Shown here in pieces: positions 1-64,000 of a stretch of DNA of 64,000 nucleotides. Positions within the stretch are counted from its first letter, which is position 1. Each line of letters starts with the position of its first letter. A model generated the notes under the pieces. That model was not told the DNA's origin and did not search any database. It worked only from the letters and a program-made list of their open reading frames with translations. The DNA is from Candidatus Latescibacterota bacterium (GTDB taxonomy: Bacteria; Latescibacterota; UBA2968; UBA8231). The stretch spans positions 608,001-672,000 of the forward strand of contig OZ242214.1 of assembly GCA_965206595.1 (NCBI GenBank), written 5' to 3'. A program made the translations under genes and the position numbers.

Positions 1-11
1 GCGAGGAGCGC

Positions 12-1892
12 ATGCGCGTTTACCAATCGCTCGGCGGCATCCGCGTGGCCGGCGGCAAAGTTGCCTGGAACCGCTCCACACCGGATCGGCGCTGGGGCTT
101 TCGCGACTACTCCGACGTGGTGGTGCTGGACCTCGACAGCGGCCGGACGCGGGAGCTCACTCACAAGGCCAGGTTGTTCGCCCCGGCACCTTCTCCTGAC
201 GGCGCGCGCGTCGCCGCCGTAGAATTCGGACCGGAGCGGCGCTGCCACCTCGTGCTGTTGGAGACGGCCACAGGTGCGGAGCAAGCCCGTTTTCCTGCCC
301 CCGACGGGGTTTTCTGGCGCACGCCGGCGTGGTCGGAGGACGGGCGCCATATCGCCGTGGTGAGGCAGGAAGAACGCGGCAACGCCCTCGAGCGCATTGA
401 CGCCGGAAATGGGCAAGGGCAGATCGTGTTGCCGCACACGCGCGCCGATATCGGCTGGCCGGTCTTCTGGGGTTCCTACCTGCTGTTCGACGCTCCCTAT
501 TCTGGCATCGACAACATCCACGCCGTCCACCTGCCGAGCGGGACTCGCTACCAGGTGACCTCCCGTCCGCTGGCGGCCACCCACGCCGCGGTGGCCGGCG
601 ATTCGCTCCTGTTCCAGGAGTACACCGTTGACGGCTACCGCATCGCGGCCATGCCCCTGGACCCCGCTGCCTGGACGCCGGTCGAGCAGGTCGCCGACCG
701 CCAGGTGCGCTATTACGAACCGCTCATCGATCAGGAGCAGGGCGGCCCCGTGTTGGCGGACATCCCGCAGCGGGTCTATCCGGTGAGGGGCTATCGGCCG
801 CTGGCCCATCTGCTCAAAATACATAGCTGGTCTTTCAGTCCCTTGCCGCCGAGCTATGGCCTCAATCTCACCTCCAGCGATCTGCTCGATCTCAGCAGCA
901 TGCGCGGCGGGGTCGAATACAACAGCAACGAGGGCGCCTTCAGCGTCCTGGGCGATTTCATCCTGGCGGCGTGGTATCCCGTTTTCAGCGTCGGCGGGCG
1001 CTGGGGCGAGCGGGCGGGAGAGTACGTGATAAAGATCCGGGAAATGGAAGGCGGCAGCCTCAAGGTCAAGGAGAAAGAGGCAACGGACAGGTGGAGCGAG
1101 AAAAGCTTGAGTGCCGGGGTCGGGCTGCCCTTGAATCTGTCCCGCGGCCCCTGGCAGTCTTCCATCCGATTGAGCGCAAAGGCGGAATGGACCGATATCG
1201 CCGACAGGGACGACCTCCATCGACCCGGGGACGACCTCTATTGGCCCGATGCAGGCAGCGTGAACCAGGAAGCAAGAGGCGTGTTCACAAGAAACCACAA
1301 CGGACGCTTTGCGCCGCTGACCTACCGGCTGGCCTTCGCGCGGGCTCGCCACCCGGCGCCACGCGATCTGGCCCCGGCCTGGGGGCAGGGCATGATGCTG
1401 ACTTATCGCCACACGCCCTTTGCCGGCGACTTTGCCGGCACCTTGCTGTCGGGGCGGCTGCGACTGCTCTTTCCGGGTCTGGCGTCCCATCACAGCCTGC
1501 GGCTGGCGGGTGGTTACGAATGGCAGGATCCGGTCTCGGCGGCTTCCCTCCCCTACCGCTTTGCAAGCGAACAGACCTTTGTCCGCGGCTACGACTACCG
1601 CTTCCACCGCCGCTTTTTCCAGGGGAAGGCCGATTATGCCCTGCCGCTGTTCTACCCGGACTGGAACCTGGGGGCGCTGGTGTACCTGCAGCGGGTCAAG
1701 GTCAACTTCTTTTTCGACTACGGCCGCGGCGAGGACAGCTCTCGGCGCACCACCTACCAAACGGCCGGTGCCGAACTGACGGCCAATTTCTTCCCCTTTT
1801 CACTGCCGATTCCGCTGGATATGGGCCTGCGTTACGCCCACCGTTTCAAAGAGGGAGATCCGCACATCGGAGTGGTGGTGAATCTCCCGTGA
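12..1892 (+). CDS. Outer-membrane protein with TolB/PD40-like beta-propeller and C-terminal beta-barrel; probably 5'-partial
   Basis: PD40-like motifs (PAPSPDG, TPAWSEDG, WPVFWG); amphipathic strands in the C-terminal half; the frame is open to the window edge. Confidence 0.7.
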   Translation: MRVYQSLGGIRVAGGKVAWNRSTPDRRWGFRDYSDVVVLDLDSGRTRELTHKARLFAPAPSPDGARVAAVEFGPERRCHLVLLETATGAEQARFPAPDGVFWRTPAWSEDGRHIAVVRQEERGNALERIDAGNGQGQIVLPHTRADIGWPVFWGSYLLFDAPYSGIDNIHAVHLPSGTRYQVTSRPLAATHAAVAGDSLLFQEYTVDGYRIAAMPLDPAAWTPVEQVADRQVRYYEPLIDQEQGGPVLADIPQRVYPVRGYRPLAHLLKIHSWSFSPLPPSYGLNLTSSDLLDLSSMRGGVEYNSNEGAFSVLGDFILAAWYPVFSVGGRWGERAGEYVIKIREMEGGSLKVKEKEATDRWSEKSLSAGVGLPLNLSRGPWQSSIRLSAKAEWTDIADRDDLHRPGDDLYWPDAGSVNQEARGVFTRNHNGRFAPLTYRLAFARARHPAPRDLAPAWGQGMMLTYRHTPFAGDFAGTLLSGRLRLLFPGLASHHSLRLAGGYEWQDPVSAASLPYRFASEQTFVRGYDYRFHRRFFQGKADYALPLFYPDWNLGALVYLQRVKVNFFFDYGRGEDSSRRTTYQTAGAELTANFFPFSLPIPLDMGLRYAHRFKEGDPHIGVVVNLP

Positions 1893-1952
1893 ATCCCCCT
1901 CTGATTGGTTGATACCTCCCGTAGTTGAGAGGAGACCGTTGTCCCAGGGCGA

Positions 1953-3389
1953 ATGCCGTGGAACCGGGAAGATCCGAGGCGACCCCATGCCCGAGCCGTT
2001 TCTCCCATGAACGCCCCGCCCCCTGAACACCACACCGCCATCATCGTCGGCGGCGGACCCGCCGGTCTGGCGCTTGCGGTGGTTCTCGGCGGCTGGCATC
2101 CGCACTTCCGGGAAAGTCCGATCCTGCGGCAACGCTACCCGCAGCTGGGCGATTACCTGCGCCGGGCAAGGGGAACCCTGCTGGGAATGGACTTCCACGG
2201 GCTAGCCCCGCAGCTGCCGCCGGTCGACCTGTTCCGCATCCTCCACCACCCCAGGCAGCTGTTCGAGAACCTCGAGCAGATCGCCATGGAGTTCCGCCGC
2301 GGCCCCGCCCTCGACTACCTGCTGATAACCCAGGAGGAGGTGGGCGGCCTGTGGAACAAGGTCCCGCAAAACCTGCTGACCCTGTCCCCCGGCCAGTGGA
2401 TGGAGCTCGCTTTTTACCCACTGGCGCAGCACGTCGAGGAGCGCTCCGTCGACCTCGACGTCAACGACCTGATCCTCAAGCGCCACCTCGTCGACTATTA
2501 CCGGGCGATTCCCGAACGCTTCGGACAGGAGTCCCGCATACGCACGAACGAGCGCGTCGAGCGCATCGAGCCGCACGAGAAGGGATTCCTGCTGACGACG
2601 CGGGACGTCGCCGGCTGGCACCGCCGGCAGCAGACCCTGGGCACCAGGTCGGCCCCGGTGCCGCAGCCGTTCGAGGATCCCGGGGACGGCGAGCAGCGCC
2701 GCTACACCTGCCGCTACCTCGTCTACGCCGCCGGACAGCGCTGCATCCTGCGGCGTCTCGGGATCCCGGGGGAAGAGCTGCCCGGCGTGCACTGCTACTA
2801 CGACAGGGCGGAGGATTTCCCGGGGGAGCGGGTGCTCGTAATCGGCGGCGGGCGCTCCGCGGACTGGGCGGCGACCGAGCTCCACGACGCCGGCAGGCAG
2901 GTCTGCTACGCGATGCGCCAGCCCCGGAAGCGGCACTGGCGGCTCATCGGCGACAGCCGCGGCGGCCTTCCCTACTACGCCCGCCTCGCCGAAATCCTGG
3001 AAGGGGACCGCCGCCGGTTCGAAACGTTTTACGAAACGGGGGCGACGAAATTCGAACCGTCGAGCGAGGCGATCCTGGCGACCCTGGCCGGCAACGGCGC
3101 CGAACGCCGCATCGAGGTCGATCACGTCGTCAAGGAGATCGGCGGCTGGCCGGACTACTCCGTCTTCCAGGGATTCCCGAGGCTGCGCCTGTTCGAGAAG
3201 CACGACCCGTACCGGTTCCAGATGCACCAGATGCGCACCCACCCGTACAACTACGAATCGATAGACATCCCCGGCCTGTACGCCGGCGGCTACCTCGCCC
3301 AGGACATCGGCCTGGTGGTGATCGCCATGCACGGAACGACCTACGCCATAGCGGGAGACATCCTTCAGAGGGAGATGATGATACCATGA
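1953..3389 (+). CDS. FAD/NAD(P)-dependent oxidoreductase, OSGIN-like flavoprotein
   Basis: Two Rossmann motifs (IIVGGGPAG, LVIGGGRSA); C-terminal PGLYAGG; start may be the later ATG of MNAPP. Confidence 0.75.
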   Translation: MPWNREDPRRPHARAVSPMNAPPPEHHTAIIVGGGPAGLALAVVLGGWHPHFRESPILRQRYPQLGDYLRRARGTLLGMDFHGLAPQLPPVDLFRILHHPRQLFENLEQIAMEFRRGPALDYLLITQEEVGGLWNKVPQNLLTLSPGQWMELAFYPLAQHVEERSVDLDVNDLILKRHLVDYYRAIPERFGQESRIRTNERVERIEPHEKGFLLTTRDVAGWHRRQQTLGTRSAPVPQPFEDPGDGEQRRYTCRYLVYAAGQRCILRRLGIPGEELPGVHCYYDRAEDFPGERVLVIGGGRSADWAATELHDAGRQVCYAMRQPRKRHWRLIGDSRGGLPYYARLAEILEGDRRRFETFYETGATKFEPSSEAILATLAGNGAERRIEVDHVVKEIGGWPDYSVFQGFPRLRLFEKHDPYRFQMHQMRTHPYNYESIDIPGLYAGGYLAQDIGLVVIAMHGTTYAIAGDILQREMMIP

Positions 3390-4282
3390 TCGTCGACGTC
3401 CACACCCATCCGCCGCTCTACAAGGACCCCCTCACCGGGGAGCCGGATCAGTACAACCACGTCTGGCGCCCGGACCGGCCGGTCAAGGTCACCACCTGCT
3501 GGGACGACTACCTCGAAGCGCAGGAGCCGGCGCAGAAGTCGATCGTCTTCAGCATCGCCACCAATCCGGGAGGAGAGCAGCCTTGGCTGCCGGGACTCGA
3601 GGTGCCTGAGCAAGAGCCCTGGTACCGGGGCAACCTCAACGACGGCATCGCCGCCTTCGTCGCCGCCCACCCCGAGCGCCTGATCGGCTTCATGACCCTG
3701 CACCCGTACGATCCCGGTGTCCTCGAGGAGTTGGAGCGCTGTCACACCGATCTCGGGCTCGCCGGGGTCAAGCAGGGCGCCAACTACCAGAACTTCGATC
3801 CGTTCGACCCGCGCGCCCTGGCGATCTACGCCGAGGCGGAGAGACGGGGTCTGCCGCTGATGCTGCACCAGGGGACCTCGCCGATCCGCGACGCCCCGAT
3901 CCGCTACGCCCACCCGCTGCTGATCGACGAGCTGGCCACCCGCTACCCGGAGCTGAAGATCATCATGGCCCACCTCGGCCACCCGTGGCAGACCGAGACC
4001 TGCGTCGTGGTGCGCAAGCACCCCAACGTCTACACCGACTTGTCGGGGAACTTCTACCGCACGTTCTCGTTCTGGGAGCAGATGGTCAAGGCGACGGAGT
4101 GGAACGTGCTCGACAAGATCCTGTTCGGGTCGGACTACCCGATCGCCACGGCGCGGGAGACCGCCGATCACGTACGCCGGGTAAACGGCATCGTCGAGGG
4201 CACGAAGCTGCCGCGAGTGCCGGAAGACAGGCTCGAGGAGATCATCCACCGGGACAGTCTCGGCATCCTGGGACTGGGCTGA
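3386..4282 (+). CDS. Amidohydrolase_2 family metal-dependent hydrolase
   Basis: MIVDVHTH, IIMAHLGHP and ILFGSDYP motifs; ATGA overlap with the upstream gene. Confidence 0.88.
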   Translation: MIVDVHTHPPLYKDPLTGEPDQYNHVWRPDRPVKVTTCWDDYLEAQEPAQKSIVFSIATNPGGEQPWLPGLEVPEQEPWYRGNLNDGIAAFVAAHPERLIGFMTLHPYDPGVLEELERCHTDLGLAGVKQGANYQNFDPFDPRALAIYAEAERRGLPLMLHQGTSPIRDAPIRYAHPLLIDELATRYPELKIIMAHLGHPWQTETCVVVRKHPNVYTDLSGNFYRTFSFWEQMVKATEWNVLDKILFGSDYPIATARETADHVRRVNGIVEGTKLPRVPEDRLEEIIHRDSLGILGLG

Positions 4283-4507
4283 TTGCAGGAGCAGGGGACG
4301 TTGCGACTGGAGGTGCTTCGCGCGACGGACGGAACAGGTAGCCGCCGTATCCTCAAAAACTCGGAATGGAACTGCTGATGGGCGCAGAGGCCAAGGCGTT
4401 TCTGTCACGCCGCTACGGGCTTGCTTGGCTGGCAATGTCCCCACACCGCTGCCACCGGTGAGAGCGCACCGGCAAGGGAAGTTGATTCCAGCCGTTTGTC
4501 CAGACAC

Positions 4508-4535
4508 TTGACACGTGCTAATATATGCACGTAAT
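4508..4535 (+). promoter_or_regulatory. hicAB promoter with palindromic operator
   Basis: TTGACA at 4508; inverted repeat ACGTGC-N8-GCACGT at 4513-4532. Confidence 0.6.
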
Positions 4536-4722
4536 GGAGACGGATACCAGGCGAATCATCGAGAGGTTACAGCGAGAGGGTTGGGTTCTCCATCGACACG
4601 GCAGGAGCCATGACATCTATCGGCACCCGAAGGTTGGCTACACCATTGTTGTCCCGAGGCACCGCACGGTGTCGCCGGGCGTAGCCCGGTCCATTGCGAA
4701 AAATGCCGGCTGGGGGAAATAA
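4525..4722 (+). CDS. hicA: HicA family mRNA interferase toxin
   Basis: GW...GRSHDIYRHP...IVVPRH...GVARSIAKNAGW pattern. Confidence 0.9.
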   Translation: MHVMETDTRRIIERLQREGWVLHRHGRSHDIYRHPKVGYTIVVPRHRTVSPGVARSIAKNAGWGK

Positions 4723-4724
4723 GC

Positions 4725-5111
4725 ATGAGATATCCGATTTTGATCGATGGTGAGGATGGGGCCTACGGGGTCGTCTTCCCTGACCTGCCTGGGTGTGTGG
4801 CAATGGGTCACACCTTGGACGAGGCTATGGTCAATGCCGAGGACGCACTCCAGGACTGGATGGATAGTATGGAGGAGATCGGGTACGAGATTCCGGACCC
4901 GAGCCCCCTTGAGGCTATTGATGTTCCTGCCGACAGCACGTTGTCCACGATCCTGCTGGTTCGTCCGTCTCGCAGCCGCTCTGTACGGCTCAACCTGGTG
5001 GTCGATGCCGGCGTGGCCACTGTAATCAATTCCGAAGCCAAGCGCCGCGGCATGACCCGCAAGAGCTACGTAGAGTGGATGGTCAGGCGCACGGCTCAGA
5101 TGGGCGGATAG
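4725..5111 (+). CDS. hicB: HicB family antitoxin
   Basis: YGVVFPDLPGCVAMGHTLDEA motif; C-terminal RHH-like segment; follows hicA. Confidence 0.9.
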   Translation: MRYPILIDGEDGAYGVVFPDLPGCVAMGHTLDEAMVNAEDALQDWMDSMEEIGYEIPDPSPLEAIDVPADSTLSTILLVRPSRSRSVRLNLVVDAGVATVINSEAKRRGMTRKSYVEWMVRRTAQMGG

Positions 5112-5230
5112 TCGACTGCATTCGGCGTGTCAACGGCATCGTCGAAGGGACGAAAATGCCGCGCATACCGGAAGACAGGCTCGCGGAAATCATCCACCGG
5201 GACAGTCTTGAAATTTTGGTGCTCGGCTGA
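5111..5230 (+). pseudogene. Diverged 3'-end fragment of the amidohydrolase
   Basis: Translates VDCIRRVNGIVEGTKMPRIPEDRLAEIIHRDSLEILVLG*, versus ADHVRRVNGIVEGTKLPRVPEDRLEEIIHRDSLGILGLG* in the intact gene. Confidence 0.9.
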
Positions 5231-5667
5231 TCGGCCGGGGTGGCCGCAATAGCTGCAGCCGTCGATGGTCCGGGAATGAACGTTTGGGAATCACACCCTT
5301 GGCCCTGCCCAAAGGACCTTGGCTTTCCCATCCACAATCACTATAGTCCTTTCTGCTGCGGTTATTTTTTTTTGGCCATACCTCCTTCCTAAATGCCCAC
5401 CCTAGGGATGTAGATCGCTTTTCGCACTATCAATACGCCCAAACGACCAGCATGTGCGCTTACGAGTGCGCACTGAAAATTCATGAATATATCAGATACT
5501 GCAGCTACACTGATTCAGGTGCCTGTCAATTTTAACTCTCTCCTAAAATTTCAACCCTCTTCTCTGTGCCCATTAGCTCTTCCTGATGGGGCAGAGTGTC
5601 CAGACATCCTTCATTTGACAAATTTGGATGTTGGGGCAAATCTCAGTTCTTTAGTTTTGCATCTTAG

Positions 5668-6260
5668 ATGAAAAAGCAGTTGCCCACCATCTTGGGTCTC
5701 CTTTTTGTGCCAGTTTCCGTCGGTGCCCATGCCGGAGATCGCGTATTTCCAATTCCCTATCTCAGCGACGAAATGCTTGCAGCAATCCAGCTCGACGACG
5801 GTCGGATAGACGAGTGGGGCGAACTACTCGGAGATCCGACCATGACCCTCCTGGATTTTGCAGAACAAGGGGGAGCGCCACCCGATCCCTCCGACTTGGA
5901 CTTCCGAATCTGGCTGGGTTGGCACGACGACCCGGACCGTCTCTACGTAGCCTTCGTGGCCAGCGATGACGTGTACAAGAACACCCACGACTACAATGCA
6001 ATTCGGGGATCTCTGCGAGATATAATGCATCTCCATGACAGTATATCTCTAGCGATCGATGGAGATCATAGCGGAGGTGAGGGATGTACCAACGATTGCG
6101 CTTGTTTCCTCCTCTGGCAGTTGTCCAATCCGGAACCGGCCCATACCCAGGACGAGAGCGTCTTTCGCATTGCCCGGGACGGATCCTCCATCGAGCGCCT
6201 GTCCGCGACGGAGGGCAGGTCCACCCCGAGCTGGGGCCCGGAAGGCCGGCCATGGAGCGT
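5668..6260 (+). pseudogene. Chimeric remnant: signal peptide and CBM9/DOMON-like N-terminal part joined to a PD40/TolB-like fragment
   Basis: DGRIDEW...FRIWLGW...LYVAFVASDD pattern, then SVFRIARDGS...TPSWGPEG; runs out of frame into the amidohydrolase copy. Confidence 0.55.
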
Positions 6261-7073
6261 ATCGACCGGCCGGTCAAGGTCACCACCTGCTGGGACGACT
6301 ACCTCGAAGCGCAGGAGCCGGCGCAGAAGTCGATCGTCTTCAGCATCGCCACCAATCCGGGAGGAGAGCAGCCTTGGCTGCCGGGACTCGAGGTGCCTGA
6401 GCAAGAGCCCTGGTACCGGGGCAACCTCAACGACGGCATCGCCGTCTTCGTCGCCGCCCACCCCGAGCGCCTGATCGGTTTCATGACCCTGCACCCGTAC
6501 GATCCCGGTGTCCTCGAGGAGTTGGAGCGCTGTCACACCGATCTCGGGCTCGCCGGGGTCAAGCAGGGCGCCAACTACCAGAACTTCGATCCGTTCGACC
6601 CGCGCGCCCTGGCGATCTACGCCGAGGCGGAGAGACGGGGTCTGCCGCTGATGCTGCACCAGGGGACCTCGCCGATCCGCGACGCCCCGATCCGCTACGC
6701 CCACCCGCTGCTCATCGACGAGCTGGCCACCCGCTACCCGGAGCTGAAGATCATCATGGCCCACCTCGGCCACCCGTGGCAGACCGAGACCTGCGTCGTG
6801 GTGCGCAAGCATCCCAACGTCTACACCGATCTTTCGGGGAATTTCTACCGCCCGTTCTCGTTCTGGGAGCAGATTATCAAGGCGACGGAGTGGAACGTGC
6901 TCGACAAGATCCTGTTCGGGTCGGACTACCCGATCGCCACGGCGCGGGAGACCGTCGACCACATCCGCCGGGTCAACGACATCGTCGAGAGCACGAAGCT
7001 GCCGCGCGTGCCGGAGGACAGGCTCGAGGAGATCATCCACCGGGACAGCCTCGGCATCCTGGGACTGGGCTGA
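6252..7073 (+). pseudogene. 5'-truncated near-identical amidohydrolase copy
   Basis: Identity to 3473-4282 starts at 6264; in-frame ATG at 6252; lacks the DVHTH metal-binding motif. Confidence 0.85.
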
Positions 7074-7305
7074 TTCGCCGCCTCGGGGCCAAGGCCTCCG
7101 AGTGATGCTCCGGGAGATGGTTGACTGGTGGAGGGACCCCGGAGATTCAGGGCCCGGCATCTGGGTCAGGCTCGATTGCTGCTGTCGTGTCGACCGAAAC
7201 CCAAGCTTACGGGGATTCCCCGAAGCTCGGGGCAGGGAGGTGAGACTCTTGAACCGATCCCGTATCAGGAAGGATTGAGCGCCTTCGGATCGGCGGCGGC
7301 CGCGA

Positions 7306-7584
7306 TCAGCGCTCCGAATGGCCGAGGTCCTTGTCCGGGCTGACGCGGTCCCGCACCAGCTGCTTGAGCTCCTTCATCTCCGGGAAGCGGTCCTGTTCCT
7401 CACGCGACCAGACCAGCTCGTCGCCGACATACACTTCGAATACGCCCGGGTCGCCCGGCACCAGCGCCACCTCCCCCAGTTTTTCGGCGAACGTGGTCAA
7501 CAGCTCCTGGGCGGTCCAGGCGGCCCGCAGCAGCCACCTGCACTTGACGCAGTACCTGATCTCGATACGGGGCGTGTGAATCAT
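7306..7584 (-). CDS. SelT/SelW/SelH (Rdx) family protein
   Basis: IEIRYCVKCRW (CxxC); FPEMKELKQLVRD; DLGH terminus. Confidence 0.88.
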   Translation of the reverse strand: MIHTPRIEIRYCVKCRWLLRAAWTAQELLTTFAEKLGEVALVPGDPGVFEVYVGDELVWSREEQDRFPEMKELKQLVRDRVSPDKDLGHSER

Positions 7585-8237
7585 GCCGGCAGGGACTCCA
7601 GCCAGGCGCGCATCCGCGCCGGATCCTCCCCGAACATCAAGGACCCCGGGACGATGAAGTCGGCGCCGGCCGCGGCGATCAGCGGCACGGTGTGGCGGCG
7701 GATCCCCCCGTCCGCCTCGACGAGGGTCCGGTGGTCGCCGCGGTCGATGGCGGCGCGGCAGCGGCGGATGCGGCCGGGAACCGCCGGGTCCATGTCCGCT
7801 CCCTTGATGCCGATCTCGGTGCCGACGACGGTGACGACGTCGAGCTGCGGCCAGAACGGATCCAGCAGGCCGGGGTCGTCGCCGAGGGCGAGCGAGATTC
7901 CGGGAAGGGCCCCGGCTTCACGCACCGCGGCGATCGTTTCGGGGATGCCGCTGCCGGTTCCTGGGTAGAAGACGACGATGTCGGCGCCGGCGGAGACGAA
8001 CGGCCCGACCCAGTTCAACGGCTCGCGGGTGATCAGGTGAACCTCGAACGGCAGCCGGGTGTGCGGCCGCAGCGCCGCCACGAGATCGGGGAAGAACAGC
8101 ATGGTGTCGACGAGGCGGCCGTCGGCGGCGTCGAGGTGGAAGCGCTCGCAGTAGGGCTCGACGCGGCGGATCTCCTCGGCTAGCCGCGACAGGTCCGCCG
8201 ACCAGAGGGAAGCCGAGCACCGGAGCCTGCGCGCCAT
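7581..8237 (-). CDS. Ribulose-phosphate 3-epimerase family protein
   Basis: SLWSAD, FHLDAADG, EVHL, VEADGGI and VPGS motifs. Confidence 0.85.
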   Translation of the reverse strand: MARRLRCSASLWSADLSRLAEEIRRVEPYCERFHLDAADGRLVDTMLFFPDLVAALRPHTRLPFEVHLITREPLNWVGPFVSAGADIVVFYPGTGSGIPETIAAVREAGALPGISLALGDDPGLLDPFWPQLDVVTVVGTEIGIKGADMDPAVPGRIRRCRAAIDRGDHRTLVEADGGIRRHTVPLIAAAGADFIVPGSLMFGEDPARMRAWLESLPA

Positions 8238-8243
8238 CGCCGC

Positions 8244-9077
8244 TCAGCCCGGCAGCCGGGAGCGCAGGAAGGCGACACTGTCGGCGACCTGGTCCTCGTC
8301 GAGGCCGTGCAGGATCAGCGGGACCGGCTCCTCCAGCTGCCCCAGCAGGGAGAGGTAGAGGTCGTAGTCGAGCAGCCCGGTGCCGGCGGCGAGGTTGCCG
8401 GCCTCGCCGTCGCGGTCGAGGTCCTTGGCGTGGGCCAGGGCGATGTCGCCGGCGAGCAGGTCGAACGCCTCCTCGAGAATCTCCCCCATGCGCGGCAGCT
8501 CTCCCTCGTGGTAGATGTTGGCCCCGTCGATGACGACCCCCAGGCGGGGCGAGCCGATCTCGTCGAGGAGGCGGCGCGCCTTGCGGCTCGAGTCGACGAC
8601 GTTGGCGACCTCCGGCTCGAAGGCCAGGGTGACCCCGGTCTCCTCGGCCAGCGGCAGCACCGCGGCGAGCGACTCGACCAGGTCGTTCCAGGCCTCGGGT
8701 GTGCCGTTGTCCGGGTGGGGGTCCCACATGCGCCCCGGGTTGCGGGTGCCGGTGCAGAGGCTGATCACCGGCCCCCCCAGCTTCGGGCAGGCGGCGATCA
8801 GCCGGCGCAGGCGCTCGAGCCCCTGCCGCCGCTGCTCGAGGTCGGGGTGAATCATGTTGAAGGTCCCCGAGACCGCGGCCATCGACACCCCCCGCAGGGC
8901 CATCTGCCCGCGGACGTGGCCGCACAGGGAATCGTCGATGCTTTCCGGCAGGGTCTCCATGCCGGCGGTCTCGAAGTTGAACTGGACGCAGGTGAGACCG
9001 TGGAAACGGACGGCGTCGAACACCTCCCCCATGAGGGGCCGTTCGAAGTGCTTCGAGAAGATGCCCAGCTCCATCAT
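8244..9077 (-). CDS. Sugar phosphate isomerase/epimerase (xylose isomerase-like TIM barrel)
   Basis: LAFEPE, DGANI, AHAKD and GTGLLDY motifs; start MMELGIF overlaps the upstream stop. Confidence 0.85.
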   Translation of the reverse strand: MMELGIFSKHFERPLMGEVFDAVRFHGLTCVQFNFETAGMETLPESIDDSLCGHVRGQMALRGVSMAAVSGTFNMIHPDLEQRRQGLERLRRLIAACPKLGGPVISLCTGTRNPGRMWDPHPDNGTPEAWNDLVESLAAVLPLAEETGVTLAFEPEVANVVDSSRKARRLLDEIGSPRLGVVIDGANIYHEGELPRMGEILEEAFDLLAGDIALAHAKDLDRDGEAGNLAAGTGLLDYDLYLSLLGQLEEPVPLILHGLDEDQVADSVAFLRSRLPG

Positions 9078-10165
9078 ACGCCTCCTTCGACGTCGGCGAC
9101 GGCGACGCGCGCTCCCCCCCGCCGGGAAGATTGCGAGACCGCCGCGAGGGCGCGCACCGCGGCGGTGCCCTCGTCGGCATCGGCGCCGTGCTGCGGCTCC
9201 CCCTCGAGAATGGTGTCGGCGAACCCTTCGAGCTGCAGCCGGTAGGAGTAGGCGTCCTCCCCGAGGGGGCGGCGGTAGGTCCCGTCCTTCTGCGAGAAGC
9301 ACTCGACGTAGCTCGACTTGTGATACCAGATCAGCCCGCCCCGGGCGAGGACGCTGCCGTGCTCGCCGATGGCGCGGAATCCGAACTCGACGTCGCCGCG
9401 CTGCGGTATGCAGAGATCGAGGTGGCCCAGGCAACCATCGGCGAACTCGATGGCAACGAACCAGCAATGGGAGCCGGCGCGCAGGAGATGGCGGGCGCTG
9501 ACCGCGGCGATCTCCCCGCCGGCGAAGCGGGCGGCGTCGAGGGCGTGGGCGCCGTGCGTCATCAGCAGGTAGCGCCGCCGGTCCGCCCTGGGATCGACCT
9601 CGGGCAGCCGCGAATGCCCGCTCGCGGCGATCACGGGAAGCAGGTTGTCCGTCATCGTGTAGCGGTCGACGGAGTCGTAGTACCACACCTTGATCGCGAT
9701 GCGCTCCCCCATCTCCGCGGCGATGAAGTCGCCGGCGAAGCGGAAGCCGGGGTCGAAGCGCCAGTTGTTGCCGACCTGAAAGGTCACCCCGGCCTCGCGG
9801 ACGCGGGCGCGCAGCTCCTCGCACTCCTCGACGCAGGTGCCGAGCGGTTTCTCGACGAGGACGTGCTTGCCCGCGGCGACCGCCTCCAGGCTCAGGGGGA
9901 CGTGGAAGGGGTCGCTGGTGGCGACGACGACGGCCTCCAGCCGAGGGTCGGCGAGCATGGCGGCGTAGTCGCGGTAGGCCGCCTGGGGCTCGTGCACCGC
10001 GGCCATCTTCTCGACCAGGTCCCCGGCGGTGTCACAGATGGCGTAGAGCTCGGTGTTGCGCCCCTTGCGGCAGGCGTCGAGGTGGGCCATCTGGGCGATC
10101 GGCCCGCAGCCTAGAACGCCGACCCGGAGGAGGCGGTCCTCTTTGGCGCCGGGATTACTGGACAT
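9074..10165 (-). CDS. Gfo/Idh/MocA family oxidoreductase
   Basis: GVLGCGPIA and GKHVLVEKP motifs. Confidence 0.9.
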   Translation of the reverse strand: MSSNPGAKEDRLLRVGVLGCGPIAQMAHLDACRKGRNTELYAICDTAGDLVEKMAAVHEPQAAYRDYAAMLADPRLEAVVVATSDPFHVPLSLEAVAAGKHVLVEKPLGTCVEECEELRARVREAGVTFQVGNNWRFDPGFRFAGDFIAAEMGERIAIKVWYYDSVDRYTMTDNLLPVIAASGHSRLPEVDPRADRRRYLLMTHGAHALDAARFAGGEIAAVSARHLLRAGSHCWFVAIEFADGCLGHLDLCIPQRGDVEFGFRAIGEHGSVLARGGLIWYHKSSYVECFSQKDGTYRRPLGEDAYSYRLQLEGFADTILEGEPQHGADADEGTAAVRALAAVSQSSRRGGARVAVADVEGGV

Positions 10166-10186
10166 GGCCGGCCGCGGCTGCTGCGG

Positions 10187-10941
10187 CTACTCGAGGTAGA
10201 GCAGGGCAGGCCGCCCAGCTCGGTGATCACCGCGGTGTCCCTCGCCGCAGACCGGCATCTCTTCGGCCCATTCCTTCAGCTCCTCCGGCACGCATCCGCT
10301 GAACTGGTTGCCGCCGAAGCGCAGGTCCTCCAGCTTGGTCAGCTCCCCCAGCTCGGGAGGAATCTCACCCGTCAGCTCGTTGTCGTTGAGCCACACACCT
10401 GTACCCTTTTCAGCTGGCTCAGTTCGACCGGTATCGGGCCGCTCAGCATGTTGTCGTGAAGACGCAGGTCTTCCACGTTCTCCAGCTGGCCCAGCTCCGG
10501 TGGGATCGGTCCGCTCAGCTCGTTGGCGTCGAGGAACAGCACCTGCAGGCGGGCGAGCTGTGCCACCTCGGTCGGGACCGGTCCGGTCAACCCCTTGCCG
10601 GTGAGATCCAGCTCGGTCAGAACGAAATCCTCGACCACGATGTCTTCCCACTCGGATATCGGGGTGTCGGCGCTCCAGTCGAGGTCGGCGTCGTCGGCGT
10701 AGCGGTCGCGCAAGGCCAGCAGCATCTCGCAGTCCGCCACCAGGTCGGGGTGGTTATCCGGTTCCGGAACGACAACCCCGTTTGCGCACGCCCCGGCGTC
10801 TTCCTGCGCCGCCCCGGGAGCCGCCCATGCCGCCAGGCAGACACCGATAAGAAGGGTTGCCGGCAGGAGGGTACGGACCGCGAGCCACCTGTCGGCGTAC
10901 CCCCCTCTGGTTGCGGAGGGCCGGTTACAATTCAGATCCAT
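10187..10941 (-). pseudogene. Secreted plant-type leucine-rich-repeat protein, frameshifted near 10395
   Basis: LxGPIPxELGQL repeats continue in another frame (WLNDNELTGEIPPELGEL...FSGCVP); one base is missing in gtgtgtgg. Confidence 0.75.
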
Positions 10942-11161
10942 GAGAAGTCCTTCGGTTTTCCGGGAAAGTGAAGCAGGTTGACATGCTGCTCGTCTGCGGC
11001 TGGAAAAAACTCACCCATGGACCCCTCCCGGTAAAGGGACCGGAACGGGGGGCAGCATCCATCGAAACTGCCACAGCCGAACAGACTGCAGGTGGGTCTG
11101 GTGCGCCCTGGCGCCATCGCGGATGGAGAAGTCCGTGGCCCCGGAGTCCGGGGGCGCGGGC

Positions 11162-11998
11162 CTATCTGGGCCTGGGAGCGGGAACCTCGTTTCCTTCGGG
11201 GCGCTCCCGGTGCCGCCAGTATCCGAACGGGGCGCCGCCGCGGGCGACGATGGCGCTGGCTTCGCCGGTCTGCTCGAGGCGCACGTCGGGCGGGTTGTAG
11301 CGCAAGGTCAGGCCGCAGCGCCGGCGGGAAGAGTTGTTCGGCACCGAGCCGTGCAGCAGCAGGTCGCTGTGCAGCGACACCTGGCCCGCTTTCATGACGA
11401 AAGAAACCGGCTCGTCCCCCCAGTCGAGCGGGTTCGGCACCGACTGGCTGAGCACGTTGGCCGACATGTCGTCGAGTTTCTCGTACGGGATCTGCCCGTG
11501 CAGGTGGGAACCGGGGATCACCGTCATCGGCCCGTTGTCCGTGCCGACGTCGTCTATGGCCAGCCATACGGTCACGATCTTGCTTGGCGTGATCGCCCAG
11601 TAGGAAGCGTCCTGGTGCCAGGCGACCTGCTTTTTCTCCCCCGGTTCCTTGCAGAAGAAATGGGTCATTGTGCAGATGAGATCCGGGCCGAGCAGGTCCT
11701 CGACGAAATCGAGGATGCGGGGCTCGACCGCGAGATCGTAGATGGCGGAACAGTACCTGTCCCAGCCGTTGATCGAATAGCTGTTGTGGCCGGCGGCCGC
11801 GGCCCGCTGCATCAGGTCGTCGAACCAGGCGCGGTTCGCCCCGGCTTGGGATTCGTCGAAGACGTCGAGGGGAAAGACGAACCCCTTCCGGTTGAACTGG
11901 TCGACCTGGGCGCGGGTGAGGGTTTTGGGGTGCCTGGTCCCGGCGGGGAAGAAGCGCAGGTCCCGCTCCATCTGGGGCTGGGCGTCAGTCAGCAGCAT
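11162..11998 (-). CDS. Phytanoyl-CoA dioxygenase (PhyH) family protein
   Basis: WHQD, VWLAIDD, NGPM..IPGSH and LLHGS motifs. Confidence 0.88.
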   Translation of the reverse strand: MLLTDAQPQMERDLRFFPAGTRHPKTLTRAQVDQFNRKGFVFPLDVFDESQAGANRAWFDDLMQRAAAAGHNSYSINGWDRYCSAIYDLAVEPRILDFVEDLLGPDLICTMTHFFCKEPGEKKQVAWHQDASYWAITPSKIVTVWLAIDDVGTDNGPMTVIPGSHLHGQIPYEKLDDMSANVLSQSVPNPLDWGDEPVSFVMKAGQVSLHSDLLLHGSVPNNSSRRRCGLTLRYNPPDVRLEQTGEASAIVARGGAPFGYWRHRERPEGNEVPAPRPR

Positions 11999-12344
11999 GG
12001 GCGAATAGTAACGCGGGTACAAGGGGGCGGGCAACGGCCGGGGAAGGCCGGGGCACGTGGTTACATTCCGGTCCGGCGCCGTTCTCTTGCTATTCCCGTA
12101 CACTGGCGCCACTACGGGAAATGTGACCCCGACTCCCGAATTATCAATATAAATGTTGAGTTGTATCCCAAAAAATCGATGACGAAGAGATTGTGCTCCC
12201 GGCCGCCCTGGTGACGGCGACTTGCCTCTGGTCACCCGGTTTGCTCGATCCGGGGTGTTTTGTCCAAGGTCGGGTCCATCGTAAGATACCCCGGCGAAAT
12301 CCGCTGCAGTAAGAAGAACCTCCCTTTTTTCCGGCGCCTTCCAA

Positions 12345-13523
12345 ATGCCCAGCCTGCCGACCACCGGAGCTTTTCTTTCCCCGTGGCATGCCGCCGTTGC
12401 CGCGCTCCTGCTCCTGGCCCCGGTCCACGCGCTTCAGGCCCAGCGGGAGGCCGCTGCTGAAACAGAGGCTCAAGAGCTGTACAAGAGCGCTTTCAGGGCC
12501 CTCGCCGACGGGCAGTACGACGCGGCTTACGACTATCTGGGCGAAATAACCGACAGGTATCCCCGAACCCTGTACGCCGCCTCCGCCGCCGAGCGGAAGA
12601 AACGCCTCGAAGAGCTGGGCCTGCATCGGGCCTCCAACGGTCCCGCCGACCAGGCGGGCCGCACCGGGGCGCTCGTGTACGGCACCCTCTACTCCACCTG
12701 GCTGGGCGTGGGCACCGCCATCGTCACGGGCGCGGACTCGGACCAGGCCCTGGCCGCGGGCATGATGACCGGCGCCCCCGCCGGCCTGCTCACCACCCAT
12801 CTCCTGACCCGGGGCCGGGCCCTGAGTCCGGGGCAGGGAGCCCTCGTCCGGCTCGGCGGTCTCTGGGGAACCTGGCAGGGGTTCGGATGGACCGTCGCCT
12901 CCGGAGACGAACTTTCCGACCGGCGGCTGACCGCGTTTTCGATGGCTGGGGGACTGGCGGGCATCGCCGGCAGTGCGGCGCTCACCCGCGTTGCCGACGT
13001 CAGCGCGGGCGACGCCAGTCTTCTCGACTACGCGGGACTCTGGGGAACGTGGTTCGGATTCTGCCTTTCGGTCATGGCCGAAGCGGAAGACGACGGGGTC
13101 CTGAAGAGTTCCCTGACAGGGGGGAACCTCGGCCTCGCGGCCATGGCGATGCTGGTCCCCCGGATCGAGCTGAGCCGGGAGCAGGCCCGCCTGATCAACC
13201 TGGGGGGAGTCGCGGGCACCTTCGTGGCCAGCGGCATTGTCGGCCTGATCGCCCTGGGAGAAAGCTTCGATAGTGCCACGGTGCCCATGGGCATGGTGAC
13301 GGCGGGAGGCATCGCCGGGCTCTGGTCGGGTTTCGCGATCAGGCAGCATGAACTCCCATCCGGGGTTTCAGCCCGGGCCGGTGCCCACGCGACAGTGGGA
13401 TGGGGCGGGGCAGTACACGCCCCCAGGGTACCCGTCCCCGCCGCTGCCGGGAGGTTGACCGGGGTACCCCTGCCTCATCGCTCGGCAGCCATCCGCGCGG
13501 TCCTGCTGACCATCAGGTTCTGA
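12345..13523 (+). CDS. Membrane protein with N-terminal TPR/BamD-like hairpin and glycine-zipper repeats (paralog 1)
   Basis: Signal peptide; GQYDAA...ITDRYP; repeated GxxWGxWxG helices; ends in IRF. Confidence 0.6.
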   Translation: MPSLPTTGAFLSPWHAAVAALLLLAPVHALQAQREAAAETEAQELYKSAFRALADGQYDAAYDYLGEITDRYPRTLYAASAAERKKRLEELGLHRASNGPADQAGRTGALVYGTLYSTWLGVGTAIVTGADSDQALAAGMMTGAPAGLLTTHLLTRGRALSPGQGALVRLGGLWGTWQGFGWTVASGDELSDRRLTAFSMAGGLAGIAGSAALTRVADVSAGDASLLDYAGLWGTWFGFCLSVMAEAEDDGVLKSSLTGGNLGLAAMAMLVPRIELSREQARLINLGGVAGTFVASGIVGLIALGESFDSATVPMGMVTAGGIAGLWSGFAIRQHELPSGVSARAGAHATVGWGGAVHAPRVPVPAAAGRLTGVPLPHRSAAIRAVLLTIRF

Positions 13524-13532
13524 ACAGAAGCC

Positions 13533-14675
13533 ATGCTCTCCAAAAGATGGGCGATCCCTGGTCTTTGCGCGGTCTTCTGGCTGCCGGGGCAACTCTGCGC
13601 TCGGCAGGAAGCAGAGCCGCCCGAGGGCCTGGAAGCCAGGATCCTGTACGAAGCCACGGCCGGACTGATGGACCGGGGGGAGTACGACAAGGCCCTGCGG
13701 CGCCTCCACTGGATTACCGCGGATTACAAAGAAAGTGGGTACGCCGCCCTGGCCCGCCAGAGGAGGATGGAGATCCGCCGCATGAAGAGCGTCGAGATCG
13801 CCATCAGCCCTCCCGCCAGGGTGGGGCTGACCGTCTTCGGAACCCTGTACGCGACCTGGGTCGGCCTCGGCACAGGGATCCTGGCAGAATCCGAGGAACT
13901 GGTCTACATGGGGATGATCGCCGGGCCCGTGGTCGGCATGATAACCACTCTCGATTGGACCCGGGGAGCACCGCTCGGCAACGGGCAGGCTTCCCTGCTC
14001 GCCCTCGGCGGAGCCTGGGGGACCTGGCAGGGAATAGGAGCGGCGGTCCTGGCCGGCAGCGGCTACAAGACGGTGGTCGGGGCGAGCATGGGCGGGGGCG
14101 CCCTGGGGCTGGCCGCCGCCTCTTCCATCGTTGGCCGGACCTGGGTGACCGCCGGCGAGGCGACCCTGGTCAACTTCGGGGGTATATGGGGCGCCTGGTT
14201 CGCGCTGTGCGCCGCAAAAAGCCTGGAGGTGACGGACAGCGACGCGCTTCTCGCCAGCGCCATGACCGGAGGAAACCTGGGTCTGTTGAAAATGGGAGTT
14301 CTCGCCCCCCGTATGGGGATGAGCGGAGGACGGGCGCGGCTGGTCAATCTCGGTGGGATCGTCGGCTCTCTCTACGGCCTGGGAACCGCGGTCCTGGCCG
14401 ATCTCCACCACCGGGACCGTCCGACCTACGCCATGATGCTGGCCGGGGGGATCCTGGGACTCGGGGCCGGGACCTGGTTCACCCGGGACTACGAGGCCGC
14501 TCAGGAGTTTTTCGCCTCGAGGGACGCCGGCCGCTCCCGGGACGCCGGAGCGTACGTGACGGGCCCGGGCCTGCCTATGGCGGGGTTGTTTCCTTCCCCG
14601 GGGACCGTTCACCGGAAGGGTATGGACGCGTCGGTCCTTGCGGTGAAGGTGGAACTGGTGGGCATCAGGTTCTGA
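13533..14675 (+). CDS. Membrane protein with TPR-like hairpin and glycine-zipper repeats (paralog 2)
   Basis: Collinear similarity to 12345-13523; both genes end catcaggttctga. Confidence 0.6.
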   Translation: MLSKRWAIPGLCAVFWLPGQLCARQEAEPPEGLEARILYEATAGLMDRGEYDKALRRLHWITADYKESGYAALARQRRMEIRRMKSVEIAISPPARVGLTVFGTLYATWVGLGTGILAESEELVYMGMIAGPVVGMITTLDWTRGAPLGNGQASLLALGGAWGTWQGIGAAVLAGSGYKTVVGASMGGGALGLAAASSIVGRTWVTAGEATLVNFGGIWGAWFALCAAKSLEVTDSDALLASAMTGGNLGLLKMGVLAPRMGMSGGRARLVNLGGIVGSLYGLGTAVLADLHHRDRPTYAMMLAGGILGLGAGTWFTRDYEAAQEFFASRDAGRSRDAGAYVTGPGLPMAGLFPSPGTVHRKGMDASVLAVKVELVGIRF

Positions 14676-14789
14676 GGCGGAGACCGGGTGCCCGGTGCAC
14701 GCATACGACGCCAACGCACCCGGACAACCAAGGGAACAGGGCGCCGGTTGAGCGGTTGGCGCCCGCAAACCTATACGCGCCCCCCAACA

Positions 14790-15016
14790 GCAGCGGCGCA
14801 GAGGGAATTGCGGACCCGTAGGCGGAGTCGCGCTTCCGGGCCTGCTGGAACCGCCCTCGACCGCGCCCGTGAAGGCAGCGATACCGGAAGGATTGCCGGA
14901 CCGGTGTGGGGAATCGCGGCTCCCCGCCCCCTGGAACCGCCCTCGACCACGGCCGTGAACGACAGCTGGACCGGAGGGATTGCCGGACCCGTGTCTCGAG
15001 TCGGCGCTTCCGGCCC
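14790..15016. repeat. Degenerate ~86-87 bp tandem repeat, about 2.6 copies
   Basis: ctggaaccgccctcgacc at 14845 and 14931; ccgga(a/g)ggattgccggacc at 14884 and 14971; weaker copy near 14798. Confidence 0.8.
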
Positions 15017-15062
15017 CGATTGCCGCCGGCTCCGTGTCAGGCGCCGTACAAATCGAAAAGAA

Positions 15063-15923
15063 TCAGCCGCTGACCGGGTGGGCGTCCATGATCTCGTCCC
15101 ACTCCTCCACGCCGGTGCAGACCGCGCCCGGATCGGCGGCGCTGCGGGCGATGAAGCCGGGGACGCCATCGCGTCCGGTCGGCATGGCCGGGTCGCTGTA
15201 GCGCAGGTCGAGGCTCCAGCGGATGTGGTCGGAGCGATTGGGAATGGAGCGGTGCAGGGTCTTGTGCATGATCAGCAGCACGCCGCCCACGGCGATTTCG
15301 CACGTGACCTGCTCCCCGGGAGGCAGGTGCTCGTCGGGGATACCCTTGAAGTTGGCGGCCGGCCCCATGCCGTGCTCGTGCGGGATCAGGGGGGCCTTGT
15401 GGCTGCCGGCGATTACCTCCATGCAGCCGTTCTCGCGGGTCGCGTCGACCATCGGGATCCAGAAGTTCACCATGAAGGTGTCCGAGGCGTCCGGCTGCAG
15501 GTAGCCGAGGTCCTGGTGCCAGGGCACGACCCCTTCGTCCTGGCCGGGCAGCTTGGCGCGCAGGTTGAACTGGGGGTGGGCGAGGATCTCCGGGCCGATG
15601 ACCGACTCGACGATGTCGAGGATGGCCGGGGCGGTGACGATCGCGAACATGCCCGGGGTGCGCAGCTTGCCGTGAAACGGCCGCAGCATCTCCGCGGGAT
15701 GACCGAGCGCCTCGGCGACGCGGGCGAGACGGTGGGAGAACGGCTCGTTTTCGAACAGGTCGTCGAGCCGCCCCTCCGCATGGGCGCGTTCCGCGGCCGC
15801 GGAGACCATCCCGTCGAGCTCCCCTTTCAGGCGGTCGAACAGGGAGGGGTCGAACACGTCTTCGGTCAGCAGGTAGCCCTGCTGCTTGTAGAGGTCGAGC
15901 TGTCGCTCGCTCAGTCCCGGCAT
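15063..15923 (-). CDS. PhyH family dioxygenase
   Basis: PWHQD, NGCMEVIAGSH and TLHRS motifs. Confidence 0.88.
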   Translation of the reverse strand: MPGLSERQLDLYKQQGYLLTEDVFDPSLFDRLKGELDGMVSAAAERAHAEGRLDDLFENEPFSHRLARVAEALGHPAEMLRPFHGKLRTPGMFAIVTAPAILDIVESVIGPEILAHPQFNLRAKLPGQDEGVVPWHQDLGYLQPDASDTFMVNFWIPMVDATRENGCMEVIAGSHKAPLIPHEHGMGPAANFKGIPDEHLPPGEQVTCEIAVGGVLLIMHKTLHRSIPNRSDHIRWSLDLRYSDPAMPTGRDGVPGFIARSAADPGAVCTGVEEWDEIMDAHPVSG

Positions 15924-15945
15924 GCTGGTTTCTCCTCGAGCTTTG

Positions 15946-16896
15946 TCAGGGCAGCGGTCCCTCGATCCGGTCGACGAGCTCTATGGTGTGGATCACGTCG
16001 CGCAGATCGGTCAGGGGCACGTTGCCGTTCCGGATACAGTCCAAAAAATGCTCGTGCATGGTGAGGGTGCCTTCGTAGGCCCGCACGTCCTCTTCGGGGA
16101 CGCCGTCGACCTCCCAGCCGCCCATGACGGTGGTCTCGCCGTCCTCGAGGATCTCGATCTCCCCGGGGATCTTCATGTAGCAGCCGATGCCGACGCCGTG
16201 CAGCTCGGAGCGCAGCACGCGTCCCCCCGAGGCGCGGTTGCCGAAGACGACCCCGGTGGCGCCGCTGTCGAAGCGGATCATCGAGGTGTAGCAGTTGCGG
16301 CTCCGGCTGCCGAAACAGTCGCGGTACGCCTTGACCTCGAGCGGCTCGCCGCCGGCCAGGTGGCGCAGCAGGTCGACGACGTGGACGACGTCGTCCCACA
16401 GGGTGGTGCTGAACTCGCGGCCGTCGCCGCCGAGGATCTGCTTGTTGAAGGTGACGCTGGCGACCGAGACCGACCCCTTGGCGGCGACGCGGCGCACGGC
16501 CTCGCGGTTGACCGCGGCGTAGCGGCGCTGTAGGCCGACGATGCACCAGACGTCGTTGGCGACCGCGGCGTCGAGCATCTGCCGGGTCTCGGCGCTGTTG
16601 GCGCCCGGCGGCTTTTCGATGAACAGGTGCTTGCCGGCGTTGAGGCAGTCGAGGGCCGGGCGCAGCAGCCACTTCTCGTGCATGACGCAGTAGACGACGT
16701 CGAGGTCGACCGCGGCGAGCATCTCGCGGTGGTCGCTGAAGGTCCTGTCGAAGCCGTACTCGTCGACGACGAGCTGCATCCGTTCCGGGTCGAGCTCGCA
16801 GACGGCGACGATGTCGACGCCGTCGAGGCGGGCGAGGGCGGGGTAGTGGGCGCTGCGGGCACGGCCGCCGGCGCCGATGAATCCTGCTTTCAGCAT
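15946..16896 (-). CDS. Gfo/Idh/MocA family oxidoreductase
   Basis: GFIGAGG and GKHLFIEKP motifs. Confidence 0.88.
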   Translation of the reverse strand: MLKAGFIGAGGRARSAHYPALARLDGVDIVAVCELDPERMQLVVDEYGFDRTFSDHREMLAAVDLDVVYCVMHEKWLLRPALDCLNAGKHLFIEKPPGANSAETRQMLDAAVANDVWCIVGLQRRYAAVNREAVRRVAAKGSVSVASVTFNKQILGGDGREFSTTLWDDVVHVVDLLRHLAGGEPLEVKAYRDCFGSRSRNCYTSMIRFDSGATGVVFGNRASGGRVLRSELHGVGIGCYMKIPGEIEILEDGETTVMGGWEVDGVPEEDVRAYEGTLTMHEHFLDCIRNGNVPLTDLRDVIHTIELVDRIEGPLP

Positions 16897-16917
16897 GGGT
16901 GGGTCCTCATCCTGTTT

Positions 16918-17409
16918 TTACCAATCCTCTCCAACAACCTGTTTGAGCACGGATCGAATGAAATGATCGTCGAAATATAGACCTGATCGCCGTAATTCCT
17001 GGAAAATCTTGCCGGCGGACGGGACCAGTCCCTGTCTCTTTGCACGCAACACGACCCCCAATGTCCCGATGACGGGTACACCTACTGCCCGGGCACAGGC
17101 CCGGGCAGTAGCGTCATCTACTACCGCCGTCCAGCCAGGTTTTTCCAAAGCGACCGAAAGTACCTCCGTCTCTCCCGCCCCCAAGCTCCAGCCCAGGATT
17201 TCGGGCCGGATACCAGATTTAGCCAACCTGTTGCCCCAGCCACTTTCCAAGGCACGACGTCCAGGGTCATTCACCGGGCCTGCCGTGACTTCTGTAGCAA
17301 CCGCCGGTGGAATACATACCTCGGGCACCAATCCAACAAGCAGGTCCAGACGGTCGACTTTGGCCAGAGTGATGATAGGGGAGGCATTGAGCACCCAACC
17401 TTCAATCAC
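16918..17409 (-). CDS. DUF3368 PIN-domain toxin-like protein
   Basis: NASPII, LGAGETE, VVDD, GTLGVVLRAK motifs; GTG start overlaps the UPF0175 stop. Confidence 0.85.
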   Translation of the reverse strand: MIEGWVLNASPIITLAKVDRLDLLVGLVPEVCIPPAVATEVTAGPVNDPGRRALESGWGNRLAKSGIRPEILGWSLGAGETEVLSVALEKPGWTAVVDDATARACARAVGVPVIGTLGVVLRAKRQGLVPSAGKIFQELRRSGLYFDDHFIRSVLKQVVGEDW

Positions 17410-17653
17410 GGTTTGCTTCCTCAACTACTTCGGAAAGATCATACTGAAATACGGAAACCTGGAACCTTCCCAGGGCGGAAATAAATTGACTGCGGGACAG
17501 GCCGGAAATTTCCGCGGCCCGGCCTTGGGAGACCTGCCCCATCTCATACCATTTCACGGCGGCAGCCAAACGCAACTCTTTGGCGAAACGATCGGGGTCT
17601 TTCCTCAACGAGGCAAACACGTCTTCGGAGAATTCAAAGGAAACCGTTACCAT
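17402..17653 (-). CDS. UPF0175 family antitoxin-like protein
   Basis: LAAAVKWYEMGQVSQGRAAEISGLSR. Confidence 0.85.
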   Translation of the reverse strand: MVTVSFEFSEDVFASLRKDPDRFAKELRLAAAVKWYEMGQVSQGRAAEISGLSRSQFISALGRFQVSVFQYDLSEVVEEANRD

Positions 17654-17766
17654 GTAATCCCTCCTGAAGGCTACAGTTTTTGGATATCGGAAACTTCTGT
17701 CGCTGTACTATCTCGGGCTACTGTCGTCTCATGGATGGTAAACCTGGGGTCAGTTCCGGCATAAGT

Positions 17767-18027
17767 CTATTGGAAAAGCGTCTGTAGTTCCTCGCGGATC
17801 ACTTTGCGCAAGGTTTCCTCCAGGACAGCATCCTGAACCTGGATATGTTGACGCAATGCCTCGTTGATCAAGGTCTGATAATTGCCTCCGCCGGCCTCGT
17901 GTACCTGGTTCCTGAACCAGTTCAACACATCCGTGTCCAAGCGTATCGTGATTCGCGTTTTACCAGGAGCGGCAGGAACGAGTGCGCCTTGTCTGGCCTG
18001 GGTAAAGTCAAATTCTTCCTTGCTCAT
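17767..18027 (-). CDS. brnA: BrnA family antitoxin
   Basis: KTRITIRLDTDVLNWFR...GGGNYQTLINEALR. Confidence 0.85.
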   Translation of the reverse strand: MSKEEFDFTQARQGALVPAAPGKTRITIRLDTDVLNWFRNQVHEAGGGNYQTLINEALRQHIQVQDAVLEETLRKVIREELQTLFQ

Positions 18028-18085
18028 TGTGTCTCCCACTCGGCCTGGCTGGTCGGGCTTTGGCGACATCCCACTGACAACCCAT
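18024..18085 (-). pseudogene. Internally deleted BrnT toxin remnant
   Basis: Starts MGCQWDVAKAR (BrnT-like N-terminus) and reaches the brnA start within 62 bp. Confidence 0.45.
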
Positions 18086-18273
18086 TTTTGCAATATATGC
18101 ACAAATGATGCACAATCAAGATGTCTATTGTCACGCATCTCCATTTTATCCGTCACGCCCCGTCTGTGGGAAGGCCTGGACGAAGGCGACAAGGCGGTTA
18201 CTACAGCCGCAACCACCCCCCCGGCGAGCCGACCCTGAGGCTCTGACCTCGCCCCGCAAAGAAAGGAAATCCC

Positions 18274-19173
18274 GTGGACAACCCGACCGGATGGAGATGT
18301 GTCCTCGAGCTCGACGCCGCCCGCAACCTCTCCGGCGGCAGCGGGAAGGCCCTGGCCGCAGCGGTCGGCGCCGGCCAGGACCTGCGCATCTACACCGAGT
18401 TCCGCCACAACGAGCATATCGACGTGACCTCCGACGACGACGAGCTCGTCCAGGAAGTCGCCGAATTCCGCGTCACCTACCTCGCCGACGGCCGCTGGGT
18501 CGCCGGTATCATGAGCCTGCGGCAGCCGGTCGATCTCCCCCACGGCTTCGGGCCGCGCCCGTCGATGTCCTTCTTCCTCTACAACCAGGACGGCGGCCAG
18601 GCCATCGCCCGGCCCTGTCTCGACGGCGAATCTCCGCGCGGCGCCCCCGGTCCTGCCGCGCCCCCGTCGCCGGGGACCATGCCGAAGTACCACGCGCAGG
18701 ACAGCTGGGACACGGACACCAACGCCCCGAGCTACAACTTCGTCTACGACTTCGACCGCTTCCGCTTCAACGTCAGCGACCGCTGGCGGCAGGTACTCGC
18801 CCACGGCGCCGACGGCAGCGTCAGCGACGGCTCGGTCGCCGAGCTCGCCGACGCGTTCGCGCGCGGCAGCGCCGTCAAGGTCGGCATCGAGGGCCTGTGC
18901 GCCGAGCTCGGCGGCGACGGCCTGCGGCACGAGCTCTTCGTCGAAACCCACTCCGGCTACTACTACACCGACCGGCGCCTGTTCATCGCCGGCACCCAAC
19001 CCGTAATCCGGGTGCGGCCCGCGATCCCGATGCGCTACGAGAGCGGCAACTGGGACTTCGGCTGGCTCGTCGTGCGCACCGACGGCGCCGTCGCGTTCCG
19101 GCGCTGCGACCCGTACAGCCTCGCCTTCGACGACCGCGAGCTCAGGTGCGGGATGCGCTGGTTCGTCGACTGA
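18274..19173 (+). CDS. Conserved hypothetical protein with an internally duplicated domain
   Basis: SD aaggaa plus GTG; high-GC codon usage; WRCVL...GS..ALAAAV..GQDLRI and WRQVL...GS..ELADAF..GSAVKV. Confidence 0.7.
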   Translation: MDNPTGWRCVLELDAARNLSGGSGKALAAAVGAGQDLRIYTEFRHNEHIDVTSDDDELVQEVAEFRVTYLADGRWVAGIMSLRQPVDLPHGFGPRPSMSFFLYNQDGGQAIARPCLDGESPRGAPGPAAPPSPGTMPKYHAQDSWDTDTNAPSYNFVYDFDRFRFNVSDRWRQVLAHGADGSVSDGSVAELADAFARGSAVKVGIEGLCAELGGDGLRHELFVETHSGYYYTDRRLFIAGTQPVIRVRPAIPMRYESGNWDFGWLVVRTDGAVAFRRCDPYSLAFDDRELRCGMRWFVD

Positions 19174-19192
19174 GCTTCGCCTGCTGCCTTAC

Positions 19193-19226
19193 AAAAAAAC
19201 CGCCGGGGATTGCAACCCGGCGGTTT
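19193..19226 (-). terminator. Rho-independent terminator, possibly bidirectional
   Basis: aaaccgccggg-N8-cccggcggttt stem with an A7 tract, between convergent genes. Confidence 0.75.
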
Positions 19227-19300
19227 CCAGCGACTGCTGCTCCAGCAGCATCTTTTTCTTCCCCCCTCCTGCCTTCAGGGGGCAGTAGCACAATAGCAAT

Positions 19301-19576
19301 TCACTTCCCGCCGTTGCCGCCCTCCTGCTCCGCAGCCTCCACCAGGTTGCGGAATTCCTCCAGGCTGGCCACCTGGATCACCTGCCGATGCAATTGCTTG
19401 AGGCGTTGCACGTCACTGATGGCCGCAACGAGAGGGGCCAAACTGTCCGCCGCGCCGGGACCGAACCGAATCTCCAGCACGTCGCGGATACTCTCCTGGA
19501 GCCCTTGCTCAATGCCTTCCTCTCTGGCCTGTTGGGTGAGGTATTGAGCAAATGACGATTCGCGCAGGATATCCAT
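19301..19576 (-). CDS. Rpn/DUF4351-like C-terminal domain protein, remnant of a 5'-truncated gene
   Basis: MDILRESSFAQYL..AREEGIEQG..VLEIRFG; GGGAGG lies 5 nt before the ATG; upstream in-frame coding remnant to ~19665. Confidence 0.65.
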   Translation of the reverse strand: MDILRESSFAQYLTQQAREEGIEQGLQESIRDVLEIRFGPGAADSLAPLVAAISDVQRLKQLHRQVIQVASLEEFRNLVEAAEQEGGNGGK

Positions 19577-19679
19577 GACGCCCTCCCTGGAGATAAGATC
19601 AGAAATGGTTTCGGACCCGTAAACCAATCCGCTCAGAATCGAAAGGCCGGAGAGCAGGTTGGCTGTATTTCGATATTTT

Positions 19680-19699
19680 AGTTAGTTCCATTACTAACT
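19680..19699 (+). promoter_or_regulatory. AT-rich inverted repeat (putative operator)
   Basis: AGTTAGT-N6-ACTAACT directly before the AAGGAGG SD of the next gene. Confidence 0.4.
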
Positions 19700-19714
19700 T
19701 AAAAGGAGGTTAGC

Positions 19715-20497
19715 ATGATCAACAAAGGCGGTAAGCCCATCTGTGACCTTGAGACTTGGCGTCGCTTAGCTGGCCCCAAGAAACCGGAACATTGGAAGGA
19801 TGGCCGGAGCGCCAAAGAATCGGCTCGGGCGTGGCTTGAGCGCAATCCTGACTGCGTTCCCACAGAGATTGATCAGGCATTCCGCGCGCACCCGGACTTC
19901 GGCAGGATCCTCCCCGGGTGGTCGGCAGAACCCGAGGCTCGCGTCACCTTCGATTCGTTCGGAGGCGAGCCATCGAACCTTGATGTGCTTCTCACGGCAG
20001 AAGACGAGAAAGGCCCGCTCGTGATTGCGGTCGAGGCCAAGGCCGATGAGACGTTCGGAAAGACCGTCGAGGACACGCTACAGGAGGCGTGCAAACGAAA
20101 GGCAAAGAATCCACAGTCGCGGGGGGTGGACCGCCTCGAACAACTAGCCGCTGCCATCCTCGGTGTGCCCACTAACCGGTTGTCGGAGGTTGGAAAGCTG
20201 CGGTATCAGCTTCTCACGGCATCTGCGGCGGCACTGGCTGAGGCTCAGCGTCAATCAGCCTGTCGTGCTGTGGTAATCATCCATGAGTTCGTGACAGGCC
20301 AGACGTCTGATCAGAAGCATCTTGACAACACGAAGGATCTCGACGCATTCGTCCACCAAGTGTCGAAAGGGGTGGTGAAAACCGTGGCTGAGGGGACCGT
20401 GCGGGGACCTTTTGAGTTGCCTGGCGACCCGCTGATCCATTCACCGATTCGGTTCTACATCGGCAAGGCGGTCAGAAACCTTCGGAGCATGCGGTAA
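19715..20497 (+). CDS. DUF6946-like PD-(D/E)xK nuclease-fold protein
   Basis: HWKDGRSAKE, PE, NLDVLL...AVEAKADETFG and LRYQLL motifs. Confidence 0.65.
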   Translation: MINKGGKPICDLETWRRLAGPKKPEHWKDGRSAKESARAWLERNPDCVPTEIDQAFRAHPDFGRILPGWSAEPEARVTFDSFGGEPSNLDVLLTAEDEKGPLVIAVEAKADETFGKTVEDTLQEACKRKAKNPQSRGVDRLEQLAAAILGVPTNRLSEVGKLRYQLLTASAAALAEAQRQSACRAVVIIHEFVTGQTSDQKHLDNTKDLDAFVHQVSKGVVKTVAEGTVRGPFELPGDPLIHSPIRFYIGKAVRNLRSMR

Positions 20498-20690
20498 ATA
20501 ACTCCCCAGGGAAAGGTCGCCAACATGGCATCCGTTGGCCTTTTCCGCGACGACGGTCCCAATCAGGGGCGGCCCCACGACCCGGGCTTTGCCCCATGGA
20601 ATTCGCCGCCGCTGGAGGACTTCCCGAAATTCCCGAAAGGATCGCTCCCTTCTTTCCCATCAACTCGTCGCACCTCAACACGGACTCTCC

Positions 20691-21629
20691 ATGACTGAAC
20701 AACCATTGCATACCGACGACTCCTTCCCGGCGATGACCCCGGCGCAGCGGCTGTACTTCGAGGTCAACGGCTATGTCGTCATCGAGAACGCGCTGACCGC
20801 GGCCGAGTGCGAAGAGCTGCTGGCAGCCCTGGAGGAGCTGCGCGCCCGCTTCGAGGCGGAGGAGAACCCCGCCGAAGCGGTGATCGGCTGCGCCCTCGTC
20901 GAGTCCTGGAAGCCGCCGCACTATTTCAGCTGGGGCCACCTCGTCCAGGCGCACCCGGCGTTCTGCCGCTATCTCACCCACCCCCGGCTCGTCGCCCTGG
21001 TCGAGGAGGTGGTCGGCGGCAAGGTGCGTCTCGACGAGTCCGGGGCCATCGTCAACCGCCGCCTCCCGGACTTCGACCCCGGGGCCCGGTTCCGCTACCA
21101 GTGGCATCGCGGCGGCCAGCCCGGCTTCGACAGCTACACCTACGGCGGCCTCTACCACTGCACCTTCGTCAAGACCCTGACCAACCTCAGGGACCTCGGT
21201 CCCGAGGACGGGGGCACCGCGGTCATCGCCGGCAGCCACAAGCTCAACTGCAACGAGGACGACATGGTCGGCGCCGCGTACGAGGATCCCGCCCTCGTCC
21301 ACCAGGTGGTGGCCCCCGCCGGTTCGACCCTGATGATGTGCGAAACCCTCATCCACGCCACCGGGCAGAACCGGGGGGACGGGGAGCGCGCCATCATCAT
21401 CGGCGGCTACTCGCATCCCAAGGACATGGCGATGGCCGGCTGGGAACCGACCCCGGAGTTCCTCGAGACCCAGTCCGAGGAGGTCAGGGAGCTGCTTTCC
21501 GGCCGCCCGTTCTGGACCTGGCCGGAACGCCACCGCAGGCTCGGCACCCCCGCCGGCGCCGGCGGTGTCTACAAGGCGCGCATGTGGTCGGTCTCCCACG
21601 GCGACAGCCGCTGGAACGAACCCTCCTGA
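20691..21629 (+). CDS. PhyH family dioxygenase
   Basis: FEVNGYVVIENAL, WHRG, DGGTAVIAGSHK and LIHA motifs. Confidence 0.8.
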   Translation: MTEQPLHTDDSFPAMTPAQRLYFEVNGYVVIENALTAAECEELLAALEELRARFEAEENPAEAVIGCALVESWKPPHYFSWGHLVQAHPAFCRYLTHPRLVALVEEVVGGKVRLDESGAIVNRRLPDFDPGARFRYQWHRGGQPGFDSYTYGGLYHCTFVKTLTNLRDLGPEDGGTAVIAGSHKLNCNEDDMVGAAYEDPALVHQVVAPAGSTLMMCETLIHATGQNRGDGERAIIIGGYSHPKDMAMAGWEPTPEFLETQSEEVRELLSGRPFWTWPERHRRLGTPAGAGGVYKARMWSVSHGDSRWNEPS

Positions 21630-21637
21630 AGCGGTCG

Positions 21638-22891
21638 ATGAGCGCGCTGCTCGCCGCCGCGCTGCTGCTGGCAGCCTGCGCTTCCGACGACGGCGGAGAA
21701 GGGCCGACCCGGGTCCTGCTCTGGGAGTTCGGCGGCGTCGAGAGCCAGCACGAGTGGGCGGTCGACGCGGTCGCCCGCTTCAACGCCCGCCGCGACGACA
21801 TCGTGGTCGAGTTCGCCACCCGCGACTGGTGGACTCAGCGCGAGATCCTCATCAGCAACACCATCGTCGGCGAGGGCCCCGACATCATCCGCGTCCACCA
21901 CAAGTACTCCGTCGAGTTCGGCGACGCGGGCGGGCTGCTGCCCCTCGATACCTTTTCCGACTGGCCCGAAATCAGGGACCGCTACTTCTCCAACATGCTC
22001 AACGAGGTGAAGTACGACGGCAGGCATTACGGCATCCCGGTGACCGTGCTCCCCTTCGTGCTCGCCGTCCACCGCGGCATCCTCGACGCACACGGCCTCG
22101 AGGTCCCGCAAACCTGGGACGACATCCGCGCCATGGGCCCGGTGCTGAAAGCGAGCGGCATCCACGCCCTGACCATGCCCGGCGGCCCCAAGGGGGACAC
22201 CTCCTACCGGTTCGTTCCCCTGCTCTACAAGGCGGGAGGCCGCGTCCTCGACGACGGCATGACCAGGGCGGTCTTCAACGGGCCTGCGGGAATCGCGACC
22301 CTCGAGTTCCTCGTCGATCTGAAGGATCGCGGGTTCGTGCCGGAGGGGAACGCCGCCTACGCCTTCCACGAGAACTGCGCCCACTGGGTATCGGAGCGCG
22401 CCCTGCTGTCCATCGAGGGGCCGTGGTTTCAGAACACCACCTCCACGGGGTACGATTTCGACGTCGCCAAGCTGATGCTGCGGCCGCTGCCGGTTCCCCC
22501 CGAGCCCCTGGAGCCGCGTCCTCCAAAAACGCTGATCGACGTGGTGATGGTGGCGATTACCGCCTACACCCGGGTGCCGGAAGCGGCCTGGACGGTGCTC
22601 AAGGAGCTCTACGTGTACGACCCGGTCTGGCAGACCGCCGACCCGGAGCAGTCCGGGTTGCCGACCCAGAAGTCGGCCTTCGAGACCCGGGCGTTCGAGG
22701 GGTACATCGACATCGACGTCATGGCCGACGAGGGGACGCGCGCGCTCGGGTGGCCGCCGCACCCGGCGGTCTCGCAGATCGCCCGCCGCCTCGCCGAGGC
22801 GGTCAACGAGGCGTTCTCGGGAATGGCGACGCCGAAACAGGCGCTCGACAATGCCGCGCGCGACGTCGACGAGGTTCTCGCCGACTACTGA
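21638..22891 (+). CDS. Sugar ABC transporter substrate-binding lipoprotein
   Basis: LAAC lipobox; GPDII, YDGRHYGIP, VPQTWDD and TPKQALD motifs. Confidence 0.88.
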   Translation: MSALLAAALLLAACASDDGGEGPTRVLLWEFGGVESQHEWAVDAVARFNARRDDIVVEFATRDWWTQREILISNTIVGEGPDIIRVHHKYSVEFGDAGGLLPLDTFSDWPEIRDRYFSNMLNEVKYDGRHYGIPVTVLPFVLAVHRGILDAHGLEVPQTWDDIRAMGPVLKASGIHALTMPGGPKGDTSYRFVPLLYKAGGRVLDDGMTRAVFNGPAGIATLEFLVDLKDRGFVPEGNAAYAFHENCAHWVSERALLSIEGPWFQNTTSTGYDFDVAKLMLRPLPVPPEPLEPRPPKTLIDVVMVAITAYTRVPEAAWTVLKELYVYDPVWQTADPEQSGLPTQKSAFETRAFEGYIDIDVMADEGTRALGWPPHPAVSQIARRLAEAVNEAFSGMATPKQALDNAARDVDEVLADY

Positions 22892-22986
22892 ACCGCGTAT
22901 TGGATGGGGTGGTCGTCGCTCTGCGGCGACTGTTACCCGGAGGGCGGGGTTTCAGCCGCGGACGACTGGAGGGACAGCCGGGTCAG

Positions 22987-23631
22987 CTATTCCGCTTCCA
23001 GGATCTGGGGATCCAGCTGATACCAGGCCACTTCGCCCGAGTCGATGAGGTCCTGGATCCGTTCATCCCGGAACAGACCCGCAACAGCTGCATGGGAGCG
23101 CCTGCCGGTGAACCTCGTCAGGAACCCGGCATTGCGCAGCGCCCGGGTGGTATCCCGTCCGTTGGCCGTATAGGAGATCTCCACGGCGACGTAGCAGGTT
23201 GCGCCCTCCTGGTCCGTCGCCTCCATGATCAGATCCGCCCGGCGAAAGCTTCTCAGCTCATTGGTGGGGATACCCGACGTGTCGGCCTGGTCGATCAGGT
23301 CCCACAGGTCGTCCCGGGTGAGGTTTTTGGTCCTCCGGAGGCTCATCTCCCGGGCGACATCGGTAACCTCCTCAAGAGCGGCGTTGCGGGCGAGGATCCC
23401 CTTGAGAAGGCCTGTATCGTTCTGGACGGACTTCACCCCGGTTTCGAGACTGTCGAAGCGCCGGTTCGCCTCCGCGACGAAGCTGGTCACCTCCGCGACG
23501 AACAGGGTGAACTTTTCGGGAAGCTCGATCAGCTCGCGCGTCAGCAGCCGGGCGCGCATGGCCTCGAGCCACTGGGGGTTTTCGTCCAGGACCTGGATCA
23601 AGTCCTCTATGGTATGGATGGTGGTGCTCAT
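22987..23631 (-). CDS. Coiled-coil plus PD-(D/E)xK-like domain protein
   Basis: ADLIM...YVAVEISYT..GRDTTRA. Confidence 0.6.
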   Translation of the reverse strand: MSTTIHTIEDLIQVLDENPQWLEAMRARLLTRELIELPEKFTLFVAEVTSFVAEANRRFDSLETGVKSVQNDTGLLKGILARNAALEEVTDVAREMSLRRTKNLTRDDLWDLIDQADTSGIPTNELRSFRRADLIMEATDQEGATCYVAVEISYTANGRDTTRALRNAGFLTRFTGRRSHAAVAGLFRDERIQDLIDSGEVAWYQLDPQILEAE

Positions 23632-23737
23632 CGCATTACCTCAACAGGCGTTGGCTACGCCCTCGCACATCGAGCGATTCTTCAAATTGGACGTGAATAA
23701 GATAGTTGATGCGACGGTCTTTGAATTTGCCGATTCA

Positions 23738-23894
23738 TCACCTGCTCAGGGAACCAGATACAGACTGCCCACACCGTCGACATCATAGCTCTGACCCTTG
23801 GTCGGCACCCACCTTGCCCCGGACCTCACCTGCTCACGGAGCCAGGTACAGACTGCCGACACCATCGACGTCGTAGCTCTGTCCCTTTGTCGGC
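23738..23894 (-). repeat. 69-bp direct repeat of the 3' end of the beta-helix gene (23738-23806 and 23826-23894)
   Basis: 60/69 identical; encodes PTKGQSYDVDGVGSLYL(V/A)P*. Confidence 0.95.
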
Positions 23895-26500
23895 CTCCAC
23901 ATGATCCACCGCTGGCCGCTTACGCGCCGCACCGTGAGATTGAAACGGATGCGTTGGCCCGGAGAGATCCCGAGGTTCGCCAGCGGCACCTCCCACTCGG
24001 CGCTCCACCGGCCATCGCCGAGGCGGGCCCCGTACCTCACCCCGCGGGCAAGCCGTTGCCTCGCCTCGTCGCTCGAGCCCGTCTCGTCCGTGGTCTCCCA
24101 CGTCCCTTCGGTGTAGCCGCGCAGCACCTGCGTTTCCGCGAAGAGATCGTCCGCGGCCTTGAAGGCGAGCTCCACCGCGTCGCTGCCCCCCCAGATGGTT
24201 CCGAGATCGCGGGTTTCGGGGAGCTCCGTGACCAGGCCCACCCTGAGGGCGGCGGCGTCATGGGTCAGCCACGCCCGCGCCGCCGGCTCGACGAGGGCTC
24301 CCGACACGTGCGCCTCGAGGACCATGGCGGCCTCCGCGGAGAGGCCGCCCCACTCCTCCGGCTGCAGCTCGCCGTCCACGGCTATCTCGGTCGCTGAGCG
24401 CGGGACCGTGAACACCGGGTCGGGAGACAGGTCGGCCTGCGGAACCGGTTCGGGAAACTGCACCGGCCTCACCTCGTGAATCGGCGGCCAGCTGGCACGG
24501 CGCTCGTCCTCGTACAGTCCCATCATGGAAAGCGGCAGGGGCTCGAACCCGATCGCCGAGACCGCGGCGGGGTCCCGGAACTCCAGCGTGGCCGGGCGGC
24601 CCTGGTCGTCCTTGACCAGGCGGACCCATTCCGGGTCGCCGTCGAAGGCCAGGTTGTCCTGGATGGTCTGGAACTTCCTGGTGGCGTTGTTGATGTCGTC
24701 CCAGATGCCGCCGGCGCTGATGTTGCGGCGGAACAGGTTGCGCTGCGGCACCCCCAGCATGTCGTCGAGAATCCCGGGCAGGGTCGGGTAGCGCCGCGCC
24801 CAGACCTCGCTTTTGTAAGGCACCGCCCGCAACCCCTGGTGAAAGGTCCACGAGGTGTCGCGGACCATCTCCCTCTGCCAGCCCATGCCGCGGTTGTCGA
24901 GATGGACCGCGGTCCAGCAGTCGATGAAGACGTTGTTGGTCACCGTGTTGTCGACGCCGCCGCCGATGAAGACGGCGTTGGTCACGCTCTCGAAGAGATT
25001 GCCGTGGATGTGGTGGCCGCTGTGCTGGTCGTCGAGATAGATGGTCATGCCGCCGTGCCCGTCCGCCCCGAGAATCTGGTGCCAGTAGTTGTAGCTCAGT
25101 ACCGTGCCGCGCTGGGTAAAATCGCGGCCGACGTAGAAGGCCCCGGCATCGCGGCTCTCGTAGACGACGTTGTGGATCTCGTTGTACTCGACGATGTGGT
25201 CGTTGCCCCCTGCCGACAGCGCCATGTGGGGGCCGTCGTGAATCAGGTTGTGGGCGATGCGCCCGCCGACGCCGTAGGTGCTGATGGCGGACTGGTAGGT
25301 GCGTTTTCGCCGCGAGTAATGGTGGACGTGGTTGTTCTCGGCGTTGTGTCCGGACGGGGTCAGGGTGGCGCGGTTTCCCCCGTTTGTGTGGATGCCGCCG
25401 GTGCCGGTGTGGTAGACGTCGCAGCCGTAGACCTCGTGGTTCGAGCCCCCGTTCACCTGCACCGCCCGTCCCCCGGTGTTGCGGATCGTGCAGCCAACCA
25501 CCTTGCAGCCGGCGCCGCCCTCGATGGCGATCGCCGTTCCCCGCGAGGCTTCGAAGACGATGCCCCGGAAGGTCACGTGCCGCAGCTCTTCGGCCCGCAC
25601 CAGTCCGTCGGAACGGGACAGGACCGCCTCGCCCGACGGGGAGGGCGGCCAGAAGTAGAGCCGGCCCTTGCCGCGGTCGATGTAGTACTCGCCCGGGCGG
25701 TCGATCTCGCTGAGCAGGTTGAAGGCGTACCACCGCGCCGGCCCCGGGTTGATGCCGTAGGTGGGAGTGATATCGGCTGAACGCAGCAGCACCCGTTGCG
25801 CCGGATCGATGGCGGCGATCGGCTCGTACAGCTCGGCCCAGTCGTAGCGCCAGTAGGCGAGGATCCACGGCTCGGCCTCGCCGACCCAGCGCTCGAGCCG
25901 GTCGCTGTCGATGGTGACGCGCTCCTCCCCCTCGACCTCGTGGATGCCGCGAAACCCTTCGTTCGGCCAGCGCGCCAGCGTCATCGGCTCGTCGTTCCAG
26001 AACAGCTCCGCCTCGATCCAGCCGTACTCCTCCCGGGGGATGCCTGAGGCGGATCCCCGCCGGCCCAGGCGTCCGTAGTCGTCGATCCCCTGGGCGCGCA
26101 GGTCGGCCGCGAGCACGTGGGGGCGCGCCTCTGCGGGCAGGCGTCCGAGGACGTCCTCGTCGGTGACCGGGCCCCATCCGGCGACCGGCTGTCCGCCGCT
26201 GAAGCGCACCTCGGCCCCGGGAACCGCCCGGTAGGTCACGGGCGCCGTCTCGGTGCCGGAGTCTTCCGCGGAGAAAAGGACCGGCCCGGCGAAGCGGTAG
26301 GTTCCCTCGGCGAACCAGACGGTCAGCGGCGTCTCCCCGGTTTCCAGTTGCCGCACCCGGTCGCGGGCGCCTTCGAGGGTGGCCAGCGGTTGCGCCTGCG
26401 TACCCGGAGCGCCGTCGTCGCCCTGCGGGGATACGTGGAGATCGGTTTCGGCGAAGCAGAGGGAGGCGGTCGTGGCTGCGGCCATGGCGATTCTCTTCAT
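23834..26500 (-). CDS. Secreted right-handed beta-helix (pectin lyase-like) protein with C-terminal CBM9-like domain
   Basis: HVSPQGDD...PLATLEGARD, LARWPN, DAGAFY and IYLDD motifs; C-terminal IAVDGEL..EEW. Confidence 0.8.
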   Translation of the reverse strand: MKRIAMAAATTASLCFAETDLHVSPQGDDGAPGTQAQPLATLEGARDRVRQLETGETPLTVWFAEGTYRFAGPVLFSAEDSGTETAPVTYRAVPGAEVRFSGGQPVAGWGPVTDEDVLGRLPAEARPHVLAADLRAQGIDDYGRLGRRGSASGIPREEYGWIEAELFWNDEPMTLARWPNEGFRGIHEVEGEERVTIDSDRLERWVGEAEPWILAYWRYDWAELYEPIAAIDPAQRVLLRSADITPTYGINPGPARWYAFNLLSEIDRPGEYYIDRGKGRLYFWPPSPSGEAVLSRSDGLVRAEELRHVTFRGIVFEASRGTAIAIEGGAGCKVVGCTIRNTGGRAVQVNGGSNHEVYGCDVYHTGTGGIHTNGGNRATLTPSGHNAENNHVHHYSRRKRTYQSAISTYGVGGRIAHNLIHDGPHMALSAGGNDHIVEYNEIHNVVYESRDAGAFYVGRDFTQRGTVLSYNYWHQILGADGHGGMTIYLDDQHSGHHIHGNLFESVTNAVFIGGGVDNTVTNNVFIDCWTAVHLDNRGMGWQREMVRDTSWTFHQGLRAVPYKSEVWARRYPTLPGILDDMLGVPQRNLFRRNISAGGIWDDINNATRKFQTIQDNLAFDGDPEWVRLVKDDQGRPATLEFRDPAAVSAIGFEPLPLSMMGLYEDERRASWPPIHEVRPVQFPEPVPQADLSPDPVFTVPRSATEIAVDGELQPEEWGGLSAEAAMVLEAHVSGALVEPAARAWLTHDAAALRVGLVTELPETRDLGTIWGGSDAVELAFKAADDLFAETQVLRGYTEGTWETTDETGSSDEARQRLARGVRYGARLGDGRWSAEWEVPLANLGISPGQRIRFNLTVRRVSGQRWIMWRPTKGQSYDVDGVGSLYLAP

Positions 26501-26561
26501 GATTAACCGGTTCTTTCCGCCGGAGCGGTTCTCCGGCCGTTGTCCTGCCGGCGGCGAACCA

Positions 26562-27545
26562 TCAGGCGTTGACGTCGACGATGACCCGGCCCCGGACCTT
26601 GCCGTCGAGGATCTCCCGGCCCAGCCGCGGCAGCTCGTCGAAGCCCGCCACGGTGCAGATCGAGTCGATGCCCTCCGGGGGCAGCACCTCGGCCAGCCGC
26701 TGCCACGCCGGGAAGCGGCGTTCCGCAGGATAGGTCACCGAGTCGATGCCGAGGAGGTTGACCCCGCGCAGCAGGAAGGGAATCACGGTGGTTTCGAGCT
26801 TGCTCCCGCCCGCGAGGCCGACCGCGGCGACCGAGGCGCCGTGATCCATCTGCGCCAGCACGCGGGCCAGGGTGGTGCCCCCCACCGAGTCGATGCAGCC
26901 GGCCCAGCGGGCGCTTTCCAGCGGCTTGCCGGTCGCCTCGGAGAGATCCGACCGCGGCATGATTCCGGCCGCTCCGAGACCTTCGAGGTACTCCACCAGT
27001 TCAGGGCGGCCGGTCGAGGCAGCCACCTCGTACCCGAGGGCGGACAGCAGCAGCACCGAGAAGGAACCGACCCCCCCCGCGGCTCCGGTTACCAGCACCT
27101 CCCCCCGCCCCGGCTCCAGGCCGTGGGCTTCCAGGGCTTCGAGGGCGATGGCCGCGGTGAGGCCGGCGGACCCGAGGCCCATCGCCGTGCGGGCAGACAG
27201 CCCCGGGGGCAGCTTCACCGGCCATGCGGCCCGCAGCCGCGCCCGTTGCGAGTACCCGCCCCAGTACAGCTCGCCGACGCGGTGCCCTGTCGAGACCACG
27301 GCATCCCCAGGCTCGAAGCCGGGGTCGGAGCTGGCGGTCACCGTGCCGGCGAGGTCGATGCCGGGCACGTGCGGGTAGGTCTTCACGAGGCCGCCGAGCC
27401 CGTTGAGGACGAGGCCGTCCTTGTAGTTGAGGGAGGAGTATTCGACCGCTACCTCGACCTCCCCTTCGGGCAGCAGGCTTTCTTCGACTTCTTCCACCGA
27501 CGACGAGATCTCGCCGTTTTCCCGGCGCAGAACGAGTGCTTTGAT
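26562..27545 (-). CDS. YhdH/AcuI family NADPH-dependent MDR oxidoreductase; apparent ATC start
   Basis: YSSLNYKD, PGIDLAG, VTGAAGGVGS and PFLLRGVNLLGIDSV motifs; GGAGG-N6-ATC AAA GCA CTC GTT. Confidence 0.85.
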   Translation of the reverse strand: MKALVLRRENGEISSSVEEVEESLLPEGEVEVAVEYSSLNYKDGLVLNGLGGLVKTYPHVPGIDLAGTVTASSDPGFEPGDAVVSTGHRVGELYWGGYSQRARLRAAWPVKLPPGLSARTAMGLGSAGLTAAIALEALEAHGLEPGRGEVLVTGAAGGVGSFSVLLLSALGYEVAASTGRPELVEYLEGLGAAGIMPRSDLSEATGKPLESARWAGCIDSVGGTTLARVLAQMDHGASVAAVGLAGGSKLETTVIPFLLRGVNLLGIDSVTYPAERRFPAWQRLAEVLPPEGIDSICTVAGFDELPRLGREILDGKVRGRVIVDVNA

Positions 27546-27715
27546 AGGGGACCTCCCTTTTCGAACGAGTCAATCTACCCAATCCGCTTCGCCTGGCGAA
27601 AAACGGCAGGTGGGGTATCATTCGGCTGCCGCGACCGGGTCACCCCCGGGGCGGGGGCCTGGCTGCCAGCGGCGGCTGGGATCATCCCAACGCAGACACG
27701 GACAGAGAGGCAATC

Positions 27716-28687
27716 ATCGAATACCGGACACTCGGCAGAACGGGCGTCAAAGTCTCGAACCTCTGTTTCGGCACCATGTCGTTCGGGGGGGACGCGGACG
27801 AAGCGGCGAGCGCGGCGCTCTACGCCCGCTGCCGCGACACAGGCATCAACTTTTTCGACTGCGCCAACGTCTATTCCGGGGGCCGCGCCGAAGAGATCCT
27901 CGGCAAGCTGATGGCTCACGAGAGAGACGACCTGGTGATTACCACGAAGGTTGCCGGCGGCACCGGCAGCGGCCCGAACGCCCGCGGCACGTCGCGCCGG
28001 CACCTGACCATGCAGGTCGAGAACAGCCTCCAGCGCCTCGGCACCGACCGCATCGACATCTACTTCCTCCACCACTTTCACGGCGACACCGCCATGGAAG
28101 AGACCCTGCGGGCCCTCGACGACCTCGTCGATCAGGGGAAGATTCTGTATCCGGCGGTCAGCAATTGGTCGGCCTGGCAGATCGCCCTCGCCCTCGGGAT
28201 GTCCGAGATGCGGGGGTGGGCGCGGTTCGCCTGCATGCAGCCGATGTACAACCTGGTGAAACGACAGGCCGAGGTGGAGCTGCTGCCGCTGGCCCAACAC
28301 CAGGAAATGGGGGTCATCACCTATTCGCCGTTGGCCGGCGGACTGCTGACCGGGAAGTACGGAGCCGGCAAACCGCCGAGTGGCAGCCGTCTGCTTTCGT
28401 CCGAGGTCTACACCCGGCGATATGCCGATGAGGGGTATCGCGAAGTCGCCGGCCGCTTCGTCAAATACGCCGAGGATTGCGGCATCCATCCGGCGACCCT
28501 GGCCGTGGCCTGGGCAGCGGGCCATCCGGCGGTTACGGCCCCGATTATAGGAACGCGAAATCTCGAGCAGCTGGAGTGCTCCCTGGCCGCAGCGGATCTC
28601 GAAATTACGGACGAGATGCGCCGGGAGATCTCGGCGCTTTCGCCCCGGCCTTCGCCGGCCACCGATCGCTCGGAGAAAGCCGCGTAA
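27716..28687 (+). CDS. Aldo/keto reductase; apparent ATC start
   Basis: xEYRTLGRTGVKVSNLCFGTM, FDCANVY and YSPLAGGLL motifs. Confidence 0.88.
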   Translation: MEYRTLGRTGVKVSNLCFGTMSFGGDADEAASAALYARCRDTGINFFDCANVYSGGRAEEILGKLMAHERDDLVITTKVAGGTGSGPNARGTSRRHLTMQVENSLQRLGTDRIDIYFLHHFHGDTAMEETLRALDDLVDQGKILYPAVSNWSAWQIALALGMSEMRGWARFACMQPMYNLVKRQAEVELLPLAQHQEMGVITYSPLAGGLLTGKYGAGKPPSGSRLLSSEVYTRRYADEGYREVAGRFVKYAEDCGIHPATLAVAWAAGHPAVTAPIIGTRNLEQLECSLAAADLEITDEMRREISALSPRPSPATDRSEKAA

Positions 28688-28879
28688 GGGCAGGCGGACC
28701 CGCCGAAGTCCCGCTGTCCGCCGCCGGCCGCTCCTTCAATCGATGGGCGCTTCTTGTCCGTCGGCATGTATCTGCCTCGGCAGACCCTGCCAGCGCCCCG
28801 TCCGGGACTTTGCCCCGGGGCCAACGGGCGAAGGCTGTCCCCCTTGGTCGCTTCTCCCGTCGCGGGCTTCACTGCGCGA

Positions 28880-29677
28880 TCAGCAGATTCGCAGGCTTCC
28901 GCCGGCTCCTTTGACCTTGACGATACTGCTGCGGATGGAATTCAGCACCACCTGGGAGCTGACCCCCGTCATCGGGCTGGAGCGGCTCAGGCTCATCTCG
29001 ACGTCCCGGCCGCGCGCCTGCAGGTGGATGGAGGATTTGTCGAGGTCGGGGTCGGCGATGAAGAGCGAGCGGGTGCGGTCGAAGCCGATGCCGGCCAGGG
29101 CCACGGCGGCGTGCGAGTTGACGTTGCGCGGAAACAGCGGGCAGATGCCGCGGGTGGGGCCGTCGTAGAGCACGGTGGCGCCTTCCTCCTGCCGCCGGGA
29201 GGCTTCCGGCAGGGCGCCGCGGTCGACGCTGCCGGCCGGCTTCTTCATGGTGAACGTCACCTTCTCCCAGGAATCCCGCCCTTCCTCCAGCGCCTCGAGG
29301 CCGATGGCGGTGCCGTGCGGGATGTAGAGGGAGGTCCCGTTCCTGTCGGCCGTGGAGACCAGCTTCTCCTCCAGCCGGGGATCGGCCAGAGCCGTGAGCG
29401 ACAACGGCATGTAGTCGGTGACCTCGAGGAAGGCGGCGCCGTGCTCGCGCGACACCGACGGATGCGCCAGCTCGACCACGAGGTCCGCCCGGATGCGGCT
29501 GAAGCCGGCGAGATCGGCAAGCCTCAGGGGCGGCGGAATCTCCTCCAGTTTCGAGGGGTCGGCGTCGTTGACGAACGCTACCTCCAGGCCGAGCCCGGGA
29601 TTGCCGGCGAGGTGGCGGTACACGGCGCCGCCGATGTAGCCGCAGCCGACGATCCCGATCCGCGCCCTGTCCGTCAC
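28880..29677 (-). CDS. Aspartate dehydrogenase (NadX)-like protein
   Basis: IGIVGCGYIG, LVVELAHP and FPRNVNSHA motifs. Confidence 0.75.
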   Translation of the reverse strand: MTDRARIGIVGCGYIGGAVYRHLAGNPGLGLEVAFVNDADPSKLEEIPPPLRLADLAGFSRIRADLVVELAHPSVSREHGAAFLEVTDYMPLSLTALADPRLEEKLVSTADRNGTSLYIPHGTAIGLEALEEGRDSWEKVTFTMKKPAGSVDRGALPEASRRQEEGATVLYDGPTRGICPLFPRNVNSHAAVALAGIGFDRTRSLFIADPDLDKSSIHLQARGRDVEMSLSRSSPMTGVSSQVVLNSIRSSIVKVKGAGGSLRIC

Positions 29678-30270
29678 CGGTCCTGTTGCGGCCGGTCGCA
29701 CGCCTCGCAAAGGAGAGCGGGCCGAGCCTCGCCGCCGAACGAGAGGGGATTGTCGAAATCCCTGCGCACCGGCCGGTCGGAGTCGCCGCAGAAATCGCAC
29801 TTGCCGCGCTCGCCGTAGCGCGGCCTGATCCCGGCCAGGTCCTGCACCTTTTCGAGAAACTGCTCACGCTCGCGCAGGGGGCCCGCGAACTGCTCGATGA
29901 AACTCCGCACCCCCTTGTCGGTTTCGCTCTCGACGGCGCGCTTCAGGATGGCGTCCATGCGCGCATCGCCCTTGGGATAACCGCCGTCCTCGAGCGTATG
30001 CCACGCCGCCTTGCGGACACTGGCGTCCGGGTCCTCCATAAGGCGGTAGAGTGCCTCCTGGACCTCCTCGATACGGGTGCGCACGTGGCAGGGACAGAGG
30101 TTGTCCGCGGCGACGAACCGCTCCTCGGGATCGCCGCTGCGGGACAGCGCCAGCAGCTCCTCGATCTCCTCCCGGCCAGCGCGGTGTTCGCCCCGGCGCC
30201 ACGCTTCCTTCCGGGAGCGGAAATAGCGGCCCCTGTCGTTACGCCTGTTTCTGATTTTCTGTTTCTGCAT
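29674..30270 (-). CDS. HEAT-repeat protein with CPCH motif and C-terminal CxxC...CxxC zinc finger
   Basis: LCPCHVR, LMEDPDASVRKAA, CDFC...CEAC. Confidence 0.65.
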   Translation of the reverse strand: MQKQKIRNRRNDRGRYFRSRKEAWRRGEHRAGREEIEELLALSRSGDPEERFVAADNLCPCHVRTRIEEVQEALYRLMEDPDASVRKAAWHTLEDGGYPKGDARMDAILKRAVESETDKGVRSFIEQFAGPLREREQFLEKVQDLAGIRPRYGERGKCDFCGDSDRPVRRDFDNPLSFGGEARPALLCEACDRPQQDR

Positions 30271-30451
30271 GCCGGTTTCCTCATGCAAGTTGAGTTGATT
30301 CCTCCCGCGGCCTGGGCCAGGTTTTCCGGGCCGGCCGCGGCCGGCTGCCCGATCTCGCCAAGTAAGGTACGTGGCAACCCTGCCAATTCCCTCCCCAAAA
30401 AACCGGATCGCCGCAGCTCGAAGCCGGCGACCGCAACAGGATGAAACGACC

Positions 30452-31933
30452 ATGACCCGCCGCGTAGGCATCATCTCCCTGATCCACGAATCCAACACCT
30501 TCGCCGCCACCCCGACGACGATAGCTTCCTTCCGGCGCGACAGCCTGCTCTGCGGAGAGGAGGTGCGGCAGGAGTTCGCAGGGGTCCTGCACCAGGGCAG
30601 CGGCTTCTTCGAGGGCCTGGCCCGCGCCGGCATCGAGGCGGTGCCGATCTTCCACGCCTCGACCACCCCTTCCGGCACGATCGCGAGGGAGACCTGCGAC
30701 GAGCTGATGCGCCTGATGTTCTCCGCCCTCGACGAGGCCGGTCCCCTCGACGGCTTTCTGGTGTCGCCGCACGGCGCCAACGCCGGCGAAGGGGAGGAGT
30801 ACCGCGATCTCGACGGCCACTGGCTCACCCGTCTGCGCGCCGGCGCCGGGGCCGGATGCCCCATCATCTGCGTCATCGACCCGCACGCCAACCTCTCTCC
30901 CCGCATGATCGAGGCGTGCGACGCGACCATCGCCTACCGCTCGAACCCCCACCTCGACCAGAAGGAGCGCGGCCTCGAGGCCGCCTCCCTGATGGCGCGC
31001 ACCCTCGCCGGCGAGATCCGGCCGGTGCAGCGGGCCGCCTTCCCGCCCTTCGGCATCAACATCGAGCGCCAGCACACCACCTCCCCTCCCTGCCTGCCGC
31101 TCTACGAGCTGGCCAACCGGCAGCTCGGAAATCCGTCCGTCCTGTCCAACTCGATCGTGCTCGGATTCCCCTACTCCGATGTCGAGGAGATGGGATCGTC
31201 CGCCATCGTCGCGACCGACGGCGACCCGGAGCTGGCGCAGCAGCTGGCCGACGAGCTCGCCGGCTACATGGTCGAGCACCGCGCCGAGTTCGTCGGGGAG
31301 TACCTGACGGTCGAGGAGGCAGTCGGTATGGCGGCCGCCAGGGAAGCGCCGGTCTGCCTGCTCGACATGGGGGACAATGTCGGCGGCGGCTCGGCGGCGG
31401 ACGGCACGCAGATAGCGCACGAGATCCATTCGCGCGGGGACCTGACCGCCTGCGTCTGTATCTACGACCCGGAAGCCCAGGAACGGGCGCGCGCCGCCGG
31501 CCCCGGGGCGCACCTGACGCTGTCCATGGGAGGAAGAGTCGACGGCCGCCACGGCGACCCGCTGACCGCGGAGGTCACCGTGAAGAGCCTGCACGAGGGG
31601 AAGTTCGAGGAGAGCGAGATCCGCCACGGCGGCTACACCCGCTTCGACATGGGGCCGACCGCGGTGGTGACCACCGGCACCGGCCTGACCATCAGCCTGA
31701 CCAGCCTGCGCACGGTGCCGCTCAGCCTCGGCATGGTCACCAGCATCGGGCTCGACCCCGCGGACTTTCACATCATCGTCGCCAAGGGGGTGCACGCCCC
31801 GGTCGCCGCGTTCGGGCCGGTCTGCAGCGAGCTGATCCGCGTCGACACGGTCGGAGCCACCGCGGCCGACATGCGCACCTTCGAGTATCGATACCGGCGC
31901 CAGCCGATGTACCCGTTCGAAGAGATCGCGTAA
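30452..31933 (+). CDS. M81 family metallopeptidase (MlrC-like)
   Basis: HESNTF, HGA, DPHAN, YRSNPHLD and DNVGGG motifs. Confidence 0.88.
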   Translation: MTRRVGIISLIHESNTFAATPTTIASFRRDSLLCGEEVRQEFAGVLHQGSGFFEGLARAGIEAVPIFHASTTPSGTIARETCDELMRLMFSALDEAGPLDGFLVSPHGANAGEGEEYRDLDGHWLTRLRAGAGAGCPIICVIDPHANLSPRMIEACDATIAYRSNPHLDQKERGLEAASLMARTLAGEIRPVQRAAFPPFGINIERQHTTSPPCLPLYELANRQLGNPSVLSNSIVLGFPYSDVEEMGSSAIVATDGDPELAQQLADELAGYMVEHRAEFVGEYLTVEEAVGMAAAREAPVCLLDMGDNVGGGSAADGTQIAHEIHSRGDLTACVCIYDPEAQERARAAGPGAHLTLSMGGRVDGRHGDPLTAEVTVKSLHEGKFEESEIRHGGYTRFDMGPTAVVTTGTGLTISLTSLRTVPLSLGMVTSIGLDPADFHIIVAKGVHAPVAAFGPVCSELIRVDTVGATAADMRTFEYRYRRQPMYPFEEIA

Positions 31934-32081
31934 CCCCGAAAACTTCCGGCTTCACCGCTTCCCGGCCGCCCGCACAGCCTGGGCGGACCAGCGAGGCGCA
32001 CGCCAACGCCATGCCGGAGCCAGTGAGGAACAACCGCCGATGGTCGCTCTCGACCGGGGCTCCCCGAAACCCGCGCCGCGG

Positions 32082-33266
32082 TCACACCCCCAGCTCTTGC
32101 TTGGCCTCGGCGAATTTCTCGAGGGCGAAATCGAGGTCCCCGCGGGTGTGGGCGGCCGACATCTGCGTGCGGATGCGCGCCGCCCCGTGGGGGACGACGG
32201 GGTAGAAGAAGCCGGTCACGTACACCCCCTTGGCCAGCATCAGCGCCGCCATCTCCTGGGCCAGGCCGGCGTCGCCGAGCATGATCGGAACGATCGCGTG
32301 AGATCCCGGGCGGAGCTCGAAACCGAGGCTTTCCAGTCCCTGGCGGAAATGCCGCGTGTTCGTCCGCAGCTGCTGCCGCAGCTCCGGAGAGCGGGCGATG
32401 ATTTCCAGGGCCTTCAGGGATGCCGCGACGATGCTCGGCGCCAGGGTGTTCGAGAACAGGTAGGGCCGCGAGCGCTGGCGCAGCAGGGCGACGATCTCCC
32501 TGCGGCCGCTGGTGTAGCCGCCGCTGGCCCCGCCGAGGGCCTTGCCGAGGGTGCCGGTGATGACGTCGACGCGGCCTTCCACTCCGCAGTGCTCGTGGGT
32601 GCCGCGGCCGTGCTCGCCGACGAACCCGACGGCGTGCGAGTCGTCGATCATCACCAGGGCGTCGTGCTCGTCGGCGAGGTCGCAGATCTCCGGGAGCTTG
32701 GCGTAGTACCCGTCCATCGAGAAGACCCCGTCGGTGGCGATCAGCCGGAAGCGGGCCGAGGCCGCCTCACGCAGGCAGCTCTCCAGCTCCCCCATGTCGC
32801 TGTTCTTGTAGCGCAGGCGCCGCGCCTTGCACAGGCGGATGCCGTCGATGATGCTGGCGTGGTTGAGCTCGTCGCTGATCACCGCGTCCTCATCGTCCAG
32901 CAGGGTTTCGAACAGCCCGCCGTTGGCGTCGAAGCAGGAGGAATACAGGATCGTGTCCTCGGTCCCGAGGAACTCGGAGATCCGCGCTTCGAGGGCCTTG
33001 TGGATCTGCTGCGTACCGCAGATGAAGCGCACCGACGACAGCCCGAACCCCCACTCGTCGTAGCTGCGGCGCGCCGCCTCGATGATCTCGGGGTTGTCGG
33101 CGAGGCCGAGGTAGTTGTTGGCGCACATGTTGAGCACCTCGCCGCCGCCGGCGATGCCGACGCGGGAACCCTGCGGGGTGGTGATGGTGCGCTCCTCCTT
33201 GAACAGGTCGGCGTCCCTGATCTCGGCGATCCGCGCTTCGAGGTGCTCCTTGAGGGATTCGTTCAT
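32082..33266 (-). CDS. kbl: Glycine C-acetyltransferase (2-amino-3-ketobutyrate CoA ligase)
   Basis: [27 protein letters not shown] and GTLGKALGG motifs. Confidence 0.95.
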
Positions 33267-33472
33267 CGATTGGCCTCCTGAGGTCATCCTCTGTCTCAAG
33301 ATCCCCCCAATCCCCGGGCCGCGCCAGAGCCCGGCAAATTGCCGGGTGGGGTGCTCGAGTTGCCGATTATCCGTAGTAGCACAGTGGAATAAATGGCGCC
33401 TGTTCAAGTTCTTTACCGCGCAGCGGTACTTCCATCCAGGGCATCACCTTCACCGGGATGCGAAACTGAGGA

Positions 33473-34663
33473 GTGTTCGGATATATGGACGAACGTGCAG
33501 AGAGCGAACGCGGCCGCGTGCGCATCACCGGCCTCAAGGCGATGGAGCTCGAGAACGCGGCGGGGCAGAGCCTGGTGCGCGTCGAGACCGACGCCGGTCT
33601 GACCGGCATCGGCGAGGCGGGAGCGGCAGGACCGGCGGCGCGCGCCAACCTGCAGTGGCTCGAGGGCGTTCTCATCGGCGCCGACCCGCTCAACATCGAC
33701 AAGCTCTATCACCAGATGATGGGCCTTCAGCATACCTACCAGGCGCACGTGCCGACGGTCAGCGGCGTCGACATCGCCCTGTGGGACCTGGCGGGCAAGA
33801 TCCTCGATCTCCCGGTCAGCAACATGCTGACGGGCCGCTTCCGCGACCGCGTCGAGATCTACTACGGCGGAGCGCCGGCCGACTGGAGCGATCGCGCCGC
33901 GGTCGACGACTGGGTCAGCGAGTTCCGCGCCCACCCCCACGGCTACCGCACCCTGAAGTTCGGCTTCGATCAACTGCTCGACAGCGACCGGCTGTCGCGG
34001 CCTTACCAGATAGCTGTACCGGGTCAGACGCTGAATGGCAGCCACCTCAAGCGCATTCGCGACGGCTACGAGACCATGCGCGATGCCTTTGGCTGGGACC
34101 TCGACTTCATCGTCCACTGCCACAACGAGTGGGACGTGCCGGCGGCGATCGGCATTTCGCAGGCGGTGGAAGAGGCGCGGCCGCTCTGGATCGAAGACCC
34201 GCTGCAGGTCTGGTTCTCCGATGGGTACAAACAGCTGAGGGCGGCTTCCCGCGTGCCGATCTGCACCGGCGAGAAGGTCGAGGGATTCCGCGATTTCTTC
34301 CCCTTCATCGTCGAGGGCGGGATCGACGTGCTGCACCCCGACCTCTGCTGGTGCGGCGGCATCAGCGGCGGCCGCAAGATCGCCGAGCTCGCCGAACACT
34401 TCGGCCTGCCCGTGGCCTTGCACAACTGCGGCAGCCTCGTCCACAACATGGCCAACGTGCACTTCGGAGCGATGGTGAGAAACTTCAGCATGAGTGAGAC
34501 GCGGCTGTACAGCCAGGCGTACATCGCGGAAATGGGAGGGCTCGACGGGTATGATTTCGCGGACGGCAAGCTGGCGGTGCCCGAGGGCCCGGGGCTGGGC
34601 ATCGACCTGGTGCCCGAGGTGTTGCGCGCCGAGCTCAAGGAAGGGGAGCCGTTCTGGGATTGA
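33473..34663 (+). CDS. Mandelate racemase/muconate lactonizing enzyme family protein
   Basis: TDAGLTGIGE, SGVDIALWDLAGK, WIEDP, TGE and GPGLGI motifs. Confidence 0.9.
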   Translation: MFGYMDERAESERGRVRITGLKAMELENAAGQSLVRVETDAGLTGIGEAGAAGPAARANLQWLEGVLIGADPLNIDKLYHQMMGLQHTYQAHVPTVSGVDIALWDLAGKILDLPVSNMLTGRFRDRVEIYYGGAPADWSDRAAVDDWVSEFRAHPHGYRTLKFGFDQLLDSDRLSRPYQIAVPGQTLNGSHLKRIRDGYETMRDAFGWDLDFIVHCHNEWDVPAAIGISQAVEEARPLWIEDPLQVWFSDGYKQLRAASRVPICTGEKVEGFRDFFPFIVEGGIDVLHPDLCWCGGISGGRKIAELAEHFGLPVALHNCGSLVHNMANVHFGAMVRNFSMSETRLYSQAYIAEMGGLDGYDFADGKLAVPEGPGLGIDLVPEVLRAELKEGEPFWD

Positions 34664-34826
34664 CGAGCGTCGTACGAGTGATAGGCGGCTCGGAGAGTTA
34701 CCGCCCTCGGTTTTGTGGTGGGCTCCTTCGAAGAGGGAGCATCCGAGTTTCTCCCCGGAGCAGACAACTGCCCTTCCCTGAAAACCCTCCACCGCTGCAC
34801 CCGGCCGGAGAAGACCCTTGGTTGGT

Positions 34827-37800
34827 TCAATCCGGTCGGCTTACGTCGATTACGCAGACGGCGATTTTGCTCTTTTCTTCGCGGGACAGCTTGGCTTTCA
34901 GCTGCTCTTTCACCTCTTGGGGACTGCTCGGAGTAGTGCCCGAGCGCTGCGGGGGAGTGGGTTTCTCGTCAAACCAAAACACGAGGTAGATACCGTATCC
35001 GCCCGTCGCCGGTTCCCTCGTGTACTTAGCGATCAACTGGTCTCGCAGGCCCTCCCAGAGATGCGAATTTGAGGCTTTCTTGATTTCCACCGGCACCTGA
35101 AACCCCCCGTATGAAACTCGTATGTCGGCTCGCGTGTTGTTGACGTACTGTATCTCGGGTTCGGCATTGGGGAAATACAAACGTAGATCATAAAGCAGCG
35201 CATCTCGACAGGAATTCTCGTGTTTCGGAGTCGTCCGTTTCTGGTTTTCGTCCTCGTTCCAGTACGGACGCCAATAATTGGCATTGTTTGTATTGATTCG
35301 ACTTCCGATCTCCTCGAAACGCCCCACCAAGAGGGCAGCAAGGTCCGCGACATTGGCGGGGGTTCCGTCATTGAGCGTTTGGCAAACCTGTTCAATGCTT
35401 GGGTGACGGTAACCGGCGTCGCGGCGTATAACTCGCTGGCTATCTCGAGCCTGCGATAGCACCTCATGCCAGCGCTCTAGGGTGGGATCAAAACAAAGGC
35501 TGTCCAGCGCCTCCCTCGCGTAACTGGTGGGAGAAGCCGACAGGCGTTGAATCAGGTCGTTGACAAGACGAGATGCCTCCATTGCAGGCTGGACTCCCCA
35601 CCCTTCCTCAAACTGACCCGGTTGGAAGTACCTCCCTACAAGCCTGATTACCAATTCCATGACTTTATCATCCAATTCGGGAATGGAAGGCTGCAAACTG
35701 CCTTGAGAGAAAAAGAATGTAGTCAGGTGACGAATCCTTCCTTCTCGATCCTCCACGAACTCATTAAGTCTCTCATGGAATTCCCTTGGCGAAACGATTG
35801 CGCCGGCCACTAGCCAATGGACTCGCTGAGCAACGTTCATCCTCTTCAAGGACAACTTCCATTCAATTAATTCCTGAAACGCTTTCTTTTCGGAGTGTTG
35901 TACTGCAGCCAAAATTAAACTATTCAGTGCTTGGATCTGGTTAACCTTGCACCGGGTAGGAAAGGCGCGGAGCAACGGCATGACAGCCCGTTTGGCAACT
36001 TGCGCGTGCTCCGGGTCGTGCGCGAGTTCCCTTAGGTTATTTATTTTTCCGCGACCGCAACGGAACTCGGTAACTGCGAATCGCACTTGCATATCGGCGA
36101 CTGTCTCGGGACGAGCTTCTAGAAGCCGTTGATACCAAAAAGCCCGGAAACCCGCGTTTGCTTCACAGAAATAAAAGATGAGCCCTTTGCGAATCCGGTT
36201 GTTGTTCCATCGGGCGCTGTCTCCCCCTACTGTCCTTTGGATTTCCGCTAAGCCCGCCAGGAATGGCAAGCTAAAAAAGTATCTGCGCTCCCTTTTTCGA
36301 AGGTCCAGAATTTCCTCGATTTCCGGAACGTCCTGGCGGTCAACCGTGCCACAGAGGCCCTTTAGGCAAGCGTCGATCAAATCAAGGTCGCCCCGGAGCA
36401 GCTTCGATATTATTTCCGGCCCATCATCACCGGGTAGATCGTAAAAATGCCCAAAATAGGCTCGTGCCAAGTGGTCAAGCAGGGCAGGTTCCACGCGGTT
36501 TTCTCTCAGTGCCGTTTTTTGAGAACGTAAATATTCAATCCATTCTTCTTTCTTTCGCTGGCGCTCCTCTGTGAATGTCCTCTCTTGCTCCAAGTACTTT
36601 TGTTCCAGTGGAGAAATGGACCGAGGAGCAAGCAATCGATCCAGCCTGATTTTCAGCCTCTCGTTCTTCCGTGTGTGATCCTTCAGGATTCCGAGGGACA
36701 AACCCTCGTTACTGCTTTCCTCGGTATGCGCCCTGACTGCCCATTCAAGTAGAGACTCTGCAACTAGCGGTTTGGATTCCACCATAGCAACCGCCTGCTT
36801 CAGGCACCAGAGGCCGAAGTCGGGCGGTTGGGTGGCACCATACCATCGTTTCAGGACCTTAAAGGCGTCCAGTTGGACCTCGTTAGTAACGGGACAACGA
36901 CTCAATCCCTCAAAGACAATGTTTTTTTGAACTATTGGCCGCTGCTTTAGCCACAAGCGTATTTCCTGAATATCCTTCGGGTCTCCGACTGGGAATCCTC
37001 TCAGATTTCCACGGAAACCCACATTCAGCCAGTCATACAAACGATTCGTCGCGAGTTTATCCCCATGCGCTTGGAGACCGCGAGCGAGTAGTTTCACCGG
37101 AAGGTTTTCCAGTCTGCCACCGGCCTCCAGAGCGTGGCGCATGCTGGAAAAGCGCTCGTGCAGACCGTCGAGGAGTTTGGCAATCTGATCATTGGAAGAT
37201 TTTTGTAGTAATCCATGCATAAAAAATCCGTAAAACATGCCAAAGAAAAATTCTCTATTTCTTGTCTCAAAAAAGCAGTCCCATACCTCAGATCCTGTTA
37301 GATCCCGTGGATAAAGTTCGTACAGCAGGATTCCGAGAAGCTCGTTGTCGGAATCGGATACACGCCCGGTGCGAATATCAGCCAGCAGCGATTTCAGCTC
37401 GAGGACTTCATCCTGGGTACCCGGACAGTTGTGGATAAAGGCTTTGAGGGCAGATGTACTGACGCGAGGCCATCGAGTGTCGTCGCGGACAAGTTCGAGC
37501 AGAATTCCAGAAAGGCCTGCTAGGGGCGCTCCTTCTGCCAGAAAACGCAAGACGAAATCGGTGAACAATTGGTGGTCCCGGTCGTGGCCCCCGTCGGCCA
37601 AGACTTCCCTGAGCAGGGGTTCCATTTCTGAGGTAGCCAGCCCGCCAAAGGCCTCTGCAATCCTCCATACGAAATCAAGCCGGTACGCATTTTCAATCAA
37701 AGACACCTTCACCTTCAGGGATGCCAGGAGTGCACCTTTATCTTCGGTTGAAAACTCGTGAATATCGCCGTACAGGCCTACGCCAATGGGATCGCGTTCG

Positions 37801-38900
37801 ATAAGGTCTGGCCGGGCGTCCTGGCAATTGGCCGCGAGCCAAGCGGACAAGCCCCTCATTTCGGTGACCACAGTGCCGTCCTCTCCCGTCATCAGGGAAA
37901 CCACCCGGCGGGGAGGGAGGCCGTCTTGGATAACCCTGGCGAGGTACCGGGCGCCGAGGAATTCAGCGAGGTGGCGGTGAACGGAGGTAAAGCGGTTGCT
38001 GGAGGCGCCCTGGAACAGCTTCGTGGCGATTGCGAAACGGACCACTGAGGGACTGTCGTAGCCGCACTGGTCCAGATCCGGGTACTCCTCGTCCGGCTGG
38101 TCGCGCAACGTGTACCCAGCCCCTCCCGAAATCAGTTGAAGCGCGCAGATATGTCCGGCGGCGTCCAGAAGCTGGTCGAGCGAAGGTGGAGAGCCAGACT
38201 GTTGCGCCGCTTGATGCTCCGCGTTGTGCTCTCGGACCATCTGGCGGCAAGCCATCTCGAAGGTCTCCATTCGGCTCTCCGGCCACCCCCCTCCCCCACC
38301 AACGACCTTGGCCAGCATCTCCAGGGCTTGCGGGTTCGTAAGCAGCCCGTCGATGCCCCGTTCCTGCGCTGCTTCGATGAATTCACCGGTATTGATGCCC
38401 CGGTCCTTTAGGATCCTTTCCACGTCACAGAGGGTCAGTGGATCGAGGCGTAGTACCTTCACCCGGAAATCCGGTGAGACTGATTCCAGATGCTTCCTGT
38501 CATTCTCTCCTAGCCAGTCTGCTTCCCGGCATGACAGCCGAAAGCACGGCCTCTCAAGCGTGTCGAGACGCCCGCGAATCTGGTCAAAGGGTGTGCGCGT
38601 GTCCTTCGCTCCGACGCGGATTTCATCGAGTCCGTCGATAAAAAGAGTCTTGTGGCGCCATTCGGGATGGCCCTGGGGATCGAAGGTCATGAAGTCTCGG
38701 GCAGTAATGAGGTACGCCTTTTCTCCAAGCGACTCGCACTCTACTTCAAACGCAGTCGTCTTACCTGCGCCAGGATCCCCTAGCATCACATAGGCCGGTA
38801 CACCTTGAAACGCTTCTAGAGGCTGGGACTTCTCCTTCTGTTGCTGATCCGCATTTCCTGCTAAAATCTCAGTACAGGTACGGGGAACAATCATGTTCAT
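34827..38900 (-). CDS. STAND/NACHT-family NTPase with helical sensor region and C-terminal PD-(D/E)xK nuclease-like domain
   Basis: Walker A GDPGAGKTT; Walker B LFIDGLDE; LSCR; NP; HRHLAEFLGA; C-terminal RADI...VPVEIKK. Confidence 0.75.
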   Translation of the reverse strand: MNMIVPRTCTEILAGNADQQQKEKSQPLEAFQGVPAYVMLGDPGAGKTTAFEVECESLGEKAYLITARDFMTFDPQGHPEWRHKTLFIDGLDEIRVGAKDTRTPFDQIRGRLDTLERPCFRLSCREADWLGENDRKHLESVSPDFRVKVLRLDPLTLCDVERILKDRGINTGEFIEAAQERGIDGLLTNPQALEMLAKVVGGGGGWPESRMETFEMACRQMVREHNAEHQAAQQSGSPPSLDQLLDAAGHICALQLISGGAGYTLRDQPDEEYPDLDQCGYDSPSVVRFAIATKLFQGASSNRFTSVHRHLAEFLGARYLARVIQDGLPPRRVVSLMTGEDGTVVTEMRGLSAWLAANCQDARPDLIERDPIGVGLYGDIHEFSTEDKGALLASLKVKVSLIENAYRLDFVWRIAEAFGGLATSEMEPLLREVLADGGHDRDHQLFTDFVLRFLAEGAPLAGLSGILLELVRDDTRWPRVSTSALKAFIHNCPGTQDEVLELKSLLADIRTGRVSDSDNELLGILLYELYPRDLTGSEVWDCFFETRNREFFFGMFYGFFMHGLLQKSSNDQIAKLLDGLHERFSSMRHALEAGGRLENLPVKLLARGLQAHGDKLATNRLYDWLNVGFRGNLRGFPVGDPKDIQEIRLWLKQRPIVQKNIVFEGLSRCPVTNEVQLDAFKVLKRWYGATQPPDFGLWCLKQAVAMVESKPLVAESLLEWAVRAHTEESSNEGLSLGILKDHTRKNERLKIRLDRLLAPRSISPLEQKYLEQERTFTEERQRKKEEWIEYLRSQKTALRENRVEPALLDHLARAYFGHFYDLPGDDGPEIISKLLRGDLDLIDACLKGLCGTVDRQDVPEIEEILDLRKRERRYFFSLPFLAGLAEIQRTVGGDSARWNNNRIRKGLIFYFCEANAGFRAFWYQRLLEARPETVADMQVRFAVTEFRCGRGKINNLRELAHDPEHAQVAKRAVMPLLRAFPTRCKVNQIQALNSLILAAVQHSEKKAFQELIEWKLSLKRMNVAQRVHWLVAGAIVSPREFHERLNEFVEDREGRIRHLTTFFFSQGSLQPSIPELDDKVMELVIRLVGRYFQPGQFEEGWGVQPAMEASRLVNDLIQRLSASPTSYAREALDSLCFDPTLERWHEVLSQARDSQRVIRRDAGYRHPSIEQVCQTLNDGTPANVADLAALLVGRFEEIGSRINTNNANYWRPYWNEDENQKRTTPKHENSCRDALLYDLRLYFPNAEPEIQYVNNTRADIRVSYGGFQVPVEIKKASNSHLWEGLRDQLIAKYTREPATGGYGIYLVFWFDEKPTPPQRSGTTPSSPQEVKEQLKAKLSREEKSKIAVCVIDVSRPD

Positions 38901-40146
38901 GTTTCCTCGAACCAGTATTGTGCTGGAACCGTGAGAAACTCCTCGAGCAATACTCCTCCTTCCCCTACGAGCAGCGAACGAAAGGGACTGAAGCGCTGCT
39001 TGAACGCGGTCATGCCTCGCGAAGTCCTCTTTCTCATTCCACTCTTCACCTCAATGCCGACAATTCGGGGACCACGTTGGAGAACGAAGTCAACCTCATG
39101 CCGCCCTTGCCGCCAGTAGTGAGCCGAATATCGGTTGTCTTGGTGTTGAACAAGTGCGCTCCGACCGTGCTCTCGACGAGGCTGCCAAAAAACGTGTGGT
39201 CGTTCTGAGCCTCATCGAAGGATCGCCCTGACCCGGCTGTCATCAGGGCCGTGTTGAGCACATTGAGCTTTGGACTAGAATTACTCCGGGAAGCGGGACT
39301 CCCGGCGTATTTCTGCAGACCGGTAAGGAGGCTAGCATTCGAGAGCAGGTCGAGATAGCGCGCCAGGGTGGCAGTGTTCCCGCGATCCTTAAGTTGCCCC
39401 AACATTTTTTCGTAGGACAGGATCTGGCCGGAATAGAAAGTTCCCAATTCGAAGAGTCGTTTAAGCAACGCAGGCTTTTCGACCCGCGTCATGGCGATGA
39501 TGTCCCGTTCTATGTTCGGCTCAACGAGCGAACCGAGTATATAATTGCGCCATCGATCCGACTCCCGAACAAAGGGAGCAGCACCCGGGTATCCCCCAAA
39601 ATAGAGGAATTTTGCTAAATCAAAATTAAAAGCCTCGGTCATCTCCGCAAACGACCAGTGGGTGACGCGAATCGGTTCGAAGCGACCGGCAAGGCTCTCG
39701 TTCAATCCCGACTGAAAGAGCAGCGGGGCCGAGCCTAGGATGACCACGCGCAAGGGACAGTCTCTGGCGCGGTCGGCGTCCCAGAGTCCCTTTACAGTCT
39801 CCGACCACCCGGGAATCTTCTGGATCTCGTCGAACACAACCACCAAACCCCCAGACTTCTCAGCTTCGCCTCGGGCCCTTTCCCAACTTTCCACCAACCA
39901 TTTCAAGTCTCGCTTCTCCTGAGAAATGACGGTGGTCCACATCTCGTCGGGAGGGGCACCCAGCTCGTCGGAAGGGCCGACTTGGTCAACGGGCAAGTTC
40001 CAGGATTTTATATAGACCTGTCCCAGTGCCTGACGCACGATGGTAGTTTTTCCTGCCTGCCTCGGTCCGAATAGTGCTATAAGATGATGGGGCGGCTCGG
40101 CAAGCCGTTGGACAAGTGTTCTGACCTGGGAGCGCTGAAATGCCAT
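38897..40146 (-). pseudogene. AAA_14 ATPase plus DUF4143 nuclease-like domain, frameshifted near 39122
   Basis: GPRQAGKTT, DEIQK and GGYP motifs; the shifted frame gives HYWRQGRHEVDFVL...IEVKSG...WFEET*. Confidence 0.85.
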
Positions 40147-40269
40147 ACTTCAGACCTGACTAAGGGATAACCACGCGGGTGGTAGAATGACGCGCGGCAT
40201 TTGCTATTCCTCCTGTGCTAACAGGACGCAATCAGCCGGACCCACAAGCTCAGACCATTCCCTGTCCAT

Positions 40270-40461
40270 CTTTGGATTCCGATTGGGATTTCCCCTTCGG
40301 CACTCCATTCTCAAGAAGCATTTCGACTACTTCTATCAGATTTCTGTTCAGTTCGACCAATGTCTCGCCCTGAGAATGGGCGCCTGCAAAACCGGAGACA
40401 TATCCGACATATAGCCCCGTATCCTTGCAATATCCTACGATTGGCGAGGAAGTGCATTCAT
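40270..40461 (-). pseudogene. Degenerate HicB-family antitoxin
   Basis: Minus strand reads DTGLYVGYVSGFAGAHSQGETLVELNRNLIEVVEMLLE; out of frame with the upstream ATG. Confidence 0.6.
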
Positions 40462-40524
40462 ACCTCTCTTTGGAGGGGGAGAAACGTTCACGGTTGCGGC
40501 GAACAGCCTATTCGACTCCCGAAG

Positions 40525-43500
40525 TTATTCCCCCCCAACTGACACGAAGCTTTCTTCCACTTCAGCATACACGGTATCGAGCTGTTCCTGGATTTCGAGC
40601 GTGATGCCAATGGCCGTAACCATCCGGCAATATGTGCGGATGTCGTTGAGGTCCAAGCGACGTTCCTTGCGGTCCTTCAACCACTTGTCGCAGACTTGGT
40701 AACCTCCGATCCGATGTTCGAATACCTCCGAAGGAATTGGTCCGAAATACTGCGCTTTGCTTATGTACATTCGTTGCTCATCGGCATCATACCGAAAACC
40801 TTGTGCCTTTGCCTTTGCAACTACCGAGTCCCCTTCACCTTCGAAACGGCAAGACGGTGAATCGAGTTCCGGCGACGTCAGCTGATGCAATTCCACCAAT
40901 CGTTTGCCAAAGGCGGCGAGCTTGGCAAACAGCTCCCTGTCGGTTGTAAACGGTACGCGCGGGAAGTCGCTTCGCAGAAACTCCGCGTACTTATCCCGGT
41001 ACCCGGGTGAATGCAACAGAGCGTAGACGTAGTGGAAAATCGCCTCGGGCTCGGGTGTCAAACCATGCACCCCTGCCAGAACTTCCGCCAGTTTCGTGTT
41101 CAGATTCGGCCGTCTATCGCTGGCGGTTATATGGAGATAGAGGGGGAAGTAGTAGTTAATATCGTAGGCCGCAACCGACTTGTGCCCACCAATACACGAG
41201 GTTGCAAAAACCCCGAATTCATTTTTGTGCTGCTTGGGGGTTACCAAGGTCAGATTATCTCCCGCCAGCATGTGCCGCATAATCTCGGGGCGAGGCCTGC
41301 AGATGAATCCCCGTGATCGGCCGGTGTAATAGGTGTAGCGAACGTCAAAAGGCCGATACAGAATTGGAACCACATTTTCCCTGGCGAGCCCGGAATCGAG
41401 TAAATCCTTCTGAGCCAAAGTCACTCCCCAGTCCTGAGCGTCCTTGCCAAGTTGGTAACCCTGCCTGGCAAGTTCGGGGTCCATCATCGAGAAAACACGG
41501 ACGGTATCCCATACCTTCTGTTCTGACCATTGAATAGTCAGGCTGTCTCGTGCAGTGACGATTCCGACGCTGTTGATGGGGAATATCTCGGGAATGGAAG
41601 GAAACCGACGGTACCCCGCTTCCAGTGCGTCGTCGCGGGGAATGAAAAGATAATACGGCGAGACTGGGTTAATTTGCTTCCATTCGGTACTGCGGAAGTC
41701 GTGAATGTCCAGCCAAGCATATTTGGTTTTCCGGGTTCCGAAAAAACCCGCGTGATGAACCCGGGCATCACCTGCCTTCTTTTCACCGTGCTTGACGAAA
41801 AAAGCGATAGCGACGCCCTGCCGAATATCGAAGACGTTTTGGTCGGTACCGCCGGCCGGGGAAATCTCACCCTTTAAGGCGTGGCCGTGCAGGTCGAGTA
41901 CGTGGATATCGTCGAAGGTGCGCATCAGACTCTGGCGCATACCGCGAAAAGTGGGGTTGTCGAGGTAGCTGTGGCTCGTAATCATTCCGACAACCCCCTG
42001 CCCGGCTTGTTCTATTTTCCACTCGGCGAATCGGAGGAACTTGACGTAATCGTTTTGTAGCCATTTCGAGTTTTTTTCATTCAACCGCTTGCCATCCACC
42101 TGTTTGTACTTGTCGATCAATCTGCGTATCCAGTCCCCCATATTGCTTGAATGGCCCGAATAAGGGGGGTTTCCCAGAATGCACAGGATCGGAGTTTGCT
42201 TTTTGACTTCACCGGCAAGGCGGGATTCCTCGGCCAAGGCAGATAGACCGGGAATACGGCTCTCTTCGAGTTCCTCCATATCGAGGGTATTGGTCAGATA
42301 GAACCGGACGCGCTCGTCGTCGGCGAGCCGATGGCCGAGCTCTTCGAGAAAAAAGCTCATTTTCAGATGCCCGACCGCGTAAGGGGCCATCATCAACTCG
42401 AGTGCATGGAAATTCTCGATGATGTGTGTACGGATGAAATCCGCTCTCCCTCCGCTGCCGTACTTGGCCTCGAACTCGGCGACCGCCTCCTGGGCGGCGC
42501 GGGCTACAAAGGTCATGGTTCCCGCCGCGGGGTCCAGCAAGGTCATCCCCTCGGAGGCGAGTCCGTCGCGCTTGCCGAATTCTGTCTTGAGCAGGCTGTG
42601 CAGGGAACGAACGATGTACCCGACCACCGATTCTGGCGTGTAGTAGACTCCTCGGCGCTCGCGCTCGTCAGGGTCGTATTGGGCCAAGAAGGTCTCGTAG
42701 AAATGCACGACCGGGTCACTGCCCTTCCCTTCGCGGTAGTACCGATTCAGAATGCCAGGCGCGTCGGCCACGTCCAAAACCTCCGCGAGATCGTCGACGC
42801 ACCAAGCGAGCGGAGTGGGGAGATCGTCGAGCGAAATGAAGCGGAAAAGGTCGCGGAGGACGCCGACTGTGTGGGGGATATTATCGAATGCAGCACGCCG
42901 GTTGAAGCCGTTGCCTGCCCGGGTTCGGGCGGCGAAAAGCCCGTAGGTAATGGTCTGTGCAAACAGATCCGCGAATCCTTCGCGAGTAAGCGATCCGATG
43001 AGGTAGGTCTGGAATGCTTCAAAGAAGCCGGAGAGCATGCCGGGCGCCCTCCGTTCCTGGTCGAACTGCTCGCCGATCACGTCACGAAGGAGACGGGTGC
43101 GCTTGGCAAGTTCCACGGCAAGGGACTCGGCTGTAAACGTCCGGGGGAGGGCAAAATCCAGGAACTGCTCAAGGAGGGCATAGAGGTCATCCTGATTTTC
43201 GAGCGGCGGCGCGGCCCGAACCTTATTGAGTATCACGGGGCGGCCAGCCATGACCGTTCTGACGCGCTCGCCATTCCGGTACAGGCGAAACTCCAGGAAA
43301 TTGGTGAGGATGAGATTCGGGAAAGTCGAGAGGTAACGCCGGAGTTGTTCGGAGTTCTCGATTACGTCCAGCCGTTCCTCGGTCGGTCTCTTGGCCTCGA
43401 TATAGCCGACGATACGGTCCGTACCGTTCCAAAGGCGGAAATCCGGATTGCCTCCTTCGGTTGCCCTTGGCAGCGTGGTGACCTGCACATCCGTTCTTCC

Positions 43501-43629
43501 GGTAGCGCGGGCTACTGCCTTCAGCATCTCCGCCAGCGCTGGATAGAAGCTCTCCTCCCGTGCATCGCCTTGATTGGTCACGGAGGCGAGGTTTTGCAGA
43601 TACGGTGAAAAGATGGTTTTGGGGGTCAC
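40525..43629 (-). CDS. Type ISP/IIG-like restriction-modification fusion (REase, N6-MTase, specificity domain), no helicase
   Basis: PDF...YIEAK; GVYYTP; DPAAGT; GNPPY; YRPFD; IGGYQV..KWLKDRK. Confidence 0.88.
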   Translation of the reverse strand: MTPKTIFSPYLQNLASVTNQGDAREESFYPALAEMLKAVARATGRTDVQVTTLPRATEGGNPDFRLWNGTDRIVGYIEAKRPTEERLDVIENSEQLRRYLSTFPNLILTNFLEFRLYRNGERVRTVMAGRPVILNKVRAAPPLENQDDLYALLEQFLDFALPRTFTAESLAVELAKRTRLLRDVIGEQFDQERRAPGMLSGFFEAFQTYLIGSLTREGFADLFAQTITYGLFAARTRAGNGFNRRAAFDNIPHTVGVLRDLFRFISLDDLPTPLAWCVDDLAEVLDVADAPGILNRYYREGKGSDPVVHFYETFLAQYDPDERERRGVYYTPESVVGYIVRSLHSLLKTEFGKRDGLASEGMTLLDPAAGTMTFVARAAQEAVAEFEAKYGSGGRADFIRTHIIENFHALELMMAPYAVGHLKMSFFLEELGHRLADDERVRFYLTNTLDMEELEESRIPGLSALAEESRLAGEVKKQTPILCILGNPPYSGHSSNMGDWIRRLIDKYKQVDGKRLNEKNSKWLQNDYVKFLRFAEWKIEQAGQGVVGMITSHSYLDNPTFRGMRQSLMRTFDDIHVLDLHGHALKGEISPAGGTDQNVFDIRQGVAIAFFVKHGEKKAGDARVHHAGFFGTRKTKYAWLDIHDFRSTEWKQINPVSPYYLFIPRDDALEAGYRRFPSIPEIFPINSVGIVTARDSLTIQWSEQKVWDTVRVFSMMDPELARQGYQLGKDAQDWGVTLAQKDLLDSGLARENVVPILYRPFDVRYTYYTGRSRGFICRPRPEIMRHMLAGDNLTLVTPKQHKNEFGVFATSCIGGHKSVAAYDINYYFPLYLHITASDRRPNLNTKLAEVLAGVHGLTPEPEAIFHYVYALLHSPGYRDKYAEFLRSDFPRVPFTTDRELFAKLAAFGKRLVELHQLTSPELDSPSCRFEGEGDSVVAKAKAQGFRYDADEQRMYISKAQYFGPIPSEVFEHRIGGYQVCDKWLKDRKERRLDLNDIRTYCRMVTAIGITLEIQEQLDTVYAEVEESFVSVGGE

Positions 43630-43670
43630 TGGACTATTACCTTACCATTTGCGGTTGCGGAGACAACCGA

Positions 43671-44312
43671 TTAGTCCTCTGATAAACCAAGTTCTTTTTC
43701 CTTATTTGCTATCTCCGCCATGGTTACCCTGGGATTTTCCCCGGCCATTTCTAGAAATAGATCCGGATGTCTCATTATCAGATATGCAAACGTCTTTCGA
43801 TCAATTCCTTTGTTCGATAAGCCCAAGTCTTTTCGCATTGCAAGCAGGAAATCCCCCATGAAAAACATTGTTTCGGCGTCAGGCTCAGTATTTGACAAAT
43901 GGGTAATCCATTTAATGTAGGTCAGAAGAACGTTGGATCCACCCCAAACAACCATCTTCCGTTTCCATTCCTGAAGGAAGGGAACAAATCCCTCATCCAA
44001 TCTGCCTTCATATCCAAACAGCTTGAACAGCTCCTTCAAAAATTCATCGTAGATCTCTACTTTACGTTCCCTAAAATGTGCTTCTACCGCCTGTTTTCGC
44101 TCAAAATATTTGCCTAATGTAACTGTGAGTGTAGCACCAAATACTGTGCCAACTGCCGCCACTATGCCAATCGCTAGTTTTGCGTCGATTGATATGAGCT
44201 CTTCCCATACCGAAGAGATTACCCAATATACACCCGCAAGCAAGGCACCGATAACACTGATTAAAATTAACCCGAGAAAGAAGCCTTTGGATTTAATAAG
44301 GAATGTTTTCAT
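43671..44312 (-). CDS. Low-GC two-transmembrane hypothetical protein
   Basis: Two hydrophobic helices followed by a soluble domain; AT-rich codons. Confidence 0.65.
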   Translation of the reverse strand: MKTFLIKSKGFFLGLILISVIGALLAGVYWVISSVWEELISIDAKLAIGIVAAVGTVFGATLTVTLGKYFERKQAVEAHFRERKVEIYDEFLKELFKLFGYEGRLDEGFVPFLQEWKRKMVVWGGSNVLLTYIKWITHLSNTEPDAETMFFMGDFLLAMRKDLGLSNKGIDRKTFAYLIMRHPDLFLEMAGENPRVTMAEIANKEKELGLSED

Positions 44313-44339
44313 GGCCAAATCCTGAGGTGGAAAAAAGCC

Positions 44340-44440
44340 CAATGCTCCCGTGCCGAGGGTCATGCGAAGGGCACCGCTCCCGCTCGGCCCCTCAACTTTG
44401 CCTTGGAGAATGATCAACCCCTGCCGTAGATCGAAAGGAC
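44340..44440 (-). pseudogene. Retropepsin-like aspartic protease N-terminal fragment
   Basis: FDLRQGLIILQGKVEGPSGSGALRMTLGTGA (degenerate LDTGA). Confidence 0.4.
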
Positions 44441-44636
44441 CCTCACAGGACGACCATGGTGTCCCGGCCATCAACAACGTTCATCACCTGTAACCTGACA
44501 TTCGTTTATCTTCCACCTCCGCATGGGCGATGTCAAGCTTTTGCTGAATGGCGGACGGTGCCCAAGGCGCGCGCCCAAGCAGGATGGGGATTGGCGACCC
44601 TCCGTCAACTCACCCCAAAGCCCAGGAAAGGAACTA

Positions 44637-44890
44637 CAGCATGTGGGAACGCAGTTCGAATGTCCTCGCATCGGCGACGACTACTTCCGGCAGCTGAAAC
44701 AGCTCGCCATCGACCATGTCTGCAGCACACCGGAGGGACCGGCCGGCTCCTGGACGGCCGACCACCTGAAGGGCACCGGGAGCCTATCGAGTCCTTCGGA
44801 ATCTTCCTCGACATGATCACGCTGGGGCACATGGGCATCGCCCCGGGAACCCTGTTTCCCGACATCATGCTGGGAGGCGAGACCGGGATC
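44637..44890 (+). pseudogene. Mannonate dehydratase-like N-terminal fragment, frameshifted
   Basis: HVGTQ...DDYFRQLKQLAIDHVC...W..DHLK, then HREPIESFGIFLDM...PDIMLG in another frame. Confidence 0.5.
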
Positions 44891-45115
44891 GCGAAACAGA
44901 CCAGGTCTGCGACATCCTCCGCTTCACCCCCGAAGCCGGGACCCCGGCAATGAAGTACTACCTGAGCTACTTGGCGGTCGTCAGCATCTCCCCGGCCAAG
45001 CGGCGCGGCGGCGAAACAGGGATGCGCGGGCAACCGACAGTCGGATTGGCCGTTCGCGCCGGGAAATCAATCGGGTCGACTGGCGCGTCTGGTGCAGGTG
45101 GTTCCGTCAGACTTC

Positions 45116-45380
45116 CTATTTGATATAGAGCAGCCGTCGCGTCTCCACCCCACCGGGGTAAAGCAGGCGGGTGACATAGATCCCCGCGGCCACCTCAGCG
45201 CCACGCTGGTCGCGGGCGTCCCAGAAAACCTGGTAGAAGCCTGGGCTCTGGACCTCATTCACAAGGACGCGCACCGGCTGGCCTAGGATATTGTAGACCT
45301 CCAGCCGCACCGTGCCTGGGGTGGCCAGGCCGTAAGGGATCAGGACGGTGCTGTTGAAGGGGTTGGGCGCATTGGGGTTA
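45116..45380 (-). pseudogene. Isolated 3' end of a FlgD-Ig/T9SS-like sorting-domain gene
   Basis: NAPNPFNSTVLIPY...VRLEVYNILGQPVRVLV...WDARD..G..VAAGIYV...RRLLYIK*; no 5' part. Confidence 0.8.
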
Positions 45381-45470
45381 ATCGCGAGCAGCGGATGTCC
45401 GCCTTCATGCGCCGCTGCTGCGATTCACGAGCCGACCTGTTTGCAGATCAATCGGGTGCTGAGTGGGGAG

Positions 45471-47525
45471 TCACTCCAGCAATGCCTTCAGCAGGGCATC
45501 CGGGGTGTCGGAGTAGAACTGCACGTTGACGCGCGTCGCCATGTCGTCGGAGAGTTCGAACAATTGCTTCCGATCCGAGACAGGGATCAGAACCGTTTCC
45601 GCCCCTTTCTCGACCGCGGCTTCCACGATGCCGACGGCATTCGCCAATGGCTCCACCGAGCCTCCGAGGTTCAGGGCACCCACCACGATCAGGCCGCCCT
45701 TCAGGCTCTTCTCCAGCAACGCGCCACAGAGCGCCAGCAGCGCCGGCAGTCCCAGAGACGCTCCCGAACGGTCGTTGTCCATGGCGCGAAGCTGCACGGA
45801 GAATTCATGGGATCGGGGGTCGCGGTCTCCAACCAGCTCCCTCGCCCGGGTGTACAGGTTCTGCTCGGCGTACCTGGTGCTTTCGCGAAACCCCTGAGGG
45901 ACGGGCGAGTTCAGAATCCTTACCCCGGTGCCCCGGCCCGCCGTGACCTCGATTCGGTACAGGGAGGGGCCCGTCTCCTGTCCGCCCGGACCGATTCCCC
46001 ACACCTGGCCCGGCGGCAACGGGTCCGGATCGATGGCGTCGTCGCTGCGCAGCTCCGGGGTGGCGACGAACTTCTCTATTCCGTCTTCACCCATCGCGTA
46101 ACTGAACTGCGTGTTGCGGAACTCGCTCTTGAACACCCGCTTCTGCTGCTCCTTGACCCGGCGGCGGGTCTCCATGGCCAGACGCACCAGCGGCTCCAAC
46201 TCATCGTCGGGGACCGGCATTTCCGGATCAGGGTACAGCAACTTGAGCAGGCCGCTCACGGTCTTGTTGACCGAGGTGATGTCCCGTCCGCTGAGCGCGC
46301 CGCCGTAGTTCACTCTTCCCTGCAGTTGCTGAACGCGGCTGCCTGTGCGCAACCGGCTCCAGCACTCCGAAAGGAAGTCGCTGACCAGGCCGAAGTGGTT
46401 GGTGAAGTGTTCGTTCGGGTTGAGCTTGGGGAAGTCCCAACCGGGCACGTAGGCATGAATGCGATCCATGAAGGCCGTATCGTCGCGCATGTCCGCGGAC
46501 AGGGGACTGAACAGGTGGCCGATCCGTTGCTGGTGCTCGACCTCCACGTCGAGGTTGCCGACCATGACCACCCCGCCATCGGCCCGGATGCTCTCCTTGC
46601 CGCGCGAGAACTCGCCTGACTCCATGTACCCCTTGAGAATGTTGACGCCGTCCTTCTGATCGAAGGAGACGCTGGCAATTTCGTCGAAACAGACCACGTC
46701 GTATTGACAGACGAGGCCGCGCTGCCCGGTGGCGTTGTTGACGAACATCTTGGCCACCGTCGCCTTGCCGCCGGAGATCAGGTGGGCGTAGGGGGAGATC
46801 TGCTGGAACAGATGGCTCTTGCCGGTCCCGCGCGGCCCCAGCTCGACCATGTTGTAGTTGCGCTCGACGAACGGCGTCATCCGGATCAGCGCCACCATCT
46901 GCGCCCTTTCGGAGAGCGCCTCGGGCTCCAGTCCGATGCTGCGCAGCAGGATGCGCTTCCACTCCTCGCTGGTGAACTGGCTGCGGCCGTGCCGGAGGGT
47001 ATCCAGCGTGTCGGCTTTGGAGAGCTGAATGGCGCGGAGACCATCTACGGCAAAGGGGCGCCCGTTCTTCTCCTGGGCGATGGCGGCGTCGTAGCTCAGC
47101 GTTACCTCGGCGTAGAAGCCGTCGGTCAGCATGCGCTCGTGCTGCTTGACCAGACTGTCGTCGATACGGACATCCTTGAGCGCGAGACTGGGAAGTTCGG
47201 CAATAAGAGAATCAGTCCTGGCGTCCAGCCTCGCCTTGACGATGTCGATCAGCTTGATGGAACCGAGGTCGCGCGCCCGGGCTTTGAACAGTTCTTCTTC
47301 TCCGCTCCGTACCGTGCGGTCGGCCAGCTGCCGCTCCACGATTTCGAGCCCTTCCTCGATTTCCCGTTCGTCGGTGGTGGCGCAGTAGCGCCCGAGCAGG
47401 AACTCGACGACGTAGGTGGGAACCGGGTACTGGCGGCTGTACTTGCGCACCAAATCCTTGCGAACCAGGTAGCCGTCGAAGGCGTTCGCCGCCCTCTGGT
47501 CGAGTTCGTCGAGTTCCAGTCTCAC
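45471..47525 (-). CDS. brxL: BREX Lon-like protein BrxL
   Basis: PVPTYVVEFLLG, ELGPRGTGKS, FDEIA, SRGK and AFMDRIH motifs; C-terminal Lon-like domain. Confidence 0.92.
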   Translation of the reverse strand: MRLELDELDQRAANAFDGYLVRKDLVRKYSRQYPVPTYVVEFLLGRYCATTDEREIEEGLEIVERQLADRTVRSGEEELFKARARDLGSIKLIDIVKARLDARTDSLIAELPSLALKDVRIDDSLVKQHERMLTDGFYAEVTLSYDAAIAQEKNGRPFAVDGLRAIQLSKADTLDTLRHGRSQFTSEEWKRILLRSIGLEPEALSERAQMVALIRMTPFVERNYNMVELGPRGTGKSHLFQQISPYAHLISGGKATVAKMFVNNATGQRGLVCQYDVVCFDEIASVSFDQKDGVNILKGYMESGEFSRGKESIRADGGVVMVGNLDVEVEHQQRIGHLFSPLSADMRDDTAFMDRIHAYVPGWDFPKLNPNEHFTNHFGLVSDFLSECWSRLRTGSRVQQLQGRVNYGGALSGRDITSVNKTVSGLLKLLYPDPEMPVPDDELEPLVRLAMETRRRVKEQQKRVFKSEFRNTQFSYAMGEDGIEKFVATPELRSDDAIDPDPLPPGQVWGIGPGGQETGPSLYRIEVTAGRGTGVRILNSPVPQGFRESTRYAEQNLYTRARELVGDRDPRSHEFSVQLRAMDNDRSGASLGLPALLALCGALLEKSLKGGLIVVGALNLGGSVEPLANAVGIVEAAVEKGAETVLIPVSDRKQLFELSDDMATRVNVQFYSDTPDALLKALLE

Positions 47526-49846
47526 TGTTCACCTCCGATGATCGTCGATTGCTGCGCGATGACGTGACCGCCGGCATCGAGAACGACAATCGCCGCCGTT
47601 GTTCCCTCGAGCTCATCGTCGCCGACCAACAGGCTTGCGGTGCCATCGCCATCCACGGGACGCGCGCTGCTGACGCTCGAATTCGCGTCTCCTATGCGGG
47701 TCCTCAGATCGACCGACAGTCCCGGAAGGACGGGCTCGACCCGCACCCGGCACCGGAAGCCGACCCAGGAGAAGTCGGCAATGCGAATGTCGACCGTTCC
47801 AGGGCCCGCCCCCCCGGTGATCCGAATAACCGGCACCAGGCTCTCCTGGAGACTCAAGCCTCCGTGGGCGTACTCGTTACCCTCTACGAAGCAGGCGATT
47901 CCGGGCGCAACTGCGATACGTTCCTGGGGGTTCCAATCCCAACTCACAACCGGCGTTTCGACGGCCGAGCCGCCCTCGATGGCGGCGCAGCGCGCCCAGC
48001 GGCTGATGGTCAGGTACCTGGGGAGGTCGACCTTCGGCAGGCCGCCCGGAAGCCACAGCCAACCGTGATCCGTCACCACGCGAACCTCCTGCCAACCACC
48101 TTTCAGAAGCATCCCGATCCGTTCGCGCAGCAGCTCGATCTGTTCATCAATCCGGGCGGCGAGCCCCGCTTGCAACGAATGGCCCAGCCTGTCGAGCCCC
48201 CCGTGTTCCGTCCAGGCGCAGCCGGACGAGTCGCCCGTTTCGTTCGCCTGGAGGTACTGATACCCGGCAGCCTTGAGGAGCTCGCGAAACCGATCTGTGG
48301 TCAAGGGGCGTTCGGTCTCCGCGGTTACCGGCCGAAACTCCTCCCCCAGGGAAAGGCCCGTGATGCTCTTGATCACCGGCGAGACCGCCGGCTTCGCGGT
48401 CGCGGTGACGGTAGGGTGGGCGGACCATTGCGTTGCCGTCGACACGGAACGGCCCCCTGCCCGCAGCAGCTCAACGAGGCGCTGGGACACGTCGAAACGC
48501 AGGCCGTCCGCGAAGAGAATCACCGTTCCGGGTTCAATCGGCGTATCATACGATTCCTGTCGGTCGCGTACCACACCCGGCCGTTCCAGCGCCTGCAGAT
48601 GCCGGGCTGCGGACTCCATCCAGGGGCGGTAGATCGCGTCCAGTGCCCGGCTAACGGCTTGGGTGTCAGCGGCCGATTTCACCGCGGCCATGCTGCGGAG
48701 GGCGGCGTCATCAACCTTCCAGGCCTCCTCGGCGTACAGCTCTGCCATCTGCGCAATGGAGGCACCGCCCAGCTCGCTCGACGCGCCCGACGCCAAAACG
48801 GCCAAGTGCTCGAGAGCGTCCGCCAGAGGCGCTTGGCCGAGCTTCGCCCAGACCCAGCCGCGTCGTTCTCCGTGCTTCTTTTCGAGCTCGATGACTTTTT
48901 TTCGGGCTGCGGCCGGTGGGCCTTCGAGTTTCTGAAGAGCGTCCCGCAGGGCGTTTTCGTTCGCTTCGTTTTGCTGGGGCCAGGAAGAACCTTGGGCGAA
49001 CAGGTCGCTAGGCCCGGCCTTGCCCAACAACTCGGGCACACCCACGAACGGCGCCGGGGACTCGGCAAAACGGTTCCACACCGGTCCCCAGGCCCCTTCG
49101 CGCTTCCCGAGCCGCTCCGCCGCGGCCAGGTCACCGTCCTTCTCCGGGTCGAAGCCGAAATCCGCCTGGCAACGCGACCGGAAGGCATTCCACCTTGCAC
49201 CAGTCCAGCGGGTCCTCACTTGCTCGGAGTCGCTCATCCAGGTCAGCACGTCCCTGACCGGATCGTCGGAGAAGAGCCGGTCGAAATCCTCCGCTTCGAG
49301 GCGCCGGCCTTGCAGCGCCTGCACCGGGGTGGCAGCCAGCTCCGCGAGGGCGCGGTGCATGGCATCACGAGTGGCCGCGTCCTTGGCGACGTCCAGTCCA
49401 AGGCCGCCGTCCGGGGAGGCGAGGAAGGCCTCCACCGTCCAGTCCCTGCCGTTCTTCTGTTTCCAGCAGGCGCCCCGGTACTGGAGCTCGACCAGGGGTT
49501 TCAGGTGATGCGGGCAGGATTCCGCTGCGCCCAGTTGCCCGCGGCCCACACCGGGCAGGTAGAGGACCGGCGTCGACTCGCCGGGGATCTGGGGAGGCAC
49601 CGGAGCCCTCTCGATGACGCAACGCAGCCAGATCGCGGGTCCGCTGCGGTTCTCAGGATCGTACTCGCCCAGGACCAGCAGATGCGGCATGAGAGGGAGC
49701 AGCTGCGGGATGATGGGCTGCCAGCGTGCGTCGGGATCCGTCCACAGGATGGCAGCCGGCTTCACCGCGTCGTTCGGGTTGTGGTCGGCAGCGGCTTCGA
49801 GGGACGCCTTCAGTCTTTCGACTACGGTTGCGGTTTGTGGGGTCAT
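47522..49846 (-). CDS. pglZ: BREX phosphatase PglZ (type B-like)
   Basis: FADGLRFD, PTVTATAKP, DRLGH, VVTDHG and YAHGGLSLQE motifs. Confidence 0.9.
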   Translation of the reverse strand: MTPQTATVVERLKASLEAAADHNPNDAVKPAAILWTDPDARWQPIIPQLLPLMPHLLVLGEYDPENRSGPAIWLRCVIERAPVPPQIPGESTPVLYLPGVGRGQLGAAESCPHHLKPLVELQYRGACWKQKNGRDWTVEAFLASPDGGLGLDVAKDAATRDAMHRALAELAATPVQALQGRRLEAEDFDRLFSDDPVRDVLTWMSDSEQVRTRWTGARWNAFRSRCQADFGFDPEKDGDLAAAERLGKREGAWGPVWNRFAESPAPFVGVPELLGKAGPSDLFAQGSSWPQQNEANENALRDALQKLEGPPAAARKKVIELEKKHGERRGWVWAKLGQAPLADALEHLAVLASGASSELGGASIAQMAELYAEEAWKVDDAALRSMAAVKSAADTQAVSRALDAIYRPWMESAARHLQALERPGVVRDRQESYDTPIEPGTVILFADGLRFDVSQRLVELLRAGGRSVSTATQWSAHPTVTATAKPAVSPVIKSITGLSLGEEFRPVTAETERPLTTDRFRELLKAAGYQYLQANETGDSSGCAWTEHGGLDRLGHSLQAGLAARIDEQIELLRERIGMLLKGGWQEVRVVTDHGWLWLPGGLPKVDLPRYLTISRWARCAAIEGGSAVETPVVSWDWNPQERIAVAPGIACFVEGNEYAHGGLSLQESLVPVIRITGGAGPGTVDIRIADFSWVGFRCRVRVEPVLPGLSVDLRTRIGDANSSVSSARPVDGDGTASLLVGDDELEGTTAAIVVLDAGGHVIAQQSTIIGGEQ

Positions 49847-49930
49847 GGTTCGAGGTCCGCCTTCCAGCCAGGCGCCCCAAAAGTGTGAGGCGAAGCCCGG
49901 CGGTCGGATGACCTGAGATAGGACCGGTCT

Positions 49931-50278
49931 TCAAACCGGGTCATCTGTCGCAGGCTCCGGCTCCGCGTCAGGCCAGCGGTAGCATTCCTCTCTGAGTTCA
50001 TCCCCTGTCACGATGCCGCCGTACTCACTGAGCAACGTAGCGGTGCGAGCCTCCCGGAATGTTCGTAGCACCTTGCCTCGGGCGTCAAACCAGGTCTGGC
50101 ACACGGGATCGTCGCCAAAGAATTGCCGGATCGCTTCATGGCCGTCTTCGGCCCGAACAGTCAAAGAGCCGGCTTGGGAACCCTGGTTGTCCCACAAAGT
50201 CATGCGGAAGTACTCCGGGCCTTCTTCCATCGCGACGTTGCCCCAGGGGTCTTTCAGGTCATGGTAGTAGGTGCTCAT
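49931..50278 (-). CDS. Hypothetical protein
   Basis: 115-aa ORF co-oriented with the operon. Confidence 0.5.
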   Translation of the reverse strand: MSTYYHDLKDPWGNVAMEEGPEYFRMTLWDNQGSQAGSLTVRAEDGHEAIRQFFGDDPVCQTWFDARGKVLRTFREARTATLLSEYGGIVTGDELREECYRWPDAEPEPATDDPV

Positions 50279-50357
50279 GGATTCTCGTCCTCGACAAGGG
50301 AGTTCACGGGGACAGGTGAGGGTTGCGCAGACTTTCAGCAGAAGGGCCGCATGGTGA

Positions 50358-50570
50358 TCACGCGATCCGTGAATACGGATAGCTGTCCCTGATGTACATG
50401 TTTAGGAACCGCCCCTTGGACGGCGCCTCCATCATCCGGTCATGCATAGGGTCAGGCACACCATAGTATTGGTATACCCAACCGCTCAGGAATTCTACCT
50501 CGAGGGTCTGCGTCTTTGTGTCGTAGCCAATCGACCTTACCATCGTGGATGAAACAGGGTATTTGTCCAC
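50358..50570 (-). CDS. KTSC domain protein
   Basis: VSSTMVRSIGYD...TLEVEF..G.VYQYYGVP...APSKGRF. Confidence 0.9.
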   Translation of the reverse strand: MDKYPVSSTMVRSIGYDTKTQTLEVEFLSGWVYQYYGVPDPMHDRMMEAPSKGRFLNMYIRDSYPYSRIA

Positions 50571-50574
50571 GGTT

Positions 50575-51843
50575 CTACTCAGTCACCTCCGGAGCAGCCG
50601 CGTAGATGGTGAGCAGAAGCTCGGCGTCGCCGATCATCCGGTAGGTCGGTGTCTTTCCCGAGAGGCGCTCGCTGTTGTCGAGGATGATCCGCACCCCTTC
50701 CCCACGGCGGTCCATCAGGGTTGCGCGGTCGGTGGTCAGCCAGGAGTGGTCCGGCACCGGGATTCGCGCCAGCAGACTGGCAACAGTCTCGTTGCGGGCC
50801 GACTGAATGTGCACCAGATCGTCGACGCCCATCGAATTGGGAATCGACCCGGGCGAGTAGATCTCCAACCGGTCATCGAAGAGCCGCAAGCGGATCTTGG
50901 ACCCGTGGATGGAGTAGTCCCGGTGCGCGACGGCATTGACCACCGCTTCGAAGACGGCGGCCATGTCGAACTGCGGTCGGTCCACCCGTCCCATGTTCTT
51001 GAAGGCCGCGGTCTTCATATTCTTGGCGACGAAGCGGCAGGCGTTCTCGACCTGCGCATCCAGCGGTCCGGCCACGTCTTCGGCGTCGAGCTGGTAGGGA
51101 TCGTCCGATCCCACGCGGACTTCGGTGCCGCGGTAGGCAACCGCCTGAACGTAGGCACTGGGCAGCCACTCCCGAGGGTCCGTCGCAGCAACGAGAATGC
51201 CCGCAACGGTCGGCTTGAGGTTGCCCCGTTCATCGGTTCGCGCCAAGTGCAGGTTTGACAGGAAGCGGGAAGACTCCGTAGCCGACCGGGGGGTTCTGAA
51301 CCGCTCGACCAGGTCATCCTGCAGGTCGTCGAGCGAGGCCTCGGCCACGACCTCCTCGTCGAATCGCACCAGACCGGTCCGCGAACGCTGCGCCAGCAGG
51401 CGCGCGAGATACTCGGTGGACATGGGCCGCTTTTCGCTCCCGACCCGGAGCAGGTATCCGCGGGGGCTGCGATGAACGAACAGGCTGGGCGCAACGTCGA
51501 TCTTGATTGCCGGAACCTCGCCCCCCGTCGCGGTCGGCAGCTCAAGGCGCTCGATGATGGGCGCAACAGAGGGGTCGATCGAGTCCCGGCAGATCTCGCG
51601 CACGAGCAATTCCGCCGCATCGAGACCCTCGGCCGGGATGCCCAGGACCTCGCGGGGCTTGTCCAGGACGCCCAAGACGATCACGCCGCCGTGGCTGTTG
51701 GCAAAAGCAGCGATTTCGTCCGCGAGGGAGTCGCGACGCGGCTCCTTGACCTGTCTGCCTGCCAAGCGCACTTCCTTCAACTCCAGATAGGAGTCCTCGC
51801 CCAGGCGGATCTTGTCGAGAAGTTCGCGCTTGCTATCGAACAT
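50575..51843 (-). CDS. AlbA_2 (Schlafen) plus HATPase_c_4 protein
   Basis: GEDSYLELKE, AFANSHGG, EAVVNAVAHRDY and SPG motifs. Confidence 0.85.
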   Translation of the reverse strand: MFDSKRELLDKIRLGEDSYLELKEVRLAGRQVKEPRRDSLADEIAAFANSHGGVIVLGVLDKPREVLGIPAEGLDAAELLVREICRDSIDPSVAPIIERLELPTATGGEVPAIKIDVAPSLFVHRSPRGYLLRVGSEKRPMSTEYLARLLAQRSRTGLVRFDEEVVAEASLDDLQDDLVERFRTPRSATESSRFLSNLHLARTDERGNLKPTVAGILVAATDPREWLPSAYVQAVAYRGTEVRVGSDDPYQLDAEDVAGPLDAQVENACRFVAKNMKTAAFKNMGRVDRPQFDMAAVFEAVVNAVAHRDYSIHGSKIRLRLFDDRLEIYSPGSIPNSMGVDDLVHIQSARNETVASLLARIPVPDHSWLTTDRATLMDRRGEGVRIILDNSERLSGKTPTYRMIGDAELLLTIYAAAPEVTE

Positions 51844-54658
51844 CGGCCCGCTCCTGTCCGAGGCGGCGGTAGCGACGCTCGAAAGCCTCCCGCCCTCCTT
51901 CCATGATGCGGCAGACTTCCTCGCGCATGGCCGACTCCTGCAACGAACCACGTTGCGTGACCACACACTGGCCGTTGCAGAAGTCGAGGGCGTGCAGCAT
52001 TTCGGCGTCGCCGTTGACGACGATGTTGGGATTGTGGGTGACCACGACGATCTGTCGGCGGCGCTTGTTCTCCCGCATCTGCCGCACCACCAGGTCGTAG
52101 ATCAGGTGGTTGTCGAGGTCGTCTTCGGGCTGGTCCAACACCAGCGGCTCGTCGCCGTGGGCAAGCAGGAAGGCGAGCATGGCGGCTGCTCGTTGCCCGG
52201 CGGAAGCCTGGCCGATGGGGCGAAAGCCGGTGCCGTCGCCCTTGGGGCTGTACTCCACCCGCAAGGCGTCTTCAGGGAACCACGCGAGCAGGCCGTCCAG
52301 CAGGGCGGGCGAGCGTTCGGTCTCGCGCTCGAGGTAATTGCTGAAGGCACCCCCGAAACGGCCGTTACCTCCCGCGCTTGCCGTCTGGACACGTTCCTTC
52401 CATTGCGCGATGCGCTGTTCCATCTCCCGACCGTGCTCGTCGGCGGACTCTGGAAGGTCCGCCAGCAAGTCCACGACATTCCCCCTGGGACTGCCCCCAT
52501 CGTCCGTAAGGATGTCACTTTGGAAGCGGTTGCCGGTCACGTTGAGGACCTCCCGCATGGAGCGCTCAACGACGCGGGCCTCGTCGCCATATGGCCGTAT
52601 CGAGATGCGCACGAAGCGGTTCCCGGTAAGAGCTTGGGCGAGAAACGCCGCGCGTGCGGCAGTCACGGCGCGGCGGCAGTCGAGGACGCGATCCAGGCTC
52701 TCGCGAGCATGCGCGGCCAGCCGATCACGCTCTTCCGCCAAGGAGTCCAGATCGGCCAGTTCCCCGTCGAGCCGCTGGCGATCCTGGGTCAGGCGGCCGT
52801 ATTCGCTCGGATCTGCGACGCCCTCGGCCTGAAGGTCGCGAACGAGCGCGTCGTAGTCGTCCTCGGCCTGCCGGGCCGCGGCCGTCCAGGTGCTGTCTGC
52901 GAGTGCCCGGCGCTGCGCAGCCAGCGCCTCACTCAGACGCGCGGCCGCCCTGGGCAAGTCCTGGCGGGCGGCTTCGACCGAAGAGGCCAGGTCAGCAATG
53001 ATCGCCGCGGCGGCCGCATCCTCCGGTGAGTCGTCGAAGGTCCCTGCCGGCAGATCCTCGGGCAGCAATTCCTCGGCGCGGGCTTCGATTCGCCCGGCGA
53101 TCTCCTCGGCCGTCTCGAACTGCCGCTCGAGCTCACGGCGCTGTCTGCGCCGGCGCTGGTAGGTCGCAAGAACGGCCTGATGGCCTGCCTCCTCGAAGCG
53201 GCTGAGCTTGCGGTGGGTGTCCTGCCGTTCCACCTCCAGACCGTCCCGGGCCTGCAACTGCGTCTCGAGTTCCCGCACCCGCGCCCGCAGCGTCTGGAAG
53301 GCGTTGACGGCTTCGGCAAGCTTCCGCTTCGGCCCGTCCGTATCTGCGGCATCGTCGATCACGTCGAGCAGCGCCTGCTGGTTGTCGCCGGCCAGTTCGG
53401 CGATCTGCCCCTGGTTGAAGATGCGCAAGGGGAAGCGTTGGCTGTTTACGCTCTGTACCGGCGACTCCTGCCAGGCAGCGCCGGCCTCCTCCTCCACGAC
53501 AACACCCTTGGCCTCCTGGCGCCAATGGACGCGATGCCGCACTTCGTCCCGGACCACAGTCCACGTGATCGCGGTCGAGGCCCGCAGGCCGCCGTCCTCA
53601 CTCCGATGCGAAGGCAGGCGGTCGAAACGCTCGAAGGTCCGCCGCACCGGACTGTGGGTGTCGAGACGGGTCAAGTCCGTGTGGCGCCTCGATGCGAGCC
53701 TGAGAGCATGGACCACCGTGGACTTTCCGGTTCCGCGCCCGCCGACCAAGGCGTTGAGCCAGGGGCTGAACTCGATCCGGGCGGGTTCGCCGCGCCCCAT
53801 GAAGCGGGCATCGCTGATCTCGATGGATTCGATGTAATGGGTCGGCAGCCTGTTCGGATCGAAGGGGTCAGGATCGTCGCTGCGCCGGATGGAAAAGCCG
53901 GGTCCGTCGAGCAGAGCCAGACGCAGTCCTTCCAAGGAGGGTACGGACATCTTCACCCAAGTGGAGTGCGAGCCGGGGGTCCGCTCTCCCGACGCAAGAG
54001 CCGGGTGATGAGAATCCGATCCGAGCACCTCGGCCCATGCGAGCTTGCGCTGCCGGTAGAGTTCGTGCGGGTCCGACGCCGGATCGACCACCTCCATGGC
54101 AAACAGGTCGGAGCAATCGAGCAGGGGGCCGAGGCTGCTTCCGGGCAACCCCCAGGCCCCTGAGGGGCCGTCTACATGTGCGGGAATCGCGATGGCTCCG
54201 TTCTCCGCGATGGCCTTCACTACTTCAATGACCGACGCATCGGCGGCCCGGTCGCCTTGCCCGCGCACACCCTTGTATCGGACCGCTCCGAGGAGCCCGT
54301 TGATGTCTGCGGATCCCTTCGCCGTATCGAAGAGGGCGAGCAGGTGAATGCCGGCGTTGGCGGTGATCTCGACGCCGGGGAAGAGACGCAGCGGACAATA
54401 GTCGGGGTGGTCCTGGAGTCCCTTCAGCGCCTCTTTCAGCTTGTCGATCCACTCGCCGGAGTTATGGTCCGTAACCGCCACGCAATCCACTCCAGCCCGC
54501 ATGAAGCCAAGCAGCCAGTCCTCCGGTGTGATTTCCCGTAAGGAATCCTGGTCCTTTCCCTTGCCATAGTCCGCAGATGCGGGCGTATGGGTGTGGAAAT
54601 CGAACTTCCACCACCGTGCCCCAGGGTAGATCCACTCCTGTCCTGTTCTGATTGTCAT
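51833..54658 (-). CDS. PHP phosphoesterase fused to SMC/ABC ATPase (TrlF/Ppl-like)
   Basis: DFHTHTPAS, TDHN, GVE, AH and SDSH; GGRGTGKS; SAGQ; LDQPEDDLDN; VTHNPN. Confidence 0.88.
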   Translation of the reverse strand: MTIRTGQEWIYPGARWWKFDFHTHTPASADYGKGKDQDSLREITPEDWLLGFMRAGVDCVAVTDHNSGEWIDKLKEALKGLQDHPDYCPLRLFPGVEITANAGIHLLALFDTAKGSADINGLLGAVRYKGVRGQGDRAADASVIEVVKAIAENGAIAIPAHVDGPSGAWGLPGSSLGPLLDCSDLFAMEVVDPASDPHELYRQRKLAWAEVLGSDSHHPALASGERTPGSHSTWVKMSVPSLEGLRLALLDGPGFSIRRSDDPDPFDPNRLPTHYIESIEISDARFMGRGEPARIEFSPWLNALVGGRGTGKSTVVHALRLASRRHTDLTRLDTHSPVRRTFERFDRLPSHRSEDGGLRASTAITWTVVRDEVRHRVHWRQEAKGVVVEEEAGAAWQESPVQSVNSQRFPLRIFNQGQIAELAGDNQQALLDVIDDAADTDGPKRKLAEAVNAFQTLRARVRELETQLQARDGLEVERQDTHRKLSRFEEAGHQAVLATYQRRRRQRRELERQFETAEEIAGRIEARAEELLPEDLPAGTFDDSPEDAAAAAIIADLASSVEAARQDLPRAAARLSEALAAQRRALADSTWTAAARQAEDDYDALVRDLQAEGVADPSEYGRLTQDRQRLDGELADLDSLAEERDRLAAHARESLDRVLDCRRAVTAARAAFLAQALTGNRFVRISIRPYGDEARVVERSMREVLNVTGNRFQSDILTDDGGSPRGNVVDLLADLPESADEHGREMEQRIAQWKERVQTASAGGNGRFGGAFSNYLERETERSPALLDGLLAWFPEDALRVEYSPKGDGTGFRPIGQASAGQRAAAMLAFLLAHGDEPLVLDQPEDDLDNHLIYDLVVRQMRENKRRRQIVVVTHNPNIVVNGDAEMLHALDFCNGQCVVTQRGSLQESAMREEVCRIMEGGREAFERRYRRLGQERADVR

Positions 54659-54809
54659 GGCTGCCTTCTCTCCGGCTGTTCTCGGGGCGATTGCTTCCCG
54701 GCTGAAGTCATGTACACCACTTTCACGCGCTCATCGGTGAACTCTCGCCGTCTCGCCAAAACCCAGGGGGTGCCGAGCGAGAGCGGCAATTGTGCGCACG
54801 ATTCCGCGC

Positions 54810-55961
54810 TCATTTCGCACGATTCCCGGGCACGTCCAGGGACGGCTCGGGGAGATAGCGGACACCCCTGCCCTTTCCCTCCATACGCAGGAGACCGCTC
54901 TCGACGAGTCGCCGCAGCTCGCGGGCGGCGGTATAGCGGCTGACCGCGAAGATCCTGCGGTAGTCGGCGTTGCTCAGGCTCGGGTGCCGGAGGAAATGCT
55001 CGCGCAGGCCGGCAAGACGGGAGCTGGCGAATTCGGCGGTCCCGGGGATTGCATCCAGCGGCCCAGCCACCGGCTCGTTGTAGAGACGGACGGAGAACAC
55101 GCCGTCCTCCATCTCGACCTCCGGTTCCCGCAGAAAGCTCTCCTCCATCTCTTCGAAGATCCGCGCGACGCCCTCTCCGTCGCGCATGACTCCGGCATCG
55201 GCCAGCACCCGCACGATGAGCGGATTGCGGGTGGCGTGGGCAGGAAGGCGCTCTCGAAGCCTGGCGAGGGTCACCGGGGGAAGGAGGTCTCCGGGGCTCG
55301 ATACCTCCATCCGGTCTTCATAGAACCAGGCTTCCACTTCGCGCCCCTGGTACTCGTAGTCCCGGTGAGCGAAGGCGTTGACGATCGCCTCCTGCCAGGC
55401 GAAGTCGGGATATTCCGGGACCTCTTCGAAATAGAGGCCGTTGAGCTTTTCGGAGCGGCGGACTTGCTGGCCGGCGAGCCGGTGGGCTTCGGCAATCGCC
55501 TTCGCGAGCGGCGGGTCGGCGCGGCCGACCTGCGTCACGTTTCTTCGCCGGCCATGCTGGCGGCTCGTCCCGGCGACCCGAAACAGCCGCAGTCCGGCGC
55601 GCGGATGCCACCGGAGCGCGGGCGCCCTGGCGAACAGCAGGAGCGCGGCATTCGTGACTCGCCACTCCTGTGCGGACTGCTCGATCAGGCCGTAGTAGCT
55701 GAGTGCTTCCGTGACCGGGCGCGCTCCGACAGGGGTCCGGGCCAGGAATTCCCGGGCAAGCTCCAGATCGAGGTCGTCCAGGGTGGCGTCCGAGCGGAAG
55801 CGCTGCTCGTAACCGACCCGGCGGTAGACTTGCTTGCGTTCGTTGATGACTTCCTGCGGCTCTCGCGTCACGTGGTCGCCGCTTCTCGACAGCAGATGTC
55901 CGATTGCGTGCAGGTCGTCCTTGCCCTCCACCCACAGAATGGAGGTTTCCGGCTGAGACAT
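54810..55961 (-). CDS. Chimera: DUF3226/TOPRIM-like start fused to a HATPase_c_4 plus HTH region lacking AlbA_2
   Basis: LWVEGKDD, then EAIVNAFAHRDY, SPG, RNP and a C-terminal HTH. Confidence 0.6.
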   Translation of the reverse strand: MSQPETSILWVEGKDDLHAIGHLLSRSGDHVTREPQEVINERKQVYRRVGYEQRFRSDATLDDLDLELAREFLARTPVGARPVTEALSYYGLIEQSAQEWRVTNAALLLFARAPALRWHPRAGLRLFRVAGTSRQHGRRRNVTQVGRADPPLAKAIAEAHRLAGQQVRRSEKLNGLYFEEVPEYPDFAWQEAIVNAFAHRDYEYQGREVEAWFYEDRMEVSSPGDLLPPVTLARLRERLPAHATRNPLIVRVLADAGVMRDGEGVARIFEEMEESFLREPEVEMEDGVFSVRLYNEPVAGPLDAIPGTAEFASSRLAGLREHFLRHPSLSNADYRRIFAVSRYTAARELRRLVESGLLRMEGKGRGVRYLPEPSLDVPGNRAK

Positions 55962-57055
55962 CAGCGAACCTCGATTTCCTGCTCCACGGCGATCCCGATC
56001 TGCTCGCCCCGTAGAGGCACGGCATGATCGAGGTCAGCATGCACCTTTTGCAGGGAGACCTTCTCCGCAAGGCCGGGTCGAGACCTGACCAGTGTTCCGA
56101 GCCCGCGAATGCAGTCATGGCTGTGCGTCGTTGCGAATATCTGCACGTTGCATCTGTCCGCTACCTCGACGAGGAGCCGCCATACATCCTCGAGGACGGT
56201 CCAGTGCAGGCCGGAGTCGATCTCGTCGATCAGCAGGTATCCGTCCGTGGCGGAGACGAGGGCCAGGCGCAAAGCCAGCAGGCGGCGCAGGCCATTTCCG
56301 TAATTGCCGATCGGCATCCGGCGTCCTCGGTCTCGAAGGCCGACCAGGATCCCCCCGGGGCCGGGTCTGCCAGTCAGAAAGTGAATCGAGTCGATTTCGG
56401 GCACGAGAAGCCGCATGTCTTCTGCGATTTCACTCTCAAGGCCGTCAGCAAGAACTCTGTCCCATGCGTCTCCCATACGCTCGGATGCAAAGGATTCCAG
56501 CCCGAGAAAGCGAACCGGGGACGGGGAGAGGCCATTGCGCAAAGATGGCCGCCGCCAGAAGTCATGCAGGATCGTCCCGTCTTCGGCCATCGGTAGAGCG
56601 ACTGCCTCTTCCGCTGCGCCGAGCGCAATGCGCAGGCCGAACGCGGGTACGATCTCCTCGTCCTCATCGAGTTCCCGCCGCCGCACACGATTCCTTCCGG
56701 TCTCCCATAGATCGGCGTCTTCTCCCACTTCATCGACGGACAGTATCGTCGCCGACAATTCGCGATCGTCGTGGGAAGACAACTTGAAAGAGGCGCCGGG
56801 TTCGCAAGTGTGGCCGAAGAACAAGTGGGAGGCGTTCACTTCATGCCGTCGCCGATAGGAGATCCCTTCGTCATGGCGCTGGGCGACCTCGGAGAAAACA
56901 GAAAGGTGGCCGTTGGAAACGAGGAGCTCGACCGCTTCGAGAAGGGACGTCTTGCCGCAGTTGTTCTTGCCGACGAGAAGGTTCACGGTTGTTAGTTCGG
57001 CCAACTCGTAGGATTCGAAGGCGCGGAATCCACGCAGCGCGAGGGATTTCAGCAT
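55961..57055 (-). CDS. ABC-family AAA_15/AAA_21 ATPase
   Basis: GKNNCGKTS, YGNG, LLIDEIDSGLH and ATTHS motifs. Confidence 0.85.
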   Translation of the reverse strand: MLKSLALRGFRAFESYELAELTTVNLLVGKNNCGKTSLLEAVELLVSNGHLSVFSEVAQRHDEGISYRRRHEVNASHLFFGHTCEPGASFKLSSHDDRELSATILSVDEVGEDADLWETGRNRVRRRELDEDEEIVPAFGLRIALGAAEEAVALPMAEDGTILHDFWRRPSLRNGLSPSPVRFLGLESFASERMGDAWDRVLADGLESEIAEDMRLLVPEIDSIHFLTGRPGPGGILVGLRDRGRRMPIGNYGNGLRRLLALRLALVSATDGYLLIDEIDSGLHWTVLEDVWRLLVEVADRCNVQIFATTHSHDCIRGLGTLVRSRPGLAEKVSLQKVHADLDHAVPLRGEQIGIAVEQEIEVR

Positions 57056-57167
57056 CCTGGTGCTACCTCGTTTCGGATCACGCAGGATCCGGGAGAGTCG
57101 ACCCTCATGTTGAGGACTCCCCAAGGGTACCGGGGGGGCCGCGCCTCGATCAAGACGCTGAAGGTCC

Positions 57168-60100
57168 TCAGAGACACGGGTCCGCTTCGTCTCTGGCGCG
57201 CTGCTTGTGCGCCATGGTCAGATGCAGGTCGTTGACCCGGTCGCCGGTGAACTCGCCGTTGCGCCAGAACCAGGGGAATTCCTCCCTTGGACGCAGTTCC
57301 TTGTTGTCTTCGGGGTCCCAGTCGTCGTCTTCAAGCCACGGAGGCTTCGACCGTTTGCCGCGGGTCAGGGGCTCCTTGCCGCGGTCCTTGCGCCAGTGAA
57401 TGTTCGGCTTGGAGCGCAGGATACCCGCGCCCTTCTTCCCGCCGGGGATGTCCTCCGCCATGAAGGGGCGGATGTTCAGGCGCACGCCGTCGTTGATGTC
57501 CGGCTCCCAGCCGACGGGCTGCTCCTTGAGGGGCTTCCAGCGGACGAATATGTCGAAGGGCGGTTCACCTTCGAGGATGGCGGAAAGGCGCTTCTGCAGC
57601 TCAAGGGCCGCGAGGAGACGGTCGTCCGCGCCGCCTTCGCCGCGTTTCACGCCGTCCTGCTGGCGGGTAATCCAGTCGCCGAGATAGCTGTAGGTCAGGG
57701 ATTCGAGAAGCTGGCGGCCCTTGCCACCGCCTTCGGCCAGCTTGTGGTAATTGACCAGGGCTTGGAAGCCGTCGCGACGGCCGTCATGGATGTGCCAGAC
57801 GAAGGGGCGGTGGTGAAACAGCTTGCAGTGTTCGTCGAAGAAACCATGGCGCAGCCAGTCATCGAGAGTCGCGCTGCCTGCCTCGGCAAGAAGCTTGCTG
57901 AGCACACCGTCGTTCCATTCGTCGCGGAAGGAGGATGCCAGCAGTCGGAGGAGCCGGTCTCCCGCGGGCGGCTCGCCACGTACGGAAGGGATGCAGACGA
58001 TGCCGTCCTCGTCGGCGTGGGAAAGCAGTTCCTTGCAACGTGCCACCCATTCGCGCTGCTCGTCGGCGAGCTCCATGCCAGCATCCTGCTCCGCGGGCCA
58101 GCGGTAGCCGAGCAGGCGGGCGACGGCGACCTGTAACACAGTGGGATCGGTGCGGTGAGGACCGTGAGCGGTCCATTTGCTGGTTTCGTCCCAGACGACC
58201 GAGCCGCAGGGGTGGCCGTGGAAGATCCACTGGGTGGGATCATCGGAGTATGGTAAGGGAAGGCCGTTGGGGTATCGTTCGGTTGCGATCTTGGTCCAGT
58301 GGTCGAGGTCGAAGGGGACTTTGGCTAGCGTGGCGTTGGTGACCTTGAGTGTCTGGTCGATGCGACGAACCGCCTTGTGGTACTCGGGGGAAGAGCAAAA
58401 GCACCAGATGGCAGGAAGGTGTACTGGATCCTTTGGAACAACCGTTGCGCAGTTCATATCCCAGGGACTTCCCATGTTCAAGGTGGCGGGAAGTTCTACC
58501 ATTTGTCGTACGGCTACGCCAAGTTTCTCCCAAGCAGCTTGTCCTTGGATTCGTGCGGCTCCAGATGATCCGAGATATCCCTTTCCATCTTCCCAAAGGA
58601 ATACTTGATGCCGACCACCGAAGTGCCCTGTTTCATCACCGGTCGACTGAAATGTCTTCCACGCACCGTAAATCCCATGCGTTTCCCAAAACGCAAATAT
58701 GAAGCGCGGGTTGTCTCCCGTTGTGATTCCCTGATAGGAGGATGTGTATTCATCGAGGAGACTGGTATCCGCTGCCTGATCCAATGTGACTCGCGCATCT
58801 GGGTTCTTTAACTGCCGGGCCTGCTCGACACCTTGGATGGCCGACTGCGCTAACCGCTCAGCCTTCTCGGCAGGGGTGCGATAGTCGGAAACGTCCAAGC
58901 CATACATCATGCCGGCTCGTGTCTTTTCGCTGAACCGCTTGCCCTTATGCTGGCGGGGATTGTCTCGGCTCAGAGTGAGCAGGACCGCCTTGACGACCTC
59001 GCCGCTGATGGTTTCGAACGCACCCGGGCCCAACCAGGCGAGCAGATGCCAAGTCTCCGTCTTCAGCAGTCTCTCCCGGAGTTTCTTGTAGCTCTTGAGG
59101 GACAGCCAGTTCTGCGGCAGCACGAGGCTGGCGGTCCCGCCCTCGGCACACAGCTTCAGGCAACGCTGCAGGAACACGGTGGCCAAGTCGTTCTTGGCGG
59201 CGGGGTATTTCGCTTGGCAGAAGTCGCGCAGGGCCTTGCCCTGCTTGCCGCGGGCGAGATAGGGCACGTTGGTGATCACGAGGTGATAGCTTCCTGCCAG
59301 CAACTCCGCCGCCCGCGCCATCCCCTGCGCGGCCACGGCCCGTTCCGCCTGCTCGTCGGTGGTCAGCTCCTGTTCGAGCACCGAGGCGAAAAGCGACCGC
59401 ACCGACTCGTAGTCGTGCTGAAAGAGATCCCCCTTCAGCTCACGTGGATCGATGAGGGAGCCGCGCTCCGGCGCCTTCCCGAAGAGATCGTGGAGCTCTT
59501 CCAGGCTGTTGCGGACCTGCGTCGATAACAGGTTGTCATCGACCCCGAAGAGGTTGCGATCGGCCGGCATCCCTCCGGCGTCTGCGGCCTGCTGCGCCAA
59601 CTCGATCCACTGTTCCTTCGTCGCGTTGGGGGCGAGGCCGGAGCAGGCGAGGTGCAGCTCGGGCAGAGGGCGGTACCCGCCCGCTTCGGGGTACGTCCAG
59701 GCGGCGAGAGCGAGGGCGAAGGCCGCAAGCTCGACGCAACGGGGGTCGAGCTCGAGCCCGTGCAAGTTCCCCCCCAACACCCCGTCGACGGCGTCGCGTA
59801 CGGAAAGCCCTTCCCGCTCCACGCGCATGGGAACCAGCATGGAAAGGGCGGCGACCAGGAAGTGACCCGAGCCGCAGCAGGGGTCGAGGATCTTCAGTTC
59901 TGCGAGGTGCTTCGGCCAGCTGTCGAAGGCACCGGCGGCAGGGCGCCAACTTTCCTGCTCCGCAGTGTCCTCACTTCGCACGAAGTGCAGGAAATCGAGG
60001 GGCGCGCCGGGGACCGCCGCCTTCCGGCGCAGAGCGGCTTCGGTGTCAGCTTCCCGCAGATCGGCTTCGCTCAGGAGGCGTGACGCCCACCACGCTCCCA

Positions 60101-60785
60101 GGGTGTTGTCGAGCAGGAAACTCACCATGTAAGGCTCGGTGAAGAGCTGCGTTACCGCAGGCAACTCGTCGGCGCCAACCTTGACCTCGGAACGATTGAC
60201 CTCGGCCTTCTTCCTAGACTGCCAGAACTGGTAGACCCAGCCCAGGGAATCGGTCGCCGTGAAGACCTCGTGCGGTAGACCCTCGACAAGCCCTTCCAGC
60301 TTCAGCCGGTGTTCCCGCGCCATGCTGACCTCGAAGGCCGGGTGATCTGGCCGAAATACCTGGGGCAGCATGCCATGGGCGAAGCGCGCGGCCATCGTCC
60401 ACTTGTCGGCACCCTCCTCCTTGCCTAGTTCCTCGCATTCTTCCAGGGTTACGGCGACGCCCAATTCCGGCTCGATAAGCAGTTGGTTCTCCGCGAGGAA
60501 ACGGGAGAACAGCATACCGTGCCAGTGCTCGTACGCGCATTCGTGCACCAGGTGCCCGATCTCATGACTTCTGGACTGCGGGTCCCGGGAGTCGCCGAGT
60601 TGCCGGGCGCGGGCGCGCAGCCGCTGGCGCAGCGCGCGCTGGCCGGGGCTCATGTGATCGTACGGTTCGCGGTAGTGCACGGCGAGCGTTTCCAGCGCCA
60701 CGCGGGCGCCGGTTTCCGCGACGTCTCGTGCATCCGCGATCGTCCGCTCAAGTTGTTTCCGCAGGTTTGGGGCCAGCGTCTTCAT
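57168..60785 (-). CDS. pglX: BREX PglX-like N6-adenine DNA methyltransferase
   Basis: LGWVYQFW, TQLFTE, DPCCGSGHFL, TNVPY and PDINDGVRLNIRP motifs; context with pglZ and brxL. Confidence 0.82.
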   Translation of the reverse strand: MKTLAPNLRKQLERTIADARDVAETGARVALETLAVHYREPYDHMSPGQRALRQRLRARARQLGDSRDPQSRSHEIGHLVHECAYEHWHGMLFSRFLAENQLLIEPELGVAVTLEECEELGKEEGADKWTMAARFAHGMLPQVFRPDHPAFEVSMAREHRLKLEGLVEGLPHEVFTATDSLGWVYQFWQSRKKAEVNRSEVKVGADELPAVTQLFTEPYMVSFLLDNTLGAWWASRLLSEADLREADTEAALRRKAAVPGAPLDFLHFVRSEDTAEQESWRPAAGAFDSWPKHLAELKILDPCCGSGHFLVAALSMLVPMRVEREGLSVRDAVDGVLGGNLHGLELDPRCVELAAFALALAAWTYPEAGGYRPLPELHLACSGLAPNATKEQWIELAQQAADAGGMPADRNLFGVDDNLLSTQVRNSLEELHDLFGKAPERGSLIDPRELKGDLFQHDYESVRSLFASVLEQELTTDEQAERAVAAQGMARAAELLAGSYHLVITNVPYLARGKQGKALRDFCQAKYPAAKNDLATVFLQRCLKLCAEGGTASLVLPQNWLSLKSYKKLRERLLKTETWHLLAWLGPGAFETISGEVVKAVLLTLSRDNPRQHKGKRFSEKTRAGMMYGLDVSDYRTPAEKAERLAQSAIQGVEQARQLKNPDARVTLDQAADTSLLDEYTSSYQGITTGDNPRFIFAFWETHGIYGAWKTFQSTGDETGHFGGRHQVFLWEDGKGYLGSSGAARIQGQAAWEKLGVAVRQMVELPATLNMGSPWDMNCATVVPKDPVHLPAIWCFCSSPEYHKAVRRIDQTLKVTNATLAKVPFDLDHWTKIATERYPNGLPLPYSDDPTQWIFHGHPCGSVVWDETSKWTAHGPHRTDPTVLQVAVARLLGYRWPAEQDAGMELADEQREWVARCKELLSHADEDGIVCIPSVRGEPPAGDRLLRLLASSFRDEWNDGVLSKLLAEAGSATLDDWLRHGFFDEHCKLFHHRPFVWHIHDGRRDGFQALVNYHKLAEGGGKGRQLLESLTYSYLGDWITRQQDGVKRGEGGADDRLLAALELQKRLSAILEGEPPFDIFVRWKPLKEQPVGWEPDINDGVRLNIRPFMAEDIPGGKKGAGILRSKPNIHWRKDRGKEPLTRGKRSKPPWLEDDDWDPEDNKELRPREEFPWFWRNGEFTGDRVNDLHLTMAHKQRARDEADPCL

Positions 60786-60831
60786 TGAATAGCGTTACGT
60801 GGACAGAGGTCAGGATCGCCCAGGTGCTTTC

Positions 60832-61284
60832 TCACCGAAAGAAGGCGTAGGCGGCAAGACCAAAAAAGAGCAGGAAAAAGATGCATGGCAGGCCGACCTC
60901 GACGTTCGTCAGCTTCCAATAGCGGCTTCGTTCCTTGCCCTCGGCAAGCAGTTCCCATTCGCGCTTGAAGAAAGGGTAAGCCAGCTTCTCTTCGAGTTCG
61001 TGCAGGGCCTTGAACTTCCCTGAATTGAGCTGCCGGTAGGAACGGATCACGATATACCAGGAGACGGACAGCAACGAACCGATGGCTCCGGCTGTGAACA
61101 GAATGATCCCCACGGGGACGCAACCCACCCCGAACCTGAGCAAAGCGCCGAGAAACACCATCAGGCCGACGAGCAGGCTGACGTACAAGCGATTCGCTCC
61201 TTCCCGCCGTTGACTCACTTTATCGGCGAGTTCGGCGTGGAGCTTGTATATCTCCAGAAGCTCTGTTTGTCTTGGGTTCGTCAT
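60832..61284 (-). CDS. RipA/SLATT-like small membrane protein
   Basis: YKL..ELADKVSQRREGAN; two to three TM helices; W...IRSYRQLNSGKF...ELEEKL. Confidence 0.7.
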   Translation of the reverse strand: MTNPRQTELLEIYKLHAELADKVSQRREGANRLYVSLLVGLMVFLGALLRFGVGCVPVGIILFTAGAIGSLLSVSWYIVIRSYRQLNSGKFKALHELEEKLAYPFFKREWELLAEGKERSRYWKLTNVEVGLPCIFFLLFFGLAAYAFFR

Positions 61285-61697
61285 CACGCCAGCTCCCTGA
61301 TAGGGCCTACGATGCTGTCGGTGTTCCATCCGACGATGCTGTCAGCCGCTTGTTTAACACGCACAGAGATTTTCTCGCTTCCCCATGGTTCGACTGCGAC
61401 TATCGGCTTTGATGGATCGAACGACTCCACTGCCAAGTCTATTTCCTTGTCTATCCACTTACTGTACGTAGCATAGACTCCGGCCATAATGAGCACAACG
61501 CTGCCGAAGGCCATTTTTGCTCGAATCGCCTCCCGCAACTTCGCATCTGTTCCTGCATGATAAATTGGATCATCTCGGGGTACCGAGTAGTCGGCAAACT
61601 TGAAGTAGCTCTTCGCTCGCAGGAGATTGACGAGCTTGTCGTCGTATGCATCCGAATAACTCCACGAATGGCTGATGAACAAGTGATATGGCTTCAT
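61284..61697 (-). CDS. TIR-like (MTH538/DUF1863, ThsB-like) protein
   Basis: LFISHSW, DYSVP, SKWIDKEI (putative catalytic Glu), KPIVAV. Confidence 0.85.
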   Translation of the reverse strand: MKPYHLFISHSWSYSDAYDDKLVNLLRAKSYFKFADYSVPRDDPIYHAGTDAKLREAIRAKMAFGSVVLIMAGVYATYSKWIDKEIDLAVESFDPSKPIVAVEPWGSEKISVRVKQAADSIVGWNTDSIVGPIRELA

Positions 61698-61788
61698 GTC
61701 TTCATGGCTTCTTCCTTCGTTGATAGTCCCGAGGCTGCTAAACAGGACACCGTCGAGCCATTGCACGGACTCAGCATCAATGGGCGTG

Positions 61789-63984
61789 CTAAGCCTCTTC
61801 TTTCAGGATAGATCTGAGACGGGCAGCATCAACGATTCTACCGCATCGATCGAACGCCTTTAGCAGTAAGGGATGGACTCGGCGGCGTGTCTCTGAAGAC
61901 GAGTGAGTTTCCAACGGTGCTAAAATTTCAATTATGCGCTGATACGAACCCTTTCTTTCTAGAGCACGGGCAAGTGCAACGCAACATATTGGGTCATTGG
62001 GTTCCTCTTCGCGCGCTTGCTCGAACTTTTCGATGGCTCGATCAGTCGCATCGGGCTCGCCAGAGTCCCGCAGAAGCATGCCAAATTCCCGGCAGATGAG
62101 GGCTCGTTCATGGCCTCGGCTAGGAGCATTAGCAAAAGCACGCTCATAGAGGATCAATGCGCTTGCTTTGTTGTTCCTCTCATGTCGTTCGAATTCGCCA
62201 AACTCGCGCGCAGCTCTCCAGCTTCTCGGGTTCCTTTGCAAAGCCTGCTCGAACATCCGATCGGCCGCATCAAAGTCCCCTCGATGTCTTGCCGCCTTCG
62301 CGAGATCTACGAGCGACTCCTCACTAGAGCCGCGTCCGTGCCGAATCTCTCGAACAACCTGACGTTCCTGAGGATTCCTTATATCCGTTGCTTCATACCA
62401 ATCAGACAGCTTGCGGCGAATCTGTGGTTCGAGTTCCCTCTCTTTGATGACTTCGGAATATGCGAATGATCGAACAATAGGGAGTAAGGTGTAACAGTAA
62501 TCATTGAAATCGGGGTCGAAAAGCCGCTGTATCAGGGCGTCTGATATAAGGTCTTCAGTTGCATCCATGACGGTATGATGAGGATAGGAGCAGCCGATCT
62601 GAAGTGCCTCTGCCGAAATTGGCCGCTGAAAGAGAGAAAGCACTTGTAGAATTCGTCTCTCGTAGCCTGACATGTCATCAAATACTCGCCTGAAGCAGAA
62701 TTCAAGCAACTCCTCTCCTTTAGGACGTCTAAGTCTTTGAGTGATTTCGTCAGATTGACGCACCGCGTCCGCGGCCGACTTGAAATGAGTGAGAGACCAG
62801 CGAATCGCTAAGGGAATTCCATCGCAGGCACTTCCGATCACCTCTGCTTCCGAATTAGACAGTTCACCGATGTAGCTGAGTCCATTCTCATTGGCGAGAG
62901 ATTTTATGAAGGTGCGCGCCTCCTTGTCGGTCAAGGGTCCCAAATCAACGGGATGGACAGACACTCGTATTGTACTGCGCCTTGAAGTCGTGATCGCCCT
63001 TACGCCAACGGGTAGATTGTCGAGAAACCGCACGAGTCGCGGATCGTCGACCGTTTCGAGATTGTCGACGTAGAGAAGGCCATTGCTGTTCGTGAGAACT
63101 TCACGGGCAAGTACTTCCTTTTCGCTTGAATTAGCCGTCTTTAATTCTGGCAAGTCGAGAACCTCACTGATGGCCTGTAGGAGTCCTTCGAAGCTTGTGA
63201 TGCCCTGGCTCAAGGCTCGTATCCCCGATGATGTCAGCTCGCGATCCTTGGCAGTGACCGATATGATGAAATCAAATTGATTCTTGCTGTACGCCCGCAT
63301 GACCGCCCAAGTGGCGAGAGCAGTTTTCCCAGCACCTCCAATGCCAACAATCGCGGTCACCGCGGTTCGGGGATCTGAGAGCGCCGTCATGACGGCTCGG
63401 CAGGGTTCTTTTCTCTCTACAAAAACCTTGTACTCTGGTGCAAGGATGCGAAAGAACGGAACATCAACCTCATAGACTCGTCCGAGAGTGGGTGCAGATA
63501 GATTCCTTGAACTCTCAGCTGTTTCTTGCGGGTCGAGGACTTTGCTCTCGTCCCCGTCCCTGATTGCCGAATACCCCTTCCGGAAGCGGCACTTGCCATC
63601 GGTCTCTGGGGCGTCACCAGAGAATCTTACAAGAACGGGCCCCCTTGGAGGTATCACCGCGAGACCGAGGTATCTTTGATCTGCTTGGATGAAGTGGCGG
63701 TGGTATTCGACCCAGACTCGATCGCCGAGGAACCGACGCAGTTGATCATTGACCAGCTTGCTATCCAGCCGCCTACTGCAACCATGGAAGGTGAAATCAG
63801 TATCGCTTACCCCGAAAATTAAAACACCACCTTGCTTGTTGTGGAAGGCCAGTACGTCCACGGCCACCTCCGCCCACGCGTTGTGATTATGCTTCCCACG
63901 ATGCGGGCAATCGGCTTTGTAGTCCCAAAGGTCTGACTCAGTCCGGAAACCATGACGGACTACAGGCGGATTCCCTTCAAACAT
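61789..63984 (-). CDS. AlbA_2/Schlafen - NB-ARC (STAND) - TPR protein; possibly 5'-partial
   Basis: E..WDYK, AFHNKQGGVLIFGV; GIGGAGKT; LYVDNLE; ITTSR; GIPLAI; C-terminal TPRs. Confidence 0.82.
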   Translation of the reverse strand: MFEGNPPVVRHGFRTESDLWDYKADCPHRGKHNHNAWAEVAVDVLAFHNKQGGVLIFGVSDTDFTFHGCSRRLDSKLVNDQLRRFLGDRVWVEYHRHFIQADQRYLGLAVIPPRGPVLVRFSGDAPETDGKCRFRKGYSAIRDGDESKVLDPQETAESSRNLSAPTLGRVYEVDVPFFRILAPEYKVFVERKEPCRAVMTALSDPRTAVTAIVGIGGAGKTALATWAVMRAYSKNQFDFIISVTAKDRELTSSGIRALSQGITSFEGLLQAISEVLDLPELKTANSSEKEVLAREVLTNSNGLLYVDNLETVDDPRLVRFLDNLPVGVRAITTSRRSTIRVSVHPVDLGPLTDKEARTFIKSLANENGLSYIGELSNSEAEVIGSACDGIPLAIRWSLTHFKSAADAVRQSDEITQRLRRPKGEELLEFCFRRVFDDMSGYERRILQVLSLFQRPISAEALQIGCSYPHHTVMDATEDLISDALIQRLFDPDFNDYCYTLLPIVRSFAYSEVIKERELEPQIRRKLSDWYEATDIRNPQERQVVREIRHGRGSSEESLVDLAKAARHRGDFDAADRMFEQALQRNPRSWRAAREFGEFERHERNNKASALILYERAFANAPSRGHERALICREFGMLLRDSGEPDATDRAIEKFEQAREEEPNDPICCVALARALERKGSYQRIIEILAPLETHSSSETRRRVHPLLLKAFDRCGRIVDAARLRSILKEEA

Positions 63985-64000
63985 CAGGGCTGAGACGCTC

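Follow-up and report, generated by a model that had tools for sequence, protein, structure and literature searches.

Gene content of the locus

The window analysed here is a stretch of 64,000 nucleotides from a Candidatus Latescibacterota bacterium (contig OZ242214.1, positions 608,001 to 672,000). At its end three genes encode an AlbA_2/NB-ARC/TPR protein of the STAND type, a small TIR protein and a small membrane protein of the 8xMP family. They sit between brxC and pglX of a complete type 1 BREX operon, whose six core genes (brxA, brxB, brxC, pglX, pglZ and brxL) are all present in one orientation. The genes are as follows:

45471..47525, minus strand, BREX BrxL (PADLOC BrxL 2e-288)
47522..49846, minus strand, BREX PglZ (PADLOC PglZ 1.7e-298)
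50575..51966, minus strand, cargo, AlbA_2 (Schlafen) + HATPase_c_4 protein of 463 aa (Pfam SLFN_AlbA_2 1e-14, HATPase_c_4 8e-18)
51833..54658, minus strand, cargo, Ppl-like ATPase of 941 aa (PADLOC Ppl 1.1e-122)
54810..55961, minus strand, cargo, HATPase_c_4 protein of 383 aa (Pfam HATPase_c_4 8.5e-19)
55961..57124, minus strand, cargo, AAA_15/AAA_21 ATPase, PADLOC candidate PDC-M38A (PADLOC 8.3e-64; Pfam AAA_15 1.1e-20)
57168..60785, minus strand, BREX type 1 methyltransferase PglX (PADLOC PglX 1672 bits)
60832..61284, minus strand, proposed effector, 8xMP-family membrane protein (PF24838) of 150 aa, three membrane helices predicted
61284..61697, minus strand, ThsB-type TIR protein of 137 aa (Pfam ThsB_TIR, PF08937, 9.3e-16; PADLOC ThsB 6.4e-11)
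61789..64000, minus strand, STAND NTPase (AlbA_2/NB-ARC/TPR), truncated at the window end; in full length the gene reaches to 64050 and encodes 753 aa

The other core proteins are recognised by PADLOC as well (BrxA 4.4e-97, BrxB 1.7e-73, BrxC 1502.9 bits). With the NCBIfam model BREX_1_MTaseX the PglX protein reaches 324.8 bits, under the cut-off of 500 for this model. In total the operon carries nine cargo genes in two slots, the second of which lies between pglX and pglZ and includes the PDC-M38A ATPase. The brxC/pglX slot of this BREX lineage also takes other cargo, for example HEC-01A ATPases.

A first-pass annotation of this DNA had described the three genes as a co-oriented group in lower-GC DNA directly upstream of pglX. 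Orientation and junctions agree with our analysis: STAND and TIR genes are separated by 91 bp, the TIR stop and the 8xMP start have one base in common (TGATG), and pglX starts 46 bp past the 8xMP stop. The GC content is 0.50-0.55 over positions ~61000-64500 and 0.61-0.69 in the BREX core genes, and this single block spanning all three genes is compatible with their joint arrival. The position relative to pglX was correct but incomplete; because brxA, brxB and brxC stand further upstream and pglX downstream, the three genes lie inside the BREX operon. A scan for promoters and terminators gave counts at the level of shuffled sequences. As already remarked at first pass, no ThsA of the SIR2-SLOG or Macro kind is encoded nearby: neither Pfam nor PADLOC matched such a Thoeris type I or type II effector in the TIR-8xMP pair or in any of 23 ORFs around it (from position 34827 to ~14 kb past the window end).

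The TIR protein and its membrane partner

The start of the TIR gene was set at the ATG that matches its relatives. The protein contains the intact WIDKEI motif reported before (as KWIDKEI), and the Glu of this motif, E85, is the same in all 53 relatives of one alignment and in all 25 of a second. We take E85 to be the catalytic Glu of TIR domains. Among known structures the protein matches PDB 1eiw (MTH538) at 9.5e-6.

The membrane protein matches PF24838 at 4e-33, with 114.6 bits (cut-off 30) and over profile positions 1-135 of 136; a PF24838 search of the window's own genome gave the same result. At 50% identity the family comprises 2180 clusters (E <= 0.001). The protein is confidently modelled as a three-helix membrane protein (AlphaFold2, pLDDT 93.1), with helices at residues 4-51, 58-98, 105-112 and 125-149. 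Hydrophobic segments (33-51, 58-80, 129-149) are found besides segments rich in K/R (1-32, 81-128). Eight residues (R26, R27, N31, Y83, K90, E98, E109 and Y122) are conserved to at least 90% in 73 sequences of 32-60% identity, and they fall into the K/R-rich segments beside the membrane helices. Prediction of a homo-oligomer with four copies yielded scores of 0.15 and 0.08 (mark 0.42), which count neither for nor against an oligomer.

Of the earlier description of this protein as RipA/SLATT-like, the transmembrane character holds. No SLATT family was matched at E <= 0.01 in the Pfam profile search, and "RipA" turned out to be only the name of an automatic ESM Atlas cluster ("RipA family octameric membrane protein", PF24838 in 93% of members). 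DUF2270 (PF10028) was likewise not matched at E <= 0.01, and PF10028 occurs in none of 168 genomes of the phylum. Structural comparison of the model gave no match against the PDB at E <= 0.001 with Foldseek. VIA-align against 48,161 chains found only generic helical bundles, the best Z of 10.2 lying below the level that this tool regards as meaningful for helical proteins. The best E-value of a sequence search against the PDB was 0.19, and no TIR fusion was seen among the 11 longer 8xMP proteins scanned. Our literature search, by title, returned nothing relevant on 8xMP and nothing on PF24838, did not connect RipA with Thoeris, and gave irrelevant results for an octameric membrane protein RipA; it found no experiment on any 8xMP-paired TIR.

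Linkage of the TIR and 8xMP genes

In 80 loci of 8xMP relatives a TIR gene of this subfamily is located directly upstream in 59 and elsewhere in the locus in three; in the remaining 18 it was not found. The reverse comparison started from the relatives of the TIR, with 580 or more loci, and covered the best 80; 71 of these 80 have an adjacent 8xMP gene, namely 61 with TIR followed by 8xMP, nine with 8xMP followed by TIR and one with 8xMP on the opposite strand. The other nine split into one with 8xMP ~1 kb away, five without it and three cut by a contig end. Within the own phylum, TIR is adjacent upstream in 13 of 18 regions with a PF24838 match. According to their record titles the relatives of both proteins come from many phyla of bacteria and from some archaea. 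In one locus the order is TIR, DUF4231/SLATT_1 protein, TIR, 8xMP; there 8xMP occupies the place of a SLATT effector beside a TIR of the same subfamily. An ADP-ribosylglycohydrolase gene was considered as a further partner of the TIR and rejected, since tblastn matched it in only one of 80 loci, and this match was a distant one.

TIR and 8xMP thus form a widespread, linked two-gene unit and a candidate anti-phage module. The first-pass idea of a signal-producing TIR combined with a membrane effector is borne out as a kind of unit by this adjacency, which holds in many phyla and whichever of the two genes comes first. Since no TIR of the subfamily was found in 18 of the 80 8xMP loci, 8xMP may also act alone or with other partners.

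The STAND gene

The AlbA_2-NB-ARC-TPR architecture proposed for the STAND protein is confirmed by Pfam, with SLFN_AlbA_2 at 5.9e-9 (residues 16-115), NB-ARC at 8.7e-10 (193-419) and several TPR families (553-692). The gene had been given as 61789-63984. Its stop end is right, while 63984 is an internal Met; we place the start at 64050, past the window end, because the relatives have ~750 aa and the 22 residues upstream of this Met are common to them. An alignment of 17 sequences shows no variation in the Walker A motif GIGGAGKT, in the N-terminal residues E38, D43 and K45 or in a block with D329 and E332. Judged by this conservation of Walker A and AlbA_2 motif residues (17/17), the gene is intact.

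The protein has the layout of Avs-like antiviral STAND proteins, i.e. a STAND ATPase with Walker A/B between an effector domain at the N-terminus and repeats at the C-terminus. It matched no Avs model in PADLOC or NCBIfam. Pfam gave no SIR2 or OB match, which means that the domain set of Avs9 (AlbA_2, SIR2, NTPase, TPR, OB) is incomplete here.

One module or two

The first-pass annotation had combined the three genes into a single NLR, TIR and pore module, in which the STAND protein would sense the phage and activate the TIR, whose signal would then open the membrane protein. Common orientation, the short gap and one-base overlap and the shared low-GC block speak for such a system, but since the whole BREX operon is co-oriented the orientation of the three genes says little. 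Co-occurrence was examined with relatives of up to 76% (8xMP) and up to 58% (STAND) identity, leaving out the closest ones (83-91% and 84-98%, respectively). By tblastn the STAND gene was found within 7 kb in none of the 80 loci of 8xMP relatives, and neither TIR nor 8xMP was found within 6 kb in any of 75 loci of STAND relatives. NB-ARC was absent from the nearest upstream ORF in the 80 8xMP loci and from the nearest downstream ORF in 79. In the surroundings of 36 full-length STAND relatives each neighbour family is limited to two loci at most, an observation that concerns gene context only and not function. Of the three genes only TIR and 8xMP recur together, which is the outcome that the first-pass annotation had itself named as refuting its proposal. 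Therefore the STAND gene is not part of the TIR-8xMP unit, a three-gene pathway appears very improbable, and the tempting picture of a "plant-like NLR-TIR-pore" system is removed as false.

We consider it likely that two independent defence units are present as cargo at the brxC/pglX junction, a Thoeris-like TIR-8xMP cassette and a single-gene STAND system. The order STAND, TIR, 8xMP is then best explained by stacking in an insertion slot and not by a pathway. The low-GC block common to the three genes is a point against this independence, as it fits joint arrival. For the pair, the best reading is by analogy a Thoeris-like cassette with a TIR-made signal gating a membrane effector, although the 8xMP model is without a specific structural relative and the TIR is missing from part of the 8xMP loci. 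On infection the TIR would make a NAD-derived signal, which would bind to an oligomer of the three-helix 8xMP protein at its conserved cytoplasmic face with positive charge; the oligomer would breach or depolarise the membrane and so abort the infection. The STAND gene is best read as a separate single-gene sensor of the Avs-like kind that carries a putative Schlafen-type effector domain, against which stands the missing Avs model match. Here the TPR part would bind a phage cue, the NB-ARC ATPase would oligomerise and the N-terminal AlbA_2/Schlafen-type domain would act as nuclease effector.

A different division of labour within the pair would make the TIR the killing effector, which depletes NAD, and 8xMP its sensor, anchor or regulator instead of a signal-gated pore. 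The TIR protein is only 137 aa long and without a sensor domain, and the limitations given in the available text of Yirmiya et al. (bioRxiv 10.64898/2025.12.03.692087) allow for NAD depletion in unverified putative types. On the other hand, TIRs of the same subfamily pair with a SLATT/DUF4231 protein as well, in type VII, validated in the same text, SLATT effectors answer a signal made by the TIR, and 8xMP has a conserved, charged face on the cytoplasmic side that would suit ligand binding. We regard NAD depletion by the TIR as unlikely. Quite improbable in our view is a functional tie between the pair and BREX or restriction-modification, such as a backup triggered by a block of the host system. 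Nine of the 80 8xMP loci are indeed flanked by BrxC and PglX, two of them with a BrxC only 40% identical to the one here; in four loci the pair is flanked by genes for a ResIII-type helicase and an N6_N4 methylase, and in further loci a DNA methylase is the nearest neighbour. However, the other 71 of 80 are elsewhere, the neighbours are unrelated in most loci and include housekeeping genes, the slot in this BREX lineage holds other cargo too (the HEC-01A ATPases), and many embedded auxiliary genes have been described in BREX loci (PMC12839542, in the text available). Varied cargo, unrelated neighbours and embedded auxiliary genes together mean that the nesting is explained by insertion slots. 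The first-pass idea that the genes might guard BREX is neither established nor refuted by the nine flanked loci and the 71 others. A further reading, in which 8xMP would be a new ligand-gated oligomeric membrane effector reading a TIR signal still to be identified and the nesting in BREX or restriction-modification operons would reflect selected coupling (co-expression or backup), seems rather improbable; if it were true, this nesting would be more than the use of insertion slots.

Comparison with known systems

The locus resembles the BREX loci with embedded effectors of PMC12839542 in having a type 1 BREX, defence genes between the core genes and an AlbA_2 + HATPase_c_4 protein. In the available text of that study an architecture of Schlafen RNase, minimal histidine kinase and wHTH is widely linked to BREX loci. 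The cargo differs: here it includes the TIR-8xMP pair and STAND, and the main text of that study never mentions "TIR" or "Thoeris". The present locus shows the extent of defence-gene loading that is possible in one BREX operon.

With the Avs/AVAST proteins, including Avs9 as far as described in the available text of PMC12680541, the STAND protein has in common the single gene, N-terminal effector, central STAND ATPase and C-terminal TPR. Avs9 is a bacterial AlbA_2-bearing STAND whose killing of cells depends on its AlbA_2 site (same source), and conserved acidic and lysine residues are likewise present in the AlbA_2 domain here. Unlike the described Avs9, the protein has 753 aa and lacks the SIR2 and OB domains. 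The accessible part of PMC13581612 contains nothing on AlbA_2 or NB-ARC.

For the membrane protein the cluster name suggests a comparison with RipA, presumably that of Francisella. The latter is, in the available text of PMC2767360, a cytoplasmic membrane protein of ~18 kDa required for intracellular growth. It is a small membrane protein like 8xMP, a likeness by description and cluster name, and differs from the proposed role of 8xMP in being described for intracellular growth and not for phage defence.

The closest parallels are found among the Thoeris systems. The pair shows the general features of Thoeris genes, a ThsB-type TIR with conserved Glu and an effector gene kept beside it. In the text available, Yirmiya et al. 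(bioRxiv 10.64898/2025.12.03.692087) list 29 putative Thoeris types, report validated types V and VII in which a TIR is combined with a membrane effector, and predict charged inter-protomer pockets in the effectors of both. Type V (ThsF, DUF2270) and type VII (ThsH, SLATT) are, like the pair, operons of two genes, one for a small TIR of the ThsB type and one for a small membrane protein with several helices, and a conserved charged cytoplasmic face would be common to their effectors and 8xMP. The likeness to type VII extends to the TIR, as a member of the pair's subfamily also adjoins a SLATT/DUF4231 protein. In contrast to both types the putative effector of the pair belongs to PF24838 and has neither a SLATT nor a DUF2270 match (E <= 0.01). 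Being abundant, strongly conserved and spread across phyla, and having a small putative effector that should lend itself to study, the TIR-8xMP pair makes a good candidate for a further Thoeris type.

Gene order in the BREX operon

In a complete type 1 BREX operon, the brxC|pglX junction holds five cargo (non-core) genes, three of which are the STAND, TIR and 8xMP genes. The gene order was read along transcription, including 12 kb past the window end (locus L002). The first-pass annotation had placed the three genes upstream of pglX, which is correct but incomplete, as they sit inside the operon itself.

Genes treated, in order of transcription, all on the minus strand (slot 1, brxC|pglX junction; slot 2, pglX-pglZ junction)
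beyond window end (-): brxA, BREX core (PADLOC, 4.4e-97)
beyond window end (-): brxB, BREX core (PADLOC, 1.7e-73)
beyond window end (-): brxC, BREX core (PADLOC, 1502.9 bits)
L002:5424-7151 (-): 575-aa ADP-ribosylglycohydrolase-domain protein, cargo slot 1 (Pfam PF03747, 2.4e-31)
L002:4170-5381 (-): HEC-01A-type AAA_21 ATPase, cargo slot 1 (PADLOC)
61789 to window end (-): STAND gene, cargo slot 1 (Pfam)
61284-61697 (-): TIR gene, cargo slot 1 (Pfam, PADLOC)
60832-61284 (-): 8xMP gene, cargo slot 1 (Pfam)
57168-60785 (-): pglX, BREX core (PADLOC, 1672 bits)
55961-57124 (-): PDC-M38A-type ATPase, cargo slot 2 (PADLOC)
54810-55961 (-): HATPase_c_4 protein, 383 aa, cargo slot 2 (Pfam)
51833-54658 (-): Ppl-like ATPase, cargo slot 2 (PADLOC)
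50575-51966 (-): AlbA_2 + HATPase_c_4 protein, cargo slot 2 (Pfam)
47522-49846 (-): pglZ, BREX core (PADLOC, 1.7e-298)
45471-47525 (-): brxL, BREX core (PADLOC, 2e-288)

The domain calls made earlier for the three genes were borne out, and both the overlap of TIR stop and 8xMP start (TGATG) and the 46-bp gap before pglX are present. The STAND gene exists as listed, but the listed Met is not its start: the true start lies 22 codons upstream, beyond the window end, and the residues upstream of that Met match those of 753-aa relatives. The membrane protein, previously called SLATT-like, has no SLATT match and is a clear member of the Pfam 8xMP family (114.6 bits).

A second junction of the same operon, between pglX and pglZ, is loaded with four cargo genes (50575-57124, minus strand). 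Counting the STAND gene, the operon encodes two AlbA_2 (Schlafen-type) proteins. The ADP-ribosylglycohydrolase gene follows directly after brxC and precedes the HEC-01A-type ATPase gene, the two lying about 4.2-7.2 kb past the window end; in related BREX loci (L003) this ATPase has a DUF4276 protein after it instead. An ADP-ribose hydrolase two genes away from the TIR is suggestive, but a tblastn match was found in only one of 80 loci. Further genes of defence type flank BREX: a type IIG restriction-methylase (PADLOC 8.8e-244) and a PDC-S01 candidate are encoded at 34827-44477 (minus strand), and past brxA there is a pentapeptide-repeat gene, then an FRG-domain gene (PDC-S15; L002:12175-12991, plus strand). 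In L082, a locus of an 8xMP relative, a pentapeptide + FRG protein resembling the one past brxA is found near the TIR-8xMP pair.

TIR and 8xMP as a two-gene unit

At E <= 0.001, 1413 of 2168 candidate proteins are relatives of 8xMP, and clustering at 50% identity gives 2180 clusters for the family. An HMM made from 53 relatives of the TIR was run on the best 80 of 235 8xMP loci (54-76% identity); a TIR was counted as adjacent when it lay on the strand of the 8xMP gene and ended within -60 to +150 bp of the start of that gene. Such a TIR was found in 59 of the 80 loci; three have a match elsewhere in the locus (in L034 a TIR_2 protein upstream) and 18 have none, at least one of which (L050) encodes another ThsB-type TIR on the opposite strand. 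Reciprocally, of at least 580 loci holding TIR relatives the 80 best were scored: TIR precedes 8xMP in 61 and follows it in nine, the rest having 8xMP on the opposite strand (one), about 1 kb away (one) or not at all (five), or ending at the contig end (three). Within the window's phylum PF24838 was over cut-off in 21 of 168 genomes (in neither of the two genomes of the window's genus), and a TIR adjoins upstream in 13 of 18 PF24838 regions, including TIRs that match the subfamily HMM weakly. Record titles place relatives of the pair in many phyla and some archaea. Because the adjacency survives gene-order change and spans this host range, it shows that TIR and 8xMP are a functional two-gene unit.

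Proteins with 55-76% identity to 8xMP and TIR turn up in metagenome-assembled genomes from very many phyla (record titles of L003-L082 and L207-L286), including Acidobacteriota, Chloroflexota, Pseudomonadota, Cyanobacteriota, Gemmatimonadota, Poribacteria, Spirochaetia and some archaea, which points to a wide horizontal spread of the cassette. One ThsB-type TIR directly upstream of an 8xMP gene (L029:5853-7004, plus strand) carries a fused Phage_Mu_F-like domain (PF04233, 3.2e-24), which could act as a sensor or decoy resembling a phage head protein. Two more TIR_2 genes come after the pair in some loci from the same phylum as the window (L164:596-1459, minus strand; L165:1857-2885, plus strand), giving a multi-TIR arrangement.

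The STAND gene and the use of the BREX junction

STAND, TIR and a pore protein had been proposed to form one system. The STAND gene does not travel with the TIR-8xMP pair: tblastn found it in none of the 80 8xMP loci (within 7 kb), and neither TIR nor 8xMP occurs in 75 loci of STAND relatives (within 6 kb), so that the triad as one system is not supported. NB-ARC is also absent from the nearest upstream ORFs of 80 and the nearest downstream ORFs of 79 8xMP loci. Around 36 full-length STAND relatives no neighbour family is present in more than two loci, and the STAND gene was not found in 40 related genomes. The low GC reported for this stretch was found, and as the three genes share one low-GC block and the survey covered relatives of at most 58% identity for STAND and 76% for 8xMP, the closest relatives being 84-98% and 83-91% identical, they may have arrived together. 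Given the wider survey, joint arrival would still not amount to a single system.

In nine of the 80 loci the 8xMP gene has BrxC and PglX on its flanks, and in six of the nine the pair occupies the brxC-pglX interval. Two of the six (L078, L081) have a BrxC only 40% identical to the one in this operon while their pair is 58-66% identical, an indication that the same junction has been used repeatedly. HEC-01A ATPases also occupy the slot in several loci. In four loci the pair is bordered by a ResIII-type helicase gene on one side and an N6_N4 methylase gene on the other; its remaining neighbours are unrelated, many being housekeeping genes. In our reading the nesting reflects use of an insertion slot; the pair may have a functional link to BREX, but this is unsupported. 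The pair is an intact copy of a widespread, predicted TIR + membrane-effector module and the STAND gene its unrelated Avs-like neighbour, both being BREX cargo.

Comparison with known systems

The STAND protein belongs to a well-conserved family of proteins of about 750 aa (431 matches at E <= 1e-10 among 8000 candidates scored, 50-60% identity over full length). All 17 sequences compared keep the Walker A motif GIGGAGKT and the DNLETVDD block unchanged, together with the N-terminal residues E38, D43 and K45 in the AlbA_2 domain. Among described kinds the Avs family comes nearest, and no Avs model in PADLOC or NCBIfam matches the protein. In PMC12680541 the toxicity of AlbA_2-bearing bacterial STANDs (Avs9) is reported to need the AlbA_2 site; the STAND protein studied here has neither the SIR2 nor the OB part of Avs9.

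In the TIR, E85 of the KWIDKEI motif is invariant among aligned relatives. The structure model of 8xMP is confident (pLDDT 93.1, pTM 0.82) and has four helices; "octameric" comes from the Pfam name only. Three hydrophobic stretches (33-51, 58-80, 129-149) are linked through an uncharged loop of 6 residues. Two K/R-rich segments flank them and would lie in the cytoplasm by the positive-inside rule. Residues conserved in 90% or more of 73 diverse sequences, including R26, R27, N31, Y83, K90, E98, E109 and Y122, fall within these segments. One locus (L028:5503-7459, plus strand; same stretch in L286) encodes TIR, a DUF4231/SLATT_1 protein, TIR and 8xMP; identity to the window TIR is 58% for the SLATT-side TIR and 44% for the 8xMP-side TIR. 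A ResIII/TnsA-like helicase-nuclease gene and an N6_N4 methylase gene border these tandem Thoeris-like pairs.

The work of Yirmiya et al. (bioRxiv 10.64898/2025.12.03.692087) bases new Thoeris types on one TIR cluster with alternative neighbours, reports defence and signalling for TIR + DUF2270 (3'cADPR) and TIR + SLATT (cADPR), and predicts charged pockets between effector protomers. From E85, the 8xMP model with its conserved K/R segments, the tandem locus and the pattern in that work we infer that the TIR would make an ADP-ribose-derived signal gating a putative oligomeric 8xMP assembly, which would then damage the membrane; signal, binding and oligomeric state are all putative. With SLATT and 8xMP as alternative neighbours, the window TIR subfamily has the same pattern as that used by Yirmiya et al. 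for Thoeris types.
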